Part shown: positions 1 to 64,000 of the stretch, piece after piece
How positions within the stretch are numbered: position 1 is the stretch's first letter
How the letters are laid out: each line of letters begins with the position of its first letter
NCBI RefSeq assembly: GCF_030013595.1
Contig: NZ_CP122768.1
Length of the DNA: 64,000 nucleotides
From: Escherichia coli
GTDB taxonomy: Bacteria; Pseudomonadota; Gammaproteobacteria; Enterobacterales; Enterobacteriaceae
Reading direction: 5' to 3' (one strand)
The notes under the pieces: generated by a model
The model's database searches: none
The model's input: only the letters and a program-made list of their open reading frames with translations
Told to the model about the DNA's origin: nothing
Program-made: the position numbers and the translations under genes

Positions 1-186
1 GAAGGGAGCCCGTCTTCAGGAATGGATGCCTGTCTTTTTCACTGTAAATATCCTGGCATTATTAATGTCAGGATATTTACAGAAGAGCAGCATAACCATG
101 ACGGAACGGGGTTAAGTCAGGTTGTCCTTAGCGCTATTCGCAACCTCGTGCCGCCTTCAGGTTTATGTCCAGACTTCATATCTCTC

Positions 187-882
187 TCAGCAATCCTCAA
201 TAATCAGATACACCGCTTTCACCGGACCATGAACCCCGACGACTTTGATAAGCTCAATATCCGCCGTTGAACTAGGGCCGCTAATGATGTTAATGCAGGA
301 CGGCATTCGTTCACCGGCCTGCGCTTTCTGATGCAATTTTTCTGCGAGTTGCGCTACACGCGGCAGGATTGTGCTTTTACGCAGGATAAAAAGAGAAGAT
401 TCCGGGAGCAGGCTCAATGAACGCCCGCGCTCGGCGGCGGAAAAAAGAACCACGCCTCCCGATTCGGTTAAACCATATTCAGCATACACGACACCCACTT
501 TAGCCTGCTCTGCCTGCGAGATATTCTCGGCACCTTTCGCCAGATCCCAAACAACGGCATTGCATTCCTGCTGCAAACGTTCGCTAATCCCCAATTCCTC
601 CAGCCTCGTGTCACCGCTAATCACGACCGACTGATCTCCCAGCTCTTTACACAGACGTATTGCAGCTTCTGCCGCCTTCGCCTCGCTGGTCAGCTCACAG
701 CGCGTCAACATAACATCGCTGGCAAACTGAATAAACGCGTCACAGCGCTGCTGTTGGTTAAGTGCGGTAAGCCGCTCGTTAGCATAGTTGTTAAGCGGCG
801 CATCTTCTGCTTGCGGTTCAAGTCGCAACGGGCGACCCAGTGCCTGAGCAACGTTATTCAAAAATTCGCTCCGATTATCCAT
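187..882 (-). CDS. ykgG: LutC-like protein YkgG (231 aa; ORF track extends to 1029 but conserved start is MDNRSEF)
   Basis: Translation matches remembered YkgG; 8-bp overlap with upstream ykgF suggests operon. Confidence 0.8.
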   Translation of the reverse strand: MDNRSEFLNNVAQALGRPLRLEPQAEDAPLNNYANERLTALNQQQRCDAFIQFASDVMLTRCELTSEAKAAEAAIRLCKELGDQSVVISGDTRLEELGISERLQQECNAVVWDLAKGAENISQAEQAKVGVVYAEYGLTESGGVVLFSAAERGRSLSLLPESSLFILRKSTILPRVAQLAEKLHQKAQAGERMPSCINIISGPSSTADIELIKVVGVHGPVKAVYLIIEDC

Positions 883-2302
883 TCTTTTTCTCCTGCGCCT
901 GATGTTTCTTAAACCAACTACGGAAACTCTCTCCGTCAGCTTCAGGAAGATCGCGTGCTTCCATCCAGTCGCTAATCGCGCCAAATTTGAGTGGTGTTTT
1001 GCCGCCATTGATAAACCAGCTTGCCGCATGAGCGCCGGCCATCATCCCGACTTTCCACAATCCTGGATGACTATTGGCATAAGCGAACATTTTTATCGCC
1101 CGTTGCTCTGCTTTTGCGGTGATCCCTTTTTCAGCCATCACCCGACGATGACGCAAAATCAGTTTTGACAGCGGAATACGCACCGGACACACGTTGTCAC
1201 AAGCAGTGCATAAAGAGCAGGCGTAGGGTAAATCTTTAAAATCTTTATAGCCGCCAAGTAGCGGAGAAATCACCGCACCAATTGGCCCTGGATAAATAGA
1301 GCCATATCCATGACCGCCAATATGGCGATATGCCGGACAAGTATTCATACAAGCCCCGCAGCGAATACAGCGCAGCACATCCCGAAATTCAGAGGCCAGC
1401 ACCTCAGAACGCCCGTTATCGACAATAACCAGATGAAACTCTTCAGGACCATCAACGTGCCCAGCTTCGCGCGGTCCTGTCAGCCAGGTGTTGTATCCCG
1501 TCAAACGTGCACCAACGGCACTGCGCGCCAGCATGGTGATCAATACATCTACCTCGGCAAACGTGGGAGCAATACGCTCCATTCCCATCACTGCAATATG
1601 CGTTTTAGGCAGCGTGGTACACATTCGCGCATTACCTTCATTGGTCACCAGGCATACCGAACCGGTCTCTGCCACCGCGAAATTACAGCCGGTAATACCT
1701 ATTTCAGCACTGAGGAAATCTTCGCGGATTTTTTGCCGAATGAATAAGGTCATTGCTTCAGGCGTTTCCGGCCCCTCATAGCCCAGACGTTCATGTAGCA
1801 CTCGACGGATCTGATGGCGATCTTTATGAATTGCCGGGACCACAACATGAGAGGGCGGATCTTGATCCAGCTGGAGAATGTATTCACCCAGATCGGTTTC
1901 AATCACCTGAATCCCAGCATCCTGCAACACATGATTGACACCAATCTCTTCGGTCACCATCGATTTAGATTTCACCACCTTCCGGGCATTTTTGCGTTGG
2001 GCAACCTGTAAAATATAGCGGGTGGCGTCTTCTTTGGTTTTTGCAAAATAGACGTGACCGCCGTTTTGCGTCACTTTTTCTGAGAGCTGGTACAGATAAG
2101 CGTCGAGATTACTCAGAACATGATCACGTATCTGGGCGGCCCGATCGCGCCACTCCTCCCAGTGCCCCAATTCATCGACCATTTTTTGCCGATTTGCCCC
2201 AATACGCTGCTGCGCGTTTGCCACCGCTTTGCGCATGATCGGATCTTCAATTTGCTGACGGATGCGTGTCTTAAAATCTGTATTACTGGTTTTGATCGAC
2301 AT
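875..2302 (-). CDS. ykgF: LutB-like iron-sulfur oxidoreductase YkgF (475 aa)
   Basis: Cys-rich 4Fe-4S ferredoxin-like motifs (CIRCGACMNTCP, CSLCTACDNVCP); operon context ykgEFG. Confidence 0.85.
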   Translation of the reverse strand: MSIKTSNTDFKTRIRQQIEDPIMRKAVANAQQRIGANRQKMVDELGHWEEWRDRAAQIRDHVLSNLDAYLYQLSEKVTQNGGHVYFAKTKEDATRYILQVAQRKNARKVVKSKSMVTEEIGVNHVLQDAGIQVIETDLGEYILQLDQDPPSHVVVPAIHKDRHQIRRVLHERLGYEGPETPEAMTLFIRQKIREDFLSAEIGITGCNFAVAETGSVCLVTNEGNARMCTTLPKTHIAVMGMERIAPTFAEVDVLITMLARSAVGARLTGYNTWLTGPREAGHVDGPEEFHLVIVDNGRSEVLASEFRDVLRCIRCGACMNTCPAYRHIGGHGYGSIYPGPIGAVISPLLGGYKDFKDLPYACSLCTACDNVCPVRIPLSKLILRHRRVMAEKGITAKAEQRAIKMFAYANSHPGLWKVGMMAGAHAASWFINGGKTPLKFGAISDWMEARDLPEADGESFRSWFKKHQAQEKKNG

Positions 2303-2312
2303 CTTTATATCC

Positions 2313-3032
2313 TCAGCGGCTCATCAACACTTCAGCAATATGCATCACTTTGACTTTCTGCCCTTCCCGTTGTAATCGCCCACTGATGTTCAGCAGGCAA
2401 CTCACGTCAGCACCAATTAAATACTCAGGGCGGACTTCCATCAGGTGCGCAACCTTTTCTTTCACCATCTCGCCGGATATTTCGGCCATTTTGACCGAGA
2501 ACGTGCCGCCAAATCCGCAGCAGGTATCCTGTTCAGCAAAGGTCAACAGCTCCAGTCCACGCACATTTTTCAGTAACGTAAGTGGCTCGTCCTTCACCCC
2601 CAGCTTACGGGCCAGGCTACAAGATGGGTGATACACCGCTCTCCCTTGCAAACTGGCACCTACATCGACTACCCCTAATGTATTAACAATAAAAGAGGTG
2701 AGATCCTGCATACGCGCGGCAACCTTTTCGGCACGTGATACCCATTCAGGTTCATCCGCCAGATACGTCGGGTAACTTTTTACGGCATAGGTGCAAGAGC
2801 CAGCCGGTGAAATAATGGGATCGTCGTTATCCTCCAGTGCGGCGATCAGATTTTTCATCCCTGGAATCGCTTCTTTGATATAACCACTATTGATCGCAGG
2901 CTGACCGCAGCATCCCTGTTTCTCCGGGAAATTTACGCGACAGCCGAGTTTTTCCAGTAGCAGCACGGAGTCTCGTGCCATTCTTGATTTCAGGGCGTCA
3001 CCAATACAGGTGACAAAGAAATTGACATTCAC
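2313..3032 (-). CDS. ykgE: LutA-like Fe-S oxidoreductase subunit YkgE (239 aa)
   Basis: CCG-domain cysteine pairs (GCCGQP, CCGFGG); first gene of ykgEFG operon. Confidence 0.85.
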   Translation of the reverse strand: MNVNFFVTCIGDALKSRMARDSVLLLEKLGCRVNFPEKQGCCGQPAINSGYIKEAIPGMKNLIAALEDNDDPIISPAGSCTYAVKSYPTYLADEPEWVSRAEKVAARMQDLTSFIVNTLGVVDVGASLQGRAVYHPSCSLARKLGVKDEPLTLLKNVRGLELLTFAEQDTCCGFGGTFSVKMAEISGEMVKEKVAHLMEVRPEYLIGADVSCLLNISGRLQREGQKVKVMHIAEVLMSR

Positions 3033-3560
3033 AACTAATACTCCATTACTTCATGCCCATTTATGCCCGATGGTTCCCCCCTTCCGGGGGATCAATCATC
3101 AATAAATATGGCGTTCTTTTTTAATTGGCTAGCAACATACCACCCCTCATTTGTATGACAAATGATAATCTTTCATCCAAACTTCAAATGCAATAACTAA
3201 TTTTATTTCTTTCGGCATCGCTCACATTTTATAGGGAAATCGACGATCATTTTTGGCATAAGAAATCCATTTAAAAAGGCTACATCCCTTATACCTATTC
3301 AGTGCTACTTATTCAGGGGTTATTGAGATATACACTGATGGTGTACAAACAAAATCACCAACAATAATTACGTATCAAGTAATAATCGGCATTTTATTTA
3401 ATTGAAGCAATTTAGTTTGCATTTTTATTTAAAAACTGAGCTAGAGTCCATCAGAAAAAAAATATATAAAGCCCAAACCACCGTTGGAAATAGAAATAGT
3501 TGAAAGGCTCACAACTCCCGGAATGCGGATTATCTTTGCCCTGATTTCTGGCGGTTTTAT

Positions 3561-4415
3561 TCAGGGTGCAAGCTGTCTGACCCTTTCCCGATATTCTCCC
3601 GGAGTACAACCAAACTCGCGGACAAACGCCTTGTGAAAAGATGATTCACTGGCATAGCCTACTGACTCAGCGATCACCACAACAGGGAGCGTTTCCCGGG
3701 AAAACATCTGGGCCGCTATTTGTAGACGCAACTTTGTTAATACAGCTAGCGGCGTGGTTCCGGAAACATCACGGAAAAGCTGGGCAAAACTTGCCCGGGA
3801 CATGTGGGCGATGCTGGCCAGCGATTCGACGGTCCAGGCATGTCCTGGCATTTCCAGCATTTGCTGTATTACCGCACCAAGACGTGGATGCAGAAGCAAA
3901 CTGAGAATGTTTTTCTCTGTATTAACCTGTGCAATCCACTCACGCACCGCGAGGGTAAAGAATGTAGCGCAGATCTGGCTACACAGAGCATCCACTCCCG
4001 GCATTGCCGATCTGGATTCCTGTTGTAAAAACGGGATCGCCTCCCTCAGCCAGTTATATTCCACGCTATGGTTCACTGGTGCTACAAACAGCGTTTCCGG
4101 CAAAGACGTTAAAAAATAACGCGCCGAATGTTGCAGCCGAAGAGTGCCACAGACAATACAGGTCGATTCATTATCGACATGACTCAGGCGATGAGCTGAA
4201 TTTTGTGGTAGCAGGACCACATTTCCCGGGCGTAATGTAAAAATCTCTCCCGTCGGCATTTCCAGCTTCGCCGCTCCTTGCGTTAACGCATGCCAACGAA
4301 TAACCGACAATTCCCCGGCACCATGTGGAAGTTGCCAGTCACTTCCTAACACGCAATTCTTATCGATCGTTCCTTGTGGAGCGTTAAGCATCAACAAACG
4401 GCTAAGAGCATCCAT
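3561..4415 (-). CDS. rclR: AraC-family reactive-chlorine regulator RclR (284 aa)
   Basis: C-terminal AraC HTH; divergent from rclA; length matches RclR. Confidence 0.8.
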   Translation of the reverse strand: MDALSRLLMLNAPQGTIDKNCVLGSDWQLPHGAGELSVIRWHALTQGAAKLEMPTGEIFTLRPGNVVLLPQNSAHRLSHVDNESTCIVCGTLRLQHSARYFLTSLPETLFVAPVNHSVEYNWLREAIPFLQQESRSAMPGVDALCSQICATFFTLAVREWIAQVNTEKNILSLLLHPRLGAVIQQMLEMPGHAWTVESLASIAHMSRASFAQLFRDVSGTTPLAVLTKLRLQIAAQMFSRETLPVVVIAESVGYASESSFHKAFVREFGCTPGEYRERVRQLAP

Positions 4416-4641
4416 ATCAGACTCCTGAGTAGTTTTTTAATTACAAACACCAACAATCTTAGTCAATAATTAATCTAATACCATCAAATAGTTAATCATG
4501 ATTTTTGTTTTGTGATTCTGATTAAGAAAAAGAAAATACCAGACGATAAGACAAAATATCAAGCGTTGTGAAGAAATGTTATGTGCTCTTTTGCGTCTAT
4601 AGTCATGATGTCAAATGAACGCGTTTCGACAGGAAATCATC

Positions 4642-5862
4642 ATGAATAAATATCAGGCAGTGATTATTGGTTTTGGCAAGGCTGGAAAAACATTAGCCGT
4701 CACGCTGGCAAAAGCAGGTTGGCGTGTGGCTCTCATCGAACAATCAAATGCAATGTATGGCGGGACCTGTATTAATATCGGCTGTATCCCAACCAAAACA
4801 TTGGTTCATGACGCACAGCAGCACACAGATTTTGTCCGTGCCATACAGCGTAAAAATGAAGTGGTTAATTTTTTACGTAATAAGAATTTTCATAATCTTG
4901 CGGATATGCCCAATATCGACGTGATCGACGGCCAGGCGGAGTTTATCAATAATCATAGCCTGCGTGTTCATCGGCCTGAGGGAAATCTGGAGATTCATGG
5001 CGAGAAAATTTTTATTAATACCGGTGCACAAACCGTGGTTCCGCCAATTCCTGGAATTACCACCACGCCTGGTGTATATGACAGCACCGGATTACTTAAT
5101 CTAAAAGAATTGCCTGGGCATTTAGGTATTTTGGGCGGCGGATATATTGGCGTTGAGTTCGCCTCTATGTTCGCTAATTTTGGCAGCAAGGTAACCATTT
5201 TAGAAGCAGCTTCGCTGTTTTTGCCTCGGGAAGATCGGGATATTGCTGATAATATCGCGACGATTTTACGCGATCAGGGCGTCGATATTATCCTCAATGC
5301 CCATGTGGAGCGAATCAGTCACCATGAAAATCAAGTGCAAGTGCATAGCGAGCACGCCCAACTGGCGGTGGATGCACTGTTAATAGCTTCCGGTCGTCAA
5401 CCAGCTACCGCTTCGTTACATCCAGAAAATGCCGGTATCGCAGTAAACGAGCGCGGGGCAATTGTCGTTGACAAGCGATTACATACCACCGCAGACAATA
5501 TTTGGGCGATGGGAGATGTTACCGGCGGGCTGCAATTTACTTACATATCACTAGATGATTACCGCATTGTACGTGATGAGTTACTGGGTGAAGGCAAACG
5601 TAGTACTGATGATCGGAAAAATGTGCCTTATTCCGTATTTATGACACCGCCCCTGTCCAGGGTTGGTATGACAGAAGAACAAGCCAGAGAGAGTGGTGCT
5701 GATATTCAGGTGGTGACATTGCCTGTAGCTGCAATTCCGCGCGCCAGAGTGATGAACGATACCCGTGGGGTATTAAAAGCGATTGTTGATAATAAAACCC
5801 AACGTATATTAGGGGCATCACTGCTGTGTGTTGACACGAGAGTATTCAAAACACGCCAATAA
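4642..5862 (+). pseudogene. rclA: rclA (pyridine nucleotide-disulfide oxidoreductase), 5' portion; reading frame leaves native sequence after ...LLCVD (about 5835) and ends in element-derived codons TRVFKTRQ*
   Basis: GFGKAG Rossmann motif, CINIGCIPTK redox-active disulfide; K-12 RclA is 441 aa, here first 398 aa then insertion. Confidence 0.8.
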
Positions 5863-5903
5863 CCTCTTGATTCAATTGAAGTCGAAAATTTTAAGTCAAA
5901 AAT

Positions 5904-5929
5904 CGTATAGCTTAACGTGTAGCTAAAAA
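5904..5929. repeat. Sub-terminal repeat cgtatagctTaacgtgtagctaaaaa (left copy), probable integrase-binding/att-associated site
   Basis: Near-identical copy at 16432-16457 (1 mismatch). Confidence 0.55.
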
Positions 5930-6479
5930 TGTTTGCTGCAAAAGTATACAATTTTAACCGTTATGACTCCCTGTTATCCGTTATCAAGCTGGTGGATGAT
6001 CATGGATAACCCGTTATGGGAATCCCCATATCGGCATCAGGCCCATGCCATAACAAAAACCCCATATTCGTGGGTTTTCTGTGTTGTGGCTATTCTGCCG
6101 TTGCCGTGCTGGTGGATATTTCCGGTATGTGGCTCACCATATCGGCATCACGCCCACCAGCGCGACGCATTTTTTTAATTTCGCGGGTGTAAAAATTTGA
6201 CGGGGCGGGCGGTCCTATAAGCAATGGGGGGTAGGGATTTCGATCCCCCCTCCTGAATGCAATTTTCCGTATGTGGCTGTGCGGCAATCATACTCGTCAC
6301 ATGTTTTTGACAATAAAAGGCCCGACCGTGAGACTCACAAACAAAAAAGTTACGGAGAAACAGGGGATCGGGCTCGGTTGCCGCTAAATCTATTCAATTA
6401 AAAGAAGATGTCAATAGGGAAAACGAAAAAAAACAATGCTGATATTGTCATAATTTGAACAAAACCACTATATGTAGTT

Positions 6480-6710
6480 TTAGTTCATGAGGTTAGTCGC
6501 TACCAGATGCGTCAATAGTTTTTTGCTATTAATAATCCCTCTTTTTCCATCGGGAGCTTTGCACTTGTCACTACCTGGTAACTCCTGGTGGCGTTCCTGT
6601 TGCAGCACAACGGAAACAGGCGCTGAACACCTGTTAATTTTGCTTGCAGGTTGTTTGATTTCGGCAATGCTGCGGATCATCTCCAGCATATCGGCTTCGG
6701 TGATGGTCAT
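6480..6710 (-). CDS. Hypothetical small protein (76 aa) in satellite
   Basis: ORF only; lies just beyond the cos-like repeat block. Confidence 0.25.
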   Translation of the reverse strand: MTITEADMLEMIRSIAEIKQPASKINRCSAPVSVVLQQERHQELPGSDKCKAPDGKRGIINSKKLLTHLVATNLMN

Positions 6711-6718
6711 GATTTACA

Positions 6719-6995
6719 CCTTAGGAAATCTTAGGGGCTGGTTGACACTTTCCGGCTTAAGACCTTAACAAATCTTAACATCGCAGGTTGACACACTTGA
6801 CACTTTTTCGCGAAAAACCTTATCAAACCTTAGCATTTCTAAGCATGGCAACTTGACACTTTTCGCGATTTTTTCGGCTTTTTGACGTGGTAAATCTGGC
6901 GCAAAGCCAGTAACGGCGGGGTTTACAGCGAGGTTGACACTTTTTCGCGTTCAGAGTGTAAAGTGTCAACCTGGCAAGCTGCTCAACTTGACACT
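6719..6995. repeat. Cos/pac-like repeat block: at least 6 direct copies of TTGACAC(TTTT) (6742, 6788, 6797, 6853, 6934, 6988) plus one inverted copy (6963) interleaved with CTTAnnAAAnCTTA repeats
   Basis: Repeats counted directly; adjacent to TerS-like gene. Confidence 0.5.
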
Positions 6996-7003
6996 TTTTG
7001 AGG

Positions 7004-7531
7004 TCATTGATGGCCTGATTTTTCCCACTCAGCCAGGGCGTTTAGTCCGGCTTCACTCCAGTTATCCAGCTCATCGGGACAATCACCTGCAACATAGCAG
7101 AGCTCACAACGCAGCATACGAATTGCCAGCCTGGCATTTTCCCGAAAATCATACTGCTCAAAGTAATATTGCCCAGCATAATCCTCAAGGCAGATAGCAC
7201 CATCATCAAGAAATTGCACTTCACAGCATAGTTCCCCGGCTGCATCCTGTACACGCTGCTGTATGTCATTGTCCGTTACTGGTGCAGGGATTTTACCGTC
7301 TCTGGCCTTAACTGCTTTCCAGAACTCGCCCCACGTCATTTCCAGCGTTCTCTCTGGCCACATTTCAGAAACGGTATCTTTTCCCTGTGCTGGTGGGCTG
7401 TTCCGCTGCTCTGTCGCTTCCACATCGATTTTTTTACCGGACATGACCACTTCGCCTTTCTCGATCCAGTCGTAAACTGTCTGGCGGCTTACGCCTTTGT
7501 GTTTGGCATATTCTGCCTTGCTCATAAACAT
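7004..7531 (-). CDS. Terminase small subunit-like protein (Nu1-type N-terminal HTH); candidate packaging-redirection protein (Rpp-like)
   Basis: N-terminus KAEYAKHKGVSRQTVYDWIEKG resembles lambda Nu1 HTH; no large terminase or capsid gene in element. Confidence 0.55.
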   Translation of the reverse strand: MFMSKAEYAKHKGVSRQTVYDWIEKGEVVMSGKKIDVEATEQRNSPPAQGKDTVSEMWPERTLEMTWGEFWKAVKARDGKIPAPVTDNDIQQRVQDAAGELCCEVQFLDDGAICLEDYAGQYYFEQYDFRENARLAIRMLRCELCYVAGDCPDELDNWSEAGLNALAEWEKSGHQ

Positions 7532-7701
7532 GACACTTCCCCTCAGACTGTATTAATGCGCCGGAAAGCGCGTGTATTTAAATCATCCCAGGAACCGTTG
7601 AGCACCAATTAGTTGCGCGAAGTAATCGGCACCAGCGTTCCGAACAATTTCCAACTTAACGTTCTGATCATTGTTTCCTGCTGCAGGGACAATCCCACGA
7701 T

Positions 7702-8355
7702 TCATAGCCAGCGCCCGGATATTTCTTCCAGTTTTTCCAGAGCTGGCTTGCAGGCCGCATCAATAACTTCACGGACCATTCCGGCGAGCTGTTCTTCTTC
7801 TGTCGGCGTTGTTACTTCCACACCTGATGGTTTCCCGCCCTTATCCCATACGCCCAACGGTACGAGCGCAACGTGATCGATAAGAAATGGCGTACCCTCA
7901 ATGAAAAAATTGTCCTCGCCCATTACATCAGGAACTTCTGCCCCACCGGACGCACCACAAAACACAACCGACGGGCTGGTGGATACCTCCCCCCGTGCTT
8001 TCTGGATGTAATCGATGATTTCCTGCCCGTAAATCCGGCATACGCCCCACACCTCGTCACCGCGAATATACGGCAACATGACGGTGCCAATAATGCGCGA
8101 CCGTTCGCCCACGTCTTCAAGGGTTTTGCTTTCGGGATGGTCGATAATGACGGGTACTCCGGCGCAACGTTCCAGGAACTGCGGATTGAGATAAGTTTGC
8201 GGTGAACGCCAGACAAATTCTTTTTCTTCGGCGCGATAGGCCATTCCGGTTCCTGTGATACGCAGGTTAATCAGCCACATGTTGGAAAACTGATAAGGCG
8301 ACGGTAGCTGACCGTCCCGAATCTGCTTTGCCGCCTCAATTTCTGTTAAAAGCAT
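7702..8355 (-). CDS. Hypothetical protein (217 aa), satellite morphogenesis/packaging region
   Basis: ORF with coding-like composition; no motif recognised. Confidence 0.45.
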   Translation of the reverse strand: MLLTEIEAAKQIRDGQLPSPYQFSNMWLINLRITGTGMAYRAEEKEFVWRSPQTYLNPQFLERCAGVPVIIDHPESKTLEDVGERSRIIGTVMLPYIRGDEVWGVCRIYGQEIIDYIQKARGEVSTSPSVVFCGASGGAEVPDVMGEDNFFIEGTPFLIDHVALVPLGVWDKGGKPSGVEVTTPTEEEQLAGMVREVIDAACKPALEKLEEISGRWL

Positions 8356-8419
8356 AATGTCCCCCGGTTATAAGCAATAAGCCCCACCAAATCCGGCAGG
8401 GCTGAAATCAGCACGTTTT

Positions 8420-9013
8420 TCATGCCCCCGCGAGGCTTGCAACGTTAATTTTAACCAGGCGACGGGGAGGGATTTTGAAAGCACTAAGCCAGTTATTCGG
8501 ATCCCCCTGATATTCAGTAATCCGCCGTCCGGCTTCATCCATTCTTACGGTTTTACGCAAATAGCCCGGCGTATTTTCCACAGCCCACTGAACACTGTCT
8601 TTTGCAGCCTGGTAAATCTGATCTTCCAGCACCGCCAGCGTTGCAGAATCTGAAACGGAACGAATATCCACATCACTGAATTTTTTAGCCAGCTTCTGTG
8701 CACCAATTAATGCACGCTTGCGGTAATCCATCGACTTTTCACCAGCAAACGGGGCTGGAGCGCGACGGCCCATATTGCTGTATGCGGAATCCGCTTTAGC
8801 CTGGGCTTCTGCCAGTGAGGATTCATCTTCGACTGACGCGACGATGTTTTTATTCGCGTCATCCTCGTCCGCTTTTGTGAAATCCTGTGCGGGGATCGCA
8901 TTCAGAATTTCGATAATCTCCTGCGGAGTGCTGCCCTGCGACTCTGACAGAGCGTTAACCACCTCCATCAGTTTTAATCGCAAATCTTCTTTGCTTGCTG
9001 GCATTTTTACCAC
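8420..9013 (-). CDS. Hypothetical protein (197 aa), acidic and Ala/Glu-rich, scaffold-like
   Basis: ORF; composition resembles phage scaffolding proteins (inference only). Confidence 0.4.
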   Translation of the reverse strand: MVKMPASKEDLRLKLMEVVNALSESQGSTPQEIIEILNAIPAQDFTKADEDDANKNIVASVEDESSLAEAQAKADSAYSNMGRRAPAPFAGEKSMDYRKRALIGAQKLAKKFSDVDIRSVSDSATLAVLEDQIYQAAKDSVQWAVENTPGYLRKTVRMDEAGRRITEYQGDPNNWLSAFKIPPRRLVKINVASLAGA

Positions 9014-9043
9014 CTCTCTTTTTTCACCAAAAAATCACGACCA

Positions 9044-9241
9044 TCAGGCCGGACGTTCTACGGGATAAAGCGCCCGCTGCATTAAACGCCGGGCGACCTC
9101 ATGAATGCTCGGAGCAATCCCCAGCGGAGAATTGCGGCGTTCCTCGTCCTGGATGCGCTGTAATGCTTCAATCTGATCACGAGCGAGTAAAACGGGTTTC
9201 ACGCTGGCTTTTCTCATAGTCATATCTCCTGAACAAAACAA
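9044..9241 (-). CDS. Hypothetical small protein (59-65 aa)
   Basis: ORF between PerC-like gene and the 197-aa gene. Confidence 0.3.
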   Translation of the reverse strand: MFCSGDMTMRKASVKPVLLARDQIEALQRIQDEERRNSPLGIAPSIHEVARRLMQRALYPVERPA

Positions 9242-9418
9242 TGATTATGATTGCACAAACTGAAATAACGATCTACATCATTGCAATTTATGAAACAATA
9301 ACGCATGATGATCGCGTTCTTCCCATTGACTTCAATCACCTGAAAAACAAAGCCCGCAACACTTCTGGCTGCGGGTTTTTTACTGGCACAAAAAAGCCGG
9401 GAAAAATCCCGGCCTCCG

Positions 9419-9706
9419 TCACTGACTGCAATTTTTCGATCCAGGGTATTTCCTGAATGCCTTACCATTGGGCTGATGTAATCCCATCCCGGCATGTGCC
9501 CGGCTGATGGTTTCGCGCATTTCCCCGAAATTATCCTGCCTTGCTGGTGGGCGTGCTGCCTTGCGGATACATTCCGCGCGACGTTTTGCCGCCTGTTCCC
9601 GTGCCTTGTCATCATTCGCCAGCATGATGACCTCAGCCCACCGCGCCGCCGCTCTCCGGTACAGACCACGCGCTTCCAGTGCTTCCGCTTTGCTGTCGTG
9701 AATCAT
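9419..9706 (-). CDS. PerC-family-like transcriptional activator (95 aa)
   Basis: Small basic protein with N-terminus MIHDSKAEALEARGLYRRAAARWAEV typical of prophage PerC homologs (from memory). Confidence 0.45.
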   Translation of the reverse strand: MIHDSKAEALEARGLYRRAAARWAEVIMLANDDKAREQAAKRRAECIRKAARPPARQDNFGEMRETISRAHAGMGLHQPNGKAFRKYPGSKNCSQ

Positions 9707-10245
9707 GCGCCTGTTTTCTCCTTTGCTGCCCGGCGCTGACGTTTGCGCTTCTCATTCAGCGCCACCAGCCGCGTTTCTGCGTCCTGTTGTTCCTGTGGTG
9801 TCACCTCGCCGCACGGCTGGCCTTTCAGGTCGTAGCGTACCCCACCAGCCATTAAGGCGCGGTAATAGCGCGGACACTGCGCATAAGATGCCAGCGTCGC
9901 ACGCAATGCCCCTGGACCGAATGCCAGCCCCCTGACGGCGAGATCCTGCATCAGGTCGTCGAATATCCCCACCTTAAGCGGCTTCGGTGCTTCCCGGCTG
10001 AATAATTCAGGCCACAACTCAGTGAGGCGGTTAACGCGCCTGCGGTTTTTGCGCTGGCGTTTGGTCATATGCCGCCACGGTGTCGCCCCTGTGGGCTTCT
10101 GCTGCGCTTTCTGGTTACCGGGCATCACTTTATGCGCCGATGTGGTTTTATCCTGCTCCTGCGCCGCCTGCGTCGTTTTCTGCGGCGTGCCGTAAATGCC
10201 TTTCGGTTTTCTGTTAATGGTCAGCTTAGTCATGCTTTGCCCCAT
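9703..10245 (-). CDS. ProQ/FinO-domain RNA-binding protein (180 aa)
   Basis: PKPLKVGIFDDL ... YAQCPRYYRAL ... RYDLKGQPCGEVT matches ProQ/FinO N-terminal domain pattern; K/R-rich tail. Confidence 0.6.
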   Translation of the reverse strand: MGQSMTKLTINRKPKGIYGTPQKTTQAAQEQDKTTSAHKVMPGNQKAQQKPTGATPWRHMTKRQRKNRRRVNRLTELWPELFSREAPKPLKVGIFDDLMQDLAVRGLAFGPGALRATLASYAQCPRYYRALMAGGVRYDLKGQPCGEVTPQEQQDAETRLVALNEKRKRQRRAAKEKTGA

Positions 10246-10392
10246 CGTTTTTACTGGTTGCTACGTTGCCCAACGGCACTGACACAACATTCTGTTTTCA
10301 TTTTTAACATTCCTGATTTTTTAATTCCTCACCTGCTGCACAGTGAAAATTTATGAAGTTAATAACAATATGATTTTAAATGTATTTTTAAG

Positions 10393-10713
10393 TACTCACT
10401 TTTTAATCCTTATATATACGCAAAAGTGAGGTAAATAGTTAAGTTTTAGTTAATATCTTGCATGGTGTGTTTTTTAACCTACCTGTTATTTTTATTACCT
10501 CATTTCTATTAACTCACCATTCCTCACTTTTGTTCCTCACTTTTTATTATTCTTGTTCTGCTCCTCAGTCGTTTTCTTTATTGTTGTAATCTGTTGTTTT
10601 GCAATGTGTTTTTAACTCCTCACTTTTTGACCTATATACAGGTGAGAAAGTGAGGAGTGGCGTTGATTTTTTGTTAAATTACCCGCCATCCTCACTTTTG
10701 CTCCTCACTTTTT
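10393..10713. repeat. Iteron-type replication origin: at least 7 copies of CCTCACTTTT (direct and inverted) in AT-rich DNA immediately 3' of rep
   Basis: Copies at about 10395, 10421 (inv), 10522, 10534, 10617, 10645 (inv), 10691, 10703. Confidence 0.6.
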
Positions 10714-12127
10714 ACAGTGGGCGCACATAATCACCGTCAATAGCGATTACGCCGTCGCTTTCCAGCTTGTACAGCCAGCGCCGGAAGTTTTTCATTTCAT
10801 ACCCCAGCTTTTTCATATCATCGCGGAGAAGGGCGATAGTGCACGCCTCCCCGTGTGCTGTTCGCGTTCTGATGCACTGCCATAGCGCAGCGTGATTTTC
10901 CGTCTTGTTCCCGGCCTCCTCGATGCGTTCCAGTTCAACAGGTGGGCGCGGCTTATCCACAACCACCAGCGACGTGATTAACTCCCCGTCAGTGTCGGTA
11001 AAAAGCTCCACCACGCGTAAATCATATGCAGCCTCTTTCAGTTCCTCCGCGTCCTTCATTTTGGTGCAGGAGATAACCAGGGCTTCACTGTCCGCACCTT
11101 CACGGCGAATACGGTATTCAGCGTCCAGAGATGCACGAAATGCACTGGAACCACGCGCCCCTTTTGTTTCATCCTTGCCGGAATGGTGAACCACCAGTAC
11201 CGTGGCCCCTGTGCGTCGTTTCAGTTCGTCACATCCACGGATAAACGCCCCCATATCCCGCGCGTCATTTTCATCATTACCGCCAAAGCAACGCGCCAGC
11301 GTATCCAGAATAATCATGCGTACCGGTTTACCCGTTTCCCGTTCAACCTGACGGGAAGCGATGACCATTTCATCAACATCAAGCGGGACCGCCGGAAAAA
11401 TCGGGCGGTTTACCAGGTACAGATTTTTCACCCGTTCATCATTAACGATTTCCCATGCTTTGATACGACGAGGAACACCGATCCCGCCCTCACCAACGAC
11501 ATACATAACCGCACCATGTACAACCCTGCGACCTCCCCAGTGGCGACCAGTGGCAACATGACACGCCCAGGAACACGCGAGGAACGATTTATAGGAACCG
11601 CTCGCGCCGTATGTGCTGCACAACGAATTAGCCGGAATCACGCCCTTAACGACATAATCAAGCTGTGTGTCGTATCCTGCAGATCCAATACTCATTGGTA
11701 GCGTGGTTTTTCGCTGGCTGTATTGCTCGTCAGTAAGTATTTCCCCGCGCTCTGCCTGTTCGCGGATCCGTTGCAGGTAGTCGTGCCAGTTCTCCAGCTT
11801 CTGGCTGTGCATTCCCTCAGGGTAATAATTCGCATCCCGTACACCTGCCGCCGCCAGTTTTTGCCCGATGGCATTAATATTTGACGGCTTGATGTGGCCT
11901 GCCTTGTACAGCCGGACACAATAGCGACCATCGTCGATAATTTTCAGGTCTGCCAGTTCGTCAAGCTGGCTGTCTCCCAGCCATACAGGCGGAACATTGT
12001 CGCCAGCAAGTCGCCCGTCCTGTTCCTGCCATTGTTTCGCGTGCGCCCAGGCATCACTACCCGCAAAAATAATGACTTCGGTCATTTTGTCGTGTGGCTG
12101 TTTTTTTAAGTTCGGTGCCAGTTTCAT
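10712..12127 (-). CDS. RepA-like replicative helicase / AAA_25-type ATPase (471 aa)
   Basis: Walker A GASGSYKS, Walker B MIILDTL, VVHHSGK; adjacent iterons. Confidence 0.7.
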   Translation of the reverse strand: MKLAPNLKKQPHDKMTEVIIFAGSDAWAHAKQWQEQDGRLAGDNVPPVWLGDSQLDELADLKIIDDGRYCVRLYKAGHIKPSNINAIGQKLAAAGVRDANYYPEGMHSQKLENWHDYLQRIREQAERGEILTDEQYSQRKTTLPMSIGSAGYDTQLDYVVKGVIPANSLCSTYGASGSYKSFLACSWACHVATGRHWGGRRVVHGAVMYVVGEGGIGVPRRIKAWEIVNDERVKNLYLVNRPIFPAVPLDVDEMVIASRQVERETGKPVRMIILDTLARCFGGNDENDARDMGAFIRGCDELKRRTGATVLVVHHSGKDETKGARGSSAFRASLDAEYRIRREGADSEALVISCTKMKDAEELKEAAYDLRVVELFTDTDGELITSLVVVDKPRPPVELERIEEAGNKTENHAALWQCIRTRTAHGEACTIALLRDDMKKLGYEMKNFRRWLYKLESDGVIAIDGDYVRPL

Positions 12128-12423
12128 TTTGTGCCCCTGAATGCGTTAATCATGTTTTTCATTTTCTGAATATTTGCCCGTGCCTTTGCGTTGCTGGTGG
12201 GCTGTTTGCGTGGTGTGGCCTGTATCAGTGAAAAATCACGCCGGAACTGATAAACAGGCATCACGCAGTCGTAGCTGTACCCATCACGGCGGTAAGTAAC
12301 GCACCGTCCGGCAATACTTTTAATCGTTACCGTGCCGCCGTAGTTATCCCGGAAAATATCGCCGGGGCGGATTTCAGGCCGAGGGAGACCACTGGCAGTA
12401 AAGCCAGAATTTTTCTTTTTCAT
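12124..12423 (-). CDS. Hypothetical protein (99 aa), translationally coupled to rep (4-bp overlap)
   Basis: ORF; operon packing. Confidence 0.45.
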   Translation of the reverse strand: MKKKNSGFTASGLPRPEIRPGDIFRDNYGGTVTIKSIAGRCVTYRRDGYSYDCVMPVYQFRRDFSLIQATPRKQPTSNAKARANIQKMKNMINAFRGTK

Positions 12424-12427
12424 GGTT

Positions 12428-12628
12428 TTATTTTCCTGTCAGCAGTTCCGGTTTTATTTCCGCACGAATACAGAGTTCAGAAAAAAATTCAGGAGAACCA
12501 ACAATCTCATTACTTTTCAGTCGGCATTGTGATTTCACTTTCCCTTTATCCAGGTAAACCAGTATGCGTCCGGTGAAATCATCTGGCACACTCAGGGTAA
12601 TTGTCATTGTTGCTTGCTGATTATCCAT
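12428..12628 (-). CDS. Hypothetical protein (66 aa) with one FTG-x-LV repeat unit
   Basis: Shares about 50-aa repeat with upstream 121-aa protein. Confidence 0.4.
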   Translation of the reverse strand: MDNQQATMTITLSVPDDFTGRILVYLDKGKVKSQCRLKSNEIVGSPEFFSELCIRAEIKPELLTGK

Positions 12629-12986
12629 GATTCACCCCCTGAATAACCTGATAACCGCAACTGGTCAGCAATTCGATAAATTCCGGCAGTGTTCCGAAAC
12701 AGCAATCATCTCGCAGCCGTTCTCGGGATACTTCAACGCCGTTTTCGTAGTGACTCACCATGCGTCCGGTAAAATGCAGATCATCATCGTGATGGCTCGT
12801 TAACGGCTTAATCAGTCGCGCACGTTCTGCCAGCTCCAGCAATGCTTCAACGCTTCCGGCAATTGCACCATCCGGCAGGTGATAATTACTTGCCACGCGT
12901 CCATTCTCCACGTTAACCAGTAGCTGCCCGGTGAATTTCTCATCAAACTGAATGCTGTTAAGGTCAGAAATTGACAGGTTAATCAT
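12621..12986 (-). CDS. Hypothetical protein (121 aa) with two internal FTG-x-LV repeat units
   Basis: Internal duplication visible in translation; 8-bp overlaps with neighbours. Confidence 0.45.
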   Translation of the reverse strand: MINLSISDLNSIQFDEKFTGQLLVNVENGRVASNYHLPDGAIAGSVEALLELAERARLIKPLTSHHDDDLHFTGRMVSHYENGVEVSRERLRDDCCFGTLPEFIELLTSCGYQVIQGVNHG

Positions 12987-13344
12987 GGCGTACCTCCTGG
13001 CGAATACGGGCAGCGAATACCATCACGCAGCCATCAGGAGATTGCTGGCGTGCTTCCTGTTCGCTGGTGGCCACGATGTGAATCACGCGCGGTTGTGCGG
13101 TGCTCAGGGCGATAAAACGCCAGATAAAATTGTTTTCGCATTTCTGAATAAACAGCGTGTTTTCTTCGCGCCCTTTCCATGTTGCCGAGATATAGCCCAT
13201 GCCATTGAGCATCTCGCAGGCATCAACCAGCGTATCAGCGGCTACGTGTACAGTGTTTTTACCGTCAGCTATGCAATCACGGTGCACCGCCAGGAAGGTG
13301 TATATAAATTTAGGGTGAGTTTGGGTATGCTGTGTTCCAGCCAT
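12979..13344 (-). CDS. Hypothetical protein (121 aa); first gene of alpA-distal operon
   Basis: ATG at 13344 with AGGT RBS; the 478-aa ORF-track extension to 14415 is judged spurious. Confidence 0.45.
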   Translation of the reverse strand: MAGTQHTQTHPKFIYTFLAVHRDCIADGKNTVHVAADTLVDACEMLNGMGYISATWKGREENTLFIQKCENNFIWRFIALSTAQPRVIHIVATSEQEARQQSPDGCVMVFAARIRQEVRHD

Positions 13345-13545
13345 AATCGTTACCTCATTTAACGGTTTGGTTAGAAGCCCCGTTACTGCTCCAACAGTGC
13401 GGGGCTTCGTCGTTTCAATTGCTGAATTGCATGTATCAGCCCTTGTGGTATTCAGATTACATTTTGGTGAATACCATTTCAAGTCTTTTTTGGTATTCAC
13501 TTTTGTATTACACTGCATCCCGTTATTAATCGGAGGTGCAAACAT

Positions 13546-13849
13546 GTCCACGAGTTCTGTTAACAATAAGTCACAGCAACTGAATGCCAGATTTCCACAT
13601 GAAGTAGTGAGTGGCATTGAGGCATCCCTACAGCCAGGGGAAACTAAAGCGAATTTTATAGTTACGGCTGTACGCGGTGAGATCGCCCGCCGCCAGGCAG
13701 AAGGAAGCGGAGAAAACCCCCTGGTTTCTTCGCTCGATGCGCTGGCGCAGGTGGAAAAAATCGGAGTCAAAGCTGCCGAGGAGATCGGGCAGCTCGTCAC
13801 CGTCGCACGTGAAGAACTCCAGCGCCGCAAGGCCAAAGAATCAGAATAA
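13546..13849 (+). CDS. Putative ribbon-helix-helix-like DNA-binding protein (101 aa), divergent from the rep operon
   Basis: GGAGG RBS; inverted repeats TGGTATTCA / TGAATACCA at about 13445-13500 upstream. Confidence 0.4.
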
Positions 13850-13906
13850 TAACTATCATCGCCGTGGTGTGAGGAACTCCGGCGCATTGCTTTACAGGTA
13901 CACAGA

Positions 13907-14107
13907 ATGACCAACAAAGAATCAACCAAAACACCATCACCAACCCGGAAGAGACGTCGCAAAAATATGACGCACGAGCATGAATCAGACAGATTCGCGC
14001 CGTGTGCGTTTGTCCTTGAGACGTTCCTTAAAGAGTACAGGCGCACAAAATTAGGGCCACATACCTGGAAAACATCGCGACATAGCGATATTAAAGAGCA
14101 GGAATAG
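13907..14107 (+). CDS. Hypothetical small basic protein (66 aa)
   Basis: ORF downstream of RHH-like gene; R/K-rich N-terminus. Confidence 0.3.
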   Translation: MTNKESTKTPSPTRKRRRKNMTHEHESDRFAPCAFVLETFLKEYRRTKLGPHTWKTSRHSDIKEQE

Positions 14108-14240
14108 CCCACCAGCAAGTCAGCATATTCACCATAATGACCCTCGGTTAAACCTAGAGTCATTGGTGCAAACCTGACACATTGCCCACCAGCCAGCAAA
14201 TCGCTATGATATTTGGGCTTATGTTTAGTGTTTTCCCATT

Positions 14241-14268
14241 GGCGACCGCCCCCGGTCGCCTTTGTTTT
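14241..14268 (+). terminator. Rho-independent terminator (GGCGACCG-cccc-CGGTCGCC + T-run)
   Basis: Perfect 8-bp stem followed by TTTGTTTTG. Confidence 0.55.
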
Positions 14269-14321
14269 GCCCGTTATCCGGCAATTGTGGCGCTTCGCCA
14301 CACGGTTGATATAATTCCCCT

Positions 14322-14392
14322 GCACTGATCCATTTTTTTCGCAGCAGGTTAATTGTTCGCAAGGGCGCTCCGGCAACGGGGCGCTTTTTGTT
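14322..14392 (+). ncRNA. Candidate ~70-nt small RNA: extended -10 (TGaTATAAT, 14307-14315) to terminator hairpin 14361-14389 with GNRA-like loop and T-run
   Basis: Promoter-like element and terminator ~70 nt apart in a 310-bp non-coding gap, convergent with alpA 3' end. Confidence 0.3.
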
Positions 14393-14419
14393 ATGTTCAT
14401 CGCGTTACGCCTCACACCA

Positions 14420-14626
14420 TTACGCAGCCGTTCCGCGCGCTTCTTCCTCGCGCTCTTTCAGCCAGGCCAGCACTTCATCTTCATACCAGCCAACACGACG
14501 CAGACCGATTTTGAAGCCTTTCGGGAATTTTCCGGCGTTGATCATGTCCTGTAGCGAACTGTCTGCCTTGATGCGCAGAATATTTTTTACTTCCTGACGG
14601 GTAAGTATTTTTCTGATTGTTTCCAC
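14420..14626 (-). CDS. alpA: AlpA-family transcriptional regulator (68 aa)
   Basis: Typical AlpA/Vis-like size and HTH (LRIKADSSLQDMINAGKFPKGFKIG) next to integrase. Confidence 0.75.
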   Translation of the reverse strand: METIRKILTRQEVKNILRIKADSSLQDMINAGKFPKGFKIGLRRVGWYEDEVLAWLKEREEEARGTAA

Positions 14627-14690
14627 TATGTTTTACCTCGTTAATCCGGCGTATTCCGGTGATAAATACGGTAAAACAGGGCAGGGCGGG

Positions 14691-14732
14691 AAAAACAGTA
14701 CCCACCGTTTTAAAACGGTACCCACTGTTTTT
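14691..14732. promoter_or_regulatory. Tandem operator-like sites AAAAC(A/G)GTACCCAC(C/T)GTTTT x2 upstream of alpA
   Basis: Two 20-bp near-identical units in the alpA promoter region. Confidence 0.4.
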
Positions 14733-14795
14733 ATCTCATTGATTACGCTTTTCTTTCTGCAAAAAAATAGCGACCGCAAAGGGCCGCTATTGTGA

Positions 14796-15026
14796 TTACC
14801 GTTTCCACTTCTTAGGTCGCCCACCGCATTTAAGGCTGGTGGGCCTCAGCACCTTGTCGATGCTTTCAGCCAGATTTTTCGATGCACCACGCGAGCGCAA
14901 AAAACTGACTACCTCGTGTTTTGTGGGGGCTGTTGATTTGTCTTCCGGATCGTATGTTGACCAGAATTCACGATTTGCCATTAACGCCAGTTGCAGCCCT
15001 TCGCCGTAGGCGGTGGTATTTTGCAT
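14796..15026 (-). CDS. Hypothetical small protein (76 aa) between int and alpA
   Basis: ORF only. Confidence 0.25.
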   Translation of the reverse strand: MQNTTAYGEGLQLALMANREFWSTYDPEDKSTAPTKHEVVSFLRSRGASKNLAESIDKVLRPTSLKCGGRPKKWKR

Positions 15027-15124
15027 AATAGAATTTTCATATACTCCGGCCTTGTCGTTAAATTTGTGGCAATTATACGATGGTTTGGCATGGTTTGCAT
15101 CGCTTTTACTGGCTTTTTGTACAG

Positions 15125-16366
15125 CTACACGGCACGGATACCCCTTTTACCGCTGGCTATGGTCACTCCGGTAGCTGCAGCCTCCACAAATTCACCCCAC
15201 CAGCGCATAAGCACCACGCGCTTTTCCAGGTAGTTACTTCGGTTATATGCCCGCCTTACCTCGTTCGTGTCCACGTGTGCGAGTGCGGCCTCGATTACGT
15301 CCGGTTCGAATCCTTCCTCGTTCGCTGCTGTGCTGAATATGGCGCGTAATCCGTGAGACACCAGCACACCAGCGTAACCCATCCGGCGTAATGCAGCGTT
15401 AGCGGTCTGGCTGCTCATTGGCAGCATCGGATTTTTAAGGCTGGGAAAAACGTGTTCCCTGTGTGCGCTGATTGGCTTCATGGTTTCCAGTACAGCCATA
15501 GCCTGACCGCAAAGGGGGATCACATGGTCACGGCGCATCTTCATGCGTCCGGCTGGAATCGTCCAGGTTTCGGCATCGAGATCTATTTCTTCCCAGCGTG
15601 CGGCGGCTGCTTCGGCTGGGCGTGCTACGGTCAGCAGTTGCCACTCAATCAGCAATCTGGTTTGCCGTTCTATGCTGGCGACCGATAAATCGTGCATTAG
15701 CTGCGGTAGCTGTTCCGGTCGGATGGTTGGCATGTGCTTTTTGGTGGGTGAGGGGAATGCCTTGCGGACGTTCGCGGCGGTGTTGATGTCAATCAGCCCA
15801 CTGTTGGCGGCAAAATCCATCACTTCATTGATGCGCTGCAAAACGCGTTTCAGAGTTTCCAGGTTGCCGCGTGCTTTAATGGGGGTGAGTATCTCAACAA
15901 AGCGGCGAGCGGTGAGGGTATCTATTGGCGTGTTTCCGATGTACGGGAATACGTATTTTTCCAGGGATCGCCAGATATCCTTAATCGTGTTGTAAGCCAG
16001 ATTCTGGCCTTTTTTCATCTCGTACCAGTCCGAGGCAACTTTTTCGAACGTGTTGCCCTTTTTCCGGCTCTCTGCTTCACGTTTCCGGCGTTCATGGTCC
16101 TGTGGGTCAGTTCCCTTTGCTATTAGTGACCTGTATTCATTCCGTCGCTCTCTGGCATCAGACAGGGAAACATCATTCAGCGATCCAAGGCTGATAATAG
16201 TCCGTTTTTTATCTGCCGGGCGGTAGTACGTAAAACGCCATATTTTTGATCCGGAGGGCTTCACCAGAAGAAATAATCCTCCGCCATCCTGCAGGGTGTA
16301 TTCCTTTTCCCCTGGTCGTGCGTTTTTGATCTCCGTAATGGTTAGTGGGGTGGTTTTTCGTGCCAT
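15125..16366 (-). CDS. Tyrosine site-specific integrase (P4-type, 413 aa)
   Basis: N-terminal arm-binding-like region and C-terminal catalytic domain (HGLRAIFST ... R..Y); adjacent repeat cluster. Confidence 0.85.
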   Translation of the reverse strand: MARKTTPLTITEIKNARPGEKEYTLQDGGGLFLLVKPSGSKIWRFTYYRPADKKRTIISLGSLNDVSLSDARERRNEYRSLIAKGTDPQDHERRKREAESRKKGNTFEKVASDWYEMKKGQNLAYNTIKDIWRSLEKYVFPYIGNTPIDTLTARRFVEILTPIKARGNLETLKRVLQRINEVMDFAANSGLIDINTAANVRKAFPSPTKKHMPTIRPEQLPQLMHDLSVASIERQTRLLIEWQLLTVARPAEAAAARWEEIDLDAETWTIPAGRMKMRRDHVIPLCGQAMAVLETMKPISAHREHVFPSLKNPMLPMSSQTANAALRRMGYAGVLVSHGLRAIFSTAANEEGFEPDVIEAALAHVDTNEVRRAYNRSNYLEKRVVLMRWWGEFVEAAATGVTIASGKRGIRAV

Positions 16367-16380
16367 GTTTTTTTACCCAT

Positions 16381-16457
16381 CGGTAGCTATATGCCTGGTC
16401 GTAGCTATACGGCTTTAGCTACACGCTGGACCGTATAGCTAAACGTGTAGCTAAAAA
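16381..16457. repeat. Integrase-proximal repeat cluster (GTAGCTATAC / CGTATAGCTA / CGTGTAGCTA inverted and direct units) including right copy of sub-terminal repeat (16432-16457)
   Basis: Matches left copy at 5904-5929. Confidence 0.55.
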
Positions 16458-16509
16458 ATCCGGTTATAACCCTATCTTACCGATTCAATCCGGCGACTGA
16501 AAACAACAA

Positions 16510-16543
16510 AAAAGCCCGTTAATCAGTAAATTAACGGGCTTTC
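16510..16543 (-). terminator. Hairpin AGCCCGTTAAT-loop-ATTAACGGGCT with T-run on minus strand
   Basis: 11-bp stem; on the minus strand followed by TTTTTTGTTGTTTT. Confidence 0.4.
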
Positions 16544-16555
16544 AATAGGTTACCG

Positions 16556-16710
16556 ATGCTGTCCGATATTCAATTTGGTCGGCACGAGATGATCAATATA
16601 GTGAAAATGGTGATGGATGCCGGGCTGCCTTATAGCATATTACGCGATCAGATATTTACTCATCCGTCGATGAGCGAATCACTCAATGATCTATTTTCAT
16701 TAGTCAAATA
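16556..16710 (+). pseudogene. rclA: rclA 3' remnant encoding ...HEMINIVKMVMDAGLPYSILRDQIFTHPSMSESLNDLFSLVK*
   Basis: Matches remembered RclA C-terminal dimerisation region; in-frame ATG at 16556 is element-derived. Confidence 0.7.
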
Positions 16711-16819
16711 AACTCAAAATCAGACGCCAGAACAAATATTCTGGCGTCTCAGAGAAAAGAATCTTATTAATTCCCTGTTACTTTATAACTTCTTAATCAC
16801 TTCATTGATGGTATTTTAT

Positions 16820-17056
16820 ATGTTTAAAAAACCTGTTTTATTTGCAACACTATTATCTGGCGTTATGGCATTTTCCACCAATGCAGATGATAAAATAATT
16901 CTGAAACATATCAGCGTCTCGTCAGTATCAGCATCACCGACAGTTCTTGAGGATGCCATTGCTGATATGGCCAGAAAATATAATGCTTCATCCTGGAAAG
17001 TTACATCGATGCGAATTGATAATAATTCAACCGCAACAGCAGTATTGTATAAATAA
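16820..17056 (+). CDS. rclB: Small periplasmic DUF1471 protein RclB (78 aa)
   Basis: Signal peptide then YdgH/BhsA-like domain; position between rclA and rclC. Confidence 0.8.
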   Translation: MFKKPVLFATLLSGVMAFSTNADDKIILKHISVSSVSASPTVLEDAIADMARKYNASSWKVTSMRIDNNSTATAVLYK

Positions 17057-17058
17057 GG

Positions 17059-17661
17059 ATGTTCACAATGGAAAAATACCTGCACCTGTTAAGTCAGGGA
17101 GATAAAATTGGCCTGACATTGATTCGTCTGAGTATTGCGATTGTTTTTATGTGGATTGGGTTATTAAAGTTTGTCCCTTACGAGGCAGACAGCATTACAC
17201 CATTCGTCGCAAACAGTCCACTAATGTCGTTCTTTTATGAACACCCGGAAGACTATAAACAGTATCTGACTCACGAAGGCGAATACAAACCAGAAGCAAG
17301 GGCATGGCAAACGGCCAATAATACCTATGGTTTTTCCAACGGTCTTGGCGTCGTGGAGGTGATTATTGCTCTGCTGGTTTTGGCTAATCCTGTCAATCGC
17401 TGGTTAGGTTTATTGGGAGGGCTGATGGCATTTACCACACCGTTGGTAACACTCTCATTTTTAATCACCACCCCGGAGGCATGGGTACCCGCATTGGGTG
17501 ACGCTCATCATGGTTTCCCTTATTTATCCGGTGCTGGTCGCCTGGTATTGAAAGATACTCTGATGCTGGCAGGTGCTGTCATGATAATGGCAGATTCGGC
17601 GCGGGACATTCTTAAACAACGCAGTAATGAATCCAGTTCAACGTTAAAAACTGAATATTGA
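17059..17661 (+). CDS. rclC: DoxX-like inner membrane protein RclC (about 197-200 aa)
   Basis: Multiple hydrophobic helices; operon position. Confidence 0.8.
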   Translation: MFTMEKYLHLLSQGDKIGLTLIRLSIAIVFMWIGLLKFVPYEADSITPFVANSPLMSFFYEHPEDYKQYLTHEGEYKPEARAWQTANNTYGFSNGLGVVEVIIALLVLANPVNRWLGLLGGLMAFTTPLVTLSFLITTPEAWVPALGDAHHGFPYLSGAGRLVLKDTLMLAGAVMIMADSARDILKQRSNESSSTLKTEY

Positions 17662-17820
17662 TAATCCGAACACTGTCTGTTGTTCACTTTTTCAGGCGTC
17701 AGGCCCCCTTTCTGATGATGAAGCCTGACGCCATATTACCGGAGATATGACAGAGTGAAGATCAATATCACTCCCCTGTTAAAAGATTCTTGTCGTCTCA
17801 GGTAAAATACATGATTAATA

Positions 17821-18705
17821 TCAATCATGTATTTTTACAGCAAGACAACCACGAACAAACTCAGGATTAAAATGTTTTACCGATTCCCCAACATAACCCA
17901 AATCAAGCGAACTAATTTGCGCCATTTCTTTCTCTGTCAGTGAGAAATCCCAAATAGCAAAATTTTCTTCGATACGCTGTTGATGTGTCGATTTCGGAAT
18001 AACGACCACTCCCCGTTGAATATTCCAACGCAGAATGACTTGAGAAATCGATTTTTGATGGGCATCTGCAATACTCTGAAGCAGATTATTTTCAAAGGGT
18101 TTATGTCGTCCACCACCTAACGGAGCCCATGCTTCAGGCTGCACGATATAATACTTCATGGTTGCCAGCGCCTCTGGTTGGGCAAAATAGGGATGCAACT
18201 CGACCTGGTTGACCATCGGTTTAACTCTTACCGTTTCACAAAAGTTCGCCAGAACATGAGGATAGAAATTGGAAACCCCAATCGCTTTTAATTTGCCCTC
18301 TTCATAGGCATCTTCGAGTGCACGCCACGCACTGAAATAATCGCGCATAGCCTGGTGCAATAAATAGAGGTCGAAGTATTCTAGTCCCGATTTTTTTAAT
18401 GACGCTTCAATACCTGCTTTTGCCGTATCCTGATTCAACATATCCTGCACCCACAATTTAGACGTTATAAATAACTCTTCTCGGGTACATAAACCTTCAG
18501 ATATGGCTTCACGAACGGCTTCACCGACGGCATCTTCATTACCGTATACCGCTGCAGTGTCGATGAGTCGATAACCCGTGCGGATAGCATTCAGCACTGA
18601 CTGTTTGCACACGTCTTTATCGGTAACCTGAAAAACACCAAATCCCATCATCGGCATTTTCAGATTGTTACTTAATACGGAAAATTCCACTGTCAGTCCC
18701 TCCAT
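17821..18705 (-). CDS. Aldo-keto reductase (294 aa)
   Basis: AKR signatures ([27 protein letters not shown]). Confidence 0.8.
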   Translation of the reverse strand: MEGLTVEFSVLSNNLKMPMMGFGVFQVTDKDVCKQSVLNAIRTGYRLIDTAAVYGNEDAVGEAVREAISEGLCTREELFITSKLWVQDMLNQDTAKAGIEASLKKSGLEYFDLYLLHQAMRDYFSAWRALEDAYEEGKLKAIGVSNFYPHVLANFCETVRVKPMVNQVELHPYFAQPEALATMKYYIVQPEAWAPLGGGRHKPFENNLLQSIADAHQKSISQVILRWNIQRGVVVIPKSTHQQRIEENFAIWDFSLTEKEMAQISSLDLGYVGESVKHFNPEFVRGCLAVKIHD

Positions 18706-18904
18706 TAGGCATGAACAATGAGTCTACGTTAAAACGTAACCTCAAATTAGTATGTGGATTTTGATATCACTTATGCAAAAAATTCATTAATAATGTAGGA
18801 CTGAAACCTCTCTATTTTTGGGGCAATGAAGCAGACGCTATCAGTGCTTTTGCCTTGGGCCTTGCTGTTTTTGATACACTTAGGGCCCAGGGCATAACGA
18901 AAAT

Positions 18905-19795
18905 GTGCGATATGACAAAGAATTAATGGAGAATGTGATGATCAGGCAGAAGATTCTACAGCAGCTCCTGGAGTGGATTGAGTGCAATCTCGAGCACCCT
19001 ATTTCAATCGAAGATATCGCACAGAAATCTGGCTACAGCAGACGCAACATCCAGCTTCTTTTCCGAAATTTCATGCATGTGCCTTTGGGAGAATACATTC
19101 GCAAACGAAGGCTTTGTCGTGCCGCCATTCTTGTCCGGCTCACCGCGAAATCTATGCTTGATATTGCACTCTCTTTGCATTTTGATTCACAGCAGTCATT
19201 CAGCCGCGAATTTAAAAAGTTATTCGGCTGCTCTCCCCGTGAATACCGCCACCGTGATTATTGGGATCTCGCAAATATCTTCCCTTCTTTTTTAATACGT
19301 CAACAGCAAAAGACGGAGTGTAAATTAGTCAACTTTCCTGAGACACCTATTTTTGGCGATTCATTTAAATATGACATTGAAGTGTCGAATAAATCACCGG
19401 ATGAAGAAGTCAAACTGCGACGTCATCATTTAGCCAGATGTATGAAGAGTTTTAAGACGGATATCTATTTCGTCTCCACATTCGAACCGTCAACAAAATC
19501 GGTCGATTTGCTCACAGTTGAAACTTTTGCCGGTACGGTATGTAAACAAACCGATTCAGAGATGCCGAAAGAGTGGATAATTAACCGAGGACTGTATGCC
19601 TCTTTCCGCTATGAAGGTGAGTGGGAGCACTACTCTGAATGGGTGCGAAACCTCTATCTGATGGAATTACCTGCCAGGGGGTTAGCCAGAGTGAACGGCA
19701 GTGATATTGAGCGGTTTTATTACAATGAAAACTTCGTCGAAATCGATAGCAATAACATTGTTTGCGAAATTTTTATCCCCGTTCGTCCGGTTTAG
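18905..19795 (+). CDS. ykgA: AraC-family regulator with GyrI-like effector domain (296 aa), YkgA-like
   Basis: N-terminal AraC HTH (IEDIAQKSGYSRRNIQLLF); position next to eaeH. Confidence 0.65.
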   Translation: MRYDKELMENVMIRQKILQQLLEWIECNLEHPISIEDIAQKSGYSRRNIQLLFRNFMHVPLGEYIRKRRLCRAAILVRLTAKSMLDIALSLHFDSQQSFSREFKKLFGCSPREYRHRDYWDLANIFPSFLIRQQQKTECKLVNFPETPIFGDSFKYDIEVSNKSPDEEVKLRRHHLARCMKSFKTDIYFVSTFEPSTKSVDLLTVETFAGTVCKQTDSEMPKEWIINRGLYASFRYEGEWEHYSEWVRNLYLMELPARGLARVNGSDIERFYYNENFVEIDSNNIVCEIFIPVRPV

Positions 19796-19845
19796 CTGTA
19801 GCGATGTTTACATGAATTTATAACGAGACTACTGTCAGGCAATTC

Positions 19846-19890
19846 AATAAATAATGGCGTTGAAGATGTCAACGCCATTATTGTTTATTA
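19846..19890. terminator. Bidirectional terminator hairpin (TAATGGCGTTGA / TCAACGCCATTA) between convergent ykgA and eaeH
   Basis: 12-bp perfect stem with T-run. Confidence 0.6.
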
Positions 19891-19915
19891 GAATGTTACT
19901 TTCATATTCTCAATA

Positions 19916-22900
19916 TTATTTCATCGCCTCCTCGCCCTTTGCCGTATCGGCATCCACCGCGGTAATGGTCACCGTCACTGGCTTCATTTCGTACCCGCCA
20001 TACGTCAGGGCGTTAAATGTAAACGTATAGACACCTGGCTTGTTGGTACTAAATGTACGCGTGATTTTTCCGCTCACGAAATGGTCATTTTTCGACGGCA
20101 GGAATTGATAATCCTTCTCCGTCACTCCTTCCGGCGTCTGAATGTCGACCCACACATTCCCCCCAACAGGGTTATTTGCCGAGAACAGGGTCACCTCCAG
20201 CTTCGCAGTCGATTTCCCATCCGCCACCAGCGATTGCACATCAGATGATGCGGTGAGCTCCGCGTTTTTATCATCCGCGACGAATTTAGATTCGGCAGTT
20301 TTCGTTGATACCTGACCGTTGGTCTGACTCACTTGCGCCTTGAGTGTGTATGTCGCCGCAACAGTAGTGGTAGCGGTGAAAATAGCCTGCCCTTGCTCAT
20401 TCGTTGTCGCAGTGCCATTCGGTTCCAGGTTTAACGAAGCCGGGCTGGCAGTCAGCGTCACTTCGCTATCTTTCACCAAATTCTTATTGGCATCAGTCAC
20501 CGTAACTTTATACGTTTGTTTGGCTTTGCCGTCCGCCAGTGCATAGTTGCCAATCACCTCAATACCGGAGACGGTTGCGGTAGCCTTATCGGCTACAAAC
20601 GTTATAGTCTGCGTATTCGAAGGCTGGCTATTCCCTGCCGATGCCGTGATCTCATACGTTCCGGCAGTCACTGAAACCACCTGCAACTCTGCTTTCCCCT
20701 CATCGTTGGCTTTCACCCAGACATTATCGCCTGTAAGCGGCTTGACACCCCGAGGCAGATTAAAGGTCACCAGAGTTCCTGGAACAGGGTTACCGTTTTT
20801 ATCCTCAACGGTCGCCGTCAGCGTAAAGGCATCTTTGCCGTTTGCCACTTTTTGAACGGCGGTGTCTACCTGCAGGTTTGCCTGACCGGTGCTGGCATCC
20901 GCGTTGAATTTCACCGTGACCGTCTTCTGAGAGTTTTTCACCGCGGCCGCGATTTCAAGTTCCCCTGCAACGGTTGATATCAATTCAATATCCGCTTTAC
21001 CTGCCGCATTGGTTGTTACTGTATTCCCCGTCTTGCTAGTCACACCCTGCGGTAAAGTCAGCGTAACTTCTTGCCCCTGCAACGGGTTACCATAGCTGTC
21101 CACGACGGTCAGGGTTACCTGGTTAGCAGACTGTCCATTTGCCAGTTGGTTATTCACCTTCACCGCCATATCACTGATCACTGCCCGGGAAGCGTCGCCT
21201 GCAACATTCAGCACCAGTGGCTGAGCAACGGCATTTTGGCCGTTCACTCGCGGCATCACAGACAACTGACCCGCGGCAGATCCCAGCGTTAAGGTCGCCA
21301 CGTAGACCCCATTACCTTTCTCTGTCCAGTTTCCTGCTGAAGGACGCTCACTCCCCGTGCTGGCGGCACCGCTAAACACTGGTGCATCTGGCTTCAGCCC
21401 GGTGACCGGGTTCCCGTACGCATCCTTCACGGTGAAGGTGAGTTCCGTCGTCGTTTTAACCGTTGGAGTCTTATTGTCCGCAACAAGCGTAGAGTTCGCT
21501 GATGACATCTCCCCGGCGATGACCGTCAACTGCGCGGCTTCGGTGGCTGCTGGCTGGCCGTTGAAGAGAGGCATGACACGAAGCTCGCCCGTCTTTCCGC
21601 CTGTGGTCAACGTAGCAACATAGGAACCGTCACCTTTTTCGGTCCAACTGGAAATAGTCGCCCCTTCAGAGGCGGTCCCCGTCAAACTTGCCGACAACGA
21701 AAGACCACTGATAGCGTTGCCATGCGCATCTTTCGCCACCAGCGTCACGGTTGTGCTTTCGCCGGCTTTTACGCGATCTGCGGCTACAGACACTGTCGAC
21801 TGGCCTGAAGATAACGCATCAGCCACCACGGTTACTTTTGCCGCGTTTGCTGCCGCATCCTGTCCATTTAGCTTCGGCATAACTTCTAATTCACCCGCCG
21901 TAGAGCCGAGAGTAATCTGCGCAGTCCACGTCCCATCACCATTATTTGTCCAGCCAGATGCCGTAGAACCTACAGCAGCGGCACCCGCTAATGACGGCGC
22001 TTCCGGCGTGAGGCTGGTCACAGGGTTGTCATTGGCATCTTTTGTCGACCAGATTGCCGTAAGCGTACCGCCGACCACCGGTTTATCAGGATTCAGTGTG
22101 ATGGACGAATGTGCTGCATCAAGCGGCCCGGCAACAAACTTCAGCGTTTGTTGTAATGTGCCCAGCTGATACTGCTCGCTGAAGGCACGCACAACAACGT
22201 TTCCGGCACGGGTCGAAGAAACCGTGGCGCTGTAAACCCCTAGTTTTATTTCCGAAATGGCACCAACGGTTACACCATTAGTGTCTTGCGGAACAAGTCG
22301 CAGGCGGCTGGCTTCTCCCGTCACCGGATTACCCTCGGAGTCCACCGCTGTCAGTGTCAGCGTGTAGGCTTGCTGACCATCAGCAACCACATCACCTGAC
22401 TGCTCGTTAGCGCTCAGGGTGGAGTTTGCCACATCCATCATCGTGGCCCGCAGTTCTGCAGTGACAGTTTTGCTCATGTCATCAACGCTAACAGTAATCG
22501 TTGCCTCACCTGACTGCGTTCCGGTAGTAAAGACAGACTGATACACCCCTGCTTCAGTTTCGGTGAACTCACCCAGTGTTGGCTTTGCCTGTGATTTAGT
22601 GGCCTTCAGGGTACGAGTCACAATATTTCCAGCCGGTTTGAAGGTTAGTTCAGTCTTGATCTGATCTTTCATGCCCGTGACTGGCTGGCCCTCGGCGTCG
22701 CGCAGAGACAGCACCAGCGGCTTTTGCTCATTACCGTTAGCAAGCATTTGAATACGGCTCTGACCGTCAAGCGTTAACACCGTACGATCGGCGCTCATAC
22801 CAGCTCCGCTAATAACCACTTCTGTCTGCACACGTTTCGAGGCATTGCCTTTGTTATCGTAGGCAATCGCTGAAATCGCATAATAATTGTCTTTGCCTGC

Positions 22901-24169
22901 CTGATAAGCCGGGAGCGTCACTTGCCACTGATTGCCCTGTCCCGTAATTTTTCCGCCTGCGGCCAGCAAAGACGGCGCTTCCCATTGCACATTTTTCAGA
23001 CCGTGTGTTGCTTTGCTGACCACAAGCCCCAGGGAAACCGTCTGACCGCCCTTACCTTCAATCCGCTCAGGCAGAGCAATACGGATCACTTCAGATTTGC
23101 GGTACTCAAGAACGATGTTGTTATTACGCTCAACCAGGTCATAGCGGCTGCCTGCCAGCATTCGACGCTCGCGAATGCGGTCTGTATCGAGTTGTTTTTC
23201 CAGAGGTTCGCCAATCCGATAATTAACTTCCAGGCCAAAGCGAGTGTCATTCTCACCACTCTTGCCCTGCTTATGCCCGGCACTCAGGGTCAGAAGAGGC
23301 ACTGGCGTGTAATTCACTTCAGCGGTAATCGCATGTGGATCTTTCTGGCGTTTATCTTTACCAAACAGCCCGACTTCATCGCCATAATACTGTTCATACA
23401 TCAGGCTTGCGCCAAGCTGCGGCCAGGCAGGTAAATAGCCCTCAGCACGAATATCCCAGCCATTCGCCGGGCGTTCCTGATAATCCTCAACATCCGGCGA
23501 TTTTTTCCAGCCAGAAGCCCGGATATAACCATTGGCGCTCAATTTCAAATAATCACGCCAGTATTCCGCACCAACACCAATGCGGGTATGACTACGGGAT
23601 AAATCATGATCGATAAAAGTATTCACCCCCGCCATCCAGTCATTTCCTGAAAAATGACGCCAGCCAAAACCAATATTTGACTGAGTACGATCGTCGGTAC
23701 GATGTATTGCTCCCTGAGTGAACAACATATTTGTCGGCGTATCATAAATCGGATAAAGCATTTCCAGCGAAGAATCCTTCAGCGAGAAATCTTTATCGAC
23801 ATTCAGTTTGACGCGCGCAGTACCATATTTCCCGAGCCACTCCTGTATTTCCTGGTTAGCTTTAGCGGTGGCCATTCCGGTAATAAAGTTACGTGTCGCA
23901 TCGCTATCTGGCTGACTGCTTAAAAATGTCCCGGCATTTGCGGCAAACGACGCGACATTTTGCTCCACGTTATTATCAGCAGTTACCGTAGTATTTCCCA
24001 TGCTCAACCGTGGCTGAACCGCATGCTGCGCATGTGCCGCCATTACTGGGGTAAAGGTGACAGCGAGTGGGAAAAGAACCTGAACAGAGATATTTGCCCA
24101 CGCCACGCAGCGGGCCAGAACTGAATAACGAAATCGTGGTTGTTTATGACCTGTTTTATAACGTGACAT
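19916..24169 (-). CDS. eaeH: Intimin-like inverse autotransporter adhesin EaeH/FdeC (1417 aa)
   Basis: N-terminal beta-barrel region followed by many Big-like repeats. Confidence 0.85.
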   Translation of the reverse strand: MSRYKTGHKQPRFRYSVLARCVAWANISVQVLFPLAVTFTPVMAAHAQHAVQPRLSMGNTTVTADNNVEQNVASFAANAGTFLSSQPDSDATRNFITGMATAKANQEIQEWLGKYGTARVKLNVDKDFSLKDSSLEMLYPIYDTPTNMLFTQGAIHRTDDRTQSNIGFGWRHFSGNDWMAGVNTFIDHDLSRSHTRIGVGAEYWRDYLKLSANGYIRASGWKKSPDVEDYQERPANGWDIRAEGYLPAWPQLGASLMYEQYYGDEVGLFGKDKRQKDPHAITAEVNYTPVPLLTLSAGHKQGKSGENDTRFGLEVNYRIGEPLEKQLDTDRIRERRMLAGSRYDLVERNNNIVLEYRKSEVIRIALPERIEGKGGQTVSLGLVVSKATHGLKNVQWEAPSLLAAGGKITGQGNQWQVTLPAYQAGKDNYYAISAIAYDNKGNASKRVQTEVVISGAGMSADRTVLTLDGQSRIQMLANGNEQKPLVLSLRDAEGQPVTGMKDQIKTELTFKPAGNIVTRTLKATKSQAKPTLGEFTETEAGVYQSVFTTGTQSGEATITVSVDDMSKTVTAELRATMMDVANSTLSANEQSGDVVADGQQAYTLTLTAVDSEGNPVTGEASRLRLVPQDTNGVTVGAISEIKLGVYSATVSSTRAGNVVVRAFSEQYQLGTLQQTLKFVAGPLDAAHSSITLNPDKPVVGGTLTAIWSTKDANDNPVTSLTPEAPSLAGAAAVGSTASGWTNNGDGTWTAQITLGSTAGELEVMPKLNGQDAAANAAKVTVVADALSSGQSTVSVAADRVKAGESTTVTLVAKDAHGNAISGLSLSASLTGTASEGATISSWTEKGDGSYVATLTTGGKTGELRVMPLFNGQPAATEAAQLTVIAGEMSSANSTLVADNKTPTVKTTTELTFTVKDAYGNPVTGLKPDAPVFSGAASTGSERPSAGNWTEKGNGVYVATLTLGSAAGQLSVMPRVNGQNAVAQPLVLNVAGDASRAVISDMAVKVNNQLANGQSANQVTLTVVDSYGNPLQGQEVTLTLPQGVTSKTGNTVTTNAAGKADIELISTVAGELEIAAAVKNSQKTVTVKFNADASTGQANLQVDTAVQKVANGKDAFTLTATVEDKNGNPVPGTLVTFNLPRGVKPLTGDNVWVKANDEGKAELQVVSVTAGTYEITASAGNSQPSNTQTITFVADKATATVSGIEVIGNYALADGKAKQTYKVTVTDANKNLVKDSEVTLTASPASLNLEPNGTATTNEQGQAIFTATTTVAATYTLKAQVSQTNGQVSTKTAESKFVADDKNAELTASSDVQSLVADGKSTAKLEVTLFSANNPVGGNVWVDIQTPEGVTEKDYQFLPSKNDHFVSGKITRTFSTNKPGVYTFTFNALTYGGYEMKPVTVTITAVDADTAKGEEAMK

Positions 24170-24720
24170 TGAGATAATTTCCTGATGAACGAATTAACGA
24201 ACATAGGCAGACACAAATAGTGGCGTCTGCTTGTCAGAAAAACCGGGGATTTCCCGGTTTCCTTTTCCGCAGAAAAGGAAATACCTTTATGTAAGAAAGT
24301 ACACCGCCACCTAATATATCCAGTGTCTGTAGCCACTCATCAGGTGGTTGGGCGCGGGATTATATTTTTATTTATGGGTTAAAAATTTAGCTTTTTGTGC
24401 AAGTTATTAAATAGATACTTAAGTTATATTTCTTACTCTGCGGGCAGTGAATAATTCATTATTAAGAGTGAATAATAATGACCTGTCTTTAATTAATCGC
24501 TATTGGGAATACGTCGAAGTAGGTATATACACCAGGATAAACCAATATATTTTTTATGGATATTCATTTTCCTTCATCAGACTGTGAATTGCAGGGATAT
24601 CGAACTTGCACGACTCATCGCAACACTTAAGCAGATTTATGAATTTCGTTCATAACCCCTGACAAATCCTGCCGTCTAATCGAGCTTTTCCCTTTACGTT
24701 ATGCTTCTCATGAACGATAA

Positions 24721-27644
<2,924 letters not shown>

Positions 27645-27887
27645 CTAAACTTTCAGGAGATTTATTATGAATAAACGTATCCTCACGATTGCGCCATTCT
27701 TCTTACCGATATTCTGACACACATCATTAACTTTCTATTTTTACTCTTTTCTCCACCATAAATTCAATAAAAGCACTAACAGTAATTATAAATAAAAACA
27801 AAGCCAAAAATCCTGGTTCCAAAGCTGGTAACAACTAACCAGTTAAAATATACGCATCAAAATCAGATAAACATTTGAGGTATTGTC

Positions 27888-28135
27888 ATGACAAATAAAC
27901 ACCTATCACTGTTTTCTCCTTTTATGCTGACAGAAAAAAAATAAAGCCATGTAATCGTATCGTTATGGCTCCTATGACGACCTGGTCAGCTAATCCTGAT
28001 GGAACCATCTCTGAGCAAGAACTCGAATATTATAAACGTCGCTCACAAAATATTGGTTTAGTAATTACAGGATATACCTATGTCACGCCAAGGAAATTCA
28101 GGCATCGAAAGGAACTGGCTGGTTTCCGTTAATGG
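27888..28135 (+). pseudogene. Decayed fragment of Old Yellow Enzyme-type NADH:flavin oxidoreductase
   Basis: Frameshifted ORF with OYE N-terminal pattern (LFSPFML ... NRIVMAPMTTWSANPDGTISEQELEYYKRRSQN); stops and frameshifts. Confidence 0.4.
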
Positions 28136-28611
28136 ATTAAATATCTATTACTCTCCCGAGTGTAAAACTATCAAACCAATGAGTAACCGATACAGCCTCG
28201 CAAATTCTTTCAGATAATTAACCCGTCACTGCGGCACGTTCTCTCATAAGGCGTGCCTGCTGTGTAATCCAGTATGGATCCAGCATAGTTGACGGCTTAA
28301 TAGACTCAATTCCTTTCCCAGGTTACCAACAACGATATCTTGTATAACACCCCAGAAGATACGACATTATGATGAGATGAGGTATGCTCCTCAGCGCCAA
28401 TCAACGCCAGGGCTGGGCCAGTTTTGAGATCAGACTCATTCCCGGACTGACTTCAGGCGACATATATCAATGACGTTGGGGCAATAAAAGATAGCCGATG
28501 TAATACATCTATTCAAATTTGTGATACATGTCAAAAAATTGGTTGACCAAACTCGTTATTTATATAAGGGCACTTACGAAGTGCACTCTTTTTTAAAGCG
28601 AGGAAGTACCA

Positions 28612-28713
28612 ATGAAAGAGAATAAAGTACAACAAATCAGTCATAAACTGATTAATATCGTTGTTTTTGTCGCAATTGTAGAATACGCCTATTTATTTCT
28701 CCATTTCTATTAA
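28612..28713 (+). CDS. ykgR: Small hydrophobic protein (33 aa), YkgR-like
   Basis: ATG with RBS; position upstream of ykgM; name recalled from memory. Confidence 0.45.
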   Translation: MKENKVQQISHKLINIVVFVAIVEYAYLFLHFY

Positions 28714-29042
28714 TAACGGCAATAAACTGTTCACTTCAGTGATATTAAAAAATATGCATCCTCTCCCTTTTTTGTAAGTAATTATTATATCCGTGGGAGA
28801 GGAATACACGCTGTCCGGCAATCAATCAAACTGCGATAAATCATCGGCCAGTAAAATGGAGATAGCCTCCATTCTCGAAAAATTCATACTCTCAGCGAAA
28901 CCATCACTCATCAAGGCGTTTATGGGAGCGTCGCCAATGGCTGCTAACAATGCCAGACTTCCCCGTTGCCGAAATTCCACATACCACAAATGGTCACAGG
29001 GATTGGGTGTTGAAATGATCCGGATGAGCATGTATCTTTATG

Positions 29043-29062
29043 GTTATGTTATAACATAACAG
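29043..29062. promoter_or_regulatory. Zur box (TGTTATAACATAACA palindrome) upstream of ykgM
   Basis: Palindrome resembling the Zur consensus, about 10 bp before ykgM start. Confidence 0.55.
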
Positions 29063-29068
29063 GTAAAA

Positions 29069-29335
29069 ATGATGAAGCCCAATATCCATCCTGAGTATCG
29101 TACTGTGGTGTTCCACGACACCAGTGTTGATGAGTACTTTAAAATCGGCTCGACTATCAAAACAGACCGTGAGATTGAGCTGGATGGCGTAACGTATCCG
29201 TACGTGACAATTGATGTCTCCTCTAAATCGCACCCGTTCTATACAGGGAAGCTGAGAACAGTGGCATCAGAAGGAAATGTTGCACGATTCACCCAACGTT
29301 TTGGTCGTTTTGTTAGCACGAAAAAGGGGGCATGA
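29069..29335 (+). CDS. ykgM: Ribosomal protein L31 paralog (type B, zinc-independent)
   Basis: [17 protein letters not shown] ... L31 signature. Confidence 0.85.
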
Positions 29336-29475
29336 TGAAAGTCCTTAACTCTCTGCGTACCGCAAAAGAACGCCATCCAGACTGTCAGATTGTGAAGCGA
29401 AAAGGACGGCTATATGTGATTTGTAAATCTAATCCACGTTTTAAGGCCGTTCAGGGTCGTAAGAAAAAACGTTGA
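29335..29475 (+). CDS. ykgO: Ribosomal protein L36 paralog (46 aa), start overlaps ykgM stop
   Basis: [46 protein letters not shown]; not in ORF track because short. Confidence 0.8.
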
Positions 29476-29525
29476 TTCAAAATTCGACGAATTAACGATA
29501 TTTGTCTGATTAATAATCAGACCGG

Positions 29526-29565
29526 ATTAATGTTGGTGTATTTATTACACCAGCATTAATTTTCC
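29526..29565 (+). terminator. Rho-independent terminator after ykgMO
   Basis: Stem TTAATGTTGGTGTA / TACACCAGCATTAA followed by TTTTCC. Confidence 0.55.
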
Positions 29566-30489
29566 TGAGGATGTATCTTCCTGTTCATTTAAGGTCAACT
29601 GCCTGACGTTTCTCTCCGAATATTCCATTATATTAATGTTGACTTGTTGACCAGGTGCGCCCTGTATGCTGGCATCAACTCTCTTTTAGACTGAACACGC
29701 CACTCAGTTTCCTCCCTTTGCGACGCAGCCTGCATTTACACTCAAACGGTTAAGATGATAAATGTGGTAAATCTGTTGGTACTGACATAAAAACGTTTAC
29801 GCCACAGGAACGGCCTGATCCACCGGTAACCCCATCGCCGACGTTCGAGTGCCAGTTAGAGTAACGCGCACAGATGACTGAATGCAGTGCCCTGGCAAAG
29901 AGGCCATCGTTCCTGTGACAACTGGCAGTCTTCGTTTAACTTCACTTAATTTGGCTCTTAGGGGGCTTACCGGACAGATGACGTACTTACACCTGTTTAA
30001 TTTTTCATCACTTATTGGGATGAACACCCATAACCATTTTGTGCGGCATGTTAATCCATTAAAACACCTTACTGATTGGCAAATCATCTTTAATTATGAC
30101 TCATGATAGTTTTATATTCTATTTCTTATCATTTAAACTTGTTTTTTTACTAGTCCATTACACAACACATTAAGACTATTCCTAACACCTCAGGGCAAAG
30201 TTCCTGGCTAATATAAAATGCAAGTAAGAATTGAACGTTATATTGCCAATAACCTTATGAAACTGAATGTCTTTTTCTTCTTATCAAAAAAGCAATATTT
30301 TCATTTTTTGTAAATATTGACTTAACCATGGAATTCCTTTTCTGTTCACATATTGACACTCATCAGGAAAAAAACATAAATTTAAACCTAATCGAAATAA
30401 TTAAAACTTAATCTCGTTTAACCTATATTGATATGTGCTACGTATCTTATTTACTTCCGATTTACTAAAGAAACTGAATGTACCTGTAA

Positions 30490-31101
<612 letters not shown>

Positions 31102-31175
31102 ACTCCAGGCAAGTTAGTTTTAAAAAATGACTCACAGGGACATCACGTCCTCAATTCAACTCGGGAAGAAAAGCA

Positions 31176-31763
31176 ATGAAAAAAAAGGTTCTGGCAATAG
31201 CTCTGGTAACGGTGTTTACCGGCATGGGTGTGGCGCAGGCTGCTGACGTAACAGCTCAGGCTGTAGCGACCTGGTCAGCAACAGCCAAAAAAGACACCAC
31301 CAGTAAGCTGGTTGTGACGCCACTCGGTAGCCTGGCGTTCCAGTATGCCGAAGGCATTAAAGGTTTTAACTCACAGAAAGGTCTATTTGACGTAGCTATC
31401 GAGGGTGACTCAACGGCTACCGCCTTTAAACTGACCTCACGTCTTATCACCAACACCTTAACCCAGTTGGATACCTCAGGTTCCACACTGAATGTGGGCG
31501 TTGATTATAACGGCGCGGCAGTCGAAAAAACTGGCGATACCGTGATGATCGATACCGCCAACGGCGTACTGGGCGGCAACCTTAGCCCACTGGCTAACGG
31601 TTACAATGCCAGCAATCGTACCACCGCACAGGATGGTTTCACTTTCTCCATCATCAGCGGCACCACCAATGGTACCACCGCAGTAACCGATTACAGCACT
31701 CTACCGGAAGGCATCTGGAGCGGCGACGTTAGCGTACAGTTCGACGCTACCTGGACCAGTTAA
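31176..31763 (+). CDS. ecpA: E. coli common pilus major subunit EcpA/MatB (195 aa)
   Basis: Signal peptide; sequence matches remembered EcpA. Confidence 0.9.
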
Positions 31764-31818
31764 TCTCTCTGATGTACCAGCAGGGGTCCCCCCTGCTTTA
31801 TTCCTGGACGGAATTGTT

Positions 31819-32487
31819 ATGAAAAAGCACCTTCTGCCTCTCGCTCTGCTGTTTTCCGGAATATCTCCGGCCCAGGCGCTGGATGTCGGCGATATATCAT
31901 CGTTTATGAACAGTGACAGCAGCACGCTGAGCAAAACGATCCAAAACAGTACCGACAGTGGCCGCCTCATCAATATCCGTCTCGAACGGCTCTCTTCACC
32001 GCTTGACGACGGGCAGGTTATCGCAATGGACAAGCCGGATGAGTTGCTACTCACTCCCGCCAGCTTGCTGCTACCCGCCCAAGCCAGCGAAGTGATCCGC
32101 TTCTTCTATAAGGGACCAGCAGATGAAAAAGAGCGCTACTACCGCATTGTCTGGTTTGATCAGGCCCTCAGTGATGCGCAGCGCGATAATGCCAACCGTA
32201 GCGCTGTGGCCACTGCTTCCGCCCGCATCGGCACCATTCTGGTCGTCGCCCCCCGCCAGGCGAACTACCACTTTCAGTACGCCAACGGCTCCCTGACAAA
32301 TACAGGAAATGCGACGCTGCGGATCCTCGCCTACGGCCCCTGCCTGAAAGCCGCCAATGGTAAAGAGTGTAAAGAGAATTACTACCTGATGCCGGGCAAG
32401 TCGCGTCGTTTTACCCGCGTGGACACGGCGGATAACAAAGGACGGGTTGCACTTTGGCAGGGTGATAAGTTCATTCCCGTGAAATAG
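31819..32487 (+). CDS. ecpB: ECP chaperone EcpB (222 aa)
   Basis: Operon position, signal peptide. Confidence 0.85.
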
Positions 32488-32506
32488 ATAGCTGTGCAGA
32501 TGGATA

Positions 32507-35038
32507 ATGACAATGCCTTTACGACGGTTCTCCCCAGGACTGAAAGCCCAGTTTGCCTTCGGCATGGTCTTTTTGTTCGTTCAGCCCGATGCCAGCGCTG
32601 CTGACATAAGTGCGCAGCAAATAGGTGGGGTGATTATTCCGCAGGCCTTCAGTCAGGCGCTTCAGGACGGCATGAGCGTCCCACTTTATATTCATCTCGC
32701 CGGTAGCCAGGGGCGCCAGGACGATCAGCGAATCGGCAGCGCTTTTATCTGGCTGGATGATGGACAGCTACGCATCCGGAAAATACAGCTGGAAGAGAGT
32801 GAAGATAACGCCAGTGTCAGCGAACAAACTCGACAGCAGCTGATGGCTCTGGCGAACGCCCCGTTCAATGAGGCCCTTACCATCCCCCTGACTGACAACG
32901 CGCAGCTGGATCTCAGCTTGCGCCAACTGCTGCTGCAGCTAGTGGTCAAGCGCGAAGCGCTGGGCACCGTACTACGCTCACGTAGCGAAGACATCGGGCA
33001 GTCCAGTGTTAACACCCTCAGCAGTAATCTGAGCTATAACTTCGGCGTCTATAACAACCAGTTGCGTAACGGCGGGAGCAACACATCCAGCTATCTGTCG
33101 CTGAATAACGTTACTGCACTGCGCGAACATCACGTGGTGCTCGACGGCTCGCTGTACGGGATCGGTAGCGGTCAACAGGACAGTGAATTATATAAAGCGA
33201 TGTATGAACGCGATTTTGCCGGTCACCGATTTGCCGGTGGAATGCTCGATACCTGGAACTTGCAGTCCTTAGGGCCGATGACCGCCATTTCAGCAGGGAA
33301 GATTTACGGCCTTTCCTGGGGAAACCAGGCCAGCTCCACCATCTTCGACAGCAGCCAGTCAGCCACGCCAGTGATCGCCTTTTTACCGGCGGCGGGCGAA
33401 GTACATCTCACCCGTGATGGGCGGCTACTAAGCGTTCAGAACTTCACCATGGGCAATCATGAAGTGGATACCCGGGGTCTACCGTACGGTATTTACGATG
33501 TGGAAGTTGAGGTAATCGTTAACGGTCGCGTGATCAGCAAACGCACTCAACGGGTCAATAAGCTGTTTAGCCGGGGGCGCGGCGTCGGTGCACCACTGGC
33601 GTGGCAGATATGGGGCGGTAGCTTTCATATGGATCGCTGGTCGGAAAACGGGAAAAAGACGCGACCAGCTAAAGAGAGTTGGCTGGCAGGTGCCTCGACC
33701 TCCGGCTCACTGAGTACGCTTAGCTGGGCGGCAACGGGATATGGATACGATAATCAGGCGGTGGGCGAAACCCGTCTGACGCTGCCGCTTGGGGGGGCGA
33801 TCAACGTTAACCTGCAAAATATGCTGGCCAGTGACAGCTCATGGAGCAACATCGCCAGCATCAGCGCCACTCTACCGGGAGGCTTTAGTTCGCTGTGGGT
33901 TAATCAGGAAAAAACCCGCATTGGCAATCAATTGCGACGTAGCGATGCCGACAACCGTGCAATCGGCGGCACACTCAACCTGAACTCACTGTGGTCGAAG
34001 CTGGGCACATTCAGCATCAGCTACAATGATGACCGCCGTTACAACAGCCATTATTACACGGCAGATTACTATCAAAATGTCTACAGCGGTCCCTTTGGTT
34101 CGCTTGGCCTGCGGGCCGGTATTCAGCGCTATAACAACGGCGACAGCAACGCCAATACAGGGAAATATATCGCTCTCGATCTCTCGCTACCACTGGGCAA
34201 CTGGTTTAGCGCAGGGATGACCCATCAAAACGGCTACACCATGGCAAACCTGTCAGCACGCAAACAGTTTGATGAAGGAACCATTCGCACTGTTGGTGCC
34301 AATCTGTCACGAGCCATCTCCGGCGATACCGGTGATGACAAAACCCTCAGCGGTGGGGCGTATGCACAGTTCGACGCTCGTTACGCCAGCGGAACGCTGA
34401 ACGTTAATAGCGCGGCGGACGGCTACATCAATACCAATTTGACCGCCAACGGCAGCGTCGGCTGGCAGGGTAAAAACATCGCTGCCAGCGGGCGGACCGA
34501 TGGCAACGCTGGGGTGATATTCGACACTGGCCTGGAGAACGATGGTCAGATCAGCGCCAAAATCAACGGGCGGATTTTCCCGCTTAACGGCAAGCGTAAC
34601 TATCTCCCGCTCTCTCCCTATGGAAGATATGAGGTGGAGTTGCAGAACAGCAAAAACTCACTCGACAGTTACGATATCGTCAGCGGTCGCAAAAGTCATC
34701 TGACTCTCTATCCAGGCAATGTCGCTGTCATTGAGCCAGAGGTGAAGCAGATGGTTACCGTCTCCGGTCGTATCCGTGCGGAAGACGGCACACTGCTGGC
34801 TAACGCACGGATTAACAACCATATCGGCCGAACCCGAACCGATGAAAACGGCGAGTTTGTCATGGACGTGGATAAGAAATACCCCACTATCGATTTTCGC
34901 TACAGTGGCAATAAAACCTGCGAAGTGGCACTGGAACTCAACCAGGCGCGCGGTGCCGTCTGGGTCGGTGATGTGGTCTGCAGCGGCCTCTCATCGTGGG
35001 CGGCGGTGACGCAGACAGGAGAAGAGAATGAGAGTTAA
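32507..35038 (+). CDS. ecpC: ECP outer-membrane usher EcpC (843 aa)
   Basis: Size and position in ecp operon. Confidence 0.85.
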
Positions 35039-36671
35039 CCTACTGATAGCGATGATAATCTTTGCGCTAATCTGGCCTGCAACCGCGCTCAGAGCGGCAG
35101 TGAGCAAAACAACCTGGGCGGATGCTCCGGCACGCGAGTTTGTGTTTGTCGAAAACAACTCAGACGACAACTTTTTCGTCACGCCTGGCGGGGCGCTGGA
35201 TCCGCGCCTGACCGGTGCCAACCGCTGGACCGGTTTAAAATACACTGGCTCAGGAACCATCTATCAGCAAAGCCTCGGCTACATTGATAACGGTTACAAC
35301 ACCGGCCTTTATACCAACTGGAAGTTTGATATGTGGCTGGAAAATTCACCAGTTTCATCTCCTTTAACTGGCTTGCGCTGCATCAACTGGTACGCAGGGT
35401 GTAATATGACCACCAGTCTTATCCTGCCGCAAACCACCGACGCCAGTGGATTTTATGGCGCGACGGTGACCAGCGGCGGCGCGAAGTGGATGCACGGCAT
35501 GTTGTCAGACGCGTTTTACCAGTATCTGCAACAAATGCCCGTCGGCAGCAGCTTTACAATGACCATCAATGCCTGCCAGACCTCTGTGAACTATGACGCC
35601 AGTAGCGGCGCACGCTGTAAGGATCAGGCCTCCGGCAACTGGTATGTTCGCAACGTCACCCATACGAAAGCAGCAAATCTGCGGTTGATAAATACCCACT
35701 CGCTGGCGGAAGTATTTATCAACAGCGACGGAGTACCGACTCTGGGCGAAGGGAACGCCGACTGCCGGACGCAAACCATCGGCAGCCGTTCAGGATTAAG
35801 TTGTAAGATGGTTAACTATACCCTGCAAACAAACGGACTCAGCAACACCTCAATCCATATCTTCCCGGCGATCGCCAACTCGTCGTTAGCCTCGGCCGTC
35901 GGGGCGTACGATATGCAGTTCAGTCTGAATGGCAGTTCATGGAAACCGGTGAGCAATACTGCCTATTACTACACCTTCAACGAGATGAAGAGCGCAGACT
36001 CGATCTATGTTTTCTTCTCGAGCAACTTCTTTAAGCAGATGGTGAACCTCGGGATCAGCGATATCAACACCAAAGATCTATTCAACTTTCGCTTTCAGAA
36101 CACCACATCACCGGAGTCTGGCTGGTATGAATTTTCTACCTCCAACACGCTGATTATCAAACCCCGTGATTTCAGCATCAGTATTATCTCCGATGAATAT
36201 ACTCAGACACCGTCGCGGGAGGGATATGTTGGCAGCGGCGAGTCGGCACTCGATTTCGGCTATATCGTAACCACCAGCGGTAAAACAGCTGCCGACGAAG
36301 TGCTGATCAAGGTGACCGGACCCGCGCAGGTGATTGGCGGGCGCTCCTATTGTGTCTTCAGCTCCGATGACGGTAAGGCGAAAGTACCGTTCCCGGCGAC
36401 ACTTTCCTTTATTACCCGCAACGGAGCTACAAAAACCTACGATGCCGGGTGCGATGATAGCTGGCGGGATATGACCGATGCGCTGTGGTTGACCACACCG
36501 TGGACTGATATCTCTGGCGAAGTGGGGCAGATGGATAAGACCACAGTCAAATTTTCGATTCCAATGGATAACGCCATTTCGCTGCGTACGGTAGATGATA
36601 ACGGCTGGTTTGGCGAAGTCAGCGCTTCAGGAGAAATTCATGTTCAGGCGACGTGGCGTAACATTAACTAA
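35028..36671 (+). CDS. ecpD: ECP tip adhesin EcpD (547 aa)
   Basis: Operon position; overlaps ecpC stop. Confidence 0.85.
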
Positions 36672-37350
36672 GGCCCTGCTGACAGCGGTCTGTATGCTGG
36701 CGGCACCTTTGACACAGGCGATTTCGGTCGGCAATCTGACATTTTCGCTGCCGTCCGAGACTGACTTTGTCAGCAAACGTGTAGTGAATAACAACAAAAG
36801 CGCACGGATATACCGTATTGCCATCAGTGCTATCGATAGCCCGGGCAGCAGTGAATTGCGCACCCGACCGGTGGATGGTGAACTGCTTTTCGCCCCCCGC
36901 CAGCTGGCGTTGCAGGCTGGTGAGAGCGAGTATTTTAAATTTTACTATCATGGTCCACGGGATAACCGCGAGCGCTACTACCGGGTCTCATTTCGCGAGG
37001 TCCCCACTCGCAACCAGACAAGACGCAGCCCAACCGGCGGCGAGGTCAGCACGGAGCCGGTGGTGGTGATGGATACCATTCTGGTAGTACGACCTCGTCA
37101 GGTTCAGTTTAAATGGTCCTTCGACAAGGTGACAGGAACGGTAAGTAACACTGGCAACACGTGGTTTAAGCTACTGATTAAGCCAGGATGTGATTCGACC
37201 GAAGAGGAAGGCGATGCCTGGTATCTACGTCCGGGAGACGTAGTTCATCAGCCTGAGTTACGTCAGCCGGGGAATCATTATCTGGTCTATAACGACAAAT
37301 TCATTAAGATTAGCGATTCCTGTCCTGCTAAGCCCCCTTCGGCGGACTAA
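36640..37350 (+). CDS. ecpE: ECP chaperone EcpE (236 aa; ORF track starts at 36595)
   Basis: Homologous to EcpB (shared PLKIGIF..RYYRV-like pattern); signal peptide after [14 protein letters not shown]. Confidence 0.8.
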
Positions 37351-37663
37351 GACTTATCCATCGGACGAGGGAAGAACTCCACCTCAGAGACTCAAATAAT
37401 CGTTTAAATGATGTGGAAGCGATCGTCAATGTCACCTGTAATGATGGGCTTTCTCATATGTACACCATAGTGTTCAGGAGACACGGAAAGGTACCAGGCA
37501 GCCTGCTAACGAGTGGTTTATTCACGAATTAGTACGTAAAATCGGTAACGGCTGGAAATCATTCAATACTCACACTATCGAAAGTACACCAGCCAACCGC
37601 GGTACGTTCTTACATACGATGTACCGCTGTTCTCTTTACGATTTATAGCTGTACTGGTGAATT

Positions 37664-37993
37664 ATGAGCAATCTGAATCCATGCATGACGTGTGGTGCCT
37701 GTTGTGCATTTTTCCGCGTCTCTTTTTACTGGGCCGAAGCCGACGATGCTGGCGGTACCATTCCCGCCAGGCTCACTGAACAAATATCCCCTTTTCACCG
37801 ATGCATGAGCGGTACCAATCAGAAAAACCCCCGATGTATTGCCCTTGCAGGAACACCGGGCAAAAATGCCTGCTGCACGATATATAAAAATCGATCGTCC
37901 ACGTGCAGAGAATTCGCCATGTCTGGTGAGAACGGAGTCGTCAATGAGGCTTGCAATCGTGCAAGAGCTAAATACGGGCTGACACCGTTATAA
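37664..37993 (+). CDS. ykgJ: YkgJ-family putative zinc/iron-chelating protein (109 aa)
   Basis: Cys-rich N-terminus [11 protein letters not shown]. Confidence 0.8.
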
Positions 37994-38025
37994 ATATGCA
38001 ATAATTAATTGCACTGCCCCGCCAG

Positions 38026-38059
38026 CTATAATCGCGGGGCTTCGTTTTTCAGGGATAAC
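38026..38059 (+). terminator. Terminator after ykgJ (GCCCCGC ... GCGGGGC + T-run)
   Basis: Stem-loop with TTCGTTTTT. Confidence 0.55.
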
Positions 38060-38241
38060 AAAACCCGAAACTTCTTCCATCTGCCAGCAACAATGCCTCT
38101 TCCTCTATAGTGTTCTCCGGATCTACAGCATCCTGAAGTAGCGCGATGTACTCATTGGCTATCTGCATCAGAAAGTTAAAAACAATGTTTTTAACCTATA
38201 AAAATGGCGCTTTATTTGCGCCATTTTTATCATTCAATGCA

Positions 38242-38856
38242 TTATCTGTTTGAGCCTAAAGGGATCTCAGGGTCTGGCTCATGAGTAATTCTGTTTCGTA
38301 AATCTCTGCGAATAATTTCAATGGACCAGAACCAGACTAAATGTCCAAAAATTTCAGAAACATTCTCATACCAAGGGAGATCAAACAGAGGTGGCGTCAG
38401 TCCCATGAGAGGGAATGAAATCATATGAACAAAAAGTTGGGCTAAAGCACCTGCCAGTAAGCCCTGCCAGAGTTTAATTTTTGGAAATACTTCAGCGACC
38501 ACACAATAACCGACAGCAAACACTATCGAAAAGATAATGTGCGTAACACCAACCCAGTTAAAGACATGCCCGGCAAAGGTATAAACAGCCGCATTGGGAT
38601 CTGTCAGCCCCAACCAGTCTCGAAGAAAAATATACGGAGGATTGAGAAAATTACGGGAGCAATCAATTTGCCCAGCAGCCCTGATTAATGATTCCGGGCC
38701 ACACGCTGCATTAAACATATCCACCGGGCTACGTGGCGGCAATGGAACTTCAGCCCCCCACTTCACAAATGCGGAAACAACGCCAGCAATCAGCCCAATG
38801 AATGCAGCAAGACCATAACGTCTGCGGTTCGGTGGAGTTTGTTCAAATATATTCAT
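38242..38856 (-). CDS. yagU: DUF1440 inner membrane protein YagU (204 aa)
   Basis: Sequence and length match remembered YagU. Confidence 0.8.
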
Positions 38857-39261
38857 ATCTACCCTGCTTGTACCATTATGTTATACACCTCTTCAGGAGT
38901 ATTCATAAAACAAGACAAATGTAAAGAACCGTATTGTTTTGTATAATGCAATGGTGCCTAATCGCCAATTAATATAAGCACCATCATTTCTCCCTATTTT
39001 TATATTAGAAGTGACAACGATTTGCAGGGTAATGCAGAGCTGACAATCACAGGTTTCCTTATCGGTTTTTGCATCGCACAACTAAAGCAATAAACTAGCT
39101 CCCGTCATCGGCGAATATGAATTAATTAGCCGGGCTCATAGCTGCATTCGCGTTTTAAGAATAATCCTCCTGCTCTCACCGACTATGCTTAACGTTTAAA
39201 AAAGCATCAGCACTCTCGCAACGCACTCTTATTTTCCCCTTTAGAATACCGGAGGCCTGGT

Positions 39262-39951
39262 ATGAGCAACCAAGGCGAATACCCCGAAGATAATCGGGTT
39301 GGGAAGCACGAGCCGCACGATTTTAGTTTGACCCGTCGCGATCTGATTAAAGTCAGCGCCGCAACGGCGGCGACCGCCGTGGTTTATCCTCATTCTACGC
39401 TTGCAGCAAGCGTTCCGGCAGCTACACCCGCGCCAGAGATAATGCCCCTGACACTTAAGGTGAGCGGCAAAACCGAGCAGCTTGAGGTGGATACCCGAAC
39501 CACGCTACTGGACGCTTTGCGTGAAAATCTGCATCTGATCGGTACCAAGAAAGGTTGCGATCACGGGCAGTGCGGAGCCTGTACCGTGCTGGTCAATGGT
39601 CGCAGGCTTAATGCCTGCCTGACGCTTGCAGTCATGCATCAGGGGGCCGAGATCACCACCATTGAAGGCCTGGGTTCACCAGATAATCTTCACCCCATGC
39701 AGGCGGCCTTTATCAAGCATGATGGCTTCCAGTGCGGCTACTGCACCTCCGGGCAAATTTGCTCATCAGTAGCGGTGCTAAAAGAGATTCAGGACGGCAT
39801 TCCCAGTCACGTCACGGTCGATTTGGTTTCCGCTCCAGAAACAACTGCCGATGAGATCCGTGAACGTATGAGCGGCAACATCTGTCGCTGTGGTGCATAC
39901 GCTAACATCCTTGCCGCCATTGAAGATGCTGCGGGGGAGATAAAATCATGA
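39262..39951 (+). CDS. paoA: Aldehyde oxidoreductase 2Fe-2S subunit PaoA (Tat signal)
   Basis: Tat motif RRDLIKV; two 2Fe-2S Cys clusters ([11 protein letters not shown]; [10 protein letters not shown]). Confidence 0.85.
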
Positions 39952-40904
39952 AGGCGTTTACCTATGAACGAGTGAACACCCCGGCCGAGGCGGCACTTAG
40001 CGCTCAGCGCGTACCCGGCGCAAAATTTATCGCTGGCGGGACCAATCTGCTGGACCTGATGAAGCTGGAAATTGAAACGCCAACCCACCTTATCGATGTG
40101 AACGGGCTCGGGCTCGATAAGATTGAAGTGACCGACGCGGGTGGGCTGCGCATCGGCGCACTGGTACGGAACACCGACCTGGCAGCTCACGAGCGCGTGC
40201 GTCGTGATTATGCGGTACTCTCCCGCGCCCTGCTCGCTGGCGCGTCTGGTCAGTTACGCAATCAGGCAACCACCGCAGGTAATCTGCTCCAGCGCACGCG
40301 CTGCCCCTATTTTTACGACACCAATCAGCCCTGCAATAAGCGCCTGCCCGGAAGCGGCTGCGCGGCACTTGAAGGCTTTAGCCGTCAGCACGCGGTGGTA
40401 GGCGTAAGCGAAGCCTGCATTGCCACCCATCCGAGCGATATGGCGGTCGCAATGCGGTTGCTGGATGCGGTGGTGGAAACCATCACGCCGGAGGGAAAGA
40501 CTCGCAGTATCACACTGGCTGATTTTTATCACCCTCCGGGAAAAACGCCGCACATTGAAACCGCCCTGCTTCCCGGTGAGCTTATCGTTGCGGTGACGTT
40601 ACCTCCGCCGCTCGGCGGAAAACATATCTACCGCAAGGTGCGCGATCGCGCCTCCTACGCCTTTGCCCTTGTATCGGTCGCGGCGATTATTAAGCCTGAC
40701 GGCAGCGGGCGCGTCGCGCTGGGCGGAGTAGCACATAAGCCCTGGCGCATTGAGGCTGCGGATGCTCAGCTATCCCAGGGGGCGCAGGCCGTGTATGACG
40801 CGCTGTTCGCCAGCGCCCATCCCACCGCTGAAAATACCTTTAAACTCCTGTTGGCGAAGCGAACGCTTGCCTCCGTACTGGCTGAAGCGAGGGCACTGGC
40901 ATGA
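39948..40904 (+). CDS. paoB: Aldehyde oxidoreductase FAD-binding subunit PaoB
   Basis: FAD-binding CO-dehydrogenase-like medium subunit pattern; operon position. Confidence 0.85.
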
Positions 40905-43099
40905 AATTTGATAAACCCGCAGGGGAAAACCCGATCGATCAGCTGAAGGTTGTCGGTCGTCCCCATGACCGCATCGACGGACCGCTGAAAACTACCGGCA
41001 CGGCACGCTACGCCTACGAATGGTATGAAGAAGCTCCCAACGCCGCCTATGGTTATATCGTCGGTTCCGCCATTGCCAAAGGATGCCTCACCGCCCTCGA
41101 TACGGACGCCGCGCAAAAAGCGCCGGGCGTACTGGCTGTCATTACCGCCAGTAACGCCGGGGCACTCGGCAAAGGCGACAAAAACACCGCCAGGCTGTTA
41201 GGCGGCCCGACTATTGAGCACTATCATCAGGCCATTGCGCTGGTAGTGGCCGAGACCTTCGAACAGGCGCGAGCGGCGGCCTCGCTGGTGCAGGCGCACT
41301 ATCGCCGTAATAAAGGAGCTTACTCCCTGGCGGACGAGAAACAGGCCGTCAGTCAGCCGCCGGAAGACACGCCCGATAAAAATGTTGGTGACTTTGACGG
41401 GGCTTTCACCTCCGCTGCGGTGAAGATTGATGCTACCTACACGACCCCGGACCAGAGCCATATGGCGATGGAGCCGCATGCCTCGATGGCCGTCTGGGAT
41501 GGGAATAAGCTTACCCTCTGGACCTCAAATCAGATGATTGACTGGTGCCGCACCGATCTGGCAAAAACGCTGAAAGTGCCCGTGGAGAATGTGCGTATTA
41601 TCTCCCCGTATATCGGTGGAGGGTTTGGCGGCAAGCTGTTCCTGAGAAGCGATGCGCTGCTGGCGGCCCTCGCCGCCCGTGCGGTGAAACGTCCGGTTAA
41701 AGTGATGCTCCCCCGCCCCACTATTCCCAATAACACAACGCACCGCCCCGCCACCCTTCAGCACCTGCGTATCGGTGCCGACCAGAGCGGGAAAATCACT
41801 GCTATCTCACATGAAAGCTGGTCCGGAAACCTGCCCGGCGGCACGCCGGAAACGGCGGTACAGCAAAGCGAATTTCTTTACGCAGGGGCGAATCGTCATA
41901 CCGGCCTGCGGCTCGCCACGCTTGATTTGCCGGAAGGGAACGCCATGCGTGCGCCCGGCGAAGCCCCCGGTCTGATGGCGCTCGAAATCGCGATCGATGA
42001 ACTGGCGGAAAAAGCAGGCATCGATCCCGTCGAGTTTCGCATCCTGAATGACACTCAGGTTGACCCCGCCGACCCGACGCGCCGCTTCTCTCGCCGTCAG
42101 CTTATTGAGTGCTTGCGCACCGGAGCGGATAAATTTGGCTGGAAGCAGCGCAACGCCACACCCGGACAGGTACGCGACGGGGAGTGGCTAGTCGGCCACG
42201 GTGTTGCGGCGGGCTTTCGCAATAATCTGCTGGAAAAATCGGGTGCTCGGGTTCACCTAGAACAAAACGGCACCGTTACCGTGGAAACGGACATGACCGA
42301 TATTGGCACCGGCAGCTACACAATTCTGGCTCAGACGGCAGCGGAAATGCTTGGCGTACCGCTGGAGCAGGTTGCGGTTCACCTCGGCGATTCCAGTTTC
42401 CCGGTTTCTGCGGGTTCTGGTGGACAATGGGGCGCGAATACCTCCACCTCCGGCGTTTACGCCGCCTGTGTGAAACTTCGCGAAATGATTGCCTCGGCAG
42501 TCGGGTTTGATCCTGGGCAGTCGCAGTTTGCCGACGGCAAGATTACCAACGGTACCCGAAGCGCCACGCTACATGAGGCCACCGCAGGCGGCAGGCTGAC
42601 AGCGGAAGAGAGCATTGAATTCGGAACACTGAGCAAGGAGTACCAGCAATCGACCTTTGCCGGGCATTTTGTGGAGGTCGGCGTGCATAGCGCGACGGGA
42701 GAAGTTCGGGTCCGGCGTATGCTCGCTGTGTGTGCTGCAGGACGCATCCTGAATCCGAAAACCGCACGCAGCCAGGTCATTGGCGCAATGACTATGGGCA
42801 TGGGCGCGGCACTGATGGAGGAGCTGGCGGTGGATGACCGTTTGGGCTACTTCGTTAATCACGATATGGCGGGGTATGAGGTGCCGGTTCATGCGGATAT
42901 CCCAAAACAGGAGGTGATTTTCCTGGATGATACCGACCCCATATCCTCCCCGATGAAGGCCAAAGGTGTCGGTGAGCTGGGCCTGTGCGGCGTGAGCGCG
43001 GCTATCGCCAACGCGGTGTATAACGCCACCGGTATTCGGGTACGGGATTATCCCATCACTCTGGATAAGCTGCTCGATAAGCTGCCGGATGTGGTTTAA
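40901..43099 (+). CDS. paoC: Aldehyde oxidoreductase molybdopterin subunit PaoC (732 aa)
   Basis: Xanthine dehydrogenase-family large subunit; operon position. Confidence 0.85.
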
Positions 43100-43108
43100 G
43101 GAGGAACA

Positions 43109-44062
43109 ATGTCATACCCACTTTTTGACAAAGACGAGCACTGGCATAAGCCAGAGCAGGCGTTTCTCACCGATGACCACCGGACCATTCTGCGCTTCGC
43201 CGTAGAGGCGCTAATGTCCGGTAAAGGAGCGGTGCTGGTGACGCTGGTGGAAATACGCGGCGGCGCGGCGCGCCCGCTCGGGGCTCAGATGGTGGTGCGC
43301 GAAGATGGTCGTTACTGCGGTTTTGTCTCTGGCGGCTGCGTGGAGGCCGCTGCCGCTTTTGAAGCGCTGGAGATGATGGGCTCAGGCCGCGATCGCGAAA
43401 TTCGCTATGGCGAAGGTTCGCCGTGGTTTGACATCGTTCTGCCCTGCGGCGGTGGGATCACGCTGACGCTCCATAAACTACGCTCGGCACAGCCTCTGCT
43501 CGCCGTGCTGAACCGCCTGGAACAGAGAAAACCGGCGGGTCTGCGCTACGATCCGCAAGCACAATCGCTGGTGTGCCTGCCCACGCAAACCCGGACAGGC
43601 TGGAATCTCAATGGCTTTGAGGTGGGGTTCAGGCCATGCGTCAGGCTGATGATTTACGGACGTTCTCTTGAGGCGCAGGCAACCGCGAGTCTTGCAGCAG
43701 CCACAGGCTATGACAGCCATATCTTCGATCTTTTTCCGGCCTCAGCCAGCGCTCAGATCGATACCGATACGGCGGTCATTTTGCTGTGCCATGATCTCAA
43801 CCGGGAGCTGCCAGTGTTGCAGGCCGCGCGAGAAGCAAAACCCTTTTATCTCGGCGCATTGGGCAGCTATCGAACCCACACTTTACGTCTGCAAAAGCTC
43901 CACGAGCTGGGATGGTCCAGGGAGGAGACAGCGCAAATCCGGGCACCCGTCGGGATATTCCCCAAAGCCCGGGATGCGCATACTCTGGCACTCTCCGTGC
44001 TGGCAGAAGTCGCCGCTGTACGTCTCCGTCAGGAGGATTCATGCCTGCCCCCATCGTCCTGA
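43109..44062 (+). CDS. paoD: XdhC-like molybdenum cofactor insertion chaperone PaoD
   Basis: XdhC/CoxI family pattern; operon position. Confidence 0.8.
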   Translation: MSYPLFDKDEHWHKPEQAFLTDDHRTILRFAVEALMSGKGAVLVTLVEIRGGAARPLGAQMVVREDGRYCGFVSGGCVEAAAAFEALEMMGSGRDREIRYGEGSPWFDIVLPCGGGITLTLHKLRSAQPLLAVLNRLEQRKPAGLRYDPQAQSLVCLPTQTRTGWNLNGFEVGFRPCVRLMIYGRSLEAQATASLAAATGYDSHIFDLFPASASAQIDTDTAVILLCHDLNRELPVLQAAREAKPFYLGALGSYRTHTLRLQKLHELGWSREETAQIRAPVGIFPKARDAHTLALSVLAEVAAVRLRQEDSCLPPSS

Positions 44063-44148
44063 TCCTCGCGGCGGGGCGTGGGGAGCGCTTCCTCACCTCC
44101 GGGGGAAATACCCATAAATTAAGAGAAAAATCTGCAGTAGCCGTTTAA
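44041..44148 (+). pseudogene. Truncated MobA/MocA-like nucleotidyltransferase start (35 codons, MPAPIVLILAAGRGERF...), overlapping paoD stop
   Basis: GGAGGA RBS and classic LAAGxGxRF N-terminal motif, then premature stop. Confidence 0.4.
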
Positions 44149-44173
44149 GAAAATCACCTAAATCGTTTAAAAG

Positions 44174-44197
44174 AGCGCCCAACCCATAGTGGGCGCT
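44174..44197. terminator. Bidirectional terminator hairpin AGCGCCCA / TGGGCGCT
   Basis: 8-bp stem between convergent genes. Confidence 0.45.
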
Positions 44198-44240
44198 TAT
44201 CGCCTTGTGTAACTTATTCAGCAACGCGCGCCTCGCCGGA

Positions 44241-45434
44241 CTAAAGCGCACCGGCCTTCTGGCGTGCGGTAACAAAGGTCAGTACGCCAGCGCAAAGGAG
44301 CAGCACGCTACTCATAGCAAACGTGCTCTGCCAGCCAAGGCGGTCAAACACAATGCCTCCTGCCGTTGATCCAAGGGCGATGGCGAGCTGAATCACCGCG
44401 ACCATGAGCCCGCCTCCGGCTTCGGCGTTGTCAGGCAACGTACGCGCAATCCATGTCCACCATCCGGTTGGCGCGGCGGTGGCCAGCATGCCCCAGAGTC
44501 CTAACAGCAGCGAGACCGTCCAGACGTGATGCCCGGTAAGCATCAGACCGATGGCAATGACGGCCATCAGTCCGGGTATGGCCATCAGCGTGGGGTAGAA
44601 TTTTCTGTTGAGAAATGCCGAAACAACCAGCGTGCCAATAAAACCGGCCACGCCGATAATCAGCAAAATCGACGACAAGCCTAAGGAATTAACCCGTGTC
44701 ACCGACTCCAGAAACGGGCGCACATAGGTGAATAGCGCAAACTGCCCCATGAAAAACAGGCCACAAGCTATCATGCCGACCACAACCATGCGGCGGCTAA
44801 ATAAGCGGAATACCGCGCCACATGAAGTGTGGCTTTTATTCGCATCCATGCTTGGCAGGCTGATGCACTGCCAGATAAAGGCGACAACCGCGATGGGCAC
44901 CAGGCACAAGAAAGCGCCTCGCCATCCGACCGTAGCCCCCAGATAGCTTCCCAGCGGTGCGGCCACGACCGTCGCCAGCGCATTACCGGCGTTGAAAATT
45001 GCCAGCGCACGCGTGACCTGATGCTGCGGCACCAGACGAATCGCCGTTGCCGCTGACATCGACCAGAATCCGCCAATAGCCACACCAATCATCGCACGAC
45101 CGACCATATACATCAGATAACTGGAAGCCAGCGCAATAATAAGCCCCGATACGGCCATCAGAACCGTCATCCCCAGCAGCAGGAACTTACGATTCATCTT
45201 TCCAGCTAGCGTTGAAAGCGTCAGGCTGGTCAGAACCGCCAGCGCGCCGGAGATAGCAATCCCCTGCCCTGCCAGCCCCTCCGTCACGCCTAAATCGCGG
45301 GTAATCGGCGTGAGCAGGCTGACGGGCATAAATTCAGAAGCAATCAGCACAAACACGCACAGGGTCATGGCAAAAATACCGCCCCAGTATGCGCGCTGAT
45401 GATGAGGTGATAGTGTTTGGCTTAGTGTCGACAT
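44241..45434 (-). CDS. MFS transporter (397 aa)
   Basis: About 12 hydrophobic segments, MFS-like motifs. Confidence 0.8.
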   Translation of the reverse strand: MSTLSQTLSPHHQRAYWGGIFAMTLCVFVLIASEFMPVSLLTPITRDLGVTEGLAGQGIAISGALAVLTSLTLSTLAGKMNRKFLLLGMTVLMAVSGLIIALASSYLMYMVGRAMIGVAIGGFWSMSAATAIRLVPQHQVTRALAIFNAGNALATVVAAPLGSYLGATVGWRGAFLCLVPIAVVAFIWQCISLPSMDANKSHTSCGAVFRLFSRRMVVVGMIACGLFFMGQFALFTYVRPFLESVTRVNSLGLSSILLIIGVAGFIGTLVVSAFLNRKFYPTLMAIPGLMAVIAIGLMLTGHHVWTVSLLLGLWGMLATAAPTGWWTWIARTLPDNAEAGGGLMVAVIQLAIALGSTAGGIVFDRLGWQSTFAMSSVLLLCAGVLTFVTARQKAGAL

Positions 45435-45509
45435 AGTGAAATTTCACAAAGATCAGGATAAAAGCCACCAGCCTATGGCCGATGGCTTTGCATCAATTCA
45501 GGAGAGGTT

Positions 45510-46646
45510 TTATTTCAGTTTGGTCTGGAAAAATTGTTCGAACTTCGCGAAAGGTATTTTTCCGGCCACGTTATCGTACAGGTCCACGTGATTTGCCCCT
45601 GGTACCACCACCAACTCTTTGTCGTTACTGCCAACCGCCTTGTAAGCATCTTCAGCAAAATAACGTGAATGCGCTTTCTCACCGGTCACAATCAGCGTCG
45701 GAATGGTGATTTCACTGGCGTAGCTCAACAGCGGCATATTCATAAATGACAGCGGCATCGTTGCCGTCCACGCCCCGGTAGAGTTAACGGAACGTTCGTG
45801 GAAGCCGCGCGGCATGCGATAGTAGTCAAAGAACTCTTTCAGTACCGGATGAGGATTTGCCGGCAGCGTTTCTGGCAGAATGCGCTCGCCCGCACTGACC
45901 TTGCCGTTGCTGTCGACATTAATATCATGACCACCGTGAGCGAACGTTCCGCTCTTCGCATCCTTCCAGCGCTGTTCATTCAGATATTGCAGAACAGCAC
46001 GACGGTCGGCGGTAGAATAACGGTCTTTGCCATCCCCCACACCATGACCCATCGCCCGGCTCATGTCATACATCACGCTGGTAGCTACCGCTTTAACGCG
46101 GGTATCCATCGCTACGTCGTTCAGCGCCATGCCGCCCCAGCCACAAATACCGAGCAGCCCGATACGGTTGCGATCTACCTCTTTTTGCAGCCCTAAGAAA
46201 TCCACCGCCGCGCTGAAATCTTCAGTGTTGATATCCGGTGAGGCGACGTTTCGCGGATAGCCGCCGCTTTCCCCGGTGTAAGAAGGATCGAACGCCAAGG
46301 TAACAAACCCTCGTTCCGCCAGCGTCTGCGCATACAGGCCGCTGGATTGCTCTTTCACCGCGCCAAATGGCCCACTGACCGCAATCGCCGCCAGCTTGCG
46401 ATCGCCACGGTCTTTAGGCAGGTAAAGATCGCCCACTAAGGTGATGCCATATCGGTTCGGGAACGAGACTTTACGGTGATCGACTTTCTGGCTCTCGGCG
46501 AACGTTTTATCCCATTTATCTGTCATGGACACAGGGGCATTAGGATTGGTTGAATCAGCATAACTCATTGTCGTGACTCCACTTAATGATGCGAAAAGCA
46601 GCATGGTCGGCATCGCGGTTTTTAGCGTGCGGGTGAAGGCTTTCAT
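45510..46646 (-). CDS. Secreted alpha/beta hydrolase, dienelactone hydrolase-like with Cys nucleophile (ORF track start 46667)
   Basis: Signal peptide; GICGWGG nucleophile-elbow variant. Confidence 0.65.
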   Translation of the reverse strand: MKAFTRTLKTAMPTMLLFASLSGVTTMSYADSTNPNAPVSMTDKWDKTFAESQKVDHRKVSFPNRYGITLVGDLYLPKDRGDRKLAAIAVSGPFGAVKEQSSGLYAQTLAERGFVTLAFDPSYTGESGGYPRNVASPDINTEDFSAAVDFLGLQKEVDRNRIGLLGICGWGGMALNDVAMDTRVKAVATSVMYDMSRAMGHGVGDGKDRYSTADRRAVLQYLNEQRWKDAKSGTFAHGGHDINVDSNGKVSAGERILPETLPANPHPVLKEFFDYYRMPRGFHERSVNSTGAWTATMPLSFMNMPLLSYASEITIPTLIVTGEKAHSRYFAEDAYKAVGSNDKELVVVPGANHVDLYDNVAGKIPFAKFEQFFQTKLK

Positions 46647-46832
46647 AAAAATCCCCATAAAAAACAACAGAGAGATACAGGTTTCCGACGGACAACGCTG
46701 CGGTGCTTTGCTTTGATGGGGTCATTATAGTGAGCAGAATTAGTGCTGATTAGGGGGCGATTAATGCTAAGATTAATACCATATTGTTATAAATTAATGT
46801 GGAGATTGCCGGCATGAAGGGGGGATGTTTCA

Positions 46833-47717
46833 ATGGCGAAAAGGGAGAACTACAACGAGCTGTACCTGTTTATGCAGGTGGTGCGAGAAGGCAGCTTTAC
46901 CGCAGCGGCTCAGCGGCTGGGTCTTGCTCAGTCAGGAGTCAGCCGTTCTGTTCGCGAGCTTGAAGAAAGGCTGGGCGTCCAGCTGCTAGTGCGCACCACG
47001 CGTAAACTGTCGCTGACACAAGCAGGCGAGCAGCTCTACCAGAAGACGGCATCTGGATTTGAAATGTTAGATCTTGGGCTTGCCACGCTGGCGCACTATC
47101 GAGAGACGCCCTCCGGCACGGTGCGTATCAATGCCAGCCAGCACGCGATTGATAAATGCCTGCTGCCAAAGCTGGCGGTATTTAAACAGAGATATCCTGA
47201 TATCCGGCTTGAACTGATAAATGAGAGCCGGTTCGTCGATATCATCGAGGAAAGATTCGATGCAGGTGTCCGCCTGGGGCCTGAAGTCGGCCAGGGTATG
47301 GTCGCGGTACGCATCACGCCCGATATGGAGATGGCAATTGTGGGGACTCCGGAACATTTTCGTCGCTATGGTTTTCCGCAAACCCCGGCGGATTTAAAGG
47401 CGCATCCCTGTATCGCCTATCAGTTTGCCGACGGCAGCGTATACCAGTGGGAACTCAATCAGGATGATAAAAAAATCACTCATCGCCCTGAAGGGCAATG
47501 GGCCCTATCCGACAGCTATATGGAAGCAGAAGCCGCCCGGCTGGGCCTCGGATTGGCCTATGTTCCTGTTGAACTGGTCGCGGATGATTTAGAACACGGT
47601 AAGCTTATCAGGGTGTTGCAGCGTTACAGCCTGCGAATGGAGGGATTGTTTCTCTATTACCCTCATCGCAACGTCTCCCCCGCCCTGCGGATGGTCATTG
47701 ATACATTGAAAATCTGA
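46833..47717 (+). CDS. LysR-family transcriptional regulator (294 aa)
   Basis: N-terminal HTH LYLFMQVVREGSFTAAAQRLGLAQSGVSRSVRELEERL. Confidence 0.8.
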   Translation: MAKRENYNELYLFMQVVREGSFTAAAQRLGLAQSGVSRSVRELEERLGVQLLVRTTRKLSLTQAGEQLYQKTASGFEMLDLGLATLAHYRETPSGTVRINASQHAIDKCLLPKLAVFKQRYPDIRLELINESRFVDIIEERFDAGVRLGPEVGQGMVAVRITPDMEMAIVGTPEHFRRYGFPQTPADLKAHPCIAYQFADGSVYQWELNQDDKKITHRPEGQWALSDSYMEAEAARLGLGLAYVPVELVADDLEHGKLIRVLQRYSLRMEGLFLYYPHRNVSPALRMVIDTLKI

Positions 47718-47930
47718 ACGTTAACAACGACCGACTCTTCACTGTGCAAAATTGTGTCAGGTAGTCCCTCTGCGTTCAATTCCAGGGTCTGTACAGTCTG
47801 CTTTGAGCGAGAAAGAGGGGACTATCCAGCAATGGAGATCACCCAAAAGAAAAAACCACCTGGCTCCCTCGACAACCTTCATCCAGGCATTTAGCCTCAA
47901 TCAACATTTTTATATCTGTCAGGTTACTTC

Positions 47931-48215
47931 ATGATGAAAACTGATCATTATCGTTGTTTTTGTTGCAATAGTAGAATACGCGTATTTATTCCTCCATCTC
48001 TATTAATAACGGCAATAAACTGTTCACTTCACTGATATTTAAAATATGTATCCTTTTCAAGCTGTTCAGCGGCGTAAGAAAAAGTATTAATTATGAATTC
48101 GATGATTTAACCATATCTGTCTGATTGGTAATCATCCGTGATTAATGCTGGTCTATTGATTACGCCAGCATTAACCGCTTAGGGATGTATTCTTCCTGTT
48201 CATATAGCCCTCGAA
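47931..48215. repeat. Degenerate paralogous copy of the ykgR - ykgO-downstream flank (copy 1 at 28612-29600) with ykgM/ykgO coding part deleted
   Basis: Aligned by eye: shared ...attaataacggcaataaactgttcacttca... and terminator-like ccagcattaa segments. Confidence 0.55.
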
Positions 48216-48301
48216 AAAGAGAGAAAATAAAACTGTGTCCAATATTAATTTACCACTCCAGACCGAAGCATCGGTGGGATTAGCAGAATGATCTGCGTCT
48301 G

Positions 48302-48517
48302 ATGTTGAGGCTGGCTCTTGCCGGCGCAGGCATAACAATTGCCACTCAGGAAACTTTCAGGCCATATATTGAAAGCGGTAAGCTTGTATCGCTGCTTGAT
48401 GACTTTCTTCCACAATTTCCGGGCTTCTATCTGTATTTCCCACAGCGTCGCAATATTGCACCAAAGCTCCGCGCCCTGATTGACCACGTCAAGGAATGGC
48501 GGCAGCAATTGGCTTAA
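48302..48517 (+). pseudogene. yagP: LysR-family C-terminal fragment (yagP-like remnant)
   Basis: 71-aa ORF matching LysR substrate-binding C-terminus only. Confidence 0.5.
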
Positions 48518-48644
48518 ATGTCTGCACCTGCACTGCCTGATGTCAGAACAGTATTTTGATGAATTGCCAGGGTTACAATGGCACAAATACGGCACAGGAG
48601 GAAAATGTGGTGTAATTGAATGTGAGGTAACTACTTGATTTAAA

Positions 48645-48692
48645 TGGTGCCGATAAGAGGAGTCGAACCTCCGACCTTCGCATTACGAATTA
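48645..48692 (-). other. tRNA-Thr(CGU) 3' fragment (anticodon loop through CCA); att-site remnant at island boundary
   Basis: Reverse complement reads ...ctaattCGTaatgcgaaggtcggaggttcgactcctcttatcggcacca; 5' half lacks D-arm and acceptor pairing. Confidence 0.6.
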
Positions 48693-48855
48693 GCGAGACC
48701 AGTGATTCAAGATGTTCACATCCGTTTCAGCATACAATAAAAAATATATAAAAATCAACAAAATAGACATAAATGCAGTATCAAGATGTTTCGCCTTGTT
48801 TCTGATGATATCATGTTAAATGTGTACCCCACTGTGTACCCAAAAGGCTGAAGAT

Positions 48856-50175
48856 ATGACTTTTACTATTACACAAGACAGACAATTGGCTTCATTGACC
48901 GTTACTAAAGAAGAAAAAGAAATCTTATTTGCTGTAAAATCTAAAGCTGGGGGAGGACTCTTTATACGCGTTCGTTATGGTAGCGACAATAAAAGCTGGA
49001 TTTATCGTTATCGAATAGCTCAAAAGCCAGCTAAATTAACACTAGGTAGTTACCCTGCCATGGGATTAGCTCAAGCTCGTAAAGCTCATGCGGATGCAAT
49101 TGAATTAGTAAGAAAAGGTATAGATCCTCGTCATATTAGAAAAAATGAAAAACAAAAAAATGAACAAATGATTATTTACTCTGAATTATGGAAAGATTGG
49201 ATAGAATTCAGAAAGACAAGTAAACCAATTAGCACCAGACCCCTTGCAGATTATGAAGGGACTTATCACCGCCACCTTGAAAAAGCATTAGGAAACCTTC
49301 GCATTGACGAACTTACCAAAAGCGTTATTTTTGAACATCTCAGTAATGTAAGAAAAACCAGTTCTGAAGCAGTTCGTAAAGGATTAATTATTCTAAATAT
49401 GACTCTTGATCATGCCAACTTACAGGGTATGCTTGAGCATAACCCAGCACGACTGCTCAAACCAGCAATGTTTGGTGCATCGATGAATAAACCTCGCGAG
49501 CGATGGCTTCCTGAGAATGAACTCCGGATGCTATGGAAGGCTTTGGATGATGCTACTGTTGGAGGAGGCTCCATTGCATCTGGTGGCTATGGAATTTCCT
49601 CTAGTGTGGTATTATCTCATTCTGTCGCAAATGCACTCCGTTTGATTATTTTCACAGGAGTGCGCCGCTCTGAAGCGGCACAAATGCGCTGGGATCAAAT
49701 TAATGGAGAGCGTTGGACCATACCAGCCACTAAAAATGGGAAAAGCCATATTGTTACTTTACATCCGTATATGCTTTCTTTAATAAAAACACAACGTGAA
49801 TTCACTGAAGGTGCATATGTTTTTGGTTCTACTAGCAAACCTGGCTTTCCCATCACAAATGACGCTCTGACTCGCGCGTTAGAAAGGGTTCGCTCTAAGT
49901 ATCTAGCCGAACTTACTCCATTTTCTCCTCATGATCTGCGTAGAAGTGTTGCGACTGGATGCGCTGAATACCTTGATGCTCCAGAGCGCCTAATAGAGTT
50001 ACTGTTAAATCATGTACCCAAAGACCGTTTAATACGAACATATCAAGTCGGACAACAAGCTGAAAAATTAAAAAATTTATTTATAGAATGGGGGAATTTT
50101 ATTATGAATAACGTCATTACTGTGCAGCAGAATGCTCCGGATAATGTTATTCATATAAAATTTGGGAACAGATGA
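48856..50175 (+). CDS. Tyrosine integrase of CP4-type island (IntF-like; alternative start 48820)
   Basis: Integrase domain (R...HDLRRS...Y); adjacent to tRNA fragment. Confidence 0.8.
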   Translation: MTFTITQDRQLASLTVTKEEKEILFAVKSKAGGGLFIRVRYGSDNKSWIYRYRIAQKPAKLTLGSYPAMGLAQARKAHADAIELVRKGIDPRHIRKNEKQKNEQMIIYSELWKDWIEFRKTSKPISTRPLADYEGTYHRHLEKALGNLRIDELTKSVIFEHLSNVRKTSSEAVRKGLIILNMTLDHANLQGMLEHNPARLLKPAMFGASMNKPRERWLPENELRMLWKALDDATVGGGSIASGGYGISSSVVLSHSVANALRLIIFTGVRRSEAAQMRWDQINGERWTIPATKNGKSHIVTLHPYMLSLIKTQREFTEGAYVFGSTSKPGFPITNDALTRALERVRSKYLAELTPFSPHDLRRSVATGCAEYLDAPERLIELLLNHVPKDRLIRTYQVGQQAEKLKNLFIEWGNFIMNNVITVQQNAPDNVIHIKFGNR

Positions 50176-50267
50176 TAAAAATACATGCATGGTCTGAGAT
50201 ACCCTGTCTACTCGACCATGCAGTATGGTTCAACTAAATCAGTCACAACAAGAAATGATTAGTTTTA

Positions 50268-51116
50268 TTAGATATTGTATGGGATTATTTCTGGATAATA
50301 CTTCGCAATGATGTCATTTAGCCGATCAACCAGTTCTGGTTTTCTGAACGTGATATGCGCGGAGCCCTTCTTAAAGTATCTGATGCTGAACATCTCATCT
50401 TCATAGCAGGCTTTGCCCTGAACGGAGCGGATGTGATCATCCAGCCGAATAATGATATTTTCCCGGCTGTCGGGGATCGGTTTGCCGCTGAACAGGTGCA
50501 GCATTCTTTCCAGGTCGGCAAGTCGATCTGCCTGTTGCCCGGTGATAAGATGCAATCCCCACCGGTCCCACCTCACCAGATTGTTGACGATAATTTTACT
50601 GCCAAATTTACAGGGGCAATTGGTTTTGTAATCCCAGCTCAGTCCCCTGAAGACGTTGATGCCCCCACGCTCAAACACTTCATCCTTATTCTGGTGTAGT
50701 TGCTCAAACGTACTCAGTATATTCTCTTCACTGATTTCCGGAAAATTATCGTACTCCAGTGACCGGTACCATGTATCACGGGCCTGTGCATCCATTAAGG
50801 AAAGCATCCCTGAACGTTGCATCAGGTCACGCCAGATTTCACGGTCAAGGTTGCGGGTGATGGCTTTCATTGCCGTTTCAGGTTTCTCCATCAGCCAGCA
50901 ACCGCAGCGAAAATCCTGTTTCATGGCCCAGTCCGGAGCAGTTTTACCTCCAATACTTTCTGTCATTGCTGATATTTCAGCCAGTTGCCGGATAAGTGTG
51001 TCGATTTGCAGCAGTGTGCTCTTTCGTACAGCCAAAATGTGGCGGATACTGGTTGAGCAGATAACGTCCGTATGCCCGTTGACCACTTCCGGACGGGAGA
51101 TTGTGATGTCTGACAT
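50268..51116 (-). CDS. Hypothetical protein (282 aa), possibly DUF4942-like
   Basis: ORF downstream of yeeW-like gene; family assignment from memory only. Confidence 0.45.
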   Translation of the reverse strand: MSDITISRPEVVNGHTDVICSTSIRHILAVRKSTLLQIDTLIRQLAEISAMTESIGGKTAPDWAMKQDFRCGCWLMEKPETAMKAITRNLDREIWRDLMQRSGMLSLMDAQARDTWYRSLEYDNFPEISEENILSTFEQLHQNKDEVFERGGINVFRGLSWDYKTNCPCKFGSKIIVNNLVRWDRWGLHLITGQQADRLADLERMLHLFSGKPIPDSRENIIIRLDDHIRSVQGKACYEDEMFSIRYFKKGSAHITFRKPELVDRLNDIIAKYYPEIIPYNI

Positions 51117-51200
51117 TATCGGTTTCCCTTTTGGTTTATAAACGAAAACGCCAGCCCTGTTCAGGCTGACGTCAGTGGAATGAAGTATGGTGAGTGATAT

Positions 51201-51623
51201 TTACCGCTTCTGGTGCAGAAGCTGCAGATGACGAAGAGTACGGACATCCTCCCGGGCCTGTTCGATACAGGGCAACAGTGCTACCGAATCCGTTTTATCC
51301 TCATCGTTGTCAAAGATAATTCCCGATTCGCAGTCGATATTGTCCTGCAGCCACGCAATGAGGATATCCAGCGCTGTTTCAGTGGTTAATGGCATCACGC
51401 TCTGTATCACTGTATTGTCTTCCGGCAACTGATGAGGGCTGGCAGAAGTCGCCGGTGTTTCGGTAGCGTCACGTTCATTCACCACGCGGAGTGAATAACC
51501 GTTTTCAGCGACTTTGTTAATCAGTTCAGCGAGCTCAATACCATCGACGTCAACGACAATGCGCCCCATGTTCAGCGCCTGCGCATTAATGCTGTCGGCT
51601 TCCAGCGTCAGGGCCAGTTTCAT
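51201..51623 (-). CDS. YeeW-like protein (140 aa)
   Basis: Position immediately downstream of CbtA-like toxin; acidic. Confidence 0.5.
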   Translation of the reverse strand: MKLALTLEADSINAQALNMGRIVVDVDGIELAELINKVAENGYSLRVVNERDATETPATSASPHQLPEDNTVIQSVMPLTTETALDILIAWLQDNIDCESGIIFDNDEDKTDSVALLPCIEQAREDVRTLRHLQLLHQKR

Positions 51624-52000
51624 TGTTTCGCCCCCGGATGTTTACCCAGGGTAATGTTATTTACCGTTCTGTAGTTGTCGCGTGTCATCAGGCCGGTTGC
51701 CCGGCGTGCCCGGAGGATATCAATACTGTTTATTAACTGAGAACGGGTACAGGCGCTGAATCCCGGCTGGTCGGTACGTACCAGTGCGTATTTTTCAACG
51801 AGAAAGTTCACCGCATCGCACAGTGAAATGCCTGCCTCAATATGCTGCTCAATCACACGTTCATCAGCGAACGGTGTGTCATTCAGCGTAAGGCCGTAGT
51901 GCTGATCCAGCAGTCGGGTGAGCAGTGTCTGCCAGATTTCAACCGGAGACGGGCGTGAACTGGCCGCCTGCCCGGGTAATACAGGTAATGTTTTCATACT
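51620..52000 (-). CDS. CbtA/YkfI/YeeV-family type IV toxin (about 126 aa; ORF track extends to 52138)
   Basis: MKTLPVLPGQAASSRPSPVEIWQTLLTRLLDQHYGLTLNDTPF matches CbtA family N-terminus. Confidence 0.75.
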   Translation of the reverse strand, partial: SMKTLPVLPGQAASSRPSPVEIWQTLLTRLLDQHYGLTLNDTPFADERVIEQHIEAGISLCDAVNFLVEKYALVRTDQPGFSACTRSQLINSIDILRARRATGLMTRDNYRTVNNITLGKHPGAKQ

Positions 52001-52086
52001 GAAGATTTTCCTGAAATGCAGAGATGAAAAATGGAAAAGTGGCGTGGTGAAAGCACCAGGCCGGAGCAGAAGGTTATTCTGGAGAG

Positions 52087-52455
52087 TTACTTTTTCGTTT
52101 CGGGCGTCGGATAAACAGCCATATAAACGTAGCCACAACTGCCGAGGGTGTCGGCTTCGCAGGTCAGCCCTTTTGCATACAGCGTGACGGTATGCTGATG
52201 GCGGGGATTCAGTTCACCGCTGGTGAGCATGAGCTCCAGTTGTTTCATCAGCAGCGGAAAGGCCTGGTCTAGGTGGTACGAATCCGCGTCGCTGAACCGC
52301 CCTCTGATACCGGCGCGGTCGGCAAGGTAATGCAACCGGTTGCCTTCCTGTACCAGACGGGCACCAAAACAGGGCGTCACGGTGCAGGGCAGTCCCCACC
52401 AGGTGCGGTCGTTATTGTCGTCGGGAAGCGTTGTCCCGGGGAGTGTGTCTGACAC
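52087..52455 (-). CDS. CbeA/YafW/YeeU-family type IV antitoxin (122 aa)
   Basis: Family pattern; immediately upstream of toxin. Confidence 0.75.
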   Translation of the reverse strand: MSDTLPGTTLPDDNNDRTWWGLPCTVTPCFGARLVQEGNRLHYLADRAGIRGRFSDADSYHLDQAFPLLMKQLELMLTSGELNPRHQHTVTLYAKGLTCEADTLGSCGYVYMAVYPTPETKK

Positions 52456-52534
52456 GATAAAATCCTCACAGAAAATTGGTTAAGAATGGTCCGGTGGTGG
52501 CGATAATTCTGCTCTTCTGAATGCCCTTCCAGAC

Positions 52535-52756
52535 TCAGTTCAGGGTGACGCTCATCAGCCGGACATACGGACCAAAACTGTCCTTCCGGCGTTCTGCAAA
52601 CACAGCCAGCACACCGGGAATATCCTGTACTTCACGGCCGGTATATGTATCCGTGCTACCGTGCCAGCGGTATTTACCGGTACAGAACGGAAAAAGACGG
52701 GATGCAGGATGCTGACGGTGAATACGCATGGCTTCACCACGGGTGATGATTTTCAT
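52535..52756 (-). CDS. DUF987 protein (YkfH/YeeT-like, 73 aa)
   Basis: Position and size in CP4 module. Confidence 0.6.
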   Translation of the reverse strand: MKIITRGEAMRIHRQHPASRLFPFCTGKYRWHGSTDTYTGREVQDIPGVLAVFAERRKDSFGPYVRLMSVTLN

Positions 52757-52842
52757 GAGAATAGTCCTCCTGAATGTGAAAGTAAGAAACAGCTGAGAAA
52801 GAGAAACTGAAGTGATATGAAGGTGATTGTGACGGTGACGGG

Positions 52843-53334
52843 TTAAAGCAGACCGTGTTCCGCAAAGGAGAAAACCTGGCTGCCACCGATTATCAGATGG
52901 TCCGGTACCCGGATATCCACCAGGGCCAGTGCCTGTACCAGACGCTCAGTGATAAGGCGGTCTGCCTTGCTGGGGGTGACTTCACCGGACGGGTGATTGT
53001 GCGCCAGCACCACGGCAGCGGCATTGTGGTACAGGGCGCGTTTAATCACCTCCCGGGGATGGACTTCTGTGCGGTTGATGGTGCCAGTGAAGAGGGTTTC
53101 ACCGGCAATCAGCTGATTCTGGTTGTTCAGATACAGCACCCGGAACTCTTCCCGCTCCAGTCCCGCCATGTTCAGTATCAGCCATTCCCGTGCCGCATGC
53201 GTGGAGGTGAAGGCCACGCCGGGTTCATGAAGATGGCGGTCCAGGGTTTTCAGGGCCCGTTGAATGAGGCTGCGCTCGCCGGGCGTCATCTCTCCGGGCA
53301 GAAAGGAAAGCTGTTGCATTGTGCTTCTCTCCAT
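52843..53334 (-). CDS. RadC-like JAB-domain protein (YkfG/YeeS-like)
   Basis: JAMM motif HNHPSGEVTPSKAD. Confidence 0.8.
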   Translation of the reverse strand: MERSTMQQLSFLPGEMTPGERSLIQRALKTLDRHLHEPGVAFTSTHAAREWLILNMAGLEREEFRVLYLNNQNQLIAGETLFTGTINRTEVHPREVIKRALYHNAAAVVLAHNHPSGEVTPSKADRLITERLVQALALVDIRVPDHLIIGGSQVFSFAEHGLL

Positions 53335-53820
53335 TCAGTCGATGATGCGCATAATGGCGCTGCATTCCGGATGCTGCAGGGCGTAATCCCGCAGCCGGTA
53401 ATAATGGACCGTCATGGCATAACACTCCGTACGACAGGCATGATGACTGTACGTCATCAGACAGGCAGCAATGCCGGCGGCTTCCGGGCTCATTTCAGCG
53501 CGGTTGCCGTTCATGACATTGAACAGTACCCATATTTCGTCATCATCGTCATCCGGTTCGGGTGCCATAAATGCCCCGCCGTTGTTCAGAGTGTACAGAT
53601 TCCAGATACCACCGCAGTAGTCTTCGCTCAGACGGTCCATCCAGCCGAAAACACGGGGCTCCAGGGTCACCCACTGTGGAATGAGACCAAAGTGCTGCGG
53701 CCAGAAGCTGATGCGCTGTTCATCAGGGACTATGGTGGCAACCAGCTGAGGCTGGTCATTCCCTGATGCAGCGGTTACGGAAACAGAAGGAGTGGTGGAA
53801 TTATGCGAGACGGTTGTCAT
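53335..53820 (-). CDS. Anti-restriction protein (YafX/YfjX-like, 161 aa)
   Basis: Position in CP4 module; acidic stretch PEPDDDDDE. Confidence 0.6.
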   Translation of the reverse strand: MTTVSHNSTTPSVSVTAASGNDQPQLVATIVPDEQRISFWPQHFGLIPQWVTLEPRVFGWMDRLSEDYCGGIWNLYTLNNGGAFMAPEPDDDDDEIWVLFNVMNGNRAEMSPEAAGIAACLMTYSHHACRTECYAMTVHYYRLRDYALQHPECSAIMRIID

Positions 53821-53911
53821 GAGATTATTCCTTATAAAAAGTAAATGAATGGAAGAAACCCCGGGGGAAGGGACAAACGTGAGTCAGAACTGCGCTTTCA
53901 GGGAAAAGGCA

Positions 53912-54730
53912 TCAGCACATGCTCTCCAGCAGCGTTTCAGCCATTACCCACAATGCGCGATTGAGCTTAATGTCGGTGTCGATGCTGTGAATGGCACGGG
54001 TATGGATACGTTTCCCTCTGGCACTGCGACCGGAAATTCCGCCTTTCAGCATATTCTCCTGAATGGTCTGATAAGCACTCCACAGGTCCTTACCGTAATC
54101 CTCCCGGCGTCGTGGTGTCAGAATGTCGGCGGTGGTGACGGGCTGATGTTCGTCACCATAACGGTAAGTCAGTGCCGCCTGTGCCAGCGCCTGGCGTGCC
54201 GGTGGCGGCAGAATCAGCGACTGCATGGCATCACGCTTTTCCTCAATCCGCTCAAACACGCCCACCACCTCGTAAGCCCCTTCAATAACTTTCTCCACCA
54301 CATTTCCCCGGTGTGGAACACGCAATTCTCCCAGAGACTGACCGCAGACCAGTCCATTGGTACAAATGGCACGAAAATATCCGGGTAACATCTGGTAGCT
54401 GGATGAACCGTCATGGGAGTTGAGCAGAATAATTTCAGGGACATGCTGACCGGTTATCTGCCCGGCCCGCCGCAGACGCAGCATGTGTTTTGTGTATTCC
54501 CGGCGGCTCTGGTCGCGCACGCGGGTCTGGCAGGCAAAGAACGGCTGAAAGCCTTCCTGCTGCAGATTTTCCAGGACGGTGATAGTGGGAATGTACGCAT
54601 AGTGTTCACTTCGGGAGGTATGTCGGTTTTCCCCAAAAATACTCGGTACATGGCGCATCAGTTCTTCGTGTGTCAGCGGACGGTCACGGCGTATCTGGTT
54701 TACATGACCAAAACGACTCGCTAATCGCAT
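53912..54730 (-). CDS. YafZ/YfjQ-family protein (DUF932-like, 272 aa)
   Basis: Family pattern from memory; CP4 module position. Confidence 0.6.
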   Translation of the reverse strand: MRLASRFGHVNQIRRDRPLTHEELMRHVPSIFGENRHTSRSEHYAYIPTITVLENLQQEGFQPFFACQTRVRDQSRREYTKHMLRLRRAGQITGQHVPEIILLNSHDGSSSYQMLPGYFRAICTNGLVCGQSLGELRVPHRGNVVEKVIEGAYEVVGVFERIEEKRDAMQSLILPPPARQALAQAALTYRYGDEHQPVTTADILTPRRREDYGKDLWSAYQTIQENMLKGGISGRSARGKRIHTRAIHSIDTDIKLNRALWVMAETLLESMC

Positions 54731-54849
54731 TATTTGCTCCTTATGAATGAGTTAGCGGTATAAATGAATAAATATCCTCCGGCATAGCCGGAGGTTTTTC
54801 AAATGCGCCTGTAAGGCTCTGTTACCAGCCGCGCCCTAACAGGCGCATA

Positions 54850-55525
54850 CGATCTGACATTTGCATTCAACTTCGTTACTTACGGCCCGTAAACGGGCTG
54901 CCCGGATATGGAATCGATAACTGCTCCCCCATTTTATCCTCTTCAAGCTGGTGCTTTATGTAGTCCTGTATCTTCGCCGTGTTCTTACCCACCGTATCGA
55001 CATAGTACCCTCGGCACCAGAACTCCCTGTTTCTGTATTTGAATTTCAAATCCCCAAACTGCTCGTAAAGCATCAGACTGCTTTTCCCTTTCAGATATCC
55101 CATAAAGCCGGATACGCTCATTTTGGGTGGGATTTCCACAAGCATATGGATATGATCTGCGCAGCACTCTGCTTCCAGAATCCGTACGCTTTTCCACTCA
55201 CACAGCTTTCTCAAAATACTGCCTATCGCCCTACGCTTCTCTCCGTAAAACGCCAGTCTTCGGTATTTCGGCGCAAAAACTATGTGATATTTACAGTTCC
55301 AGCGGGTGTGCGCTAAGCTCTTTTCGTCCCCCATTGGGACCCCCTTTTGATTTCTTGTTTGACACTTGCAGTTGCCAGACCGCAAGGTGTTTTAACAAAT
55401 CAAAAGGGGTTTTAATAACTGGCTCAAAGCTGAAAGCTTTCCGGAACCCCCAGCCTAGCTGGGGGTTTTCTGTGCACAAAAAGCCGCGTCTCCCGGAGAA
55501 GACGCGGCCTGATGGGTGAAATGAA
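54850..55525. mobile_element. IS200/IS605-family insertion sequence (approximate ends)
   Basis: Y1/HUH transposase ORF flanked by structured ends; hairpins at 55340-55520. Confidence 0.65.
54876..55334 (-). CDS. tnpA: IS200-type transposase TnpA (about 152 aa)
   Basis: HUH motif HIHMLVEIPP and catalytic Tyr region YYVDTVG. Confidence 0.8.
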   Translation of the reverse strand: MGDEKSLAHTRWNCKYHIVFAPKYRRLAFYGEKRRAIGSILRKLCEWKSVRILEAECCADHIHMLVEIPPKMSVSGFMGYLKGKSSLMLYEQFGDLKFKYRNREFWCRGYYVDTVGKNTAKIQDYIKHQLEEDKMGEQLSIPYPGSPFTGRK

Positions 55526-55530
55526 GACGT

Positions 55531-55800
55531 TTATTGCCTGAGAATTCCCTCACTGGCGAGATACGGATTTAGCTGTTTTCCGGCATCAGGTTCAAAATTC
55601 CAGTACCGCCAGCGCAACTGACCTTCAGCATTACGGATAACCAGCCGGAAATGCGTTCCCTGGTCATCTTCAATAAGCACATTGCGGTAAGCTGTTGTGA
55701 CGGCAACCGCCTGTTCGCGTGAGAAAGGGCCTTCGGGTAATAAACGTGATGTACAACCCGGCATATCTGTTGCTCCCTGAAAGTAAAAGGCCCCGGTCAT
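55531..55800 (-). CDS. Hypothetical small protein (89 aa) downstream of Ag43
   Basis: ORF only. Confidence 0.4.
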
Positions 55801-55834
55801 GATGACCGGGGCCTGAAGGGGAGTGACCTGATTA

Positions 55835-58681
55835 TCAGAAAGTCACATTCAGCGTGGCCTGACCGTTATAACCTTCAGCGCTGCTGCCGCTGACGCTGTG
55901 GGCATAACCGGCCTGAACGCCCAGGGTGATATTTTCCCGGACACGGGCTTCCAGTCCGGCCTGCAGGTCCAGTGACGTGCCATTCTGGGATGGTGAGAAC
56001 GTCATGTTACTGCCGGCTGCGGCTGTACCCATGCTCATGTCACCCCGGGAGCTGAAGGTGCGGATAACAGAAGGCTGTACCCACCAGTTCACCGGCAGTT
56101 CACGCACACTGTGTTTTGCACTGTCGCGCAGGGTGTCACGGGATGAGGTGCCTTCACCAAAGGTCATATCGTTGTGGCTGCCCAGACGGAAACCGGCACG
56201 CACATGTTGTGCACTGCCATGCCCGAACTTCACATAACCGGCGTTATCCTGGCCGTCATCCAGGGAAAGTCCCTGCCAGGTATACTGCAGTTGTGGCTCC
56301 AGCATCAGGTTGTCAGTGATACTGAAGGGCAGACCGGTTTCCAGTGAGCCCAGCCAGCCCCAGCCCCGGGCGCGGAAGTCGTTATTGTCCGATGACGCTT
56401 TCATGCTGTGGCGGGTTCCCTGTGCCACAATGTCAGCCCACAGGCCGGAGGACGTGTGTGTCAGATTCAGGTATCCGCCCAGGCTGCCGGCATCATCCCG
56501 GACCGTGCCGGCACGGGAGCCGTCATCATCCTTAACATCAACGGAAGAATGGCCTGCAGCGCCATATACCCCCGTGGTCACAGACATACCGGCAACCTCT
56601 GTTCTCAGCAGGTCACCCTCCAGACGGACGAAGCCATAGCTGCCGCTGCTTTCCGGCGTGGCCCCACGGGCAATACCGCCGTTGTTATCGTGACCGAGAT
56701 GACCGCCCTGAATGCTGAGACGGACGCTGTTATTTTCACCGTTTACACCGGTCTGATGGCTGCGGGAGCCTGCCAGAATCCGGTCATAGTCCATTGCCTG
56801 TGTCAGCATGGAGGCATACAGGGGGACTTCAGCACGATAAGCATTTTCACTGCGCAGGTACCAGTCTTCATCGCTGTCACGGTTCAGGGTGTAGTTAAAG
56901 ACACCGGCCTGAAGCGGGCGACTCAGGGCAAACGCACCTTCTTCTGTGGTGGCACCATTCTGTGCATCCACAACCCGGATACCCTGTCCGGAGGTTGCCA
57001 CCCCGAGGTTACTGTTTCCGACATTTGTGAACGCAAGCCAGGTTTTGCCGGTTGCCTGACCACCATTAATCACCAGCTGGTCAGGGGCATTGCTGCCATC
57101 AAGGCGAACACGCATATTGATGGTGCCACCCTGACCGGTGAGGTTACTGGTGGTCAGTTTATGGAACGTTACCGGGGCGTCGCCTTTTGCAACAGCACGG
57201 CTCAGGACGGCATCCTGTGTCGTCTGATTATCAAAGCGAATCTCCCCTGCGTTAACAATATCGCCGGTACTGACCACATCACCATTCAGTACCATGCTGG
57301 CGCCTTTACTGAGCTGTGTTCTGCCACTCAGACTTCCCCCGGCAGCCAGCATCAGTGTCCCACGATGTCCGACAGTGGTGTTGCTGGCCTGTCCCCCGGC
57401 ATTAACCGTAAAGCTACCGCCATTTTCCAGCAGCAGGCCGCTGGCCTGACCGGATATACCATCAATACTGAACTTACCGCTGGCATTGGTCCCCTCAACA
57501 GTGGCACCACTGTCTGCAATCAGGGCACCACCGGATGTCATGGTGACACCTGTTGCCTTACCACCGGCAGACACTGCCAGGGTACCGCCGTCATCCACCC
57601 GTGTTTTCTGCGCTGAATGGCCCTCCAGTACATCCAGGCGACCGCCGGACTCCAGAACAAGGCCGTCAGCCTTACCGTTTTCCACCGTGAAATTGCCCAG
57701 ACGGTTGCTGCCGGTGACGGTTGCCGCCGTACTGGTGACCAGTGCGCCCCCCTGCTTCAGGGTGACATTCGTGGCTGTACCACCGGCGTTCACCTGCAGC
57801 TTGCCTTTCTGGTTAACGGTGGTGAAATCCGCCAGACCACCTTCCTTGATAATCTGCCAGCCGTCACTGTTTACAACAGTGCCAGACGCCGTACCGCCGT
57901 TGTGCACATACTGGTACCCCCCATTCAGCGTGGTATCCAGTGCGTGACCATGTACAGTCTGGTCGCCGCCGGCATAAACCACAGTGGTATTTACCGTTCC
58001 TTCAGCAGCCACAATCTGACGACCATTTTTATTGATGGTGGTGCGTACGGCATCTCCGTAGACGGTCTGCCCGGTATCACCATTTTCTGCATCCGGTCCC
58101 CCTTCCGCGCCGGTATTCACAACCGTGTCGGTTGCCACTGCGCCGGATTTGACGGCCTGCCAGCCCTTCTCATTAATGACAGTACCCGTTGCAATCCCGC
58201 CTTCATGTACCCACTGCTCACCGCCGTTCAGAGTGGTGTTCACTGCCTGCCCCTGAAGGCTCTGTCCGCCTCCGGCACTGATAACCGTGTCTGAAACGCT
58301 TCCTCCGGCATTCACTCTCTGAAGACCACCACCGGTGACAGTAGTGTTGTTGGCGATACCGCCATTTTGTATCCATTGTCCGCCGGTATTGGCCTCGTTA
58401 TCCGGCCCATACTCCAGACCGGTACTGATGGTCATTCCGTTGGCCGTACCGAAGACAATCTGGTTGTCATGATTTTCCAGTGTTCCGCCGCTCACGGTTT
58501 CTCCCGTCTGTACAACCGTGTCAGCAGCCAGTGCCGGGACTGATGTGACAGCAGCAAGAGACAGCGCAACCGCCACACCGGCGCGTTTTCCCCGTGAGCG
58601 GGCCAGTTCGGAGGTCACCACCAGGGTGCCCGTAATGTGATTCCATACCAGCCTGTAGCTGGTGTTCAGATGTCGTTTCAT
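55835..58681 (-). CDS. flu: Antigen 43 self-associating autotransporter adhesin (about 948 aa; ORF track start 58756)
   Basis: [35 protein letters not shown]... extended signal peptide; repetitive beta-helix passenger; C-terminal beta-barrel. Confidence 0.85.
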
Positions 58682-58898
58682 CAGCTTTTCCTTACAGAGG
58701 GTGAATAAAAAAGCCGGTACCCACAAATATGGGTACCGGCAGGTACAAAACAGCATGGTCAGATAAAGTGGTTTTTCCCGGACATAAATGCTTCTCCTCT
58801 CTCATCCGCCAGAGAAGTATCAGTCCGTTGTGTGCAATTCCGTTCTGCATGATGAAGAGATTCAGCTGCCTTTTCGCAGACCATTAACCACTATAAAC

Positions 58899-58934
58899 GA
58901 TCGATGGTAACGATCGATACATGTTTTATCGATC
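58899..58934. promoter_or_regulatory. Three GATC (Dam) sites at 58899, 58912, 58931 in Ag43 upstream region: OxyR/Dam phase-variation switch
   Basis: cGATCGATggtaacGATCGATacatgttttatcGATCGtttt, 220-250 bp upstream of flu start. Confidence 0.65.
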
Positions 58935-59052
58935 GTTTTATTCTATTAACAGCAAGGCAGTCACGCAAGAGAAAGAGGTGGGTATGAGGTGTTTGTGTCA
59001 TGTTTTCAGTTGGTTAACGCAATGTAATCAGGCATTTCCCCTGGCAGAGTGT

Positions 59053-59925
59053 TCAGAAGAAAATCCAGTTCCATACAGCGCGGGCAACAGAGACCACCGT
59101 GTCACGGACGACACGCAGAACCGTACGAGCCACAGAGGCAATACAGACGCTCTCCGCCGTGTCAAATATCCGGTCCACCGCACCGGTAAACTGTTCACGG
59201 GCCTGCCCCCGGACAGATTCCGTGCACAACTCGTCCTGCAGGCGGGTCATCAGGGGACTGGCGGCATGGTCGGGAAGTGCTGTCATGAGCGCACTGACCA
59301 GCGTATCCAGTTCCCAGCCGGTGCGGGCCGATACGGCCACAACCGGATGTACGGGCCGGAACAGCCGGAATACCGCATCTGTTTTCTCACGAATGTTCTG
59401 TTCCTGTGCGGGAGAAGGCTGAATACCTGCCATATCCCATTCATGGCAGGGCTCCGTTTTGTCGGCCTGCGTCACCACAAACAGCACCTGCTGATGTCCC
59501 CGGTGCAGGATGTGTCGCCAGAAATACTCATCCACAGACAGGGCACGGTCATCGGCTTTAATCAGCCACAGTACCAGGTCAAGTTCAGGCAGAATGTCAC
59601 GGTACAGGGCTTCATACTCTGCATCCCTGTCCCGGCTCTCGCCCACCCCGGGTAGGTCAGTGATAACCATGCTGTGACCATGGCCACTCAGACGGAAGCG
59701 CTGCGCTTCCCGGGTGCCGGCGTGAACATCACTGACCGGGGTGACCTCCCCCTGAAACAGTGCATTACAGAGTGAGGATTTACCGGCCCCGCTTTTCCCC
59801 ATAATGCCAATCACGGGTTCGTGGCTGGTGAGTTTGCGCAGATGTTCCAGGATGTGACGGGAAAGTGAGTAAGGAAGAGAAGAAAGTGGTTTTTCAATTG
59901 CCTCAATGGCATCAGACGGATTCAT
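59053..59925 (-). CDS. YeeP/YkfA-family GTPase (about 290 aa; ORF track start 59964)
   Basis: P-loop GKSGAGKSSLCNALF; DLPG G3 motif. Confidence 0.75.
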   Translation of the reverse strand: MNPSDAIEAIEKPLSSLPYSLSRHILEHLRKLTSHEPVIGIMGKSGAGKSSLCNALFQGEVTPVSDVHAGTREAQRFRLSGHGHSMVITDLPGVGESRDRDAEYEALYRDILPELDLVLWLIKADDRALSVDEYFWRHILHRGHQQVLFVVTQADKTEPCHEWDMAGIQPSPAQEQNIREKTDAVFRLFRPVHPVVAVSARTGWELDTLVSALMTALPDHAASPLMTRLQDELCTESVRGQAREQFTGAVDRIFDTAESVCIASVARTVLRVVRDTVVSVARAVWNWIFF

Positions 59926-59954
59926 ACATGTATTCCCGGTGAAAAAAGACAAAA

Positions 59955-59980
59955 CCCCGCGCACCGGAAAGGTGGCGGGG
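59955..59980. other. GC-rich hairpin CCCCGCGCACC-ggaaa-GGTGGCGGGG; on minus strand followed by T-run
   Basis: Perfect inverted repeat seen directly. Confidence 0.4.
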
Positions 59981-60255
59981 GATTCACGGAGATAATATCT
60001 GTCTGAAATTATTTAGGATGCAGGTATCTTCAGATAATCGCACCCCCAGAATTTTATTCTTAATAGTTGAATAGTGGTATTTGGTTTCCCTGAGAGAATA
60101 TAAAGATGAATCATGCTGTATTGAGTTTGATTCTATTTGTACTGAGACAGGTATCTTCATGATTATAATCAAAAGCCGGGTGGATTGGTCTGGCGCTAAT
60201 TATTTTCTCGAATAAACTCACTAATTATTGTAACCATCCCAAAGGAGATGATTTT

Positions 60256-62400
60256 ATGTATAATTGTGGTGAATCATATTCAGAATACGACATATCATTA
60301 TCTGACGATGAAAACTATAACGATGACTATTATCGTGAGCGCCCGTGCCCGGGAGAAGTTTTCGGCTATGATAATGATGTACCACGGTTTAGTAAGATTG
60401 CACGGTCTTATTTGCTCCACGTGGGTAGCCTTGACTGGACCAAGATAAATCCGGATATCTTTGGCTCCATGATTCAGGCAATTGCCGAAGATGAAGAGCG
60501 CGGAGAGCTGGGTATGCATTACACCAGCGTACCCAACATCTTAAAAGTTTTGAATCCACTATTTCTTGACGACCTGCGTGCACAGCTGGACGAGGCTGGT
60601 GACAATCCACGTATGTTGCTGAACCTGCGCAAACGCATTTCCCACATTCGTGTGTTCGACCCAGCGTGCGGTTCTGGGAACTTTTTGGTTATCGCGTATA
60701 AGGAAATGCGTGCCATTGAGGCCGAAATCAACAAGAGGCGCAGTGAGCCGGATCGTGCCTCGGATATTCCACTTACCAACTTTCGCGGGATTGAACTACG
60801 AGATTTCCCGGCAGAAATCGCCCGCCTTGCGCTTGTTATCGCTGAGTACCAATGTGATGTGCTGTACCGTGGGCTGCGGCTGGCCTTGGCTGAGCTTCTT
60901 CCTTTACGCAACGAAAATTGGATTACTTGTGGCAATGCACTGCGGCTCGACTGGTTAAGAATTTGTCCGCCAACGGGAACCAGTGTGAAATTACATGGTG
61001 ACGACTTGTTTGGATCACCGCTTGATCAGGCAGAGATTGACTTTGAAAATGAAGGAGGAGAGACATATATTTGTGGAAATCCTCCATACAAGGGTAGCCA
61101 AACCCAAACTGATGACCAAAAAAATGATCTAAAAGCCATATTCGAGAAACGCACAACTAATTGGAAGTCATTGGATTATGTTGCAGGTTGGTTTATGAAG
61201 GCTGTCGACTACGGTAGTCAAACTAACTCGTCTGCTGCGTTCGTCTCAACTAATTCCATTTGTCAAGGTAGACAGGTCGAAACCCTTTGGTCGTTGATTT
61301 TTGCAGCCAAGCATGAAATATCCTTTGCTTATACGTCCTTCAAATGGGCAAATCTTGCTAGCCACAATGCGGGAGTGAGTGTCATTGTTGTGGGAATTTC
61401 TAATCATGTTAAGGGCCCCCGGAAAATATTTTCCACAACTGAGGATTTGGGGACCATCATAAAAGAAGTAGACAACATCAATGCGTATCTTGTCGCGGGT
61501 AAAAGCACAATTGTTGCACAGCGAAGTTTTCCTTTATCCGAAGTAAGTGTAATGGATTTTGGTTCAATGGCGAACGATGGTGGTGGCCTTCTTTTTGACA
61601 GTTCAGAATCAAGTCGTGCAGTTAATGATTATGGTGCTGATATTTGTTATTTTCGAAAGGCTTGGGGAGCTAAGGAGTTTATTTCTGGAACTCCTAGAGC
61701 TTGCCTGTGGTTAAATAAAGACAGTGCTAAAAAAGCAATTCTGAACTCTTGGATTTCAGACCGAATTGAGATCACACGTAAGGCCAGAGCAAATAGTCCT
61801 CGGGCAGCGACAAAAAAACTAGCAGATATTGCTTACAGATTTGGTGAAGTGAGGCAAGACGGCAGCGAGCGAATCATTATTGTTCCCAGTGTCAGTTCTG
61901 AACGTAGGGAGTATCTTCCATGTGGTTATCTCGATGTTGGTTCAATCGTTATCGCTCCGAATCTTGCTTTCTATGATTCCCCGCTTTGGAATATGGCGCT
62001 TATTGCTTCTAGGTTGCATTTGGTATGGGTGGCGACAGTCTGCGGGCGTATCAAAACTGACTATCGCTACTCTAATACCCTTGGCTGGAATACTTTCCCT
62101 GTCCCACCACTCACTGAGAAAAACAAGGCCGACCTTACGCGTTGCGCAGAGGATATCCTACTGGCGCGGGAACACCACTTCCCTGCGACTATTGCGGATT
62201 TGTATGATCCCGCGAACATGCCCCCTGACCTGCGTGCTGCCCATGAACGAAACGACGAAGTGCTGGAACGCATCTATATAGGGCGACGATTCAAGAACGA
62301 CACTGAGCGGCTGGAAAAGTTGTTCGACCTCTACACGAAAATGATTGCTTCGACTGCACCGGTCAAAGGTAAGAAGCGCAAAGCAGGAAATAACGAATGA
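60256..62400 (+). CDS. Gamma-class N6-adenine DNA methyltransferase with large C-terminal putative target-recognition region (714 aa)
   Basis: SAM motif I VFDPACGSGNFLV (about aa 135) and catalytic motif IV ICGNPPYKG (about aa 270); GGAG RBS. Confidence 0.75.
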   Translation: MYNCGESYSEYDISLSDDENYNDDYYRERPCPGEVFGYDNDVPRFSKIARSYLLHVGSLDWTKINPDIFGSMIQAIAEDEERGELGMHYTSVPNILKVLNPLFLDDLRAQLDEAGDNPRMLLNLRKRISHIRVFDPACGSGNFLVIAYKEMRAIEAEINKRRSEPDRASDIPLTNFRGIELRDFPAEIARLALVIAEYQCDVLYRGLRLALAELLPLRNENWITCGNALRLDWLRICPPTGTSVKLHGDDLFGSPLDQAEIDFENEGGETYICGNPPYKGSQTQTDDQKNDLKAIFEKRTTNWKSLDYVAGWFMKAVDYGSQTNSSAAFVSTNSICQGRQVETLWSLIFAAKHEISFAYTSFKWANLASHNAGVSVIVVGISNHVKGPRKIFSTTEDLGTIIKEVDNINAYLVAGKSTIVAQRSFPLSEVSVMDFGSMANDGGGLLFDSSESSRAVNDYGADICYFRKAWGAKEFISGTPRACLWLNKDSAKKAILNSWISDRIEITRKARANSPRAATKKLADIAYRFGEVRQDGSERIIIVPSVSSERREYLPCGYLDVGSIVIAPNLAFYDSPLWNMALIASRLHLVWVATVCGRIKTDYRYSNTLGWNTFPVPPLTEKNKADLTRCAEDILLAREHHFPATIADLYDPANMPPDLRAAHERNDEVLERIYIGRRFKNDTERLEKLFDLYTKMIASTAPVKGKKRKAGNNE

Positions 62401-64000
62401 ACAATAAAATCAAGAATGTACCTTCCGTTTCCGTTACTTATGCACGTAATGGCGCATCAACCAAAGCTAATGTGCTTGGGATGCGTCCTATGCAGGAGAG
62501 AGCTTATGAAAAGCGCGGCGAGCAGTACTTGCTTATCAAATCACCACCGGCATCAGGTAAAAGCCGCGCACTGATGTTCATAGCACTCGACAAACTCGAA
62601 AACCAAGGGATTAAACAGGCAATCATCGTTGTGCCGGAAAAATCTATCGGCGCGAGTTTCAACGATGAACCGCTATCGCAGTTTGGATTCTGGGCTGATT
62701 GGCATGTCGAACCTAAGTGGAACCTATGCAACGCGCCCGGTAACGACAACGGGGGCAAGGTAAGATCTTTTGGCTCTTTTCTTGAAAGTAGCGACAAGGT
62801 GCTTGTTTGCACACACGCAACCTTTCGCTTCGCGGTCGATGCCTATGGCGTAGAAGCGTTTGACGATCGCCTGATCGCCGTCGATGAATTCCACCATGTG
62901 TCAGCTAACCCGGATAACAAGCTTGGTCAGCATCTGGGGCAGTTCATCGCGCGTGATAAGACACACATCGTTGCCATGACCGGCTCCTACTTCCGTGGTG
63001 ATGCGGAGGCCGTTTTGGCTCCTCAGGATGAGTCCAGGTTCGATACCGTCACCTATACCTACTACGAACAACTCAACGGTTACGAATACCTCAAGCAACT
63101 CGATATCGGCTACTTCTTTTACAGTGGCTCCTACGTCGATGACATCCTTAATGTCCTCGATCCTGACAAAAAGACCATTATCCATATACCCAACGTCAAT
63201 TCGCGCGAGAGCACGAAGGATAAAATCAAGGAAGTGGAGCATATTCTTAGCGAGCTTGGCGATTGGCAAGGTGCGGATCCTGCGACTGGTTTCCAGCTAG
63301 TCAAATGCCTCGATGGCCGAATGTTGCGTATAGCTGATCTGGTGGACCCAACTAGTCAAGGCAAGATTCAGGAAAGCCTTCGTGCTGCAGAAATGAAGAC
63401 AGACCGTGACTATGTAGACATCATTATTGCACTTGGTATGGCGAAGGAAGGTTTTGACTGGATTTGGTGCGAACATGCGCTGACCGTTGGCTACCGTGCC
63501 AGCCTGACTGAGATCGTGCAGATTATCGGTCGCGCTACTCGCGACGCGCCGGGTAAAAACCGCGCAAGGTTTACTAACCTGATCGCCGAGCCGGATGCTG
63601 TTGAGGGGGCTGTCACCGAGGCAGTCAACGATACCTTGAAAGCCATCGCGGCAAGCCTGCTGATGGAGCAAGTATTAGCTCCGCGCTTCGAGTTCAAGCC
63701 TAAGAACCCAGAAAGTGGTCCGGCCCCAGGCTTTGATTATGGTGATGGTGGATATGACCCGGATAGCTGTAATTTTGGTGTTAATGAGCAGACAGGGACG
63801 TATCAAATCGAGATTAAGGGACTTGCCGAGCCCAGGAGCAAAGAGGCGGCACGCATCTGCCAGGAAGATTTAAACGAAGTGATCGCGGCCTTTGTGCAGG
63901 ATAAGCCCGCCATCGAACGAGGCCTGTTCGATGAAGAGCTGATTCCTGAAGAGTTAACTCAGGTTCGTATGGGTAAGATCATCAAAGAAAAGTATCCTGA
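62397..64000 (+). CDS. SF2 helicase/translocase, 5' partial (first about 534 codons, continues past window end); translationally coupled to the methyltransferase (ATGA overlap)
   Basis: Motif I SPPASGKSRAL, motif II VDEFHH, motif III MTGSY, motif VI QIIGRATRD; not in ORF track because no stop in window. Confidence 0.7.
   Translation, partial: MNNKIKNVPSVSVTYARNGASTKANVLGMRPMQERAYEKRGEQYLLIKSPPASGKSRALMFIALDKLENQGIKQAIIVVPEKSIGASFNDEPLSQFGFWADWHVEPKWNLCNAPGNDNGGKVRSFGSFLESSDKVLVCTHATFRFAVDAYGVEAFDDRLIAVDEFHHVSANPDNKLGQHLGQFIARDKTHIVAMTGSYFRGDAEAVLAPQDESRFDTVTYTYYEQLNGYEYLKQLDIGYFFYSGSYVDDILNVLDPDKKTIIHIPNVNSRESTKDKIKEVEHILSELGDWQGADPATGFQLVKCLDGRMLRIADLVDPTSQGKIQESLRAAEMKTDRDYVDIIIALGMAKEGFDWIWCEHALTVGYRASLTEIVQIIGRATRDAPGKNRARFTNLIAEPDAVEGAVTEAVNDTLKAIAASLLMEQVLAPRFEFKPKNPESGPAPGFDYGDGGYDPDSCNFGVNEQTGTYQIEIKGLAEPRSKEAARICQEDLNEVIAAFVQDKPAIERGLFDEELIPEELTQVRMGKIIKEKYP

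Follow-up and report, generated by a model that had tools for sequence, protein, structure and literature searches.

Phage-inducible chromosomal islands (PICIs) have their replication origin (ori) in the region immediately 3' of rep, where sets of iterons flank AT-rich DNA, and the rep-ori region of EcCICFT073 supported plasmid maintenance, which fell upon deletion of either rep or ori (Fillol-Salom et al., 2018, ISME J, PMC6092414). The Reps of SaPIs are self-loading AAA+ helicases of superfamily SF3 or SF6 that translocate in the 3'-5' direction, with a C-terminal winged helix that binds 6-12 iterons located directly downstream of rep (PMC9371898). We analyzed a 64-kb stretch of E. coli DNA (hereafter the window, to which all positions refer), in which an initial annotation had proposed a RepA-bound iteron origin for a satellite. 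With a probability of about 0.85, estimated from sequence, structural models and analogy, we consider that ~10297-10712 is the ori of a 10.5-kb PICI, bound by the helicase-initiator (Rep) that the island itself encodes. A Rep-bound iteron origin of a satellite, as initially proposed, is supported by the PICI gene context, the published PICI ori layout, the conservation of the repeats and their covariation with Rep.

The locus resembles the origins of Gram-negative PICIs, including that of EcCICFT073, by its location 3' of rep, a stretch of AT-rich DNA that iterons flank and an island size of ~10 kb, and it shares with Gram-negative PICIs the one-direction gene order int-alpA-...-DUF4222-rep-ori-perC. 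However, the Rep of EcCICFT073 is of the D5_N/DUF5906/Pox_D5 (SF3-like) primase type with GTCTACC-like iterons, whereas the window encodes a Rep with an AAA_25 RecA-fold core next to CCTCACTTTT iterons. We looked for this Rep in the experimentally studied E. coli PICIs and rejected them as carriers, EcCICFT073 and EcCIEDL933/Sp7 both using D5/primase-type Reps and different iterons; our literature search likewise returned no experiment on PICI Reps of the RecA-fold AAA_25 type. The Rep of the catalogued PICI EcCI11128 ("helicase RepA family", WP_000833625) is of the same family as the window's Rep and identical to that of one of our homologous loci (L003), and the Rep type is therefore already in the published PICI catalogue. 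EcCI11128 and L003 combine H447 with CCCAC iterons, whereas the window combines N447 with CTCAC; the window's origin is also a long form (~415 bp) with a second palindrome, unlike those of EcCICFT073 and EcCI11128.

As in SaPI1, SaPI5 and SaPIbov1, initiator and helicase are found in one protein with a predicted C-terminal winged helix for short iterons; the iterons lie directly downstream of rep and face opposite directions on the two sides of an AT-rich center, and Rep-ori specificity appears allelic. Unlike the SaPI Reps, the window's Rep has a RecA fold and is SF4-like, shows no detectable sequence relationship to them and belongs to a host of a different phylum. Helicases of the RSF1010 RepA/T7 gp4 class move in the 5'-3' direction, and RSF1010 RepA is not known to have an origin-binding domain, its iterons being bound by a separate protein, RepC. 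The window's Rep is similar to RSF1010 RepA (1g8y) in its AAA_25 core with intact Walker A and B motifs, but differs from it by an added, predicted C-terminal winged helix. It differs from T7 gp4 by the lack of a primase domain, although homologues from Xenorhabdus and Pectobacterium have the gp4 architecture.

With Rep_3 iteron plasmids (pPS10 RepA, F RepE, P1 RepA, R6K pi), the locus shares initiator sites next to a candidate AT-rich unwinding region, predicted winged-helix recognition and allelic initiator specificity. It differs from them in that it has no Rep_3 domain, no DnaA box, 10-nt rather than ~17-22 bp units, an array 3' of the gene, head-to-head pairs and an initiator that is itself the helicase. 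Inverted short sites flanking an AT-rich or TA center are also found in the origins of papillomavirus E1 and SV40 large T antigen, SF3 AAA+ proteins in which an origin-binding domain of another fold is fused to a hexameric helicase and which self-assemble as two opposed rings. Their likeness to the present locus is a functional analogy only, with no homology implied.

The island and its Rep protein

Judging from its sequence, the element is a ~10.5-kb Gram-negative PICI in E. coli. It extends from 5904 to 16457 (10.55 kb) and has the context of a PICI, with an integrase, an AlpA-type regulator, an operon on one strand and no tail or lysis genes. The gene order on that strand is int, AlpA-like, Icd-like, DUF4222, rep, the repeats, ProQ/FinO, PerC, DUF2213 and TerS-like. 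The following features of the island are used below:

5904-5929, + strand: left 26-nt direct repeat CGTATAGCTTAACGTGTAGCTAAAAA, putative att, from a repeat search
7004-7531: gene for a TerS-like protein
9703-10245: next gene past the array
10712-12127, - strand: rep, an ORF of 471 aa encoding a putative initiator-helicase in three parts
10715-10915, - strand: predicted winged-helix origin-recognition domain of Rep, residues 405-471, H-H-H-beta-beta
10787-10789, - strand: AAC codon of N447, at the N-terminal end of the predicted recognition helix (helix 3)
12124-12423, - strand: DUF4222 gene (PF13973, E=2.7e-24), overlapping the rep start by 4 nt
14420-14626, - strand: AlpA-like excisionase/regulator (phrog_66 and phrog_2790, "excisionase and transcriptional regulator")
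15125-16366, - strand: tyrosine integrase (Pfam Phage_integrase, Phage_int_M, Arm-DNA-bind_3)
16432-16457, + strand: right 26-nt direct repeat, adjoining int, from a repeat search

The two bounding repeat copies are 96% identical and 10,528 nt apart, and the flank to the right of the island matches the rclC/fdeC chromosomal region. The published att core of the yejM site (TTTGTAGTTATACG) was absent from the window, the bounding 26-nt repeat being related to it, and a search for tRNAs near the island returned none. In islands of this kind, DUF4222 consistently precedes rep, whichever Rep allele type is present, and the AlpA-like gene is annotated as an HTH regulator in a near-identical island.

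Searching Rep against Pfam returned AAA_25 (E=2e-44, residues 152-320, 152 bits against a cut-off of 27) and no other domain, Rep_3 being absent; NCBIfam added nothing, and RefSeq names the protein "helicase RepA family". The only match to the PDB by sequence was the RSF1010 RepA helicase (1g8y). We then modelled Rep with AlphaFold2 from a 49-sequence alignment (pLDDT 78.8), resulting in three predicted parts: an alpha/beta N-terminal module (residues 1-131), a RecA-fold AAA_25 core (residues ~140-390) and a C-terminal winged helix (residues ~405-471). The top Foldseek matches of the core were KaiC, Rad51 and RadA, and the Walker A residues K180/S181 and Walker B residue D275 are invariant among the 49 homologues. 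By core family, Rep is thus AAA_25 with a RecA fold and not an AAA+ SF3/SF6 protein of the SaPI type.

Residues 1-131 had no Pfam match, and the 471-aa E. coli form contains no Zn-ribbon/Toprim primase. Homologues of ~700 aa from Xenorhabdus and Pectobacterium (L008 and L038) carry Zn_Ribbon_Prim and Toprim_3 domains before the core, as T7 gp4 does. The N-terminal module of the window's Rep shows 62-66% identity to the N-terminal ends of the D5/primase-type Reps of EcCICFT073 (62%) and Sakai Sp7/EcCIEDL933; beyond this module, these Reps are otherwise unrelated to that of the window. Searching a phage collection with the Rep protein returned only core-domain helicase/primase relatives with less than 60% identity, and the DNA search of the collection returned one irrelevant match.

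The C-terminal domain was also modelled alone (pLDDT 88), the predicted recognition helix H3 comprising residues 445-457 (MKNFRRWLYKLES). Nearly all of its top Foldseek matches in the PDB contain winged-helix domains, among them ORC2 (1w5s; TM 0.77, rmsd 1.7 A), DtxR, LexA, Rpa2-WH and MCM-WH, with E-values of 0.16 or more that are not significant alone and are weak because the domain is small. From this fold prediction together with the covariation described below, we infer that the C-terminal winged helix of Rep reads the iterons.

Anatomy of the iteron array

We searched the window for CCTCACTTTT with at most one mismatch, yielding a total of 10 matches, of which 8 were located within 10394-10712 (6 exact and 2 with one mismatch; 6 direct on the + strand and 2 inverted on the - strand). 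At least seven units, mixed direct and inverted, had been reported initially, and this count was borne out. The array had also been placed directly 3' of the RepA-like gene, which is exact since the final unit (10703-10712) shares one base with the rep stop codon (10712-10714, minus strand). Five degenerate units with a CTCA core were additionally read from the sequence (10327-10333, 10498-10505, 10513-10519, 10563-10568 and 10640-10646). From the rep stop outwards, the array is organized as follows:

10690-10712, + strand: proximal tandem pair of exact CCTCACTTTT units (10690-10699 and 10703-10712), spaced with a 13-nt period and reaching the rep stop
10618-10655: palindrome B, exact unit 10618-10627 (+) head-to-head with the one-mismatch unit CCTCACTTTC at 10646-10655 (-), and a half unit at 10640-10646 (-)
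10545-10617: T-rich spacer of 73 nt between palindrome B and the distal set, G+C 0.30, with a degenerate CCTCAG at 10563-10568
10498-10544, + strand: distal tandem set, with exact units at 10522-10531 and 10535-10544 and degenerate units at 10498-10505 (CCTCATTT) and 10513-10519 (ACTCACC)
10432-10497: AT-rich spacer of 66 nt, G+C 0.23, candidate unwinding region
10394-10431: palindrome A, second head-to-head pair, one-mismatch unit ACTCACTTTT at 10394-10403 (+) and exact unit at 10422-10431 (-), with center TATATATAC at 10411-10419
10297-10393: outer AT-rich end of ~100 nt, with an outlying CCTCACC unit at 10327-10333

The position of the proximal pair is conserved in E. coli-type homologues, and a spacer of 34 nt separates the pair from palindrome B, whose center is TATATAC (10633-10639) and which forms an inverted repeat with 22-nt arms that are 86% complementary. 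The distal set repeats the proximal pair as a 26-nt direct repeat (96% identical). Iterons are in this way found on both sides of AT-rich DNA, the proximal set with palindrome B on one side and the distal set with palindrome A on the other, and the spacers between iteron sets have a G+C content of 0.22-0.30. Palindrome A is an extra module that is present only in the long (~415 bp) origin form and is common to the window, L004 and L104. The outer AT-rich stretch is kept in L004, in which an additional gene begins after it; the window retains no more than a remnant of this gene, at 10246-10296.

The initial description of the region as very AT-rich holds: the repeat DNA has an overall G+C content of 31%, with fractions of 0.21-0.38 along 10300-10700, compared to 0.53 for rep and 0.59 for the gene downstream. 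Its duplex stability is near the extreme low, with a dG of -28.7 to -30.3 for the least stable 30-bp stretches of the region, compared with -28.2 for the window-wide extreme and a window mean of -41.1 +/- 3.8. The least stable stretch is located in 10334-10393 (G+C 0.22), and the second and third start at 10431 and 10486. On its + strand, the region is rich in T and low in complexity.

Low complexity of this kind would be a ground for regarding the repeats as a chance feature of AT-rich intergenic DNA. In 2,000 dinucleotide-preserving shuffles of 10246-10715 (470 bp), however, CCTCACTTTT matches numbered 0.10 +/- 0.32 on average and 3 at most, against the 8 observed, and none of 100 whole-window shuffles contained 10 matches. 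The density of the CTCAC core is 23.4 per kb in 10246-10715 against 1.7 per kb window-wide. A conserved layout and concerted compensatory changes over ~165 loci, described below, further argue against chance, which is refuted by the shuffles and the covariation with residue 447 and to which we give a negligible probability.

A pattern search of 10246-10715 for TTWTNCACA (the DnaA box) or its relaxed form, the IHF consensus, GATC and 13-mers returned no match, which fits a self-contained initiator. The same result bears on the reading of the repeats as a classic plasmid iteron origin, in which a Rep_3 RepA monomer would bind 17-22-bp iterons, opening would be aided by DnaA and copy number controlled by handcuffing. 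Direct repeats, AT-rich DNA and a neighboring gene annotated "RepA" would be expected of such an origin, but units of 10 nt with a 13-nt period and inverted pairs, the lack of a DnaA box and an array located 3' of rep instead of upstream would not, and the Rep_3-type reading is refuted by the protein family, Rep being an AAA_25 RecA-fold protein without a Rep_3 domain. We regard this reading as very improbable. The initial annotation had called the repeats classic RepA-binding iterons, of which the iterons next to AT-rich DNA stand; "classic RepA" is a misnomer because Rep is a RecA-fold AAA_25 protein and not a plasmid Rep_3 RepA. Given a "helicase RepA" that is not Rep_3, 10-nt units 3' of rep and no DnaA box, the arrangement is of the SaPI/PICI type.

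Searching 5000-17500 against Rfam at its E-value threshold returned nothing but sub-threshold chance matches, among which two miRNA models matched 10617-10714 because of the palindrome located there.

Homologous loci and the covariation of Rep with its iterons

We compared the locus with homologues from three sources: 6 E. coli elements, 80 loci from Enterobacterales and beyond (one genome per species) and 80 loci from IMG/VR. Over ~165 loci, a common layout was found, consisting of tandem units at the rep stop, a head-to-head pair with a TATA center, an AT-rich spacer and distal tandem units. It is kept in E. coli, Xenorhabdus, Photorhabdus, Pectobacterium, Serratia, Kosakonia, Morganella, Klebsiella and others, and the head-to-head pair with its TATA center and a gap of ~26 nt is present in 110 of 134 distinct homologous origins, including all four specificity classes described below. 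The initial annotation had named absence of the repeats from homologous elements as evidence against an origin; they were found in nearly all of the ~165 elements, the array being missing 3' of rep in four to six loci (including L065/L067 and L068/L070). In one locus, the origin had collapsed through a deletion between the tandem sets, and a few loci have mosaic origins, in which the proximal set and the palindrome are of the type of the Rep and the distal set is mixed.

The iteron core occurs as CTCAC, CCCAC, CCCCCAC or CCGCAC, nearly all copies within one element being alike. The core variant is predicted by the two residues before a conserved F-x-R-W motif near the C-terminus of Rep: KN was found with CTCAC in 26/26 genome loci and 32/32 IMG/VR loci, KH with CCCAC in 8/10 genome loci and 39/39 IMG/VR loci, KK with CCCCCAY (CCCCCAC) in 31/34 and KS with CCGCAC in 5/5. 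A Klebsiella record of the KS class that was examined later has GCCGCAC iterons in the same layout. Covariation of Rep (residue 447 and its neighbor) with the iterons thus spans at least 160 loci, which supports cognate specificity statistically.

In a set of 58 distinct E. coli-type Reps, residue 447 (N or H) is sufficient to predict the iteron type of all 58, and no other alignment column does so. The mutual information of this column (0.992) reaches the full entropy of the iteron type, whereas that of the next best column is 0.30. On neighbor-joining trees, the N/H state switched at least 11-18 times, and opposite iteron types were found in pairs of Reps that differ at only 3-7 residues. 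Joint inheritance of the C-terminal domain and ori by recombination could in principle produce such covariation without direct contact. Against this account, every other residue of the domain is uncoupled from the iteron type, the other variable residues occurring in every combination with both N and H, and residue 447 is specifically implicated because of this uncoupling. On balance, we lean slightly towards the view that residue 447 determines which base is read 5' of the iteron CAC core (N giving T, H or K giving C, and S giving G), with at least 11 switches that were each accompanied by conversion of the whole array (~8-12 iterons) and with mosaic origins as intermediates. A search for papers that link the winged helix of Gram-negative PICI Reps to an iteron code returned none, and the iteron strings themselves matched published text only in unrelated primers; within the literature that could be searched, the residue-447 rule has not been described. 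We also considered whether Rep types diversify to avoid clashes between co-resident islands; this was unsupported, with several genomes holding 2-3 islands of the same type.

The homologues also inform two other functions that the repeats might have. As operators, they would allow Rep or another regulator to control transcription of the downstream ProQ/FinO-PerC-morphogenesis genes, with no role in replication. The array indeed fills the whole intergenic region ahead of the next gene in the direction of transcription (9703-10245), and in short-form elements the distal iterons abut the start codon of the next gene; plasmid initiators are moreover well known to autoregulate via their own iterons. 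However, a promoter and terminator scan of 10150-10800 detected no sigma-70-like promoter on either strand, its sole terminator-like hairpin lying within the ProQ gene and on the wrong strand, and the same array layout precedes genes as different as ProQ, a small hypothetical protein with SSB, and capsid modules. The array also covaries with the C-terminal domain of the helicase itself, and its location 3' of rep, AT-rich core and opposed sites match the signature published for oris. Because of the lack of a promoter, the unrelated downstream genes and the covariation with the helicase, a purely transcriptional role is unlikely, although the iteron sites could act in transcriptional control in addition to replication.

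A second possibility is that the repeats are a pac or cos site recognized by the small terminase of the island. Small terminase subunits often bind short repeats in AT-rich DNA, and a TerS-like protein is encoded at 7004-7531. Adjoining its gene, however, three TTGACACTTTTT repeats at 6770-7003 make a better pac candidate than the iteron array, which is also present in islands with unrelated or no annotated packaging modules and covaries with Rep, not with TerS. We therefore consider a packaging site highly unlikely.

Proposed functioning of the origin

Under the preferred reading, in which ~10297-10712 is the ori of the island, induction would lead to expression of Rep from the unidirectional island operon. 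The C-terminal winged helix of Rep would then recognize the 10-nt CCTCACTTTT iterons, in which N447, located where the recognition helix begins, would read the T just before the CAC core. The tandem sets and the head-to-head pairs at TATA centers would place Rep oligomers, in opposed orientation, on either side of easily melted DNA, and the RecA-fold core (SF4, similar to RSF1010 RepA and T7 gp4) would self-load onto the opened strands to act as a ring helicase. Replication would be finished by the primase and polymerase of the host, providing island DNA for packaging. We infer these steps, from binding of Rep and melting of the DNA to self-loading, priming by the host and their timing relative to induction, from the analogy with SaPI Reps and from the anatomy of the origin.

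The origin is an ordinary member of the published kind of PICI origins, and the general picture of PICI biology is unchanged; what stands out is an unusually clear match between one residue of the protein and one base of the repeat. The analysis adds a functional map to a routinely annotated island, with 415 bp as the putative origin and 67 residues of Rep that probably read it, and this map makes replication of the island directly testable. The rule linking N447/H447 to T/C allows initiator specificity to be tested with one mutation, and orthogonal replicons for satellites could be obtained from it. If true, it would amount to a simple, testable and possibly re-programmable code for Rep-ori specificity, and it would also show that the logic of PICI origins has been combined with one more helicase superfamily, SF4, in addition to the SF3/SF6 Reps of SaPIs and the D5-type Rep of EcCICFT073. 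The layout common to the family, with head-to-head sites ~26 nt apart at a TATA center, points to the place where two helicase rings would be loaded. Finally, a circular 17-kb "plasmid" record from Klebsiella is a PICI-like element in which such a Rep-ori is the sole recognizable replication module, consistent with autonomous maintenance by this type of replicon.

Domain make-up of Rep and its homologues

Residues 1-131 of the 471-aa island Rep, which gave no Pfam match, share 62-66% identity with the N-terminal ends of D5/primase-type Reps, those of EcCICFT073 and Sakai Sp7/EcCIEDL933, which are otherwise unrelated to the Rep of the window. The rep genes look mosaic, having DUF4222 and this N-terminal module in common while the engine, the C-terminal domain and the ori are swapped behind them.

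11735-12127: Rep N-terminal module (residues 1-131)

We also found homologues of about 690-700 aa in Xenorhabdus and Pectobacterium with Zn_Ribbon_Prim and Toprim_3 domains N-terminal to AAA_25, and the long proteins of loci L008 and L038 resemble gp4 in this primase-helicase architecture. The predicted C-terminal winged helix and the iteron layout are common to the L008 and L038 homologues and the E. coli Rep-ori; the primase domain is absent from the 471-aa E. coli Rep.

L008, 1424-3526: long primase-helicase homologue (Zn_Ribbon_Prim, Toprim_3, AAA_25)
L038, 1619-3682: long primase-helicase homologue, same domains

Probable origins of homologous loci

Three IMG/VR loci (L098, L105 and L108) encode an N447 Rep (asparagine at residue 447) and carry mosaic origins 3' of rep, in which the proximal set and the palindrome have CTCAC and the distal set mixes CTCAC with CCCAC. 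The Rep of a further IMG/VR locus, L099, has H447 and is 3 residues apart from that of L098; its ori has collapsed to about 3 iterons, apparently through a deletion between the two tandem sets (proximal and distal). No iteron array was recognisable downstream of rep in L065, L067, L068 and L070, which encode two KH and two KK Reps (classes named for the two residues before the F-x-R-W motif), which could mean that their origin is sited elsewhere or that the elements have decayed.

A KS-class Rep with GCCGCAC iterons, laid out as in the window ori, was found on K. pneumoniae pKp_Goe_795-4 (L171, CP018459.1), a circular molecule of 16,971 bp deposited as a plasmid. It is a PICI-like, capsid-forming element, likely an episomal satellite and not a plasmid, and its genes comprise int and those for a DNA-binding protein, Rep, capsid, adaptor and terminase.

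Boundaries and accessory genes of the island

Copies of a 26-nt direct repeat flank the island, which adjoins the rclC/fdeC chromosomal region (flank from 16583 onward), with no tRNA nearby. The island of strain ETEC6335, with a 100%-identical rep-ori and a 58-bp offset between rep and int relative to the window, sits at yejM-tRNA-Pro, so islands this closely related are found at different sites.

5904-5929 and 16432-16457: 26-nt direct repeat
9703-10245: ProQ/FinO-family RNA-chaperone-like gene, directly after the ori
9419-9706: PerC-family activator gene, after the ori and the ProQ/FinO-family gene
7004-7531, minus: TerS-like gene (175 aa)

Locus L004 has an additional 257-aa gene between ori and ProQ; of this gene the window retains just a remnant of the start (10246-10296). 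The N-terminus of the TerS-like product matches terminase small subunit phrog_57 and HTH_17. Directly 3' of its gene, a repeat block (6770-7003) holds three copies of TTGACACTTTTT(CGCG) inside 39-nt repeats, which may be the pac/TerS recognition site of the island.

What the first reader, a model, noticed from the sequence alone, without database searches (positions are those of the whole stretch)
12124..14107. Uncharacterised small-gene cluster between alpA and rep: four coupled genes plus a divergent RHH-like pair
Between the regulator alpA and the replication gene lie four tightly overlapping minus-strand genes (12979-13344, 12621-12986, 12428-12628, 12124-12423) for which I recognise no family. 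Two of them share an internal roughly 50-aa repeat containing FTGxLLV...G.V.S, present twice in the 121-aa protein and once in the 66-aa protein. Divergent from them is a plus-strand pair (13546-13849 putative ribbon-helix-helix; 13907-14107 small basic protein) preceded by the operator-like inverted repeats TGGTATTCA / TGAATACCA (about 13445-13500). In satellites this position is a typical cargo site, so the cluster is a candidate for an undescribed accessory function (interference, immunity or replication control).
Basis: inference. Interest (0 to 1): 0.6.

Follow-up and report, generated by a model that had tools for sequence, protein, structure and literature searches.

The report
Satellite control switch with overlapping genes
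The "uncharacterised cluster" is the conserved control region of an E. coli phage satellite (PICI), laid out like phage P4's early operon, and it appears to hold an undescribed repressor switch, an antisense RNA and a long reading frame running backwards through the repressor genes.

Summary
The six ORFs, the roughly 50-aa repeat and the operator-like repeats are real. They are not orphan cargo. The window carries a ~10.7 kb PICI-type satellite inserted in rclA.

The same frame recurs in about 85 islands, including the prototype EcCICFT073: int, alpA, then RHH and a small basic gene on the opposite strand, then a Kil/Icd-like gene, 0-5 small cassettes, DUF4222 and a replicase. Only the cassette slot varies, and it holds the two repeat genes.

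- g1 belongs to the P4 Kil family.
- g4 is DUF4222.
- g5 is a YlcI/YnfO-type ribbon-helix-helix (RHH) protein.

Three comparative results go beyond the finding:

1. Sixteen RHH N-terminal classes each carry a private 2-4-copy repeat, placed over a conserved divergent promoter pair. This looks like a repressor/operator immunity switch.
2. The Kil frame stays stop-free for at least 750 nt upstream in 64 of 72 loci. It runs from the alpA stop, antisense through g6, g5 and the operators, like P4 eta/kil.
3. The leader hairpin is a plus-strand terminator, which implies an antisense RNA over the Kil ribosome-binding site.

All mechanisms are inferred from sequence. Verdict: a new variant of a known kind; interest about 0.6.

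The parts
14420..14626 (-). alpA (68 aa HTH activator/excisionase-type). This is the upstream gene of the chain. It lies outside the finding but belongs to the unit.
   Evidence: ORF. PHROG 66/2790 'excisionase and transcriptional regulator'. Annotated as an HTH regulator in related islands.
12979..14415 (-). Long eta-like ORF of 478 aa. It has a GTG at 14415, 4 nt after the alpA stop, and an ATG at 14400 preceded by GAGG. It runs antisense through g6, g5, the operators and the leader, and ends in frame as g1.
   Evidence: Listed. The frame is stop-free for at least 750 nt upstream of the Kil motif in 64/72 loci, against 13-16 stops in the other two minus frames. It is open across 16/17 unrelated operator-region sequence groups. 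Its first start codon abuts the upstream gene's stop in 59/64 loci. Parts that do not overlap g5 or g6 show no codon-position bias.
14361..14393 (+). Intrinsic terminator t2 for the g5-g6 transcript (12-bp stem followed by TTTTTGTT). There is no U-run on the minus strand, so alpA transcripts should pass.
   Evidence: Terminator scan. The sequence is conserved as 'SAPLPERPCE' in the long-ORF alignment.
14241..14270 (+). Intrinsic terminator t1 for the g5-g6 transcript (GGCGACCGCCCCCGGTCGCC followed by TTTGTTTT).
   Evidence: Terminator scan.
13907..14107 (+). g6, a 66-aa basic protein with the invariant motifs RFAPCAF and FLKEYR. Function unknown.
   Evidence: PHROG 21027 at 6.8e-31. Alignment A2. 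172 relatives in IMG/VR. Substitutions 292/207/548, and indels occur only in multiples of 3.
13544..13849 (+). g5, a YlcI/YnfO-type ribbon-helix-helix protein and the proposed repressor. The RHH domain is residues ~9-52. The helical insert at residues ~53-94 is absent in the 59-aa versions.
   Evidence: NF041551 at 1.3e-16. hhalign against Arc/Mnt-type proteins: 92.1% probability, E = 6.2e-7. Arc-like RHH proteins occupy the same position in other islands. Substitutions 64/15/240.
13506..13511 (+). Candidate -10 (TATTAC) of the g5 promoter. Other classes carry TGTGTATACT at the same place.
   Evidence: Read from the aligned upstream regions. Not found by the consensus scan. Inferred.
13446..13500 (.). 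Three operator copies of TGGTATTCA: O1 13446-13454 (+), O2 13467-13476 (-), O3 13491-13500 (+), spaced 22-23 bp.
   Evidence: these are the only exact copies in 64 kb. Class-specific equivalents are present in all 16 RHH classes and absent from every other class.
13454..13482 (-). Predicted promoter of the Kil-like operon (the analogue of P4 PLE). The -35 is TTGAAA (13482-13477) and the -10 is TAATCT (13459-13454). O2 fills the 17-nt spacer and O1 covers the -10/+1 region.
   Evidence: TTGAC/TTGAA and a -10-like hexamer are conserved at this position across the operator classes. Not detected by the simple scan. Inferred.
13374..13420 (+). Conserved hairpin followed by a T-rich tail. Proposed to be the terminator of a short plus-strand RNA antisense to the g1 leader, SD and start codon.
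   Evidence: Plus-strand MFE averages -23.4 kcal/mol against -17.1 on the minus strand, and the plus strand is more stable in 35/38 variants, with 95 versus 13 G-U pairs. 7 of 11 pairs show compensatory changes.
13326..13347 (+). Candidate -10 elements for the antisense RNA in this island: TATGCT at 13326-13331 and CATAAT at 13342-13347. Weak.
   Evidence: In 33/58 unique relatives a clear extended -10 (TGGTATGAT or TGGTATAAT) sits at a fixed 37 nt from the hairpin and 4 nt before the start-codon complement. The window's own version is poorer.
12979..13344 (-). g1, a Kil/Icd-like protein of 121 aa. The family domain is residues 73-116, and the N-terminal half resembles the N-terminus of P4 Kil. 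It is the first gene after the internal promoter.
   Evidence: NF033153 at 5.7e-23. P4 Kil scores 1.6e-21 on the same model. BLASTP of the g1 N-terminus against P4 Kil gives E = 4e-5.
12621..12986 (-). g2, a variable cassette of 121 aa made of two copies of a ~50-aa beta-beta-beta-alpha unit.
   Evidence: PHROG 340 with two stretches. Internal repeat at E = 2e-6. AF2 secondary structure. Recombinant single-repeat forms of 67-91 aa exist. Present in only some islands.
12428..12628 (-). g3, a variable cassette of 66 aa with one copy of the same unit.
   Evidence: PHROG 340 at 4.8e-17. E = 5e-9 against g2. Present in only some islands.
12124..12423 (-). g4, a DUF4222 protein of 99 aa. In relatives it always lies immediately upstream of the replicase, and here it overlaps it by 4 nt.
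   Evidence: Pfam PF13973 at 8.5e-23. It is adjacent to Pri, RepA or DUF927 replicases in all loci examined.
10712..12127 (-). RepA-type helicase/replicase of 471 aa, the last gene of the coupled chain. It lies outside the finding.
   Evidence: PHROG 2850 at 2.5e-248. Annotated 'helicase RepA family protein'.

Best explanation
The region is the early-control and immunity region of a Gram-negative PICI satellite. It is organised like the left operon of satellite phage P4 (vis, eta/kil, small genes, primase), but the repressor is a protein rather than an RNA.

**Shown by comparison**
- g1 is a member of the P4 Kil family.
- g5 is an RHH protein.
- Each RHH class has its own repeated motif lying over a conserved divergent promoter pair.
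- The Kil frame is kept open back to alpA.
- The leader hairpin is selected on the plus strand.

**Inferred mechanism, quiescent state**
- g5 binds O1-O3, shuts off the Kil-operon promoter and autoregulates its own promoter.
- The g5-g6 mRNA runs antisense to the long ORF and stops at t1/t2, just short of alpA.
- A short antisense RNA masks the ribosome-binding site of the probably toxic Kil-like gene.

**Inferred mechanism, induced state**
- A helper phage switches on alpA.
- Transcription from the alpA promoter continues past alpA.
- Ribosomes pass from alpA into the long eta-like ORF and translate across about 1.4 kb, through the operators.
- This keeps Rho from terminating the transcript and overrides the switch.
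- Kil, the cassettes, DUF4222 and the replicase are then expressed.

**Cassettes**
g2 and g3 are exchangeable small cassettes in the slot that holds the helper-derepression gene epsilon in P4. Their function is unknown; action on the helper or the host is only a positional guess.
For: **Satellite context**
- The island carries int, alpA, RepA, ProQ/FinO, PerC and DUF2213 genes and is inserted in rclA.

**Same frame elsewhere**
- The frame is present in EcCICFT073.
- It recurs in about 85 loci with three replicase types and two alpA/int types.

**Kil family**
- g1 and P4 Kil both hit NF033153.
- P4 has the same arrangement of vis followed by a long ORF ending in Kil.

**RHH repressor and operators**
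- RHH assignment rests.
- Bona fide Arc-like proteins replace g5 in the same position in some islands.
- Operators: three exact copies in the window and nowhere else in it.
- All 16 classes have private repeats; none is shared between classes, and 63/67 members keep their class motif.
- The repeats sit in the spacer and at -10/+1 of a conserved TTGAC...TA promoter.

**Long ORF**
- 64/72 loci are stop-free for 750 nt.
- 16/17 unrelated operator sequences are open in the Kil frame.
- The ORF abuts the upstream gene in 59/64 loci.
- Substitution pattern is flat and indels are common where it does not overlap g5 or g6, so openness rather than protein sequence is selected.

**Antisense RNA**

**Literature**
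- AlpA is an activator, it is needed for expression of downstream genes, and no repressor is known (PMC6092414).
- The P4 eta/kil logic is summarised in PMC10111431.
Against: - Nothing here is experimental. No transcript ends, no binding and no translation data were available.
- The association between RHH class and operator could partly reflect linkage, because the two are adjacent and could be inherited as one block.
- The simple promoter scan did not call any of the three promoters.
- The antisense-RNA promoter is weak in this particular island.
- The AF2 model of g5 was poor (pLDDT 65) and did not show the strand.
- No PDB sequence relative was found for the YlcI family.
- Eight of 72 loci have stops in the Kil frame, although another frame is nearly open in them.
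- The long ORF could encode a real 'Bro-network' protein, as PMC10111431 assumes, rather than a spacer.
- No role can be assigned to g6, g2, g3 or DUF4222.
Confidence: 0.6

Rival explanations
1. Accessory cargo. The cluster would be a moron-like set of small genes carried for anti-phage interference or host benefit, unrelated to control of the satellite's own cycle.
For: - The slot between the Kil-like gene and DUF4222 is highly variable: 0-5 cassettes, at least six families, many recombinant forms.
- P4 carries its helper-derepression gene in the equivalent place.
- Megablast shows mosaicism: 1843 genomes match part of the region, but only 2 cover at least 80% of it.
Against: - Four of the six genes (g1, g4, g5, g6) keep their positions across about 85 islands.
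- No PADLOC model matches.
- The operators and promoters point to regulation.
- This reading could be true only for g2 and g3.
Confidence: 0.2
2. g5 and g6 form a type II toxin-antitoxin (addiction) pair. An RHH antitoxin would autoregulate its own promoter, and the small basic protein would be the toxin that stabilises the island.
For: - The gene order is RHH first, then a small protein.
- g5 has a weak Pfam hit to the VapB-type PSK_trans_fac family (E = 0.46).
- g6 is conserved and basic.
Against: - g6 matches no toxin family in Pfam, NCBIfam or PADLOC.
- The operators cover the -35/-10 of the divergent Kil-operon promoter, not only the g5 promoter.
- g5 and g6 are separated by 57 nt and are not coupled.
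Confidence: 0.08
3. The long minus-strand ORF is the only real gene between alpA and g1 (an Eta/Bro-network protein), and the plus-strand g5 and g6 are shadow ORFs.
For: - The ORF is conserved as open.
- In CFT073 its N-terminus carries a Bro-N/AntA-like remnant.
- PMC10111431 treats this zone as Bro-network genes.
- PGAP sometimes calls a longer 'Icd-like' protein of 184 aa.
Against: - g5 shows the coding signature in its own frame: position 2 is the most conserved (15 against 64), which is the opposite of what the antisense frame predicts.
- g5 matches curated NCBIfam and PHROG families, and the RHH fold by profile comparison.
- Arc-like proteins replace it at the same place.
- The long-ORF translation is rich in Cys, Ser and Arg, and it is unconstrained wherever it does not overlap g5 or g6.
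Confidence: 0.07

Closest known systems
Satellite phage P4 left operon: PLL - vis - eta/kil (nested, PLE internal) - epsilon - orf151 - orf106 - alpha
   Same: - An alpA/vis-type gene is followed directly by a long ORF whose C-terminal ~65 aa is a Kil-family protein. NF033153 hits both P4 Kil and g1.
- Small genes follow, and then a primase or helicase.
- An internal promoter is inferred inside the long ORF.
- The logic that translating the long ORF lets upstream-promoter transcripts read through is taken from P4, as summarised in PMC10111431.
   Different: - P4 immunity is the CI RNA acting on seqA/seqC. No C4 or isrK-type RNA was found here even at E <= 10.
- Instead there is a divergently transcribed RHH gene with three operators and a second small gene, both encoded antisense inside the long ORF. 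P4 has no such genes there.
- The ORF is longer: 304-576 aa in the sampled relatives and 478 aa here, against about 200 aa in P4.
immI regions of P22 (mnt | arc-ant, sar RNA) and P1 (c4 RNA - icd - ant)
   Same: - RHH repressors (Arc, Mnt) control a promoter.
- A short cis-antisense RNA lies over the ribosome-binding site of the first gene.
- An Icd-type small toxic protein and Ant/Bro-type ORFs lie in the same operon.
- Some related islands carry Arc-like proteins that align with P22 Arc and Mnt.
   Different: - The context is a satellite with alpA and a replicase downstream.
- There is no detectable sequence match to sar or c4. The only hit is a chance-level terminator match to sar at E = 8.8.
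- The RHH gene is divergent and lies antisense within an ORF.
EcCICFT073 and other Gram-negative PICIs (AlpA-activated)
   Same: - Identical gene frame: int, alpA, YlcI/YnfO, Icd-like, small ORFs, DUF4222, replicase.
- The window's island is a member of this group of elements.
   Different: - Published descriptions draw all genes as co-directional.
- They state that a global repressor is not evident (PMC6092414) and describe the zone as Bro-network genes with immunity RNAs (PMC10111431).
- The RHH/operator classes, the antisense overlap and the antisense RNA were not found in the searched literature.
SaPI / Gram-positive PICI Stl-Str divergent repressor module
   Same: A divergently transcribed repressor gene sits between int and the replication operon and controls that operon.
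   Different: - Stl proteins are large HTH repressors that are relieved by binding a helper protein. Here the candidate is a small RHH.
- Induction is thought to go through the AlpA activator and read-through.
- There is no sequence relationship.

Membership tests
NF033153 phage_ICD_like (P4 Kil / Icd-like small proteins) | HMM score above the curated cut-off of 25 bits | tested here: met
   g1 scores 80.7 bits, E = 5.7e-23, over residues 73-116. P4 Kil scores 76.1 bits and the CFT073 Icd-like protein 69.9 bits on the same model.
NF033153 phage_ICD_like (P4 Kil / Icd-like small proteins) | Overexpression kills cells or blocks cell division | not testable with these tools
The property is known for P4 Kil and P1 Icd from the literature, recalled from my own knowledge and from the summary in PMC10111431.
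P4-type nested eta/kil arrangement | An in-frame N-terminal extension of the Kil ORF reaches the end of the alpA/vis gene | tested here: met
   - The ORF 14415-12979 starts 4 nt after the alpA stop.
- 64/72 relatives are open for at least 750 nt.
- The ORF abuts the upstream gene in 59/64 loci.
- P4 has the same arrangement.
P4-type nested eta/kil arrangement | A constitutive promoter (PLE) lies inside the long ORF, upstream of kil | tested here: inconclusive
   A conserved -35 TTGAC/TTGAA and a -10-like hexamer were seen by alignment. The consensus scan did not call them, and no transcript data are available.
P4-type nested eta/kil arrangement | Immunity by a CI/C4-type RNA with seqA/seqC targets | tested here: not met
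   An Rfam scan of 11900-15200 at E <= 10 found no C4 or isrK match, and nothing reached gathering score in the window.
P4-type nested eta/kil arrangement | Translation of eta suppresses Rho-dependent termination | not testable with these tools
   This is inferred only from selection for an open frame without constraint on the amino-acid sequence.
Ribbon-helix-helix (Arc/MetJ) DNA-binding proteins | An N-terminal strand, helix A, a G-x-S/T turn and helix B, detectable by profile comparison | tested here: met
   - hhalign of 15 YlcI-type classes against an Arc/Mnt-type set: 92.1% probability, E = 6.2e-7, 46 columns.
- NF041551 YlcI_YnfO_N at 60.3 bits against a cut-off of 30.
Ribbon-helix-helix (Arc/MetJ) DNA-binding proteins | The predicted or solved structure shows the RHH fold | tested here: inconclusive
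   The single-sequence AF2 model had pLDDT 65, with the strand region modelled as helix or coil. No PDB sequence relative was found.
Ribbon-helix-helix (Arc/MetJ) DNA-binding proteins | Binds repeated operator half-sites near its own promoter | tested here: inconclusive
   Class-specific repeats occur in all 16 classes, with none shared between classes. Binding itself was not tested.
Pfam DUF4222 (PF13973) | Pfam HMM match | tested here: met
   g4 matches at i-E = 8.5e-23 over the full model, positions 1-53. It also hits PHROG 285.
Gram-negative PICI (EcCICFT073 type) | int, alpA and a replicase in the conserved order, in a roughly 10-15 kb island at a specific att site, without a full phage structural or lysis module | tested here: met
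   - The island spans about 5860-16550 and is inserted in rclA.
- Its gene frame is identical to EcCICFT073.
Gram-negative PICI (EcCICFT073 type) | Induction and packaging by a helper phage | not testable with these tools
Known anti-phage defence systems (PADLOC-DB 2.0) | Any component matches a defence-system model | tested here: not met
   No hit for any of nine proteins at E <= 0.1.
Type II toxin-antitoxin pair | The downstream partner belongs to a toxin family | tested here: not met
   g6 has no Pfam, NCBIfam or PADLOC hit and no PDB relative.

The most novel reading that the evidence does not exclude
Gram-negative PICIs do have a master repressor. It is a small RHH protein that exists in at least 16 immunity specificities. 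Its gene, together with a conserved partner gene, is encoded antisense inside a translated eta-like 'anti-polarity' ORF, and it is backed up by a cis-antisense RNA over the Kil start. AlpA-driven read-through, kept alive by translation of the long ORF, is how helper induction overrides this switch.
Probability: 0.45. Interest if true: 0.75.

Novelty: new variant of a known kind. Interest (0 to 1): 0.62.

Why it matters
How E. coli-type PICIs stay silent, and how a helper phage switches them on, is an open question. The founding paper found only an activator, AlpA, and states that a global repressor is not evident (PMC6092414).

A conserved RHH gene with class-specific operators over the replication-operon promoter gives a concrete candidate for that repressor. 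It can be tested with simple experiments.

The many specificity classes would also explain how related satellites can coexist in one cell without cross-repressing each other.

The region would be a clear natural case of long antisense gene overlap, about 500 nt, conserved across many lineages. It would also be a case of an ORF selected to be translated rather than to encode a particular protein. Both bear on genome annotation, because PGAP and other pipelines call different subsets of these genes.

Finally, the result ties PICIs to P4. These two satellite families have been described as fundamentally different in organisation.

Tried and rejected
- **Rfam.** Nothing reached gathering score in the region, and only chance-level hits appeared at E <= 10 (SCARNA13, snoRNAs, the terminator part of sar/RsaJ). 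A P4/P1-type immunity RNA is therefore rejected for this island.
- **PADLOC.** No hits, so a known defence system is rejected.
- **tblastn against phage genomes.** g2 and g5 against 50,697 phage records gave no match. The Icd-like domain hit only one 16.5 kb 'induced prophage' record. These are satellite genes, not ordinary phage genes.
- **Pfam.** Only DUF4222 matched. One YlcI class hits DUF3950. PF27490 is listed for two g2 homologues but is not in the Pfam copy that was searched.
- **Structure.**
  - AF2 of g5 without an alignment was poor.
  - AF2 of g2 with 14 sequences gave pLDDT 65.7.
- **PDB sequence searches.** Searches for g4, g6, g2 and the RHH profile gave nothing meaningful.
- **Representative-protein search for g2.** Only 24 hits. 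One 1558-aa hit is a low-complexity artefact.
- **Genome-collection scan.** A scan of one genome per species with the Icd-like pattern found nothing.
- **Literature.** Forti et al. 1999 (PMC94026) is not held, so the P4 mechanism is cited through PMC10111431 and from memory.
- **Phase of g5 against the long ORF.** The cross-locus count (39 of 58) used a loose motif and is not relied on. The g6 phase (59 of 59) and the window's own arithmetic are reliable.

Full report
**1. What is at the coordinates**

The window is E. coli chromosome. A ~10.7 kb island (about 5860-16550) interrupts the 3' end of rclA. The N-terminal part of rclA lies at 4615-5862 and the C-terminal remnant at 16556-16711.

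Read on the minus strand, the island contains:
- int (16366-15125)
- a 76-aa ORF
- alpA (14626-14420)
- the finding
- a RepA-type helicase (12127-10712)
- ProQ/FinO-like, PerC and DUF2213 genes, and an HTH protein

This is the make-up of a Gram-negative phage-inducible chromosomal island (PICI).

All six ORFs of the finding exist. The only correction is that g5 starts at 13544, not 13546. Each gene shows an excess of third-position substitutions against homologues.

**2. Families**

The genes are not orphans.

| Gene | Assignment | Evidence |
|---|---|---|
| g1 | NF033153 phage_ICD_like | 5.7e-23, |
| g4 | Pfam DUF4222 | 8.5e-23, |
| g5 | NF041551 YlcI/YnfO | 1.3e-16, |
| g2, g3 | PHROG 340 | |
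| g6 | PHROG 21027 | |

No PADLOC defence model matches.

Homologues of g2 include many recombinants that have lost part or all of one repeat, at 67-91 aa.

**3. Core or cargo**

RefSeq annotation of related islands shows one constant frame. This includes the prototype EcCICFT073.

In 80 IMG/VR loci plus the reference loci, the frame is: Int, AlpA, then g6 and RHH on the opposite strand, then Kil/Icd-like, 0-5 cassettes, DUF4222 and a replicase. It holds whether the replicase is a primase, RepA or DUF927, and whichever int/alpA type is present.

Only the slot between the Kil-like gene and DUF4222 varies. It holds different combinations of at least six small-gene families, g2 and g3 among them. 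The cassettes are joined by short overlaps in which the upstream C-terminus encodes the next gene's Shine-Dalgarno sequence.

So four of the six genes are core, and two are exchangeable cassettes.

**4. The RHH gene and its operators**

TGGTATTCA occurs three times, at 13446(+), 13468(-) and 13491(+), and nowhere else in the 64 kb.

Across the loci, the protein encoded upstream of g6 falls into 16 N-terminal sequence classes. Fourteen are YlcI-type. Two are Arc-like, with the motif PPYQMRLP.

Each class has its own 8-13-bp motif, present 2-4 times at about 22-25-bp spacing at the same positions. Examples are GAATCACA, GTGTTGAACAC, CTGGATTCCAG, GTGTAAGACAC, GGTGTCAGCCAC, AGGTGTGGCCCAC and GGTAATTACC.
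- None of the 16 class motifs occurs even once in the region of any other class.
- 63 of 67 members keep at least two copies of their class motif.

The YlcI-type N-domain aligns with Arc/Mnt-type proteins at 92% probability, E = 6.2e-7.

The flanking sequence is conserved across classes. On the minus strand it shows a -35 (TTGAC or TTGAA) and a -10-like hexamer. One motif copy fills the spacer and another covers -10/+1. In the window these are TTGAAA at 13482-13477 and TAATCT at 13459-13454. On the plus strand a -10 (TGTGTATACT, or TATTAC in the window) precedes the RHH gene.

This is the anatomy of a repressor/operator switch on divergent promoters. Binding itself is inferred, and linkage of adjacent DNA is a caveat.

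**5. The long ORF**

The ORF list shows a 478-aa minus-strand ORF (14415-12979) that contains g1 in frame. It runs antisense through the leader, the operators, g5 and g6. I expected it to be a chance ORF. It is not.
- In 64 of 72 loci the Kil frame has no stop in the 750 nt upstream of the Kil motif. The other two minus frames average 13 and 16 stops.
- The 135-nt operator region is unrelated in sequence between classes, yet it is open in that frame in 16 of 17 sequence groups.
- The first start codon lies within -53 to +15 nt of the stop of the upstream co-oriented gene (alpA or an AntA/Bro-type gene) in 59 of 64 loci. In the window the GTG is 4 nt after the alpA stop, and an ATG at 14400 has a GAGG upstream.
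- Where the ORF does not overlap g5 or g6, substitutions are evenly spread over codon positions (221/212/243 and 47/53/59). One- and two-base indels between relatives are common. The translation is Cys/Ser/Arg-rich.

Selection therefore seems to act on keeping the frame open, not on the protein.

In the window, the third codon positions of the long ORF coincide with those of g5 and g6 (by arithmetic, consistent). The same holds for g6 in 59 of 59 loci. In that phase, antisense stops can be avoided by synonymous choices in g5 and g6.

The substitution pattern of g5 (position 2 most conserved, 15 against 64) fits the plus-strand frame, so g5 is not a shadow ORF.

**6. The P4 parallel**

In P4 (NC_001609), vis is the alpA homologue. 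It is followed by a long ORF (8812-8168) whose last 65 aa are Kil.

P4 Kil scores 1.6e-21 on NF033153, like the PICI proteins. The N-terminus of g1 matches the N-terminus of P4 Kil at E = 4e-5.

The old P4 'cI' CDS over this ORF is annotated as 'transcriptional repressor'. The same name is attached to PHROGs 6196 and 1743, which g1 hits.

According to the summary in PMC10111431 and my recollection of Forti et al. 1999:
- eta is translationally coupled to vis.
- The constitutive promoter PLE lies inside eta.
- Kil is the nested short product.
- Translation of eta lets transcripts from the upstream promoter escape termination.

The PICI region has the same skeleton. It lacks a CI/C4-type RNA and has the RHH/g6 pair instead.

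**7. An antisense RNA**

The hairpin at 13374-13408 lies in the g1 leader. It is conserved with compensatory changes in 7 of 11 pairs.

It is selected on the plus strand:
- Mean MFE is -23.4 kcal/mol on the plus strand against -17.1 on the minus strand.
- The plus strand is the more stable in 35 of 38 variants.
- There are 95 G-U pairs on the plus strand against 13 on the minus.

A T-rich tail follows on the plus strand.

In 33 of 58 unique relatives, an extended -10 (TGGTATGAT or TGGTATAAT) sits at a fixed 37 nt upstream. That places it 4 nt before the complement of the Kil start codon.

This predicts a plus-strand RNA of roughly 60-85 nt, fully complementary to the SD and start of the Kil-like gene. 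In the window the candidate -10 elements (TATGCT at 13326, CATAAT at 13342) are weaker, so this element is the least secure part here.

**8. Proposed working**

*Quiescent state.* The RHH occupies O1-O3, represses the Kil-operon promoter and autoregulates. Its mRNA with g6 runs antisense to the long ORF and ends at the plus-strand terminators at 14241-14270 and 14361-14393. The antisense RNA blocks leaky Kil translation.

*Induced state.* The helper raises AlpA, which is an activator needed for downstream expression (PMC6092414). Transcription from the alpA promoter continues. Coupled translation of the long ORF protects the transcript from Rho and carries RNA polymerase through the switch into Kil, the cassettes, DUF4222 and the replicase.

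All of these steps are inference from anatomy and from the P4 precedent.

The functions of g6, DUF4222, g2 and g3 remain unknown. DUF4222 is always next to the replicase. It also occurs next to xis in the CFT073 lambdoid prophage.

**9. Novelty**

The genes are annotated hypothetical proteins in a well-studied family of elements. The P4 eta/kil logic is known, and PMC10111431 already likened this 'Bro zone' to P4.

I found no description in the searchable literature of the following:
- the RHH/operator classes
- the conserved antisense overlap of two protein genes with the long ORF
- the antisense RNA

The 2018 PICI paper states that a repressor is not evident.

I rate this as a new variant of a known kind, with interest about 0.6.

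Noticed in passing
window 4615-5862 and 16556-16711: The satellite is inserted in the 3' end of rclA (ykgC). The N-terminal 415 codons end in a short foreign tail, and the original C-terminal 51 codons lie beyond the integrase. No tRNA gene is present anywhere in the window.
   Followed up: partly
L087 (P4, NC_001609) 8168-8584: The P4 record still carries the historical 'cI gene product (AA 1-137), transcriptional repressor' CDS over what is now known as eta/kil. PHROGs 6196 and 1743, which g1 hits, carry the same 'transcriptional repressor' name.
   Followed up: partly
window 12979-12986, 12621-12628; loci L002, L006: Cassette junctions share a stereotyped 8-nt overlap, ATGnnTAA, preceded by GGAGGT or GGGGGT. 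As a result the upstream proteins end in ...Q(E/G)V.H. followed by a stop. This shared junction may be the site where cassettes are exchanged.
   Followed up: partly
proteins P0033, P0038, P0046-P0048 (homologues of g2): Many natural variants of g2 are deletions between the two repeats (67-91 aa). In some genomes g2 is fused in frame to a different downstream cassette (169-196 aa).
   Followed up: partly
L005 15192-15431 (CFT073 lambdoid prophage): A DUF4222 gene also sits directly beside the excisionase remnants of the helper-type lambdoid prophage. The family is therefore shared between helpers and satellites.
   Followed up: no
window 14796-15026 and 14766-14791: A 76-aa ORF lies between int and alpA. 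It has no family hit, and a terminator-like hairpin on the minus strand follows it. Related islands have a different small ORF at this position.
   Followed up: no
L035, L056, L064, L066, L075, L086 (IMG/VR loci): Some islands carry two Icd-like domains, or two RHH/g6 modules in tandem. This suggests duplication or insertion of a second immunity module.
   Followed up: no
L006 (EcCICFT073) long ORF N-terminus; L004 6212-7012: In CFT073 the long ORF begins with a truncated Bro-N/AntA-like segment. In the O104:H4 island a complete AntA/AntB gene lies between alpA and the long ORF and overlaps its start.
   Followed up: partly
window 38036-38236, 55344-55467, 58700-58936: Rfam matches above the gathering score lie elsewhere in the window: IS009, the STnc490 Hfq-binding RNA and IS102 RNA. 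They are unrelated to the finding.
   Followed up: no
window 19916-24169: A 1417-aa intimin/invasin-like adhesin gene (eaeH type) lies about 3.5 kb from the island.
   Followed up: no

Follow-up and report, generated by a model that had tools for sequence, protein, structure and literature searches.

A candidate cis-antisense RNA unit within a long open leader frame beside alpA of an Escherichia coli satellite of the PICI type

The 310-bp gap between orf66 and alpA of an Escherichia coli satellite element forms the part of its Bro zone nearest to alpA, and both strands of this segment are used. The plus strand contains two units, A and B, each ending in a terminator (T1 and T2, respectively), and the second of these units probably gives rise to a non-coding RNA of approximately 70 nt (RNA B). 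The minus strand is occupied by a long open frame, which starts immediately past alpA and which, judging from the homology of its end and from its position, is the counterpart of the P4 eta/kil frame. We propose that RNA B acts in cis, as an antisense RNA restraining transcriptional read-through from alpA, with T1 and T2 protecting alpA and int from plus-strand transcription. We consider this proposal possible, although somewhat short of probable. In current annotation this selected, dual-use segment is left empty or labelled "pseudogenes".

The window (the whole 64-kb stretch of E. coli DNA that was analysed) carries the island at about 5.9-16.5 kb, inserted at a gene for a pyridine-nucleotide disulphide oxidoreductase. 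From its gene content and order we read it as a satellite of the Gram-negative PICI type of approximately 10.7 kb: int and alpA are located at one end and are followed by replication genes, the size is within the range of about 10-20 kb, and a phage structural and lysis gene set is absent. The element had initially been annotated as a P4-type satellite, which it is not, i.e. it is no P4 with sid, psu and delta. Domain searches of the island returned integrase domains, Phage_AlpA, Icd-like, YlcI, AAA_25, ProQ/FinO and PerC, and the gene order (int, alpA, "Bro zone", icd-like, DUF4222, AAA_25 replication protein) is identical in its relatives. The succession int-alpA-Bro zone-replication is also shared with EcCICFT073 and EcCIMP1. 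In the available text of PMC6092414 and PMC10111431 (section 20), PICIs are divided into Integration, Bro, Replication and Late zones, and AlpA is described there, as well as in that of PMC11773190, as a helper-induced activator needed for PICI induction. The activity of a reporter placed 3' of the alpA stop of EcCICFT073 depended on alpA, and the global repressor of Gram-negative PICIs is called unclear (both PMC6092414). The parts described here (Table 1) bear on the silencing of these islands and on their switching on by helper phages.

Table 1. Features in and around the gap between orf66 and alpA (window coordinates)
Feature	Coordinates	Strand	Remarks
Nested kil/Icd-like gene, 121 aa	12979..13344	-	SD GAGG 13356-13353, ATG 13344; shares the frame of the long ORF
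Putative long leader ORF of the eta/kil type, GTG 14415, 478 aa	12979..14415	-	stop-free from 14458
YlcI/YnfO-family gene (ylcI)	13544..13849	+	NCBIfam NF041551, E=1.3e-16; PHROG 6522
orf66, small basic protein	13907..14107	+	PHROG 21027, E=7e-31; last plus-strand gene before the gap
Chi octamer GCTGGTGG	14109..14116	-	overlaps the orf66 stop
Extra stem-loop	14130..14168	+	restricted to the window and the L001 and L016 subtype
Unit A promoter-like site, TTGCCC, 17 nt, TATGAT	14182..14210	+	-35 overlaps a Chi octamer
Chi octamer GCTGGTGG	14186..14193	-	overlaps the unit A -35; conserved in most relatives
Unit A	14217..14268	+	possible RNA of ~52 nt or 3' end of the ylcI-orf66 transcript
Terminator T1: GGCGACCG / loop CCCC / CGGTCGCC, then TTTGTTTT	14241..14268	+	terminator scan; hairpin 14241-14260, T-run to 14268
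Unit B extended -10, TGaTATAAT	14307..14315	+	unique in the window
Candidate cis-antisense RNA B, ~70 nt	14322..14392	+	predicted start 7 nt past the -10; 3' end at the T-run of T2
Conserved single-stranded 3' core of RNA B, CGCAGCAGGTTAATTGTTCGCAA	14340..14362	+	occurs once in the window
Terminator T2: 12-bp stem, loop GCAA, then TTTTTGTT	14361..14392	+	terminator scan; hairpin 14361-14388
Likely leader ORF start: GAGG 14413-14410, ATG 14400-14398	14398..14413	-	ATG conserved in this flank type
alpA, AlpA/Vis-family HTH regulator, 68 aa	14420..14626	-	Pfam Phage_AlpA, E=4.5e-8; stop codon 14422-14420

By sequence, T1 and T2 are both intrinsic terminators, each being composed of a G+C-rich hairpin followed by a U-run on the plus strand. 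Terminator-like sites are abundant in this region (11 in 2.5 kb vs 3.1 +/- 2.1 in shuffled sequences), and T1 and T2 are the top two of them. Both hairpins are kept in the relatives of the island despite changes on both arms. In 22 variants T1 is represented by two stem families, GGCGACC/GGTCGCC and GGCCACC/GGTGGCC; T2 also has two stem families, which differ on both arms and which each form a 12-bp stem. Since MAFFT left the T2 families out of structural register, this terminator was assessed by fold energies calculated for each variant and not by covariation counts: in 20/20 variants the plus-strand hairpin (-10.7 to -19.5 kcal/mol) is more stable than its minus-strand counterpart (-5.4 to -13.1 kcal/mol). 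The RNA fold z-scores are -4.6 for unit A and -2.2 for RNA B.

Unit A, considered together with its promoter-like site (14182-14268), would end the ylcI-orf66 transcript and would perhaps also generate an RNA of its own, of about 52 nt. In other variants of the site the -35 sequence and the 17-nt spacer are unchanged, and the -10 reads TATCAT, CATAGT or CATTGT. Many genomes have a module corresponding to positions 14174-14269 alone, 3' of ylcI; in O157:H7, one of these, it lies directly against alpA.

Unit B (14307-14392) would yield the RNA of approximately 70 nt from its own extended -10 promoter. Its TGaTATAAT is the sole perfect match to TGNTATAAT on both strands of the 64-kb window, and it is nearly invariant within a variable stretch: among 43 distinct type-I sequences only 1/9 of its columns varies (a singleton), vs 21/30 columns upstream and 16/25 downstream. 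The segment from T1 to T2 recurs in 429 (about 8%) of 5426 complete E. coli genomes, and the matches end at 14392-14396, i.e. at the T-run of T2, where homology breaks off and is followed by at least five different downstream flanks. Strain STEC379 (NZ_CP091024) matches positions 14262-14425 at 100% identity. The same 3' core stands behind three unrelated promoter-like 5' segments (TGaTATAAT; TTGCCC-17-TATCAT; TTCACT-17-TATAAT). The conservation of the core in the locus set is partly circular, because the core itself was the search pattern for most loci, and related loci inflate the conservation counts. No match to the core pattern was obtained in the species-representative genomes, and a cross-genus covariation set could therefore not be built. 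A distant PICI (L031), whose AlpA is 69% identical, has a TATAAT, a short RNA segment and a hairpin with T-run that converge on the alpA stop, all of unrelated sequence. The RNA B segment contains no plus-strand ATG, and the only plus-strand ORF in it, which starts with TTG, extends across the terminator.

The strong terminator, the extended -10 and the second hairpin with its GNRA-like loop and T-run, all listed in the initial annotation, are indeed present, and the conservation that it expected of the hairpins in related elements was found. Comparative evidence also favours the ~70-nt plus-strand transcript that it suggested, reaching from the extended -10 to T2 and convergent with alpA. In support of such a transcript are the conserved -10, the boundary of homology at the T-run, the combination of three unrelated promoter-bearing 5' segments with one core and the stronger hairpin on the plus strand, and it is from these sequence and conservation data that we infer that RNA B is made. 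The suggestion needs amendment in one respect, in that the RNA overlaps the first ~25 codons of the leader frame and not alpA.

An explanation in which T1 and T2 are insulators only must be considered. They would then be tandem terminators that end the ylcI-orf66 transcript and protect alpA and int, with TGaTATAAT either not working or producing an RNA without regulatory function. Terminators of this kind are common at convergent gene pairs; module A with T1 is always found just 3' of ylcI/orf66, and both sites are plus-strand terminators by sequence. We nevertheless regard this explanation as unlikely. Because the strong T1 lies just upstream, a second terminator 120 nt further on is redundant unless transcription restarts between the two, and the near-invariance and uniqueness of the -10, as well as the three unrelated promoter-like segments preceding one core, are not accounted for. 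Moreover, termination does not need a conserved single-stranded core of 23 nt upstream of T2.

If RNA B is made, it might alternatively act in trans (as perhaps might RNA A), possibly in an Hfq-dependent manner, with the core GCAGCAGGUUAAUUGUUCGCAA directed against helper-phage or host mRNAs and with the antisense position being incidental. Its build is typical of such regulators (a U-rich 5' part lacking structure, a single-stranded core that is conserved, and a terminator ending in a U tail), the module travels between islands as a unit, and in pathogenic E. coli trans-acting sRNAs, e.g. Esr41, are encoded by islands and prophages (PMC5286369). This mode of action is quite improbable, since neither a second copy of the core nor its complement is present in the window at up to three mismatches, duplex scans of the island for RNA B targets gave no outlier, and the module is invariably placed within the leader frame, with a single orientation and reading frame. 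As names for RNA B, Esr41 and "EcOnc" were rejected, Esr41 being located on a different island. No known Rfam 15 family was detected in the gap when the whole window was searched at the gathering threshold, and at E<=10 positions 13800-14800 gave nothing except chance-level terminator look-alikes. A full-text literature search for the core sequence returned nothing relevant.

The gap had been described as non-coding, with no plausible ORF, but it lies wholly inside the minus-strand leader ORF, which also runs antisense through orf66 and ylcI. Between 13131 and 14458 (442 codons) the three minus frames contain 30, 0 and 25 stops, the leader frame being the one with none. This frame starts 5-20 nt past the alpA stop; the alternative GTG start in the window is 5 nt past it. 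The equivalent of the Shine-Dalgarno sequence and ATG adjoins a terminator in the L030, L079 and O157 L004 types as well. Its distance to the T-run is 8-9 nt in the window and in the L030 and L079 types, and in O157 L004 it is T1, not T2, that adjoins the ORF start (MTHKTKATCGG...). The C-terminal part of the leader ORF matches the Icd-like domain NF033153 (aa 430-473, E=1.7e-21). The nested gene in this part matches PHROG 6196/1743, and the N-terminus of its product aligns with that of P4 Kil.

Sequence comparisons indicate clear selection on the leader frame against stop codons. It is open for at least 200 codons in 96 distinct ORFs of relatives, which form 72 clusters at 85% identity. Nearly all of the 106 distinct loci with the B core have the same frame open over 200-819 codons, and in about 63 of them it is fused in frame to the Icd-like domain. 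The spacings between two anchors show five different lengths, all congruent modulo 3, with the lone exception of L088, whose frame is broken. In loci that do not contain the B core (O157 L004, L021, L022 and L031), and also in P4, a long frame likewise ends in an Icd-like domain. Selection of this kind would imply that the leader is translated.

It could be argued from the same data that the long ORF encodes a functional protein of the Bro/Ash network and that the plus-strand look-alikes are by-products of its coding sequence. Apart from the selection against stops, the PGAP names given to pieces of the frame in relatives ("ash family" or "Icd-like"), the BRO-N-like residues that open the frame in some loci and the placement of P4 eta in the Bro network (in the available text of PMC10111431) are in line with this possibility. 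It is, however, very improbable. The upstream part of approximately 350 aa had no match in Pfam and PHROG searches and the product contains 5.5% Cys, so that it looks non-protein-like, and the sequence is pieced together from unrelated segments, as seen in the 72 clusters. The T2 hairpin is kept although its two families encode different peptides (APLPERP vs APIWSRL), and neither the T-runs that follow the hairpins nor the greater stability of the plus strand is explained by peptide coding.

Returning to the antisense proposal, the geometry can be read directly from the sequence. RNA B is fully complementary to the leader mRNA from +9 relative to the AUG at 14400 (+24 relative to the GUG at 14415) to about +79 (+94), and covers codons 3-26 of the leader ORF. 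In other types the arrangement differs: the leader ATG precedes the B module by about 30 codons in the L037 and L048 types and by about 80 in the L005 type, in the L150 type B is located at the 3' end of an antA/B gene, and the L033 flank type (24 loci) lacks an in-frame ATG close to the module. As some types have the B module elsewhere than at the beginning of the frame, a block of initiation cannot be its general mode of action.

A terminator scan found no minus-strand terminator-like sites between the alpA stop and 14113, i.e. alpA has no intrinsic terminator. Translation of the leader would allow read-through transcripts from alpA to reach the nested kil/Icd-like gene and the replication genes. 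RNA B would pair with such leaky transcripts, and pairing would either stop the loading of ribosomes on the leader ORF or prompt cleavage by RNase III. The downstream RNA, left untranslated, would then be exposed to Rho, and the icd-like and replication genes would stay off until a helper phage drives alpA expression past the antisense RNA. T1 and T2 would, in addition, block plus-strand transcription from entering alpA and int in the antisense direction. That RNA B represses, rather than promotes, expression of the genes behind it is the direction that we infer. Rho-dependent termination in the leader is proposed solely by analogy with P4; C-rich, G-poor stretches of the minus RNA (around 13715-13600 and 13377-13250) are only suggestive in this respect.

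A more general form of this idea, which we regard as rather doubtful, is that a large family of E. coli satellites uses a non-protein-like frame of several hundred codons purely as a "ribosome shield" across an immunity cassette, allowing alpA-driven transcripts to reach the replication genes, with a cis-antisense RNA at the head of the frame as the gate that holds the island silent. The cassette crossed by the frame would be ylcI in some islands and a CI/seqA pair of the P4 type in others. If true, this arrangement would constitute the missing repressor logic of Gram-negative PICIs. Its parts are testable: a translated leader that connects alpA with the replication genes, exchangeable immunity cassettes (ylcI or CI/seqA) embedded in it, and a conserved antisense RNA unit heading the leader in the complete E. 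coli genomes counted above. If the model holds, de-repression of the islands would be expected from a few synonymous changes in the -10, and this would be useful for satellite biology and for PICI-based engineering.

According to the available text of PMC10111431 (citing Forti 1999), translation of P4 eta, coupled to that of the alpA homologue, prevents premature termination, and transcripts from the upstream induced promoter therefore reach the replication genes. The corresponding P4 ORF (8168-8812) overlaps vis (8764-9030) and ends in Kil (NF033153, E=1.4e-20). The likeness to the island consists in an AlpA-family gene (vis in P4) followed by a long ORF ending in a Kil/Icd-like domain, with NF033153 matched in both, and in the replication genes located 3' of the leader. 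In addition, relatives of the island (L001, L016, L022 and L031) carry C4 and isrK, the Rfam families of CI and seqA, inside the leader frame, as P4 does inside eta. The two systems differ in the length of the frame (478 aa here vs 214 aa in P4) and in that the island leader has no CI/seqA RNAs and runs antisense through ylcI and orf66. The units with promoter and terminator on the opposite strand have no annotated equivalent in the P4 record, and the candidate regulator of the island is a cis-antisense RNA with its own promoter, whereas that of P4 is a processed RNA of the same strand. The suggestion of P4-type RNA immunity made on first inspection was a useful lead to P4-type control, but C4 and isrK are both absent from the window at the gathering threshold and from 12400-14800 at E<=10. 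It is thus extremely improbable that the gap encodes a processed same-strand CI-like RNA with seqA/seqC targets, in spite of the copies in P4 and the four relatives, as the latter lie near the icd-like gene, on the alpA strand and outside the gap, and the structures of the gap itself are plus-strand features.

Three other phage systems resemble the proposed one. The sar RNA of the P22 immI region is an antisense RNA of approximately 69 nt, transcribed from the arc-ant junction opposite to the operon, which base-pairs with the start region of the next cistron, whose translation it represses. RNA B is positioned in the same way, at the junction of alpA and the leader ORF; it is nevertheless not related to sar in sequence or family (the sole Rfam "sar" match in 12400-14800, at 13374-13409, is at chance level with E=4 and lies elsewhere than RNA B), and its target is a leader ORF with a proposed role in elongation, not an antirepressor gene. 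In P1 and P7, the c4 antisense RNA is said to block translation of icd, after which Rho silences the downstream genes, a finding attributed to Biere, Citron and Schuster in 1992. The same logic is proposed for RNA B, and the downstream gene in the island is of the Icd-like family. By contrast, c4 is a processed same-strand RNA of the Rfam C4 family, which acts in trans on its own transcript. The OOP RNA of lambda (77 nt), produced from its own promoter and ended by an intrinsic terminator, converges on the 3' end of cII and acts via RNase III cleavage of the duplex. Candidate RNA B is similarly a small, terminator-ended antisense RNA convergent on a regulator gene, alpA, but OOP overlaps the 3' end of cII, while RNA B ends 28 nt before the alpA stop and overlaps the next frame. 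The available text of the PICI papers (PMC6092414, PMC11773190 and PMC10111431) describes neither an opposite-strand small RNA unit beside alpA nor an antisense ylcI in the leader or an open frame spanning the zone.

Several further candidates in the gap were rejected. A type I toxin or small plus-strand peptide was considered, and the 48-aa and 40-aa frames in question cross T1 and are not conserved across variants (MRWG* in the A2 type). An operator palindrome (GTGGCG-CTT-CGCCAC, 14287-14301) is not conserved as a palindrome, the apparent covariation of a 5' stem of RNA B (CCUGC/GCAGG) is inconsistent between sequences, and the resemblance of the T1 stem to lambda cos amounts to just 7/12. 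With respect to the flanking plus-strand genes, a solved-structure search with YlcI, which may be a ribbon-helix-helix protein, gave no informative match. The ylcI gene, antisense to and inside the leader ORF, is annotated in relatives, where homologues of orf66 show 63-94% identity. The extra stem-loop located between orf66 and unit A represents an insertion of 30 or 45 nt, in which the minus frame is preserved.

The roughly 10.7 kb around the gap, the interval between orf66 and alpA, is a satellite of the Gram-negative PICI type. Its gene order runs from an integrase through a small ORF and alpA to ylcI and orf66, which are on the plus strand, followed by minus-strand genes for an Icd-like protein, small ORFs, DUF4222, an AAA_25 replication protein, ProQ/FinO and PerC. 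The insertion target is a pyridine-nucleotide disulphide oxidoreductase gene, whose N-terminal part (415 aa) and C-terminal fragment (51 aa) lie on either side of the island, next to genes that we take to resemble rclR/rclA/rclB/rclC. A tRNA search of the window revealed no tRNA gene near the insertion point, unlike relatives with near-identical alpA, which are integrated at tRNA-Pro; annotated E. coli relatives have the same gene order at different integration sites. In the PICI layout described by PMC10111431, PMC6092414 and PMC11773190 the zones are Integration, Bro, Replication and Late, and the activator that the helper induces is AlpA.

Coordinates of the features in the window
Feature	Position	Strand	Basis or remark
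Oxidoreductase parts	4615-5862, 16556-16711		flank island
Leader ORF	12979-14415	-	478 aa; open from 14458; holds entire gap
ylcI (ylcI/ynfO family)	13544-13849	+	
orf66	13907-14107	+	borders gap on side away from alpA
Gap	14108-14419		
Chi sites within gap	14109-14116, 14186-14193		octamer search
Promoter-like site before T1, TTGCCC-17-TATGAT	14182-14210	+	precedes T1
T1 hairpin GGCGACCG/CCCC/CGGTCGCC	14241-14260, then TTTGTTTT	+	terminator scan
Extended -10 of unit B, TGaTATAAT	14307-14315	+	pattern search
T2 hairpin, 12-bp, loop GCAA	14361-14388, then TTTTTGTT	+	terminator scan
alpA	14420-14626	-	Pfam Phage_AlpA, E=4.5e-8
Integrase	15125-16366		before small ORF and alpA
IS009	38036-38236	-	Rfam gathering level
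STnc490 Hfq-binding RNA	55344-55467	-	Rfam gathering level
IS102 RNA	58700-58936	-	Rfam gathering level

The initial annotation had placed two plus-strand terminators and an extended -10 element in the gap. Both terminators (T1 and T2) are present there and are the best two of 11 scan sites (3.1 +/- 2.1 in shuffles), while a perfect match to TGNTATAAT occurs nowhere in the 64 kb, on either strand, except at the -10 element. Its statement that the gap contains no plausible ORF had to be abandoned, because the leader ORF on the minus strand spans the entire gap. Folded on the plus strand, 14217-14268 has a z-score of -4.6 and 14322-14392, the candidate RNA B, one of -2.2; the complement of the latter folds with z = +0.6. 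An Rfam search found no known RNA family in the gap.

Over the 442 codons from 13131 to 14458, the stops in the three minus frames number 30, 0 and 25. The open one may start 5 nt after the alpA stop (GTG 14415) or 20 nt after it (ATG 14400, with GAGG at 14413-14410); it passes antisense through orf66 and then ylcI, and finishes with an Icd-like domain (NF033153, E=1.7e-21), which belongs to a nested kil/Icd-like gene with a separate SD and a separate ATG (13344). The frame is open for 200-819 codons in nearly all of 106 distinct related loci and is fused in frame to an Icd-like domain in about 63 of them; loci lacking the core of unit B have the frame as well. The 96 distinct leader ORFs of at least 200 codons form 72 clusters at 85% identity. 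The spacing between two anchors takes five different values, all congruent modulo 3, the lone exception (L088) having a broken frame. Module B of this viral contig has an extra T at the T7 run, and its broken frame has 59 codons; in the window the T7 run of RNA B (14331-14339) reads as A7 in the leader frame (GAA AAA AAT), a slippery site. One plus frame is common to ylcI and orf66 (13544-14107), and from the coordinates their third codon positions coincide with those of the leader frame, the least constraining arrangement for an antisense overlap. The YlcI sequence contains no Tyr.

Several observations suggest that unit B, from the extended -10 to T2, is a plus-strand small-RNA gene. Among 43 distinct type-I sequences, variation in the 9-nt extended -10 is confined to a singleton in one column, against 21 variable columns in the 30 nt upstream and 16 in the 25 nt downstream. 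One 3' core (GCGCAG..GGTTAATTGTTC..T2) stands behind 5' parts of three unrelated kinds, all bearing a good promoter-like sequence: the window type has TGaTATAAT, the L003/L030 type has TTGCCC-17-TATCAT and the L021/L150 type has TTCACT-17-TATAAT. Most loci were collected with the core as search pattern, so that its conservation among them is partly circular. A more distant island (L031) carries in the same place an unrelated unit of TATAAT, putative short RNA and hairpin/T-run, also convergent on alpA. Each of 20 T2 variants folds more stably on the plus strand (-10.7 to -19.5 kcal/mol) than on the minus strand (-5.4 to -13.1). T2 comes in two stem families, one pairing GCGCUCCG with CGGGGCGC around a GCAA loop and the other GCGGCUCC with GGGGCCGC around AUAUC; two pairs are changed on both sides and two on one side, and one sub-variant replaces C-G with U-A. 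Since the families encode different minus-frame peptides (APLPERP vs APIWSRL), what is conserved is the structure. That T1 and T2 are terminators only is unlikely: T1 is strong and lies 40 nt upstream of the unit B -10, so that T2 makes sense only if transcription restarts between the two. We consider RNA B probably a real RNA.

The gap is a mosaic of two mobile modules, into which a Megablast search of 5426 complete E. coli genomes divides it: module A (~14174-14269, ending at T1) and module B (~14254-14392, from T1 to T2), each of which occurs without the other. Module A invariably follows ylcI or orf66, and in O157:H7 it directly adjoins alpA. Module B is present in 429 of the 5426 genomes; its matches end at the T2 T-run, with at least five unrelated flanks beyond. 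When its core was used as a pattern to scan viral contigs, 114 stretches and 59 distinct 200-nt contexts were obtained.

From +9 of the AUG at 14400, the leader-frame mRNA and RNA B (~14322-14392) are perfect complements. Similarly close spacing of start codon and terminator complement recurs in the L030 and L079 types, and in O157 T1 with module A takes the start-adjacent place instead of T2. We tentatively propose, as a possibility somewhat short of even, that RNA B base-pairs with the low level of RNA reading through from alpA, so that leader translation would be blocked or the RNA cleaved; the downstream RNA, left untranslated, would then be terminated, as in P4 immunity. Untranslated downstream RNA is likewise terminated in P1 c4/icd. 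Strong, helper-induced alpA transcription would overcome the block, and T1 and T2 would in addition shield alpA and int from transcription of ylcI-orf66. Where, as in some subtypes, the leader starts 30-80 codons upstream of module B, the action could only be cleavage or transcriptional interference. By analogy, RNA B may work like the antisense RNAs P22 sar or lambda OOP; a trans-acting sRNA is rather improbable. Neither Rfam nor a full-text search with the core sequence yielded a described family for RNA B.

A functional Bro/Ash protein would account for everything only with very low probability. Other subtypes (L005, L037, L048, L031 and L150) are of two sorts: in some the leader frame starts with BRO-N/AntA-like residues (MK..Y.PEQGRGFVRP..; FAEIIPVISG..), and in others a full bro/antA gene lies between alpA and the frame, overlapping it by a few bases. 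The junk-like leader therefore seems to be what is left of Bro genes after truncation, with no break in translation. No Pfam or PHROG family matches the upstream ~350 aa of the leader ORF, whose Cys content is 5.5%, which suggests selection on the openness of the frame rather than on the peptide. In relatives (L001-L003, NZ_CM128594, NZ_AP045170 and others), PGAP either gives pieces of the frame no annotation or calls them pseudogenes ('ash family protein' or 'Icd-like protein') that bear the mark 'missing C-terminus', a systematic annotation artefact of this dual-use region.

The arrangement in the window is that of P4 eta/kil, which it resembles in position, C-terminal domain and frame conservation. 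In P4 a 214-aa ORF (8168-8812) overlaps the AlpA homologue vis (8764-9030); it matches, at E=1.4e-20, the Icd-like model also hit by the window frame, and its final 65 aa are Kil, with whose N-terminus the window's nested gene aligns. According to PMC10111431 (citing Forti et al. 1999), translating eta keeps termination from occurring, which lets the late promoter read on into downstream genes, and CI and seqA sit within eta (see also PMC4825925). The latter feature differs: Rfam C4 and isrK are located within P4 eta and within the leader frame of L001, L016, L022 and L031, but were not found in the window, and a P4-type CI RNA in the gap is thus extremely improbable. Across the gap L001 and the window share 97% identity, yet L001 has isrK (seqA) and C4 (CI), at its 5239-5424 and on the alpA strand, in place of ylcI, as do L016, L022 and L031; ylcI and isrK+C4 appear to be alternative cassettes in one frame, resembling interchangeable immunity cassettes. 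PMC6092414, PMC11773190 and PMC10111431 mention neither an opposite-strand RNA unit beside alpA nor genes antisense within the leader frame, and the reading given here is a comparative one. A minus-strand stem-loop, GAAGCCCCG...CGGGGCUUC (13375-13409), lies in a C-rich, G-poor stretch just upstream of the nested SD and ATG; its Rfam matches are at chance level only (sar E=4, RsaJ E=0.12), and it might correspond here to the start region of P4 timm/kil.

The island shows strong enrichment of the Chi octamer GCTGGTGG, with 15 sites in ~10.5 kb (1.43 per kb, both orientations, between 5988 and 15204) and 5 in the remaining ~53 kb of the window. It is the commonest of 168 octamers of the same composition (15 vs a mean of 0.56). 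A literature search found no paper linking Chi sites with PICIs; their density over 114 related satellite contigs (1.13 Mb) is 0.97 per kb, and the conserved 'TTGCCCACCAGCC' acting as putative -35 of unit A, the T1-ended segment, is itself a Chi site. Elsewhere in the window, unrelated to the gap, Rfam detected IS009, the STnc490 Hfq-binding RNA and IS102 RNA.

Follow-up and report, generated by a model that had tools for sequence, protein, structure and literature searches.

Expression of alpA alone triggers excision and runaway replication of PICIs (PMC6092414, PMC10803314). In EcCICFT073 and EcCIMP1, in which alpA follows int as in the island described here and acts as master regulator, the alpA promoters are activated by AlpA itself and induced by helper phages (PMC6092414, PMC11773190). 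The present island lies in a 64-kb stretch of DNA that was analysed as a whole (the window). EcCICFT073 and EcCIMP1 differ from it in their AlpA allelic types and in their upstream repeats, and they carry neither the AAAACNGT palindromes that are the subject of this analysis nor a 76-aa ORF designated p76. No experimentally defined cis element of a PICI alpA promoter was found in the literature searched, and no published description of the present motif was found.

The late promoter PLL of the satellite P4, upstream of vis, is comparable with the alpA promoter of the window in that it serves the first gene of the leftward operon and that this gene codes for an AlpA/Vis winged-helix protein (30% identical). 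The vis leader of P4 is homologous as well: ATTAACGAGGTA is identical, a CCGG hairpin is present, and an anti-Shine-Dalgarno helix (GCUACC:GGUAGC) is analogous to that of the window. Neither promoter has a usable -35. P4 Vis reportedly binds PLL and autoregulates it. In contrast to the window, PLL is served by Delta/Ogr zinc-finger activators via a TGT-N12-ACA dyad at about -55, present at P4 9150-9133. A Delta/Ogr-type site was considered for the window and rejected, the TGT-N12-ACA dyad being absent from the alpA upstream region; no recognisable Delta is encoded by the window's island. The AAAACNGT palindromes, in turn, are missing from P4 and from the 38 P4-like versions compared.

Tandem phage operators (lambda OR1/OR2, 434) share with the element two-fold symmetric units with conserved half-sites and a free centre, as well as the arrangement of two units 20 bp apart on one helical face over -10 and -35, if the transcription start proposed below is accepted. 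They differ in that the window has no adjacent cI/Cro-like gene (the neighbours are p76 and alpA), in that the half-site is unrelated, and in that the promoter is weak and not strong. Proteins of the HTH_17 class (lambda Xis, BldC, RdfS) occupy arrays of sites at roughly one protomer to a DNA turn and can act as promoter activators (PMC11963761). Their arrays (lambda Xis X1-X1.5-X2, BldC, RdfS) resemble the element in the fold class of AlpA and in a core repeated about once per turn, and lambda X1/X2 also in the 20-bp repeat architecture; however, they consist of head-to-tail direct repeats that are often loose, whereas the half-sites of the window alternate and are tightly conserved. The AlpA/ABE antitermination system of P. 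aeruginosa was rejected as a model. Its protein is unrelated (>140 aa and 21Q-like, against the 68-aa Phage_AlpA protein), the shared name is a coincidence, and the ABE sequence GGGACG between -35 and -10 is absent from the alpA promoter of the window. Set beside these systems, the element would be an ordinary kind of control element, namely an operator on the promoter of a satellite's master regulator.

Island context and geometry of the paired palindromes

The window contains a satellite island of the PICI type of about 10.7 kb on the minus strand (about 5863-16555), which splits the coding sequence of rclA into halves at 4615-5862 and 16556-16711. The insertion into rclA looks like an unusual secondary integration site with inactivation of rclA, because close relatives with integrases 83-99% identical are located at tRNA-Pro beside yejM, or beside eptB in the island L011, and because no tRNA gene is present in the 64-kb window. 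Arm-type repeats AGCTACACGTTWAGCTATACG with 16 identical nt were found at both island ends (5914-5929 and 16442-16457), and TATAGCTAC repeats close by at 16400-16440; these island-end repeats presumably are the integrase arm sites. The two island junctions share a short AATTGAAT.

On the minus strand, int is followed by p76, an intrinsic terminator, the palindromes and alpA. Beyond alpA lie small ORFs, one of them for a DUF4222 protein, and then a gene for an AAA_25 replication protein; further island genes code for ProQ-like, PerC-like, head-related and small-terminase-like proteins. This gene order is shared by Gram-negative PICIs (PMC6092414, PMC10111431). The positions of the features around the promoter are collected in Table 1. 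Downstream of alpA, a 478-aa minus-strand ORF (12979-14415) looks spurious. The real gene at this place is apparently antisense to it, on the plus strand at 13544-13849, and codes for a 101-aa RHH-like protein of the YlcI/YnfO family (PHROG 6522, E = 1e-46). The alpA start codon (14624-14626) is GTG (...CATAGTG), whereas many close relatives have ATG (...CACGATG).

Table 1. Features of the int-alpA region; positions refer to the window
Feature	Position	Strand	Basis or remark
int, P4-type tyrosine integrase of the island	15125-16366	-	ORF and family match
p76, 76-aa ORF	14796-15026	-	ORF list
Intrinsic terminator of the int/76-aa unit	14766-14791	-	10-bp stem followed by T run
Promoter-distal unit	14712-14731	-	sense AAAACAGT-GGGT-ACCGTTTT
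Weak -35-like TGGGTA, 18 bp upstream of TACTGT	14719-14724	-	PWM scan; contributed by the distal unit's variable centre
Central perfect 16-bp palindrome at the unit junction	14704-14719	.	ACCGTTTT/AAAACGGT, direct reading
Promoter-proximal unit	14692-14711	-	sense AAAACGGT-GGGT-ACTGTTTT
Candidate -10 TACTGT (AACTGT in the second island group)	14695-14700	-	PWM scan, weak (2.8 bits in the window, 6.0 in L011)
Leader-helix 5' arm UGUUUUACC, in the invariant block TGNTTTACCGTATTT	14670-14678	-	inverted repeat, alignment, folding
Tandem 10-bp repeats CACCGGAATA and CGCCGGATTA	14642-14661	-	alignment
Leader-helix 3' arm GGUAAAACA	14629-14637	-	overlaps SD GAGG (14639-14636); ends 2 nt before GTG
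alpA, 68 aa, GTG start	14420-14626	-	Pfam Phage_AlpA/HTH_17; PHROG 'excisionase and transcriptional regulator'

A sequence-only reading had described two adjacent, internally near-palindromic copies of 20 bp, and these were confirmed by direct reading at exactly 14691-14732. On the plus strand, AAAACAGTACCCACCGTTTT occupies 14692-14711 and AAAACGGTACCCACTGTTTT occupies 14712-14731; an extra A and an extra T flanking the units complete the span. The same reading had placed the copies between int and alpA. They are indeed directly upstream of alpA, but p76 and the terminator also intervene after int. The element ends 65 bp upstream of the alpA start codon, beyond the terminator of the int/76-aa unit.

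The units are 18/20 identical and were recovered by repeat search as a 20-nt direct repeat of 90% identity with 20-nt spacing; the whole element is also a palindrome with 22-nt arms of 82% complementarity. Each unit is an 8-4-8 near-palindrome, in which the 8-nt arms are complementary at 7 of 8 positions and enclose a 4-nt centre. Read along the sense strand of alpA, the element is AAAAACAGT-GGGT-ACCGTTTT/AAAACGGT-GGGT-ACTGTTTTT, the slash marking the unit junction. It thus consists of four 8-nt half-sites of alternating orientation (AAAACNGT / ACNGTTTT / AAAACNGT / ACNGTTTT), and the two 4-nt centres are direct copies of one another. Dyad axes recur about every 10 bp, and the spacings of the four ACNGT cores are 9, 11 and 9 bp. 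The degenerate pattern, searched with a tolerance of up to 3 mismatches, has these two matches and no other in the 64-kb window, where 0.02 were expected from shuffled sequence (none of 100 shuffles gave two). Exact half-site clusters are absent from the rest of the 64-kb window.

Conservation among related islands

A 731-bp query reaching from the 3' end of int to alpA matched 441 of 5,426 complete E. coli genomes, with identities from 99% down to about 70%. The 42-bp element is accordingly put at about 7% of these genomes (371-441 of 5,426). The matches include two island groups that are only about 72% identical over the 731 bp. Conservation was assessed with 59 related loci, which represent 15 distinct versions of the element; in an alignment of the wider interval 29 distinct versions were compared, 15 of them distinct within the element.

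The half-sites AAAACNGT/ACNGTTTT show little or no variation among the 15 distinct versions, and 32 of 50 alignment columns are invariant. The 4-bp centres take 5-7 forms (overall GGGT, GAGT, GGAT, GTAT, TCTA, TATA, GACT, TGGT and GGGA). In the proximal unit both half-sites are invariant in all 15 versions, the centre occurring as GGGT, GAGT, TGGT, GGGA or GACT; in the distal unit, the left half-site and the centre are the parts that vary most among relatives. The flanking non-coding DNA, including the terminator and the DNA between the elements, cannot be aligned between the two groups although the half-sites are kept. The second group has an unrelated sequence with terminator function at the equivalent place. 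Between the palindromes and the conserved block that follows lie 12 nt, which differ in sequence but keep their length. In L011 a 400-bp insertion parts p76 from alpA, and the element stays with alpA. Half-sites that are kept while centres and flanks are free to diverge, with changes that are not compensated, are, as judged from the alignments, the signature of a protein-recognition footprint and fit an RNA helix less well.

Only a single island lineage of E. coli has the motif. When IMG/VR was scanned for the exact pattern, 51 contigs were obtained; nearly all measure 7-13 kb, the motif lying about 1.65 kb inside one of their ends. All 51 are satellites themselves and encode the trio of int, p76 and alpA. 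A scan of 100,044 species genomes gave four matches, none of them enterobacterial. Two of the four belong to the planctomycete MAG UBA9295 (Phycisphaerales) and carry ACCGTTTTAAAACNGTACGNACYGTTTT (L069 3342-3369 and L070 410-437), which closely resembles the element; on L070, genes for an ECF sigma/anti-sigma pair follow it at a distance of about 240 bp. Homologues of AlpA, p76 or the integrase were not found on these two contigs, and ACCGTTTTAAAACNGTACGNACYGTTTT is probably an independent motif.

Other AlpA-type islands have upstream repeat arrays of their own. Six direct AAAACTTCCA boxes were found in L097 (2250-2415), four GTTTTGAGACAACAT boxes in L011 (2930-3000), and two copies of GACACAAYCC upstream of alpA in EcCICFT073 (L066 7440-7480). 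Repeat arrays ahead of alpA thus seem to be general and their sequence lineage-specific.

Promoter and leader RNA of alpA

No sigma-70-like promoter was detected by a consensus scan of 14300-15300. In a position-weight-matrix scan the best conserved candidates reached 2-3 bits, while 5.4 bits is the median for 200-mers of random sequence. A clear alpA promoter of 11 bits (TTGACT-18-TATGCT/TATTCT) is present in the sister islands L007-L010, which are devoid of the motif. The arrangement in L007 (TTGACT-18-TATTCT-19 nt-TTACCGT) parallels that in the window (TGGGTA-18-TACTGT-20 nt-TTACCGT), and in the 38 P4-like versions a CA[A/T]AAT -10 is placed 7-8 nt ahead of the leader-helix arm.

The leader of alpA contains TGTTTTACC (14678-14670), which is complementary to GGTAAAACA (14637-14629), the latter overlapping the Shine-Dalgarno sequence. 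RNAalifold predicted this 9-bp long-range helix in all versions, with z-scores of -2.3, -3.65 and -3.5. The Shine-Dalgarno sequence is masked by this helix and, in the second island group, the start codon is covered too. One base pair of the helix differs between the two groups by a double change, from U-A to A-U. The loop holds tandem repeats of the type CRCCGGAWTA, present in two copies in the window and in three in L006 and L017, which contain a small CCGG hairpin. The helix that masks the Shine-Dalgarno sequence, its compensatory change and the analogous helix in the P4 vis leader suggest translational control of alpA by the leader (14629-14690 region).

From this leader helix, the homology with the P4 vis leader and the parallel in L007, we infer a transcription start upstream of position 14678, the simplest place being near 14688, where [T/A]ACTGT would serve as -10. 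The palindromes would then span about -4 to -43 and overlap the core promoter, with dyads near -13.5, -23.5 and -33.5. A -10 at TACCGT/TATTTA, with units centred at -41 and -61, was downgraded after the covarying leader helix had been found. If the start were nevertheless near 14656-14661, the units at about -41 and -61 would be upstream activator sites and not an overlapping operator.

Within the leader, TGTTTTACCGTATT (14665-14678) matches the lambda Xis site X1 TGTTTTACAGTATT (lambda 27640-27655; L072 about 139-152) at 13 of 14 positions. None of 500 shuffles reached 13/14, and the block is situated 27 bp downstream of the palindromes. The likeness deserves mention as the fold of AlpA is Xis-like, but it is probably a coincidence because the block is an arm of the RNA helix.

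Candidate ligands and alternative explanations

The two palindromes are probably a protein-binding regulatory site for the transcription of alpA. They had been described in the sequence-only reading as a likely binding site of the regulator that controls induction. In favour of an operator-like role, the sites are real, show the selection pattern of a protein site and are located on or at a very weak promoter; the identity of the regulator, its part in induction and the sign of its effect we infer. A sequence-specific DNA-binding protein would occupy the four AAAACNGT half-sites on one face of the helix, and its occupancy would set whether RNA polymerase can use the intrinsically very weak alpA promoter, the -10 ([T/A]ACTGT) being placed inside the proximal unit and the -35 region in the distal unit. 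The most likely ligand would be AlpA, a small winged-helix protein of the excisionase/HTH_17 class, autoregulation of alpA being known from other PICIs and from P4. The element would then act as an autoregulatory switch, by which a small helper-triggered burst of alpA is turned into full induction or is limited. The complete statement, an alpA-promoter operator in a PICI-type satellite that serves as an AlpA-occupied autoregulatory switch, appears nearly balanced between right and wrong, leaning slightly to the latter.

AlpA as ligand is the leading candidate and at the same time a tentative assignment, more doubtful than firm. The AlpA of the window matches HTH_17, and the ACNGT cores at 9/11/9 bp can be compared with the spacing of about one HTH_17 protomer per turn. 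In L097, a different AlpA recognition helix goes together with the lack of p76 and with six different AAAACTTCCA boxes upstream of alpA, and in CFT073 both the recognition helix and the upstream repeats differ from those of the window. L007-L010, however, have a near-identical AlpA recognition helix and no motif. The similarity of AlpA to that of the window is 72-74% in these motif-free islands, compared with 75% in the second group, which has the motif; AlpA similarity is therefore no predictor of the motif, whereas the presence of p76 does predict it. Also against AlpA, the alternating half-sites would suit a symmetric dimer better than head-to-tail arrays of Xis-like monomers, and no half-site cluster was found near the island ends, where a role as excisionase would need sites. 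No paper was found on PDB 8C3T, the nearest solved structure of the AlpA family. A use of the palindromes as integrase-arm or excisionase sites at the attachment site was rejected, the arm repeats (AGCTAYACG) being placed at the island ends, 1.7 kb away, without a half-site cluster.

An inducing signal other than AlpA may dock at the palindromes, in the form of a helper-phage or host protein that switches alpA on, or, in a variant, of a host repressor that is displaced during helper growth; this is considered unlikely. Infection by helpers switches on alpA reporters without SOS and, in part, without AlpA, since the response persists in delta-alpA, through a factor left unidentified in those studies (PMC6092414, PMC11773190); the route of helper induction has been called open in the field (PMC10803314). 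Symmetric tandem units of the 8-4-8 type are typical of dimeric HTH proteins, and the promoter is too weak to fire unaided. A BLAST search of the element against 50,697 phage records nevertheless gave chance-level matches only, the motif-bearing IMG/VR contigs are all satellites themselves (51/51), and the motif occurs in none of the species-representative enterobacterial genomes. The motif is not known to match the consensus of any E. coli regulator. Two further binders were rejected: the heptamer TACCCAC of host NarL sits in the variable centres and is not conserved, and the RHH protein of the island (YlcI/YnfO) is present in CFT073 as the identical WP_000190587.1 without the motif. More improbable than an external signal is that the palindromes are a repressor operator for p76, as the Stl-like master repressor of a Gram-negative PICI. 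The repressor would be made constitutively together with the integrase and would sit on both units (at about -13 and -33), keeping alpA silent until a helper product removes it. Lambda OR1/OR2 on PR have the same geometry as units at these positions, and with transcription starting as proposed the -10 and the -35 would be covered by the units. p76 is encoded at every one of the 59 loci that bear the motif, whereas six related loci without p76 (L007-L010, L097 and L098) are without the motif; L011 keeps both in spite of the 400-bp insertion between them. In addition, p76 shares a transcription unit with int, and its tail is basic (GGRPKKWKR). On the other hand, it has no match in Pfam, NCBIfam or PHROG, and its model (pLDDT 79.6) is a three-helix bundle without a DNA-binding match in the PDB (best Foldseek E-value 2.5). 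Its most conserved motif, EFWSTYDPED..TAP, and the acidic third helix are more suggestive of a surface for contacts between proteins, and genes at this position in PICMI satellites are needed for excision and not for regulation (PMC10803314). Moreover, L067 has a p76-domain protein beside a similar AlpA without the motif, the linkage of p76 and motif may merely reflect one inherited block of DNA, and so weak a promoter hardly needs a repressor. That this PICI lineage senses its helper at the palindromes, either by docking of a helper protein or by removal of a Stl-like p76 repressor through a helper product, is conceivable but rather improbable; if it were true, the element would be the first defined cis element and molecular induction route of a Gram-negative PICI. 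The 42-bp element offers a ready-made bait and handle for the question of how a helper phage switches alpA on.

Very unlikely is an action of the element as RNA, by which read-through from the upstream terminator would yield a long hairpin serving as attenuator, processing site or stability element. For the sense RNA a folding energy of -16.4 kcal/mol (z-score -2.55) was calculated, 96% of the alignment cells can pair, one pair has gone from G-U to U-A by changes on either side, and two variable positions still allow wobble pairing; a weak terminator-like hairpin was flagged by a scan at 14720-14703. The folding figures do not discriminate, however, because any DNA palindrome scores as an RNA helix. 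A double change is seen in only 1 of 17 pairs and in a single sub-lineage, several substitutions in the distal half-site (AAAACGAT, AAAACGTT, ACAGTTTA) disrupt pairing and have no compensating partner, and the centres evolve as direct repeats and not as complementary ones. Rfam gave no match for the element. A strong terminator lies 30 bp upstream, and the start proposed above is downstream of the element. Least probable of all, to the point of being barely credible, is a neutral tandem duplication or chance palindrome without function: the general frequency of A/T-rich intergenic repeats is all that speaks for it, against a chance expectation of 0.02 and half-sites that were selectively kept while the neighbouring non-coding DNA was replaced. 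A protein-binding operator on the alpA promoter is the reading preferred to both.

p76 itself is a free-standing copy of a conserved C-terminal domain (EFWSTYDPE..TAP...GRPKK) whose other carriers, about 610 uncharacterised proteins, are 200-250 aa long. L067 has such a longer protein between int and alpA as well.

Follow-up and report, generated by a model that had tools for sequence, protein, structure and literature searches.

What controls transcription of ykgR, a characterised small-protein gene of Escherichia coli, and does the DNA directly upstream of it hold a promoter, an attenuator or both? We addressed this question in a window of 64,000 nucleotides (assembly GCF_030013595.1, contig NZ_CP122768.1), the whole stretch of DNA that was analysed. 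For positions 28540-28612 the initial annotation had proposed a promoter-like element, consisting of TTGACC and a TATA-rich -10 region, followed by a short hairpin and a run of T that could form an attenuator-type control element. Our analysis points to an ordinary CRP-dependent promoter with a short 5' UTR, most of which is already documented; the CRP dependence of ykgR is in RegulonDB. We consider it probable that the interval comprises the core promoter and an approximately 43-nt 5' UTR of ykgR, controlled by cAMP-CRP at initiation with class II geometry, and that it contains no attenuator. The strings that had been picked out in the interval are real as sequence, but none of them goes beyond chance. 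The features on which the argument draws are as follows, in window coordinates.

28520-28535, no strand assigned: CRP box, TGTGA-TACATG-TCAAA, centred at 28527.5, with one mismatch to TGTGA-N6-TCACA
28536-28553, no strand assigned: inverted repeat AAATTGGT-TG-ACCAAACT, which contains TTGACC and resembles, by sequence match, a UxuR/ExuR (GntR/FadR-type) operator
28557-28562, plus strand: most likely -10 element, TATTTA, weak and without T at -7, starting 29.5 bp past the centre of the CRP box, a distance that would give class II geometry
28569, plus strand: transcription start (G) predicted from geometry only, equivalent to 313285 on the minus strand of K-12, with CRP at -41.5
28570-28584, plus strand: hairpin GCACUU-ACG-AAGUGC, 6 bp with a 3-nt loop, which would span +2 to +16 as a 5'-terminal stem-loop
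28589-28594, plus strand: U6 tract, 4 nt past the stem and shortly before the Shine-Dalgarno sequence, invariant in all lineages
28600-28606, plus strand: Shine-Dalgarno sequence GAGGAAG, conserved except for G28606A in E. albertii
28612-28713, plus strand: ykgR coding sequence, 33-aa small membrane protein (RefSeq annotation, Pfam PF28062)
28759-28803, plus strand: stable hairpin downstream of ykgR that, by its fold and by Term-seq, probably marks the mRNA 3' end

The ATG of ykgR corresponds to position 313242 on the minus strand of K-12, and the gene is followed by ykgM (29069-29335) and then ykgO. Its translation, MKENKVQQISHKLINIVVFVAIVEYAYLFLHFY, is annotated as a small membrane protein everywhere. 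The stretch from 28300 to 28800 is 100% identical to CFSAN061763 and 95-99% identical to approximately 5,000 other complete genomes, and the window shows no differences from K-12 MG1655 across 28501-28631. We sampled 80 ykgM loci from across Enterobacterales and found ykgR in only two kinds of carrier, E. albertii and a single divergent clade labelled 'E. coli' (hereafter L004); exact-protein look-ups added a fergusonii-like lineage. The 78 loci that came neither from E. coli nor from a close relative of it (Citrobacter, Salmonella, Kluyvera, Enterobacter and others) had no ykgR upstream of ykgM. A metagenome scan that excluded the E. coli allele returned three contigs, all of known types, with no new variants. 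From these comparisons, ykgR appears to be an Escherichia-specific gene that arrived as an insertion, bringing its own promoter and 3' hairpin.

We also noted several features of the surrounding DNA. E. coli O157:H7 strain 3384 carries a ykgR that is annotated as frameshifted, with a T5 run short by one T at the equivalent of approximately 28664. Upstream of ykgR, all that is left of an NADH-dependent flavin oxidoreductase gene is an N-terminal remnant of 55 codons (27965-28132; ykgP-type pseudogene region), which adjoins a divergent LysR-type regulator gene (26634-27602). The same layout of LysR gene and oxidoreductase remnant occurs in fergusonii-like genomes, and CFSAN061763, which is identical over 28300-28800, has an intact oxidoreductase gene of 1143 bp. 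On the other side of ykgR, the ykgM promoter (TTGAAA-17-TATCTT at 29010-29038) matches the constitutive sigma-70 promoter listed for ykgMO (Shimada 2014); in that list the intergenic spacer also carries a mark for H-NS binding.

The non-random property of the interval is its conservation, which for promoter and leader lies far above that of the flanks. Over the 115 nt of promoter and leader (28497-28611), 4612 of 5066 E. coli records were at least 99% identical, whereas just 40 of 5077 records reached this level over the surrounding 501 nt. In an alignment of 11 E. coli sequences, for which we deliberately picked the most divergent leaders, diversity was 0.034 upstream, 0.012 in promoter and leader and zero in the hairpin. 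A common A/G polymorphism at 28585, directly 3' of the hairpin stem, was seen in six of these 11 strains; the stem positions themselves were invariant. Homology to E. albertii and the fergusonii-like lineage begins approximately 25 nt upstream of the CRP box, beyond which the upstream DNA is unrelated.

Both elements of the proposed promoter are present as strings: TTGACC occupies 28543-28548, and an A/T-rich block, TTATTTATATAAG, follows at 28556-28568. The interval does contain the ykgR promoter and leader, as had been suggested, but TTGACC is not the -35 element of that promoter. The spacer from TTGACC is 12 bp to TATATA and 14 bp to TATAAG, and at this distance it cannot serve the TATA block as a -35; a consensus scan called no sigma-70 promoter in the interval. 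The hexamers that lie 16-18 bp downstream of TTGACC are TAAGGG, AAGGGC and AGGGCA, none of which combines A at position 2 with T at position 6, as expected of a -10; the same combination is missing from every hexamer of the TATA block. By a rough position-weight score, the pair TTGACC-14-TATAAG reached 4.8 bits, a value attained by approximately 3.7% of plus-strand positions in the window. Given the geometry described below, TTGACC would instead lie within the spacer of a class II promoter, at about -26 to -21.

Just upstream of the interval, and missed by the initial annotation, we found a CRP box, TGTGATACATGTCAAA, that is close to the consensus. It is the sole box with two or fewer mismatches in the K-12 region from 310.5 to 315 kb, where it occupies 313319-313334. 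The half-sites of the box are invariant and its N6 spacer is variable among E. coli, the fergusonii-like lineage, L004 and E. albertii, and no insertions or deletions separate the box from TATTTATA across these four Escherichia lineages. The literature alone provides evidence of both CRP binding and CRP-dependent expression, through a RegulonDB listing and a SELEX peak. The RegulonDB list of CRP targets reproduced in Table 1 of Shimada et al. 2011 (PMC3105977) includes ykgR, with no sign of the direction of regulation. In the same study, genomic SELEX with CRP gave a peak in the 'ykgM<>insE' spacer, and ykgR was grouped as 'not identified by SELEX-chip' (PMC3105977); the annotation used there apparently lacked ykgR (PMC3105977). 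Because there is no other good box between 310.5 and 315 kb, we infer that the peak corresponds to the box at 28520-28535. Consistent with an activator-dependent promoter, RNA polymerase holoenzyme by itself picked out the ykgM promoter and none upstream of ykgR (Shimada 2014).

The position of this box, together with the A/T-rich block, suggests where transcription would start. Within the block, TATTTATA is the only part whose sequence and position are both fixed in all four lineages. TATATA and TATAAG are altered or displaced: most E. albertii sequences carry a mutated TATAAG, and in the fergusonii-like lineage an insertion has moved it. We therefore place the -10 element at TATTTA, with a start at or next to G28569, as the likely arrangement, although the weight-matrix score of TATTTA is poor (0 bits). 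We took class II as the fit because this is the only known activating position of CRP that comes with a plausible -10. As to the direction of regulation, the abstract of the 2010 paper by Hemm et al. (J Bacteriol 192:46) is said to speak of 'CRP activation of ykgR'. Reading of the sequence revealed no -10 for CRP at class I positions, and a comparison by eye with the sigma-32, sigma-E and sigma-S consensus sequences gave no fitting hexamers. The Kim 2012 and Cappable-seq supplements contain no entry for a mapped start near the locus, and the Reg-Seq and iModulon supplements make no mention of ykgR.

The inverted repeat GCACTT/AAGTGC that had been described ahead of ykgR is present, and its end lies 27 nt from the ATG. 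Of its six base pairs, three are G-C, and its predicted stability is -4.8 kcal/mol in isolation and -6.2 kcal/mol in context. The 43-nt leader as a whole folded at -8.2 kcal/mol, compared with -6.4 +/- 2.1 kcal/mol for shuffled sequences (z -0.84), and 35 of 200 shuffles folded as well as the native sequence; Rfam returned no match in the leader. With the start placed by geometry at G28569, the hairpin is probably a 5'-terminal structure of the mRNA.

Conservation across enterobacteria, which had been put forward as a check on the hairpin, was found only in part: the stem is unchanged in the fergusonii-like lineage, but it is weakened in L004, where A28580C breaks one pair and leaves 4 bp (-3.1 kcal/mol), and across the 80 loci ykgR is absent outside Escherichia. 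The E. albertii stem has five substitutions, all of them transitions, and retains five of its six pairs: one A-U pair became G-C by a double change, two pairs changed to G-U and one loop-closing pair was broken. In a simulation, five or more pairs were kept with p = 0.5 when only transitions were permitted and p = 0.065 when any substitution was permitted. The retention of RNA pairs in E. albertii, where the DNA palindrome is reduced to 3/6 positions, weakly favours constraint at the level of RNA over constraint at the level of DNA, and for the same reason we rejected the hairpin as a DNA operator. We also rejected the idea that it is the terminator of the upstream oxidoreductase gene, as it moves with ykgR in lineages with unrelated upstream DNA. 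A candidate second helix, in which CUCUUUU would pair with the region around the start codon, was discarded because it is broken in the L004 lineage. In a single strain, E. coli YPE10, an IS2 element (1581-2950 in that locus) lies inside the hairpin, at approximately 28577, and parts ykgR from the CRP box and the -10.

Downstream of the hairpin, the T-run ends 17 nt before the ykgR ATG. In the minimum-free-energy fold of the 43-nt leader, CUUUUUU pairs weakly with GAGGAAG, and we considered whether this might be a FourU-type RNA thermometer; the helix contributes only approximately -2 kcal/mol and does not appear in the centroid. Because both strands of this helix are invariant, it shows no covariation. 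The invariance of the U-run would be better explained by a translation-enhancing element of the S1-binding type than by a role in a terminator. A much more stable structure follows the gene: a hairpin, CCUCUCCC...GGGAGAGG, lies approximately 45 nt after the ykgR stop codon, without a U-tract, and the 91-nt stretch that contains it folds at -21.2 kcal/mol (z -2.65). Term-seq in K-12 identified a strong 3' end at 313047 on the minus strand, with a score of 48378, which was classed as 'orphan' (Adams et al. 2021). This end corresponds to approximately 28808 in the window, 5 nt past the downstream hairpin. It is probably the 3' end of the ykgR mRNA, perhaps a processed one.

Together, these observations are consistent with a simple sequence of events. 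cAMP-CRP bound at 28520-28535 would control ykgR at transcription initiation, standing in for a -35 element and recruiting RNA polymerase to the weak -10 at 28557-28562. Transcription would begin at or next to G28569 and produce a 5' UTR of approximately 43 nt, in which the 5'-end hairpin may offer at most modest, ompA-like protection from 5'-end-dependent decay and in which the conserved U6 tract, as a putative S1-binding enhancer, and GAGGAAG would drive translation. The transcript would then continue to the stable hairpin approximately 90 nt beyond the stop codon, with the leader hairpin and U-run not acting as an attenuator.

We considered other accounts of how transcription starts and proceeds into ykgR. 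According to the initial annotation, TTGACC and the TATA block form the promoter, and the hairpin with its U-run is an intrinsic-terminator-type attenuator that governs transcription into the gene. A lenient terminator scan does flag GCACTTACGAAGTGC and ACTCTTTTTT, and the U-run is invariant, but the match is no commoner than in shuffled sequence: in 2 kb the scan found one site, against 1.4 +/- 1.2 in shuffles. The stem, of 6 bp here and 4 bp in L004, is far weaker than those of typical E. coli terminators, and in place of a stable G+C-rich stem with a U-tract 0-2 nt away, the hairpin is followed by ACTC, then TTTTTT and AAAG, leaving four non-U bases between stem and U-run. Neither the predicted folds nor reading of the sequence revealed a competing antiterminator helix, and the leader has no recognisable ligand- or protein-sensing domain. 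Nor is there a conserved leader peptide: the only ORF across the hairpin (28528-28596) begins upstream of any predicted start, and its ATG is lost in E. albertii and L004. In the Term-seq tables for K-12 (Adams et al. 2021), 3132xx has no 3' end, in contrast to the strong full-length 3' end, although a terminated RNA of approximately 25 nt would probably escape such libraries and is too short for Term-seq to exclude. The predicted start, G28569, lies just upstream of the hairpin and not downstream of it, as refutation in the terms of the initial annotation would require, but it would leave no room for an attenuator. Combined with the incorrect spacing of TTGACC for a -35, this evidence makes attenuation very unlikely. 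A different promoter further upstream is rather improbable. In this arrangement, TTCAAA (28512-28517) and AAAAAT (28534-28539), separated by 16/17 bp, would direct a start at approximately 28546, placing the hairpin inside a 66-nt leader. We ranked it as a rival because CRP, overlapping this promoter, would then become a repressor. The pair has the best sigma-70-like score in the region (approximately 9 bits, a value that only 0.4% of positions in the window attain) and both hexamers are conserved across lineages. It nevertheless matches the consensus at only 8 of 12 positions, the consensus scan was silent, and the set of constitutive promoters selected by holoenzyme on its own does not include it; repression by CRP would also conflict with the activation that Hemm et al. 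reportedly described. The two promoters might coexist, by analogy with gal P1/P2. We retain the CRP-activated class II promoter, with a start at or next to G28569, as the probable source of the ykgR transcript.

Two further alternatives concern what the promoter and leader contain in addition to CRP-dependent initiation. The hairpin may be functionless, a palindrome that arose by chance in a 5' UTR that is young and restricted to Escherichia and that persists only through shallow divergence, so that the promoter, the U-tract and the Shine-Dalgarno sequence alone are functional. The unexceptional fold of the leader and the chance-level count of terminator-like sites agree with this, as do the broken pair in L004 and the tolerance of an IS2 insertion inside the hairpin in one strain. 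The hairpin is also the fastest-changing part of the leader in E. albertii (6 of 15 positions, compared with 7-12% elsewhere), and under the transitions-only model its retention of at least 5/6 pairs after five stem transitions is no surprise. Against it stand the invariance of the stem in the 11 aligned E. coli sequences, the one double compensatory and two G-U-preserving changes that keep RNA pairing in E. albertii while the palindrome degrades, and the lower probability of this outcome if any substitution is allowed. Because covariation is weak, a hairpin with little or no function deserves substantial weight, even if we hold complete lack of function to be somewhat unlikely. The second alternative involves the inverted repeat at 28536-28553, which may be an operator for UxuR/ExuR or another GntR/FadR-type repressor; located after the CRP box and before the -10, it would add sugar-acid-responsive repression to activation by CRP. 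Compared with a functional UxuR site, AAATTGGTATACCAATTT, the repeat is identical at 14 of 18 positions, or at 14 of 16 if the central two bases are set aside, and it is the only match with two or fewer mismatches in the 64-kb window, where 0.02 are expected. That UxuR operator represses when set between the -35 and -10 of a synthetic promoter. Natural sites ahead of uxuA and uxuR reach 13-14/18, and the site ahead of uxuR shares the 11-mer TTGGTTGACCA. The repeat is conserved in three lineages and has one change in E. albertii, but this conservation is not specific, because the entire promoter is conserved. Scaled from the window, approximately 1-2 such matches per E. coli genome would be expected by chance, and our attention was drawn to this one post hoc. 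Genomic SELEX with UxuR yielded one target only, gntP/uxuA; that screen also missed other RegulonDB targets from its own table. An operator at this site is therefore a doubtful proposition. Distinctly improbable, too, is a combination of three layers, in which class II activation by CRP, a hitherto unreported UxuR/ExuR-like (GntR/FadR-type) operator around the TTGACC repeat and a 5'-terminal hairpin and U-tract that tune mRNA stability or translation would act together; if true, it would link an Escherichia-specific small membrane protein to the catabolism of sugar acids (hexuronates) in the gut. We continue to regard CRP-dependent class II initiation without an attenuator as the probable reading of the locus.

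What is gained is an exact CRP box with a likely class II geometry, the finding that TTGACC is not a -35 element and the removal of the attenuator hypothesis. Beyond correct annotation, the significance of these results is small. The UxuR-box-like repeat is the one lead that could add biology, and it is speculative; if the operator is real, hexuronate use would be the first physiological context for YkgR.

Several known systems invite comparison. Like the trp, pyrBI and his attenuators, the ykgR leader has a short G+C-containing hairpin followed by six U upstream of a coding sequence. It differs from them in its weak 6-bp stem and in the 4-nt spacer ahead of the U-run, and also in having no antiterminator, conserved leader peptide, ligand- or protein-binding domain or mapped leader 3' end. 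With the UxuR/ExuR operators of the hexuronate regulon, the repeat shares a TTGGT-N2-ACCAA inverted repeat, an A-rich left flank and a location between the -35 region and the -10; it differs at the right flank (AAACT rather than AATTT), and ykgR is not a reported target. The hp1 element of the ompA 5' UTR, from the work of Emory, Bouvet and Belasco in 1992, is said to be a 5'-terminal stabilising stem-loop. The ykgR hairpin would resemble it if transcription starts at G28569, as it would then begin at +2 and in none of the four lineages would more than 1-2 nucleotides at the 5' end be unpaired; it is weaker than the ompA stem-loop, and its 5'-terminal position follows from the predicted start. 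There is also a likeness to class II CRP promoters such as galP1 and melR, in which CRP is centred at -41.5. The ykgR promoter departs from these in that TATTTA has no T at the usual -7 position, its start is placed by geometry and the direction of its regulation is taken from what Hemm et al. (2010) reportedly described. It resembles them in the distance of 29.5 bp from a near-consensus CRP box to the start of an A/T-rich, -10-like hexamer, in lacking a usable -35 element and in being listed as a CRP target.
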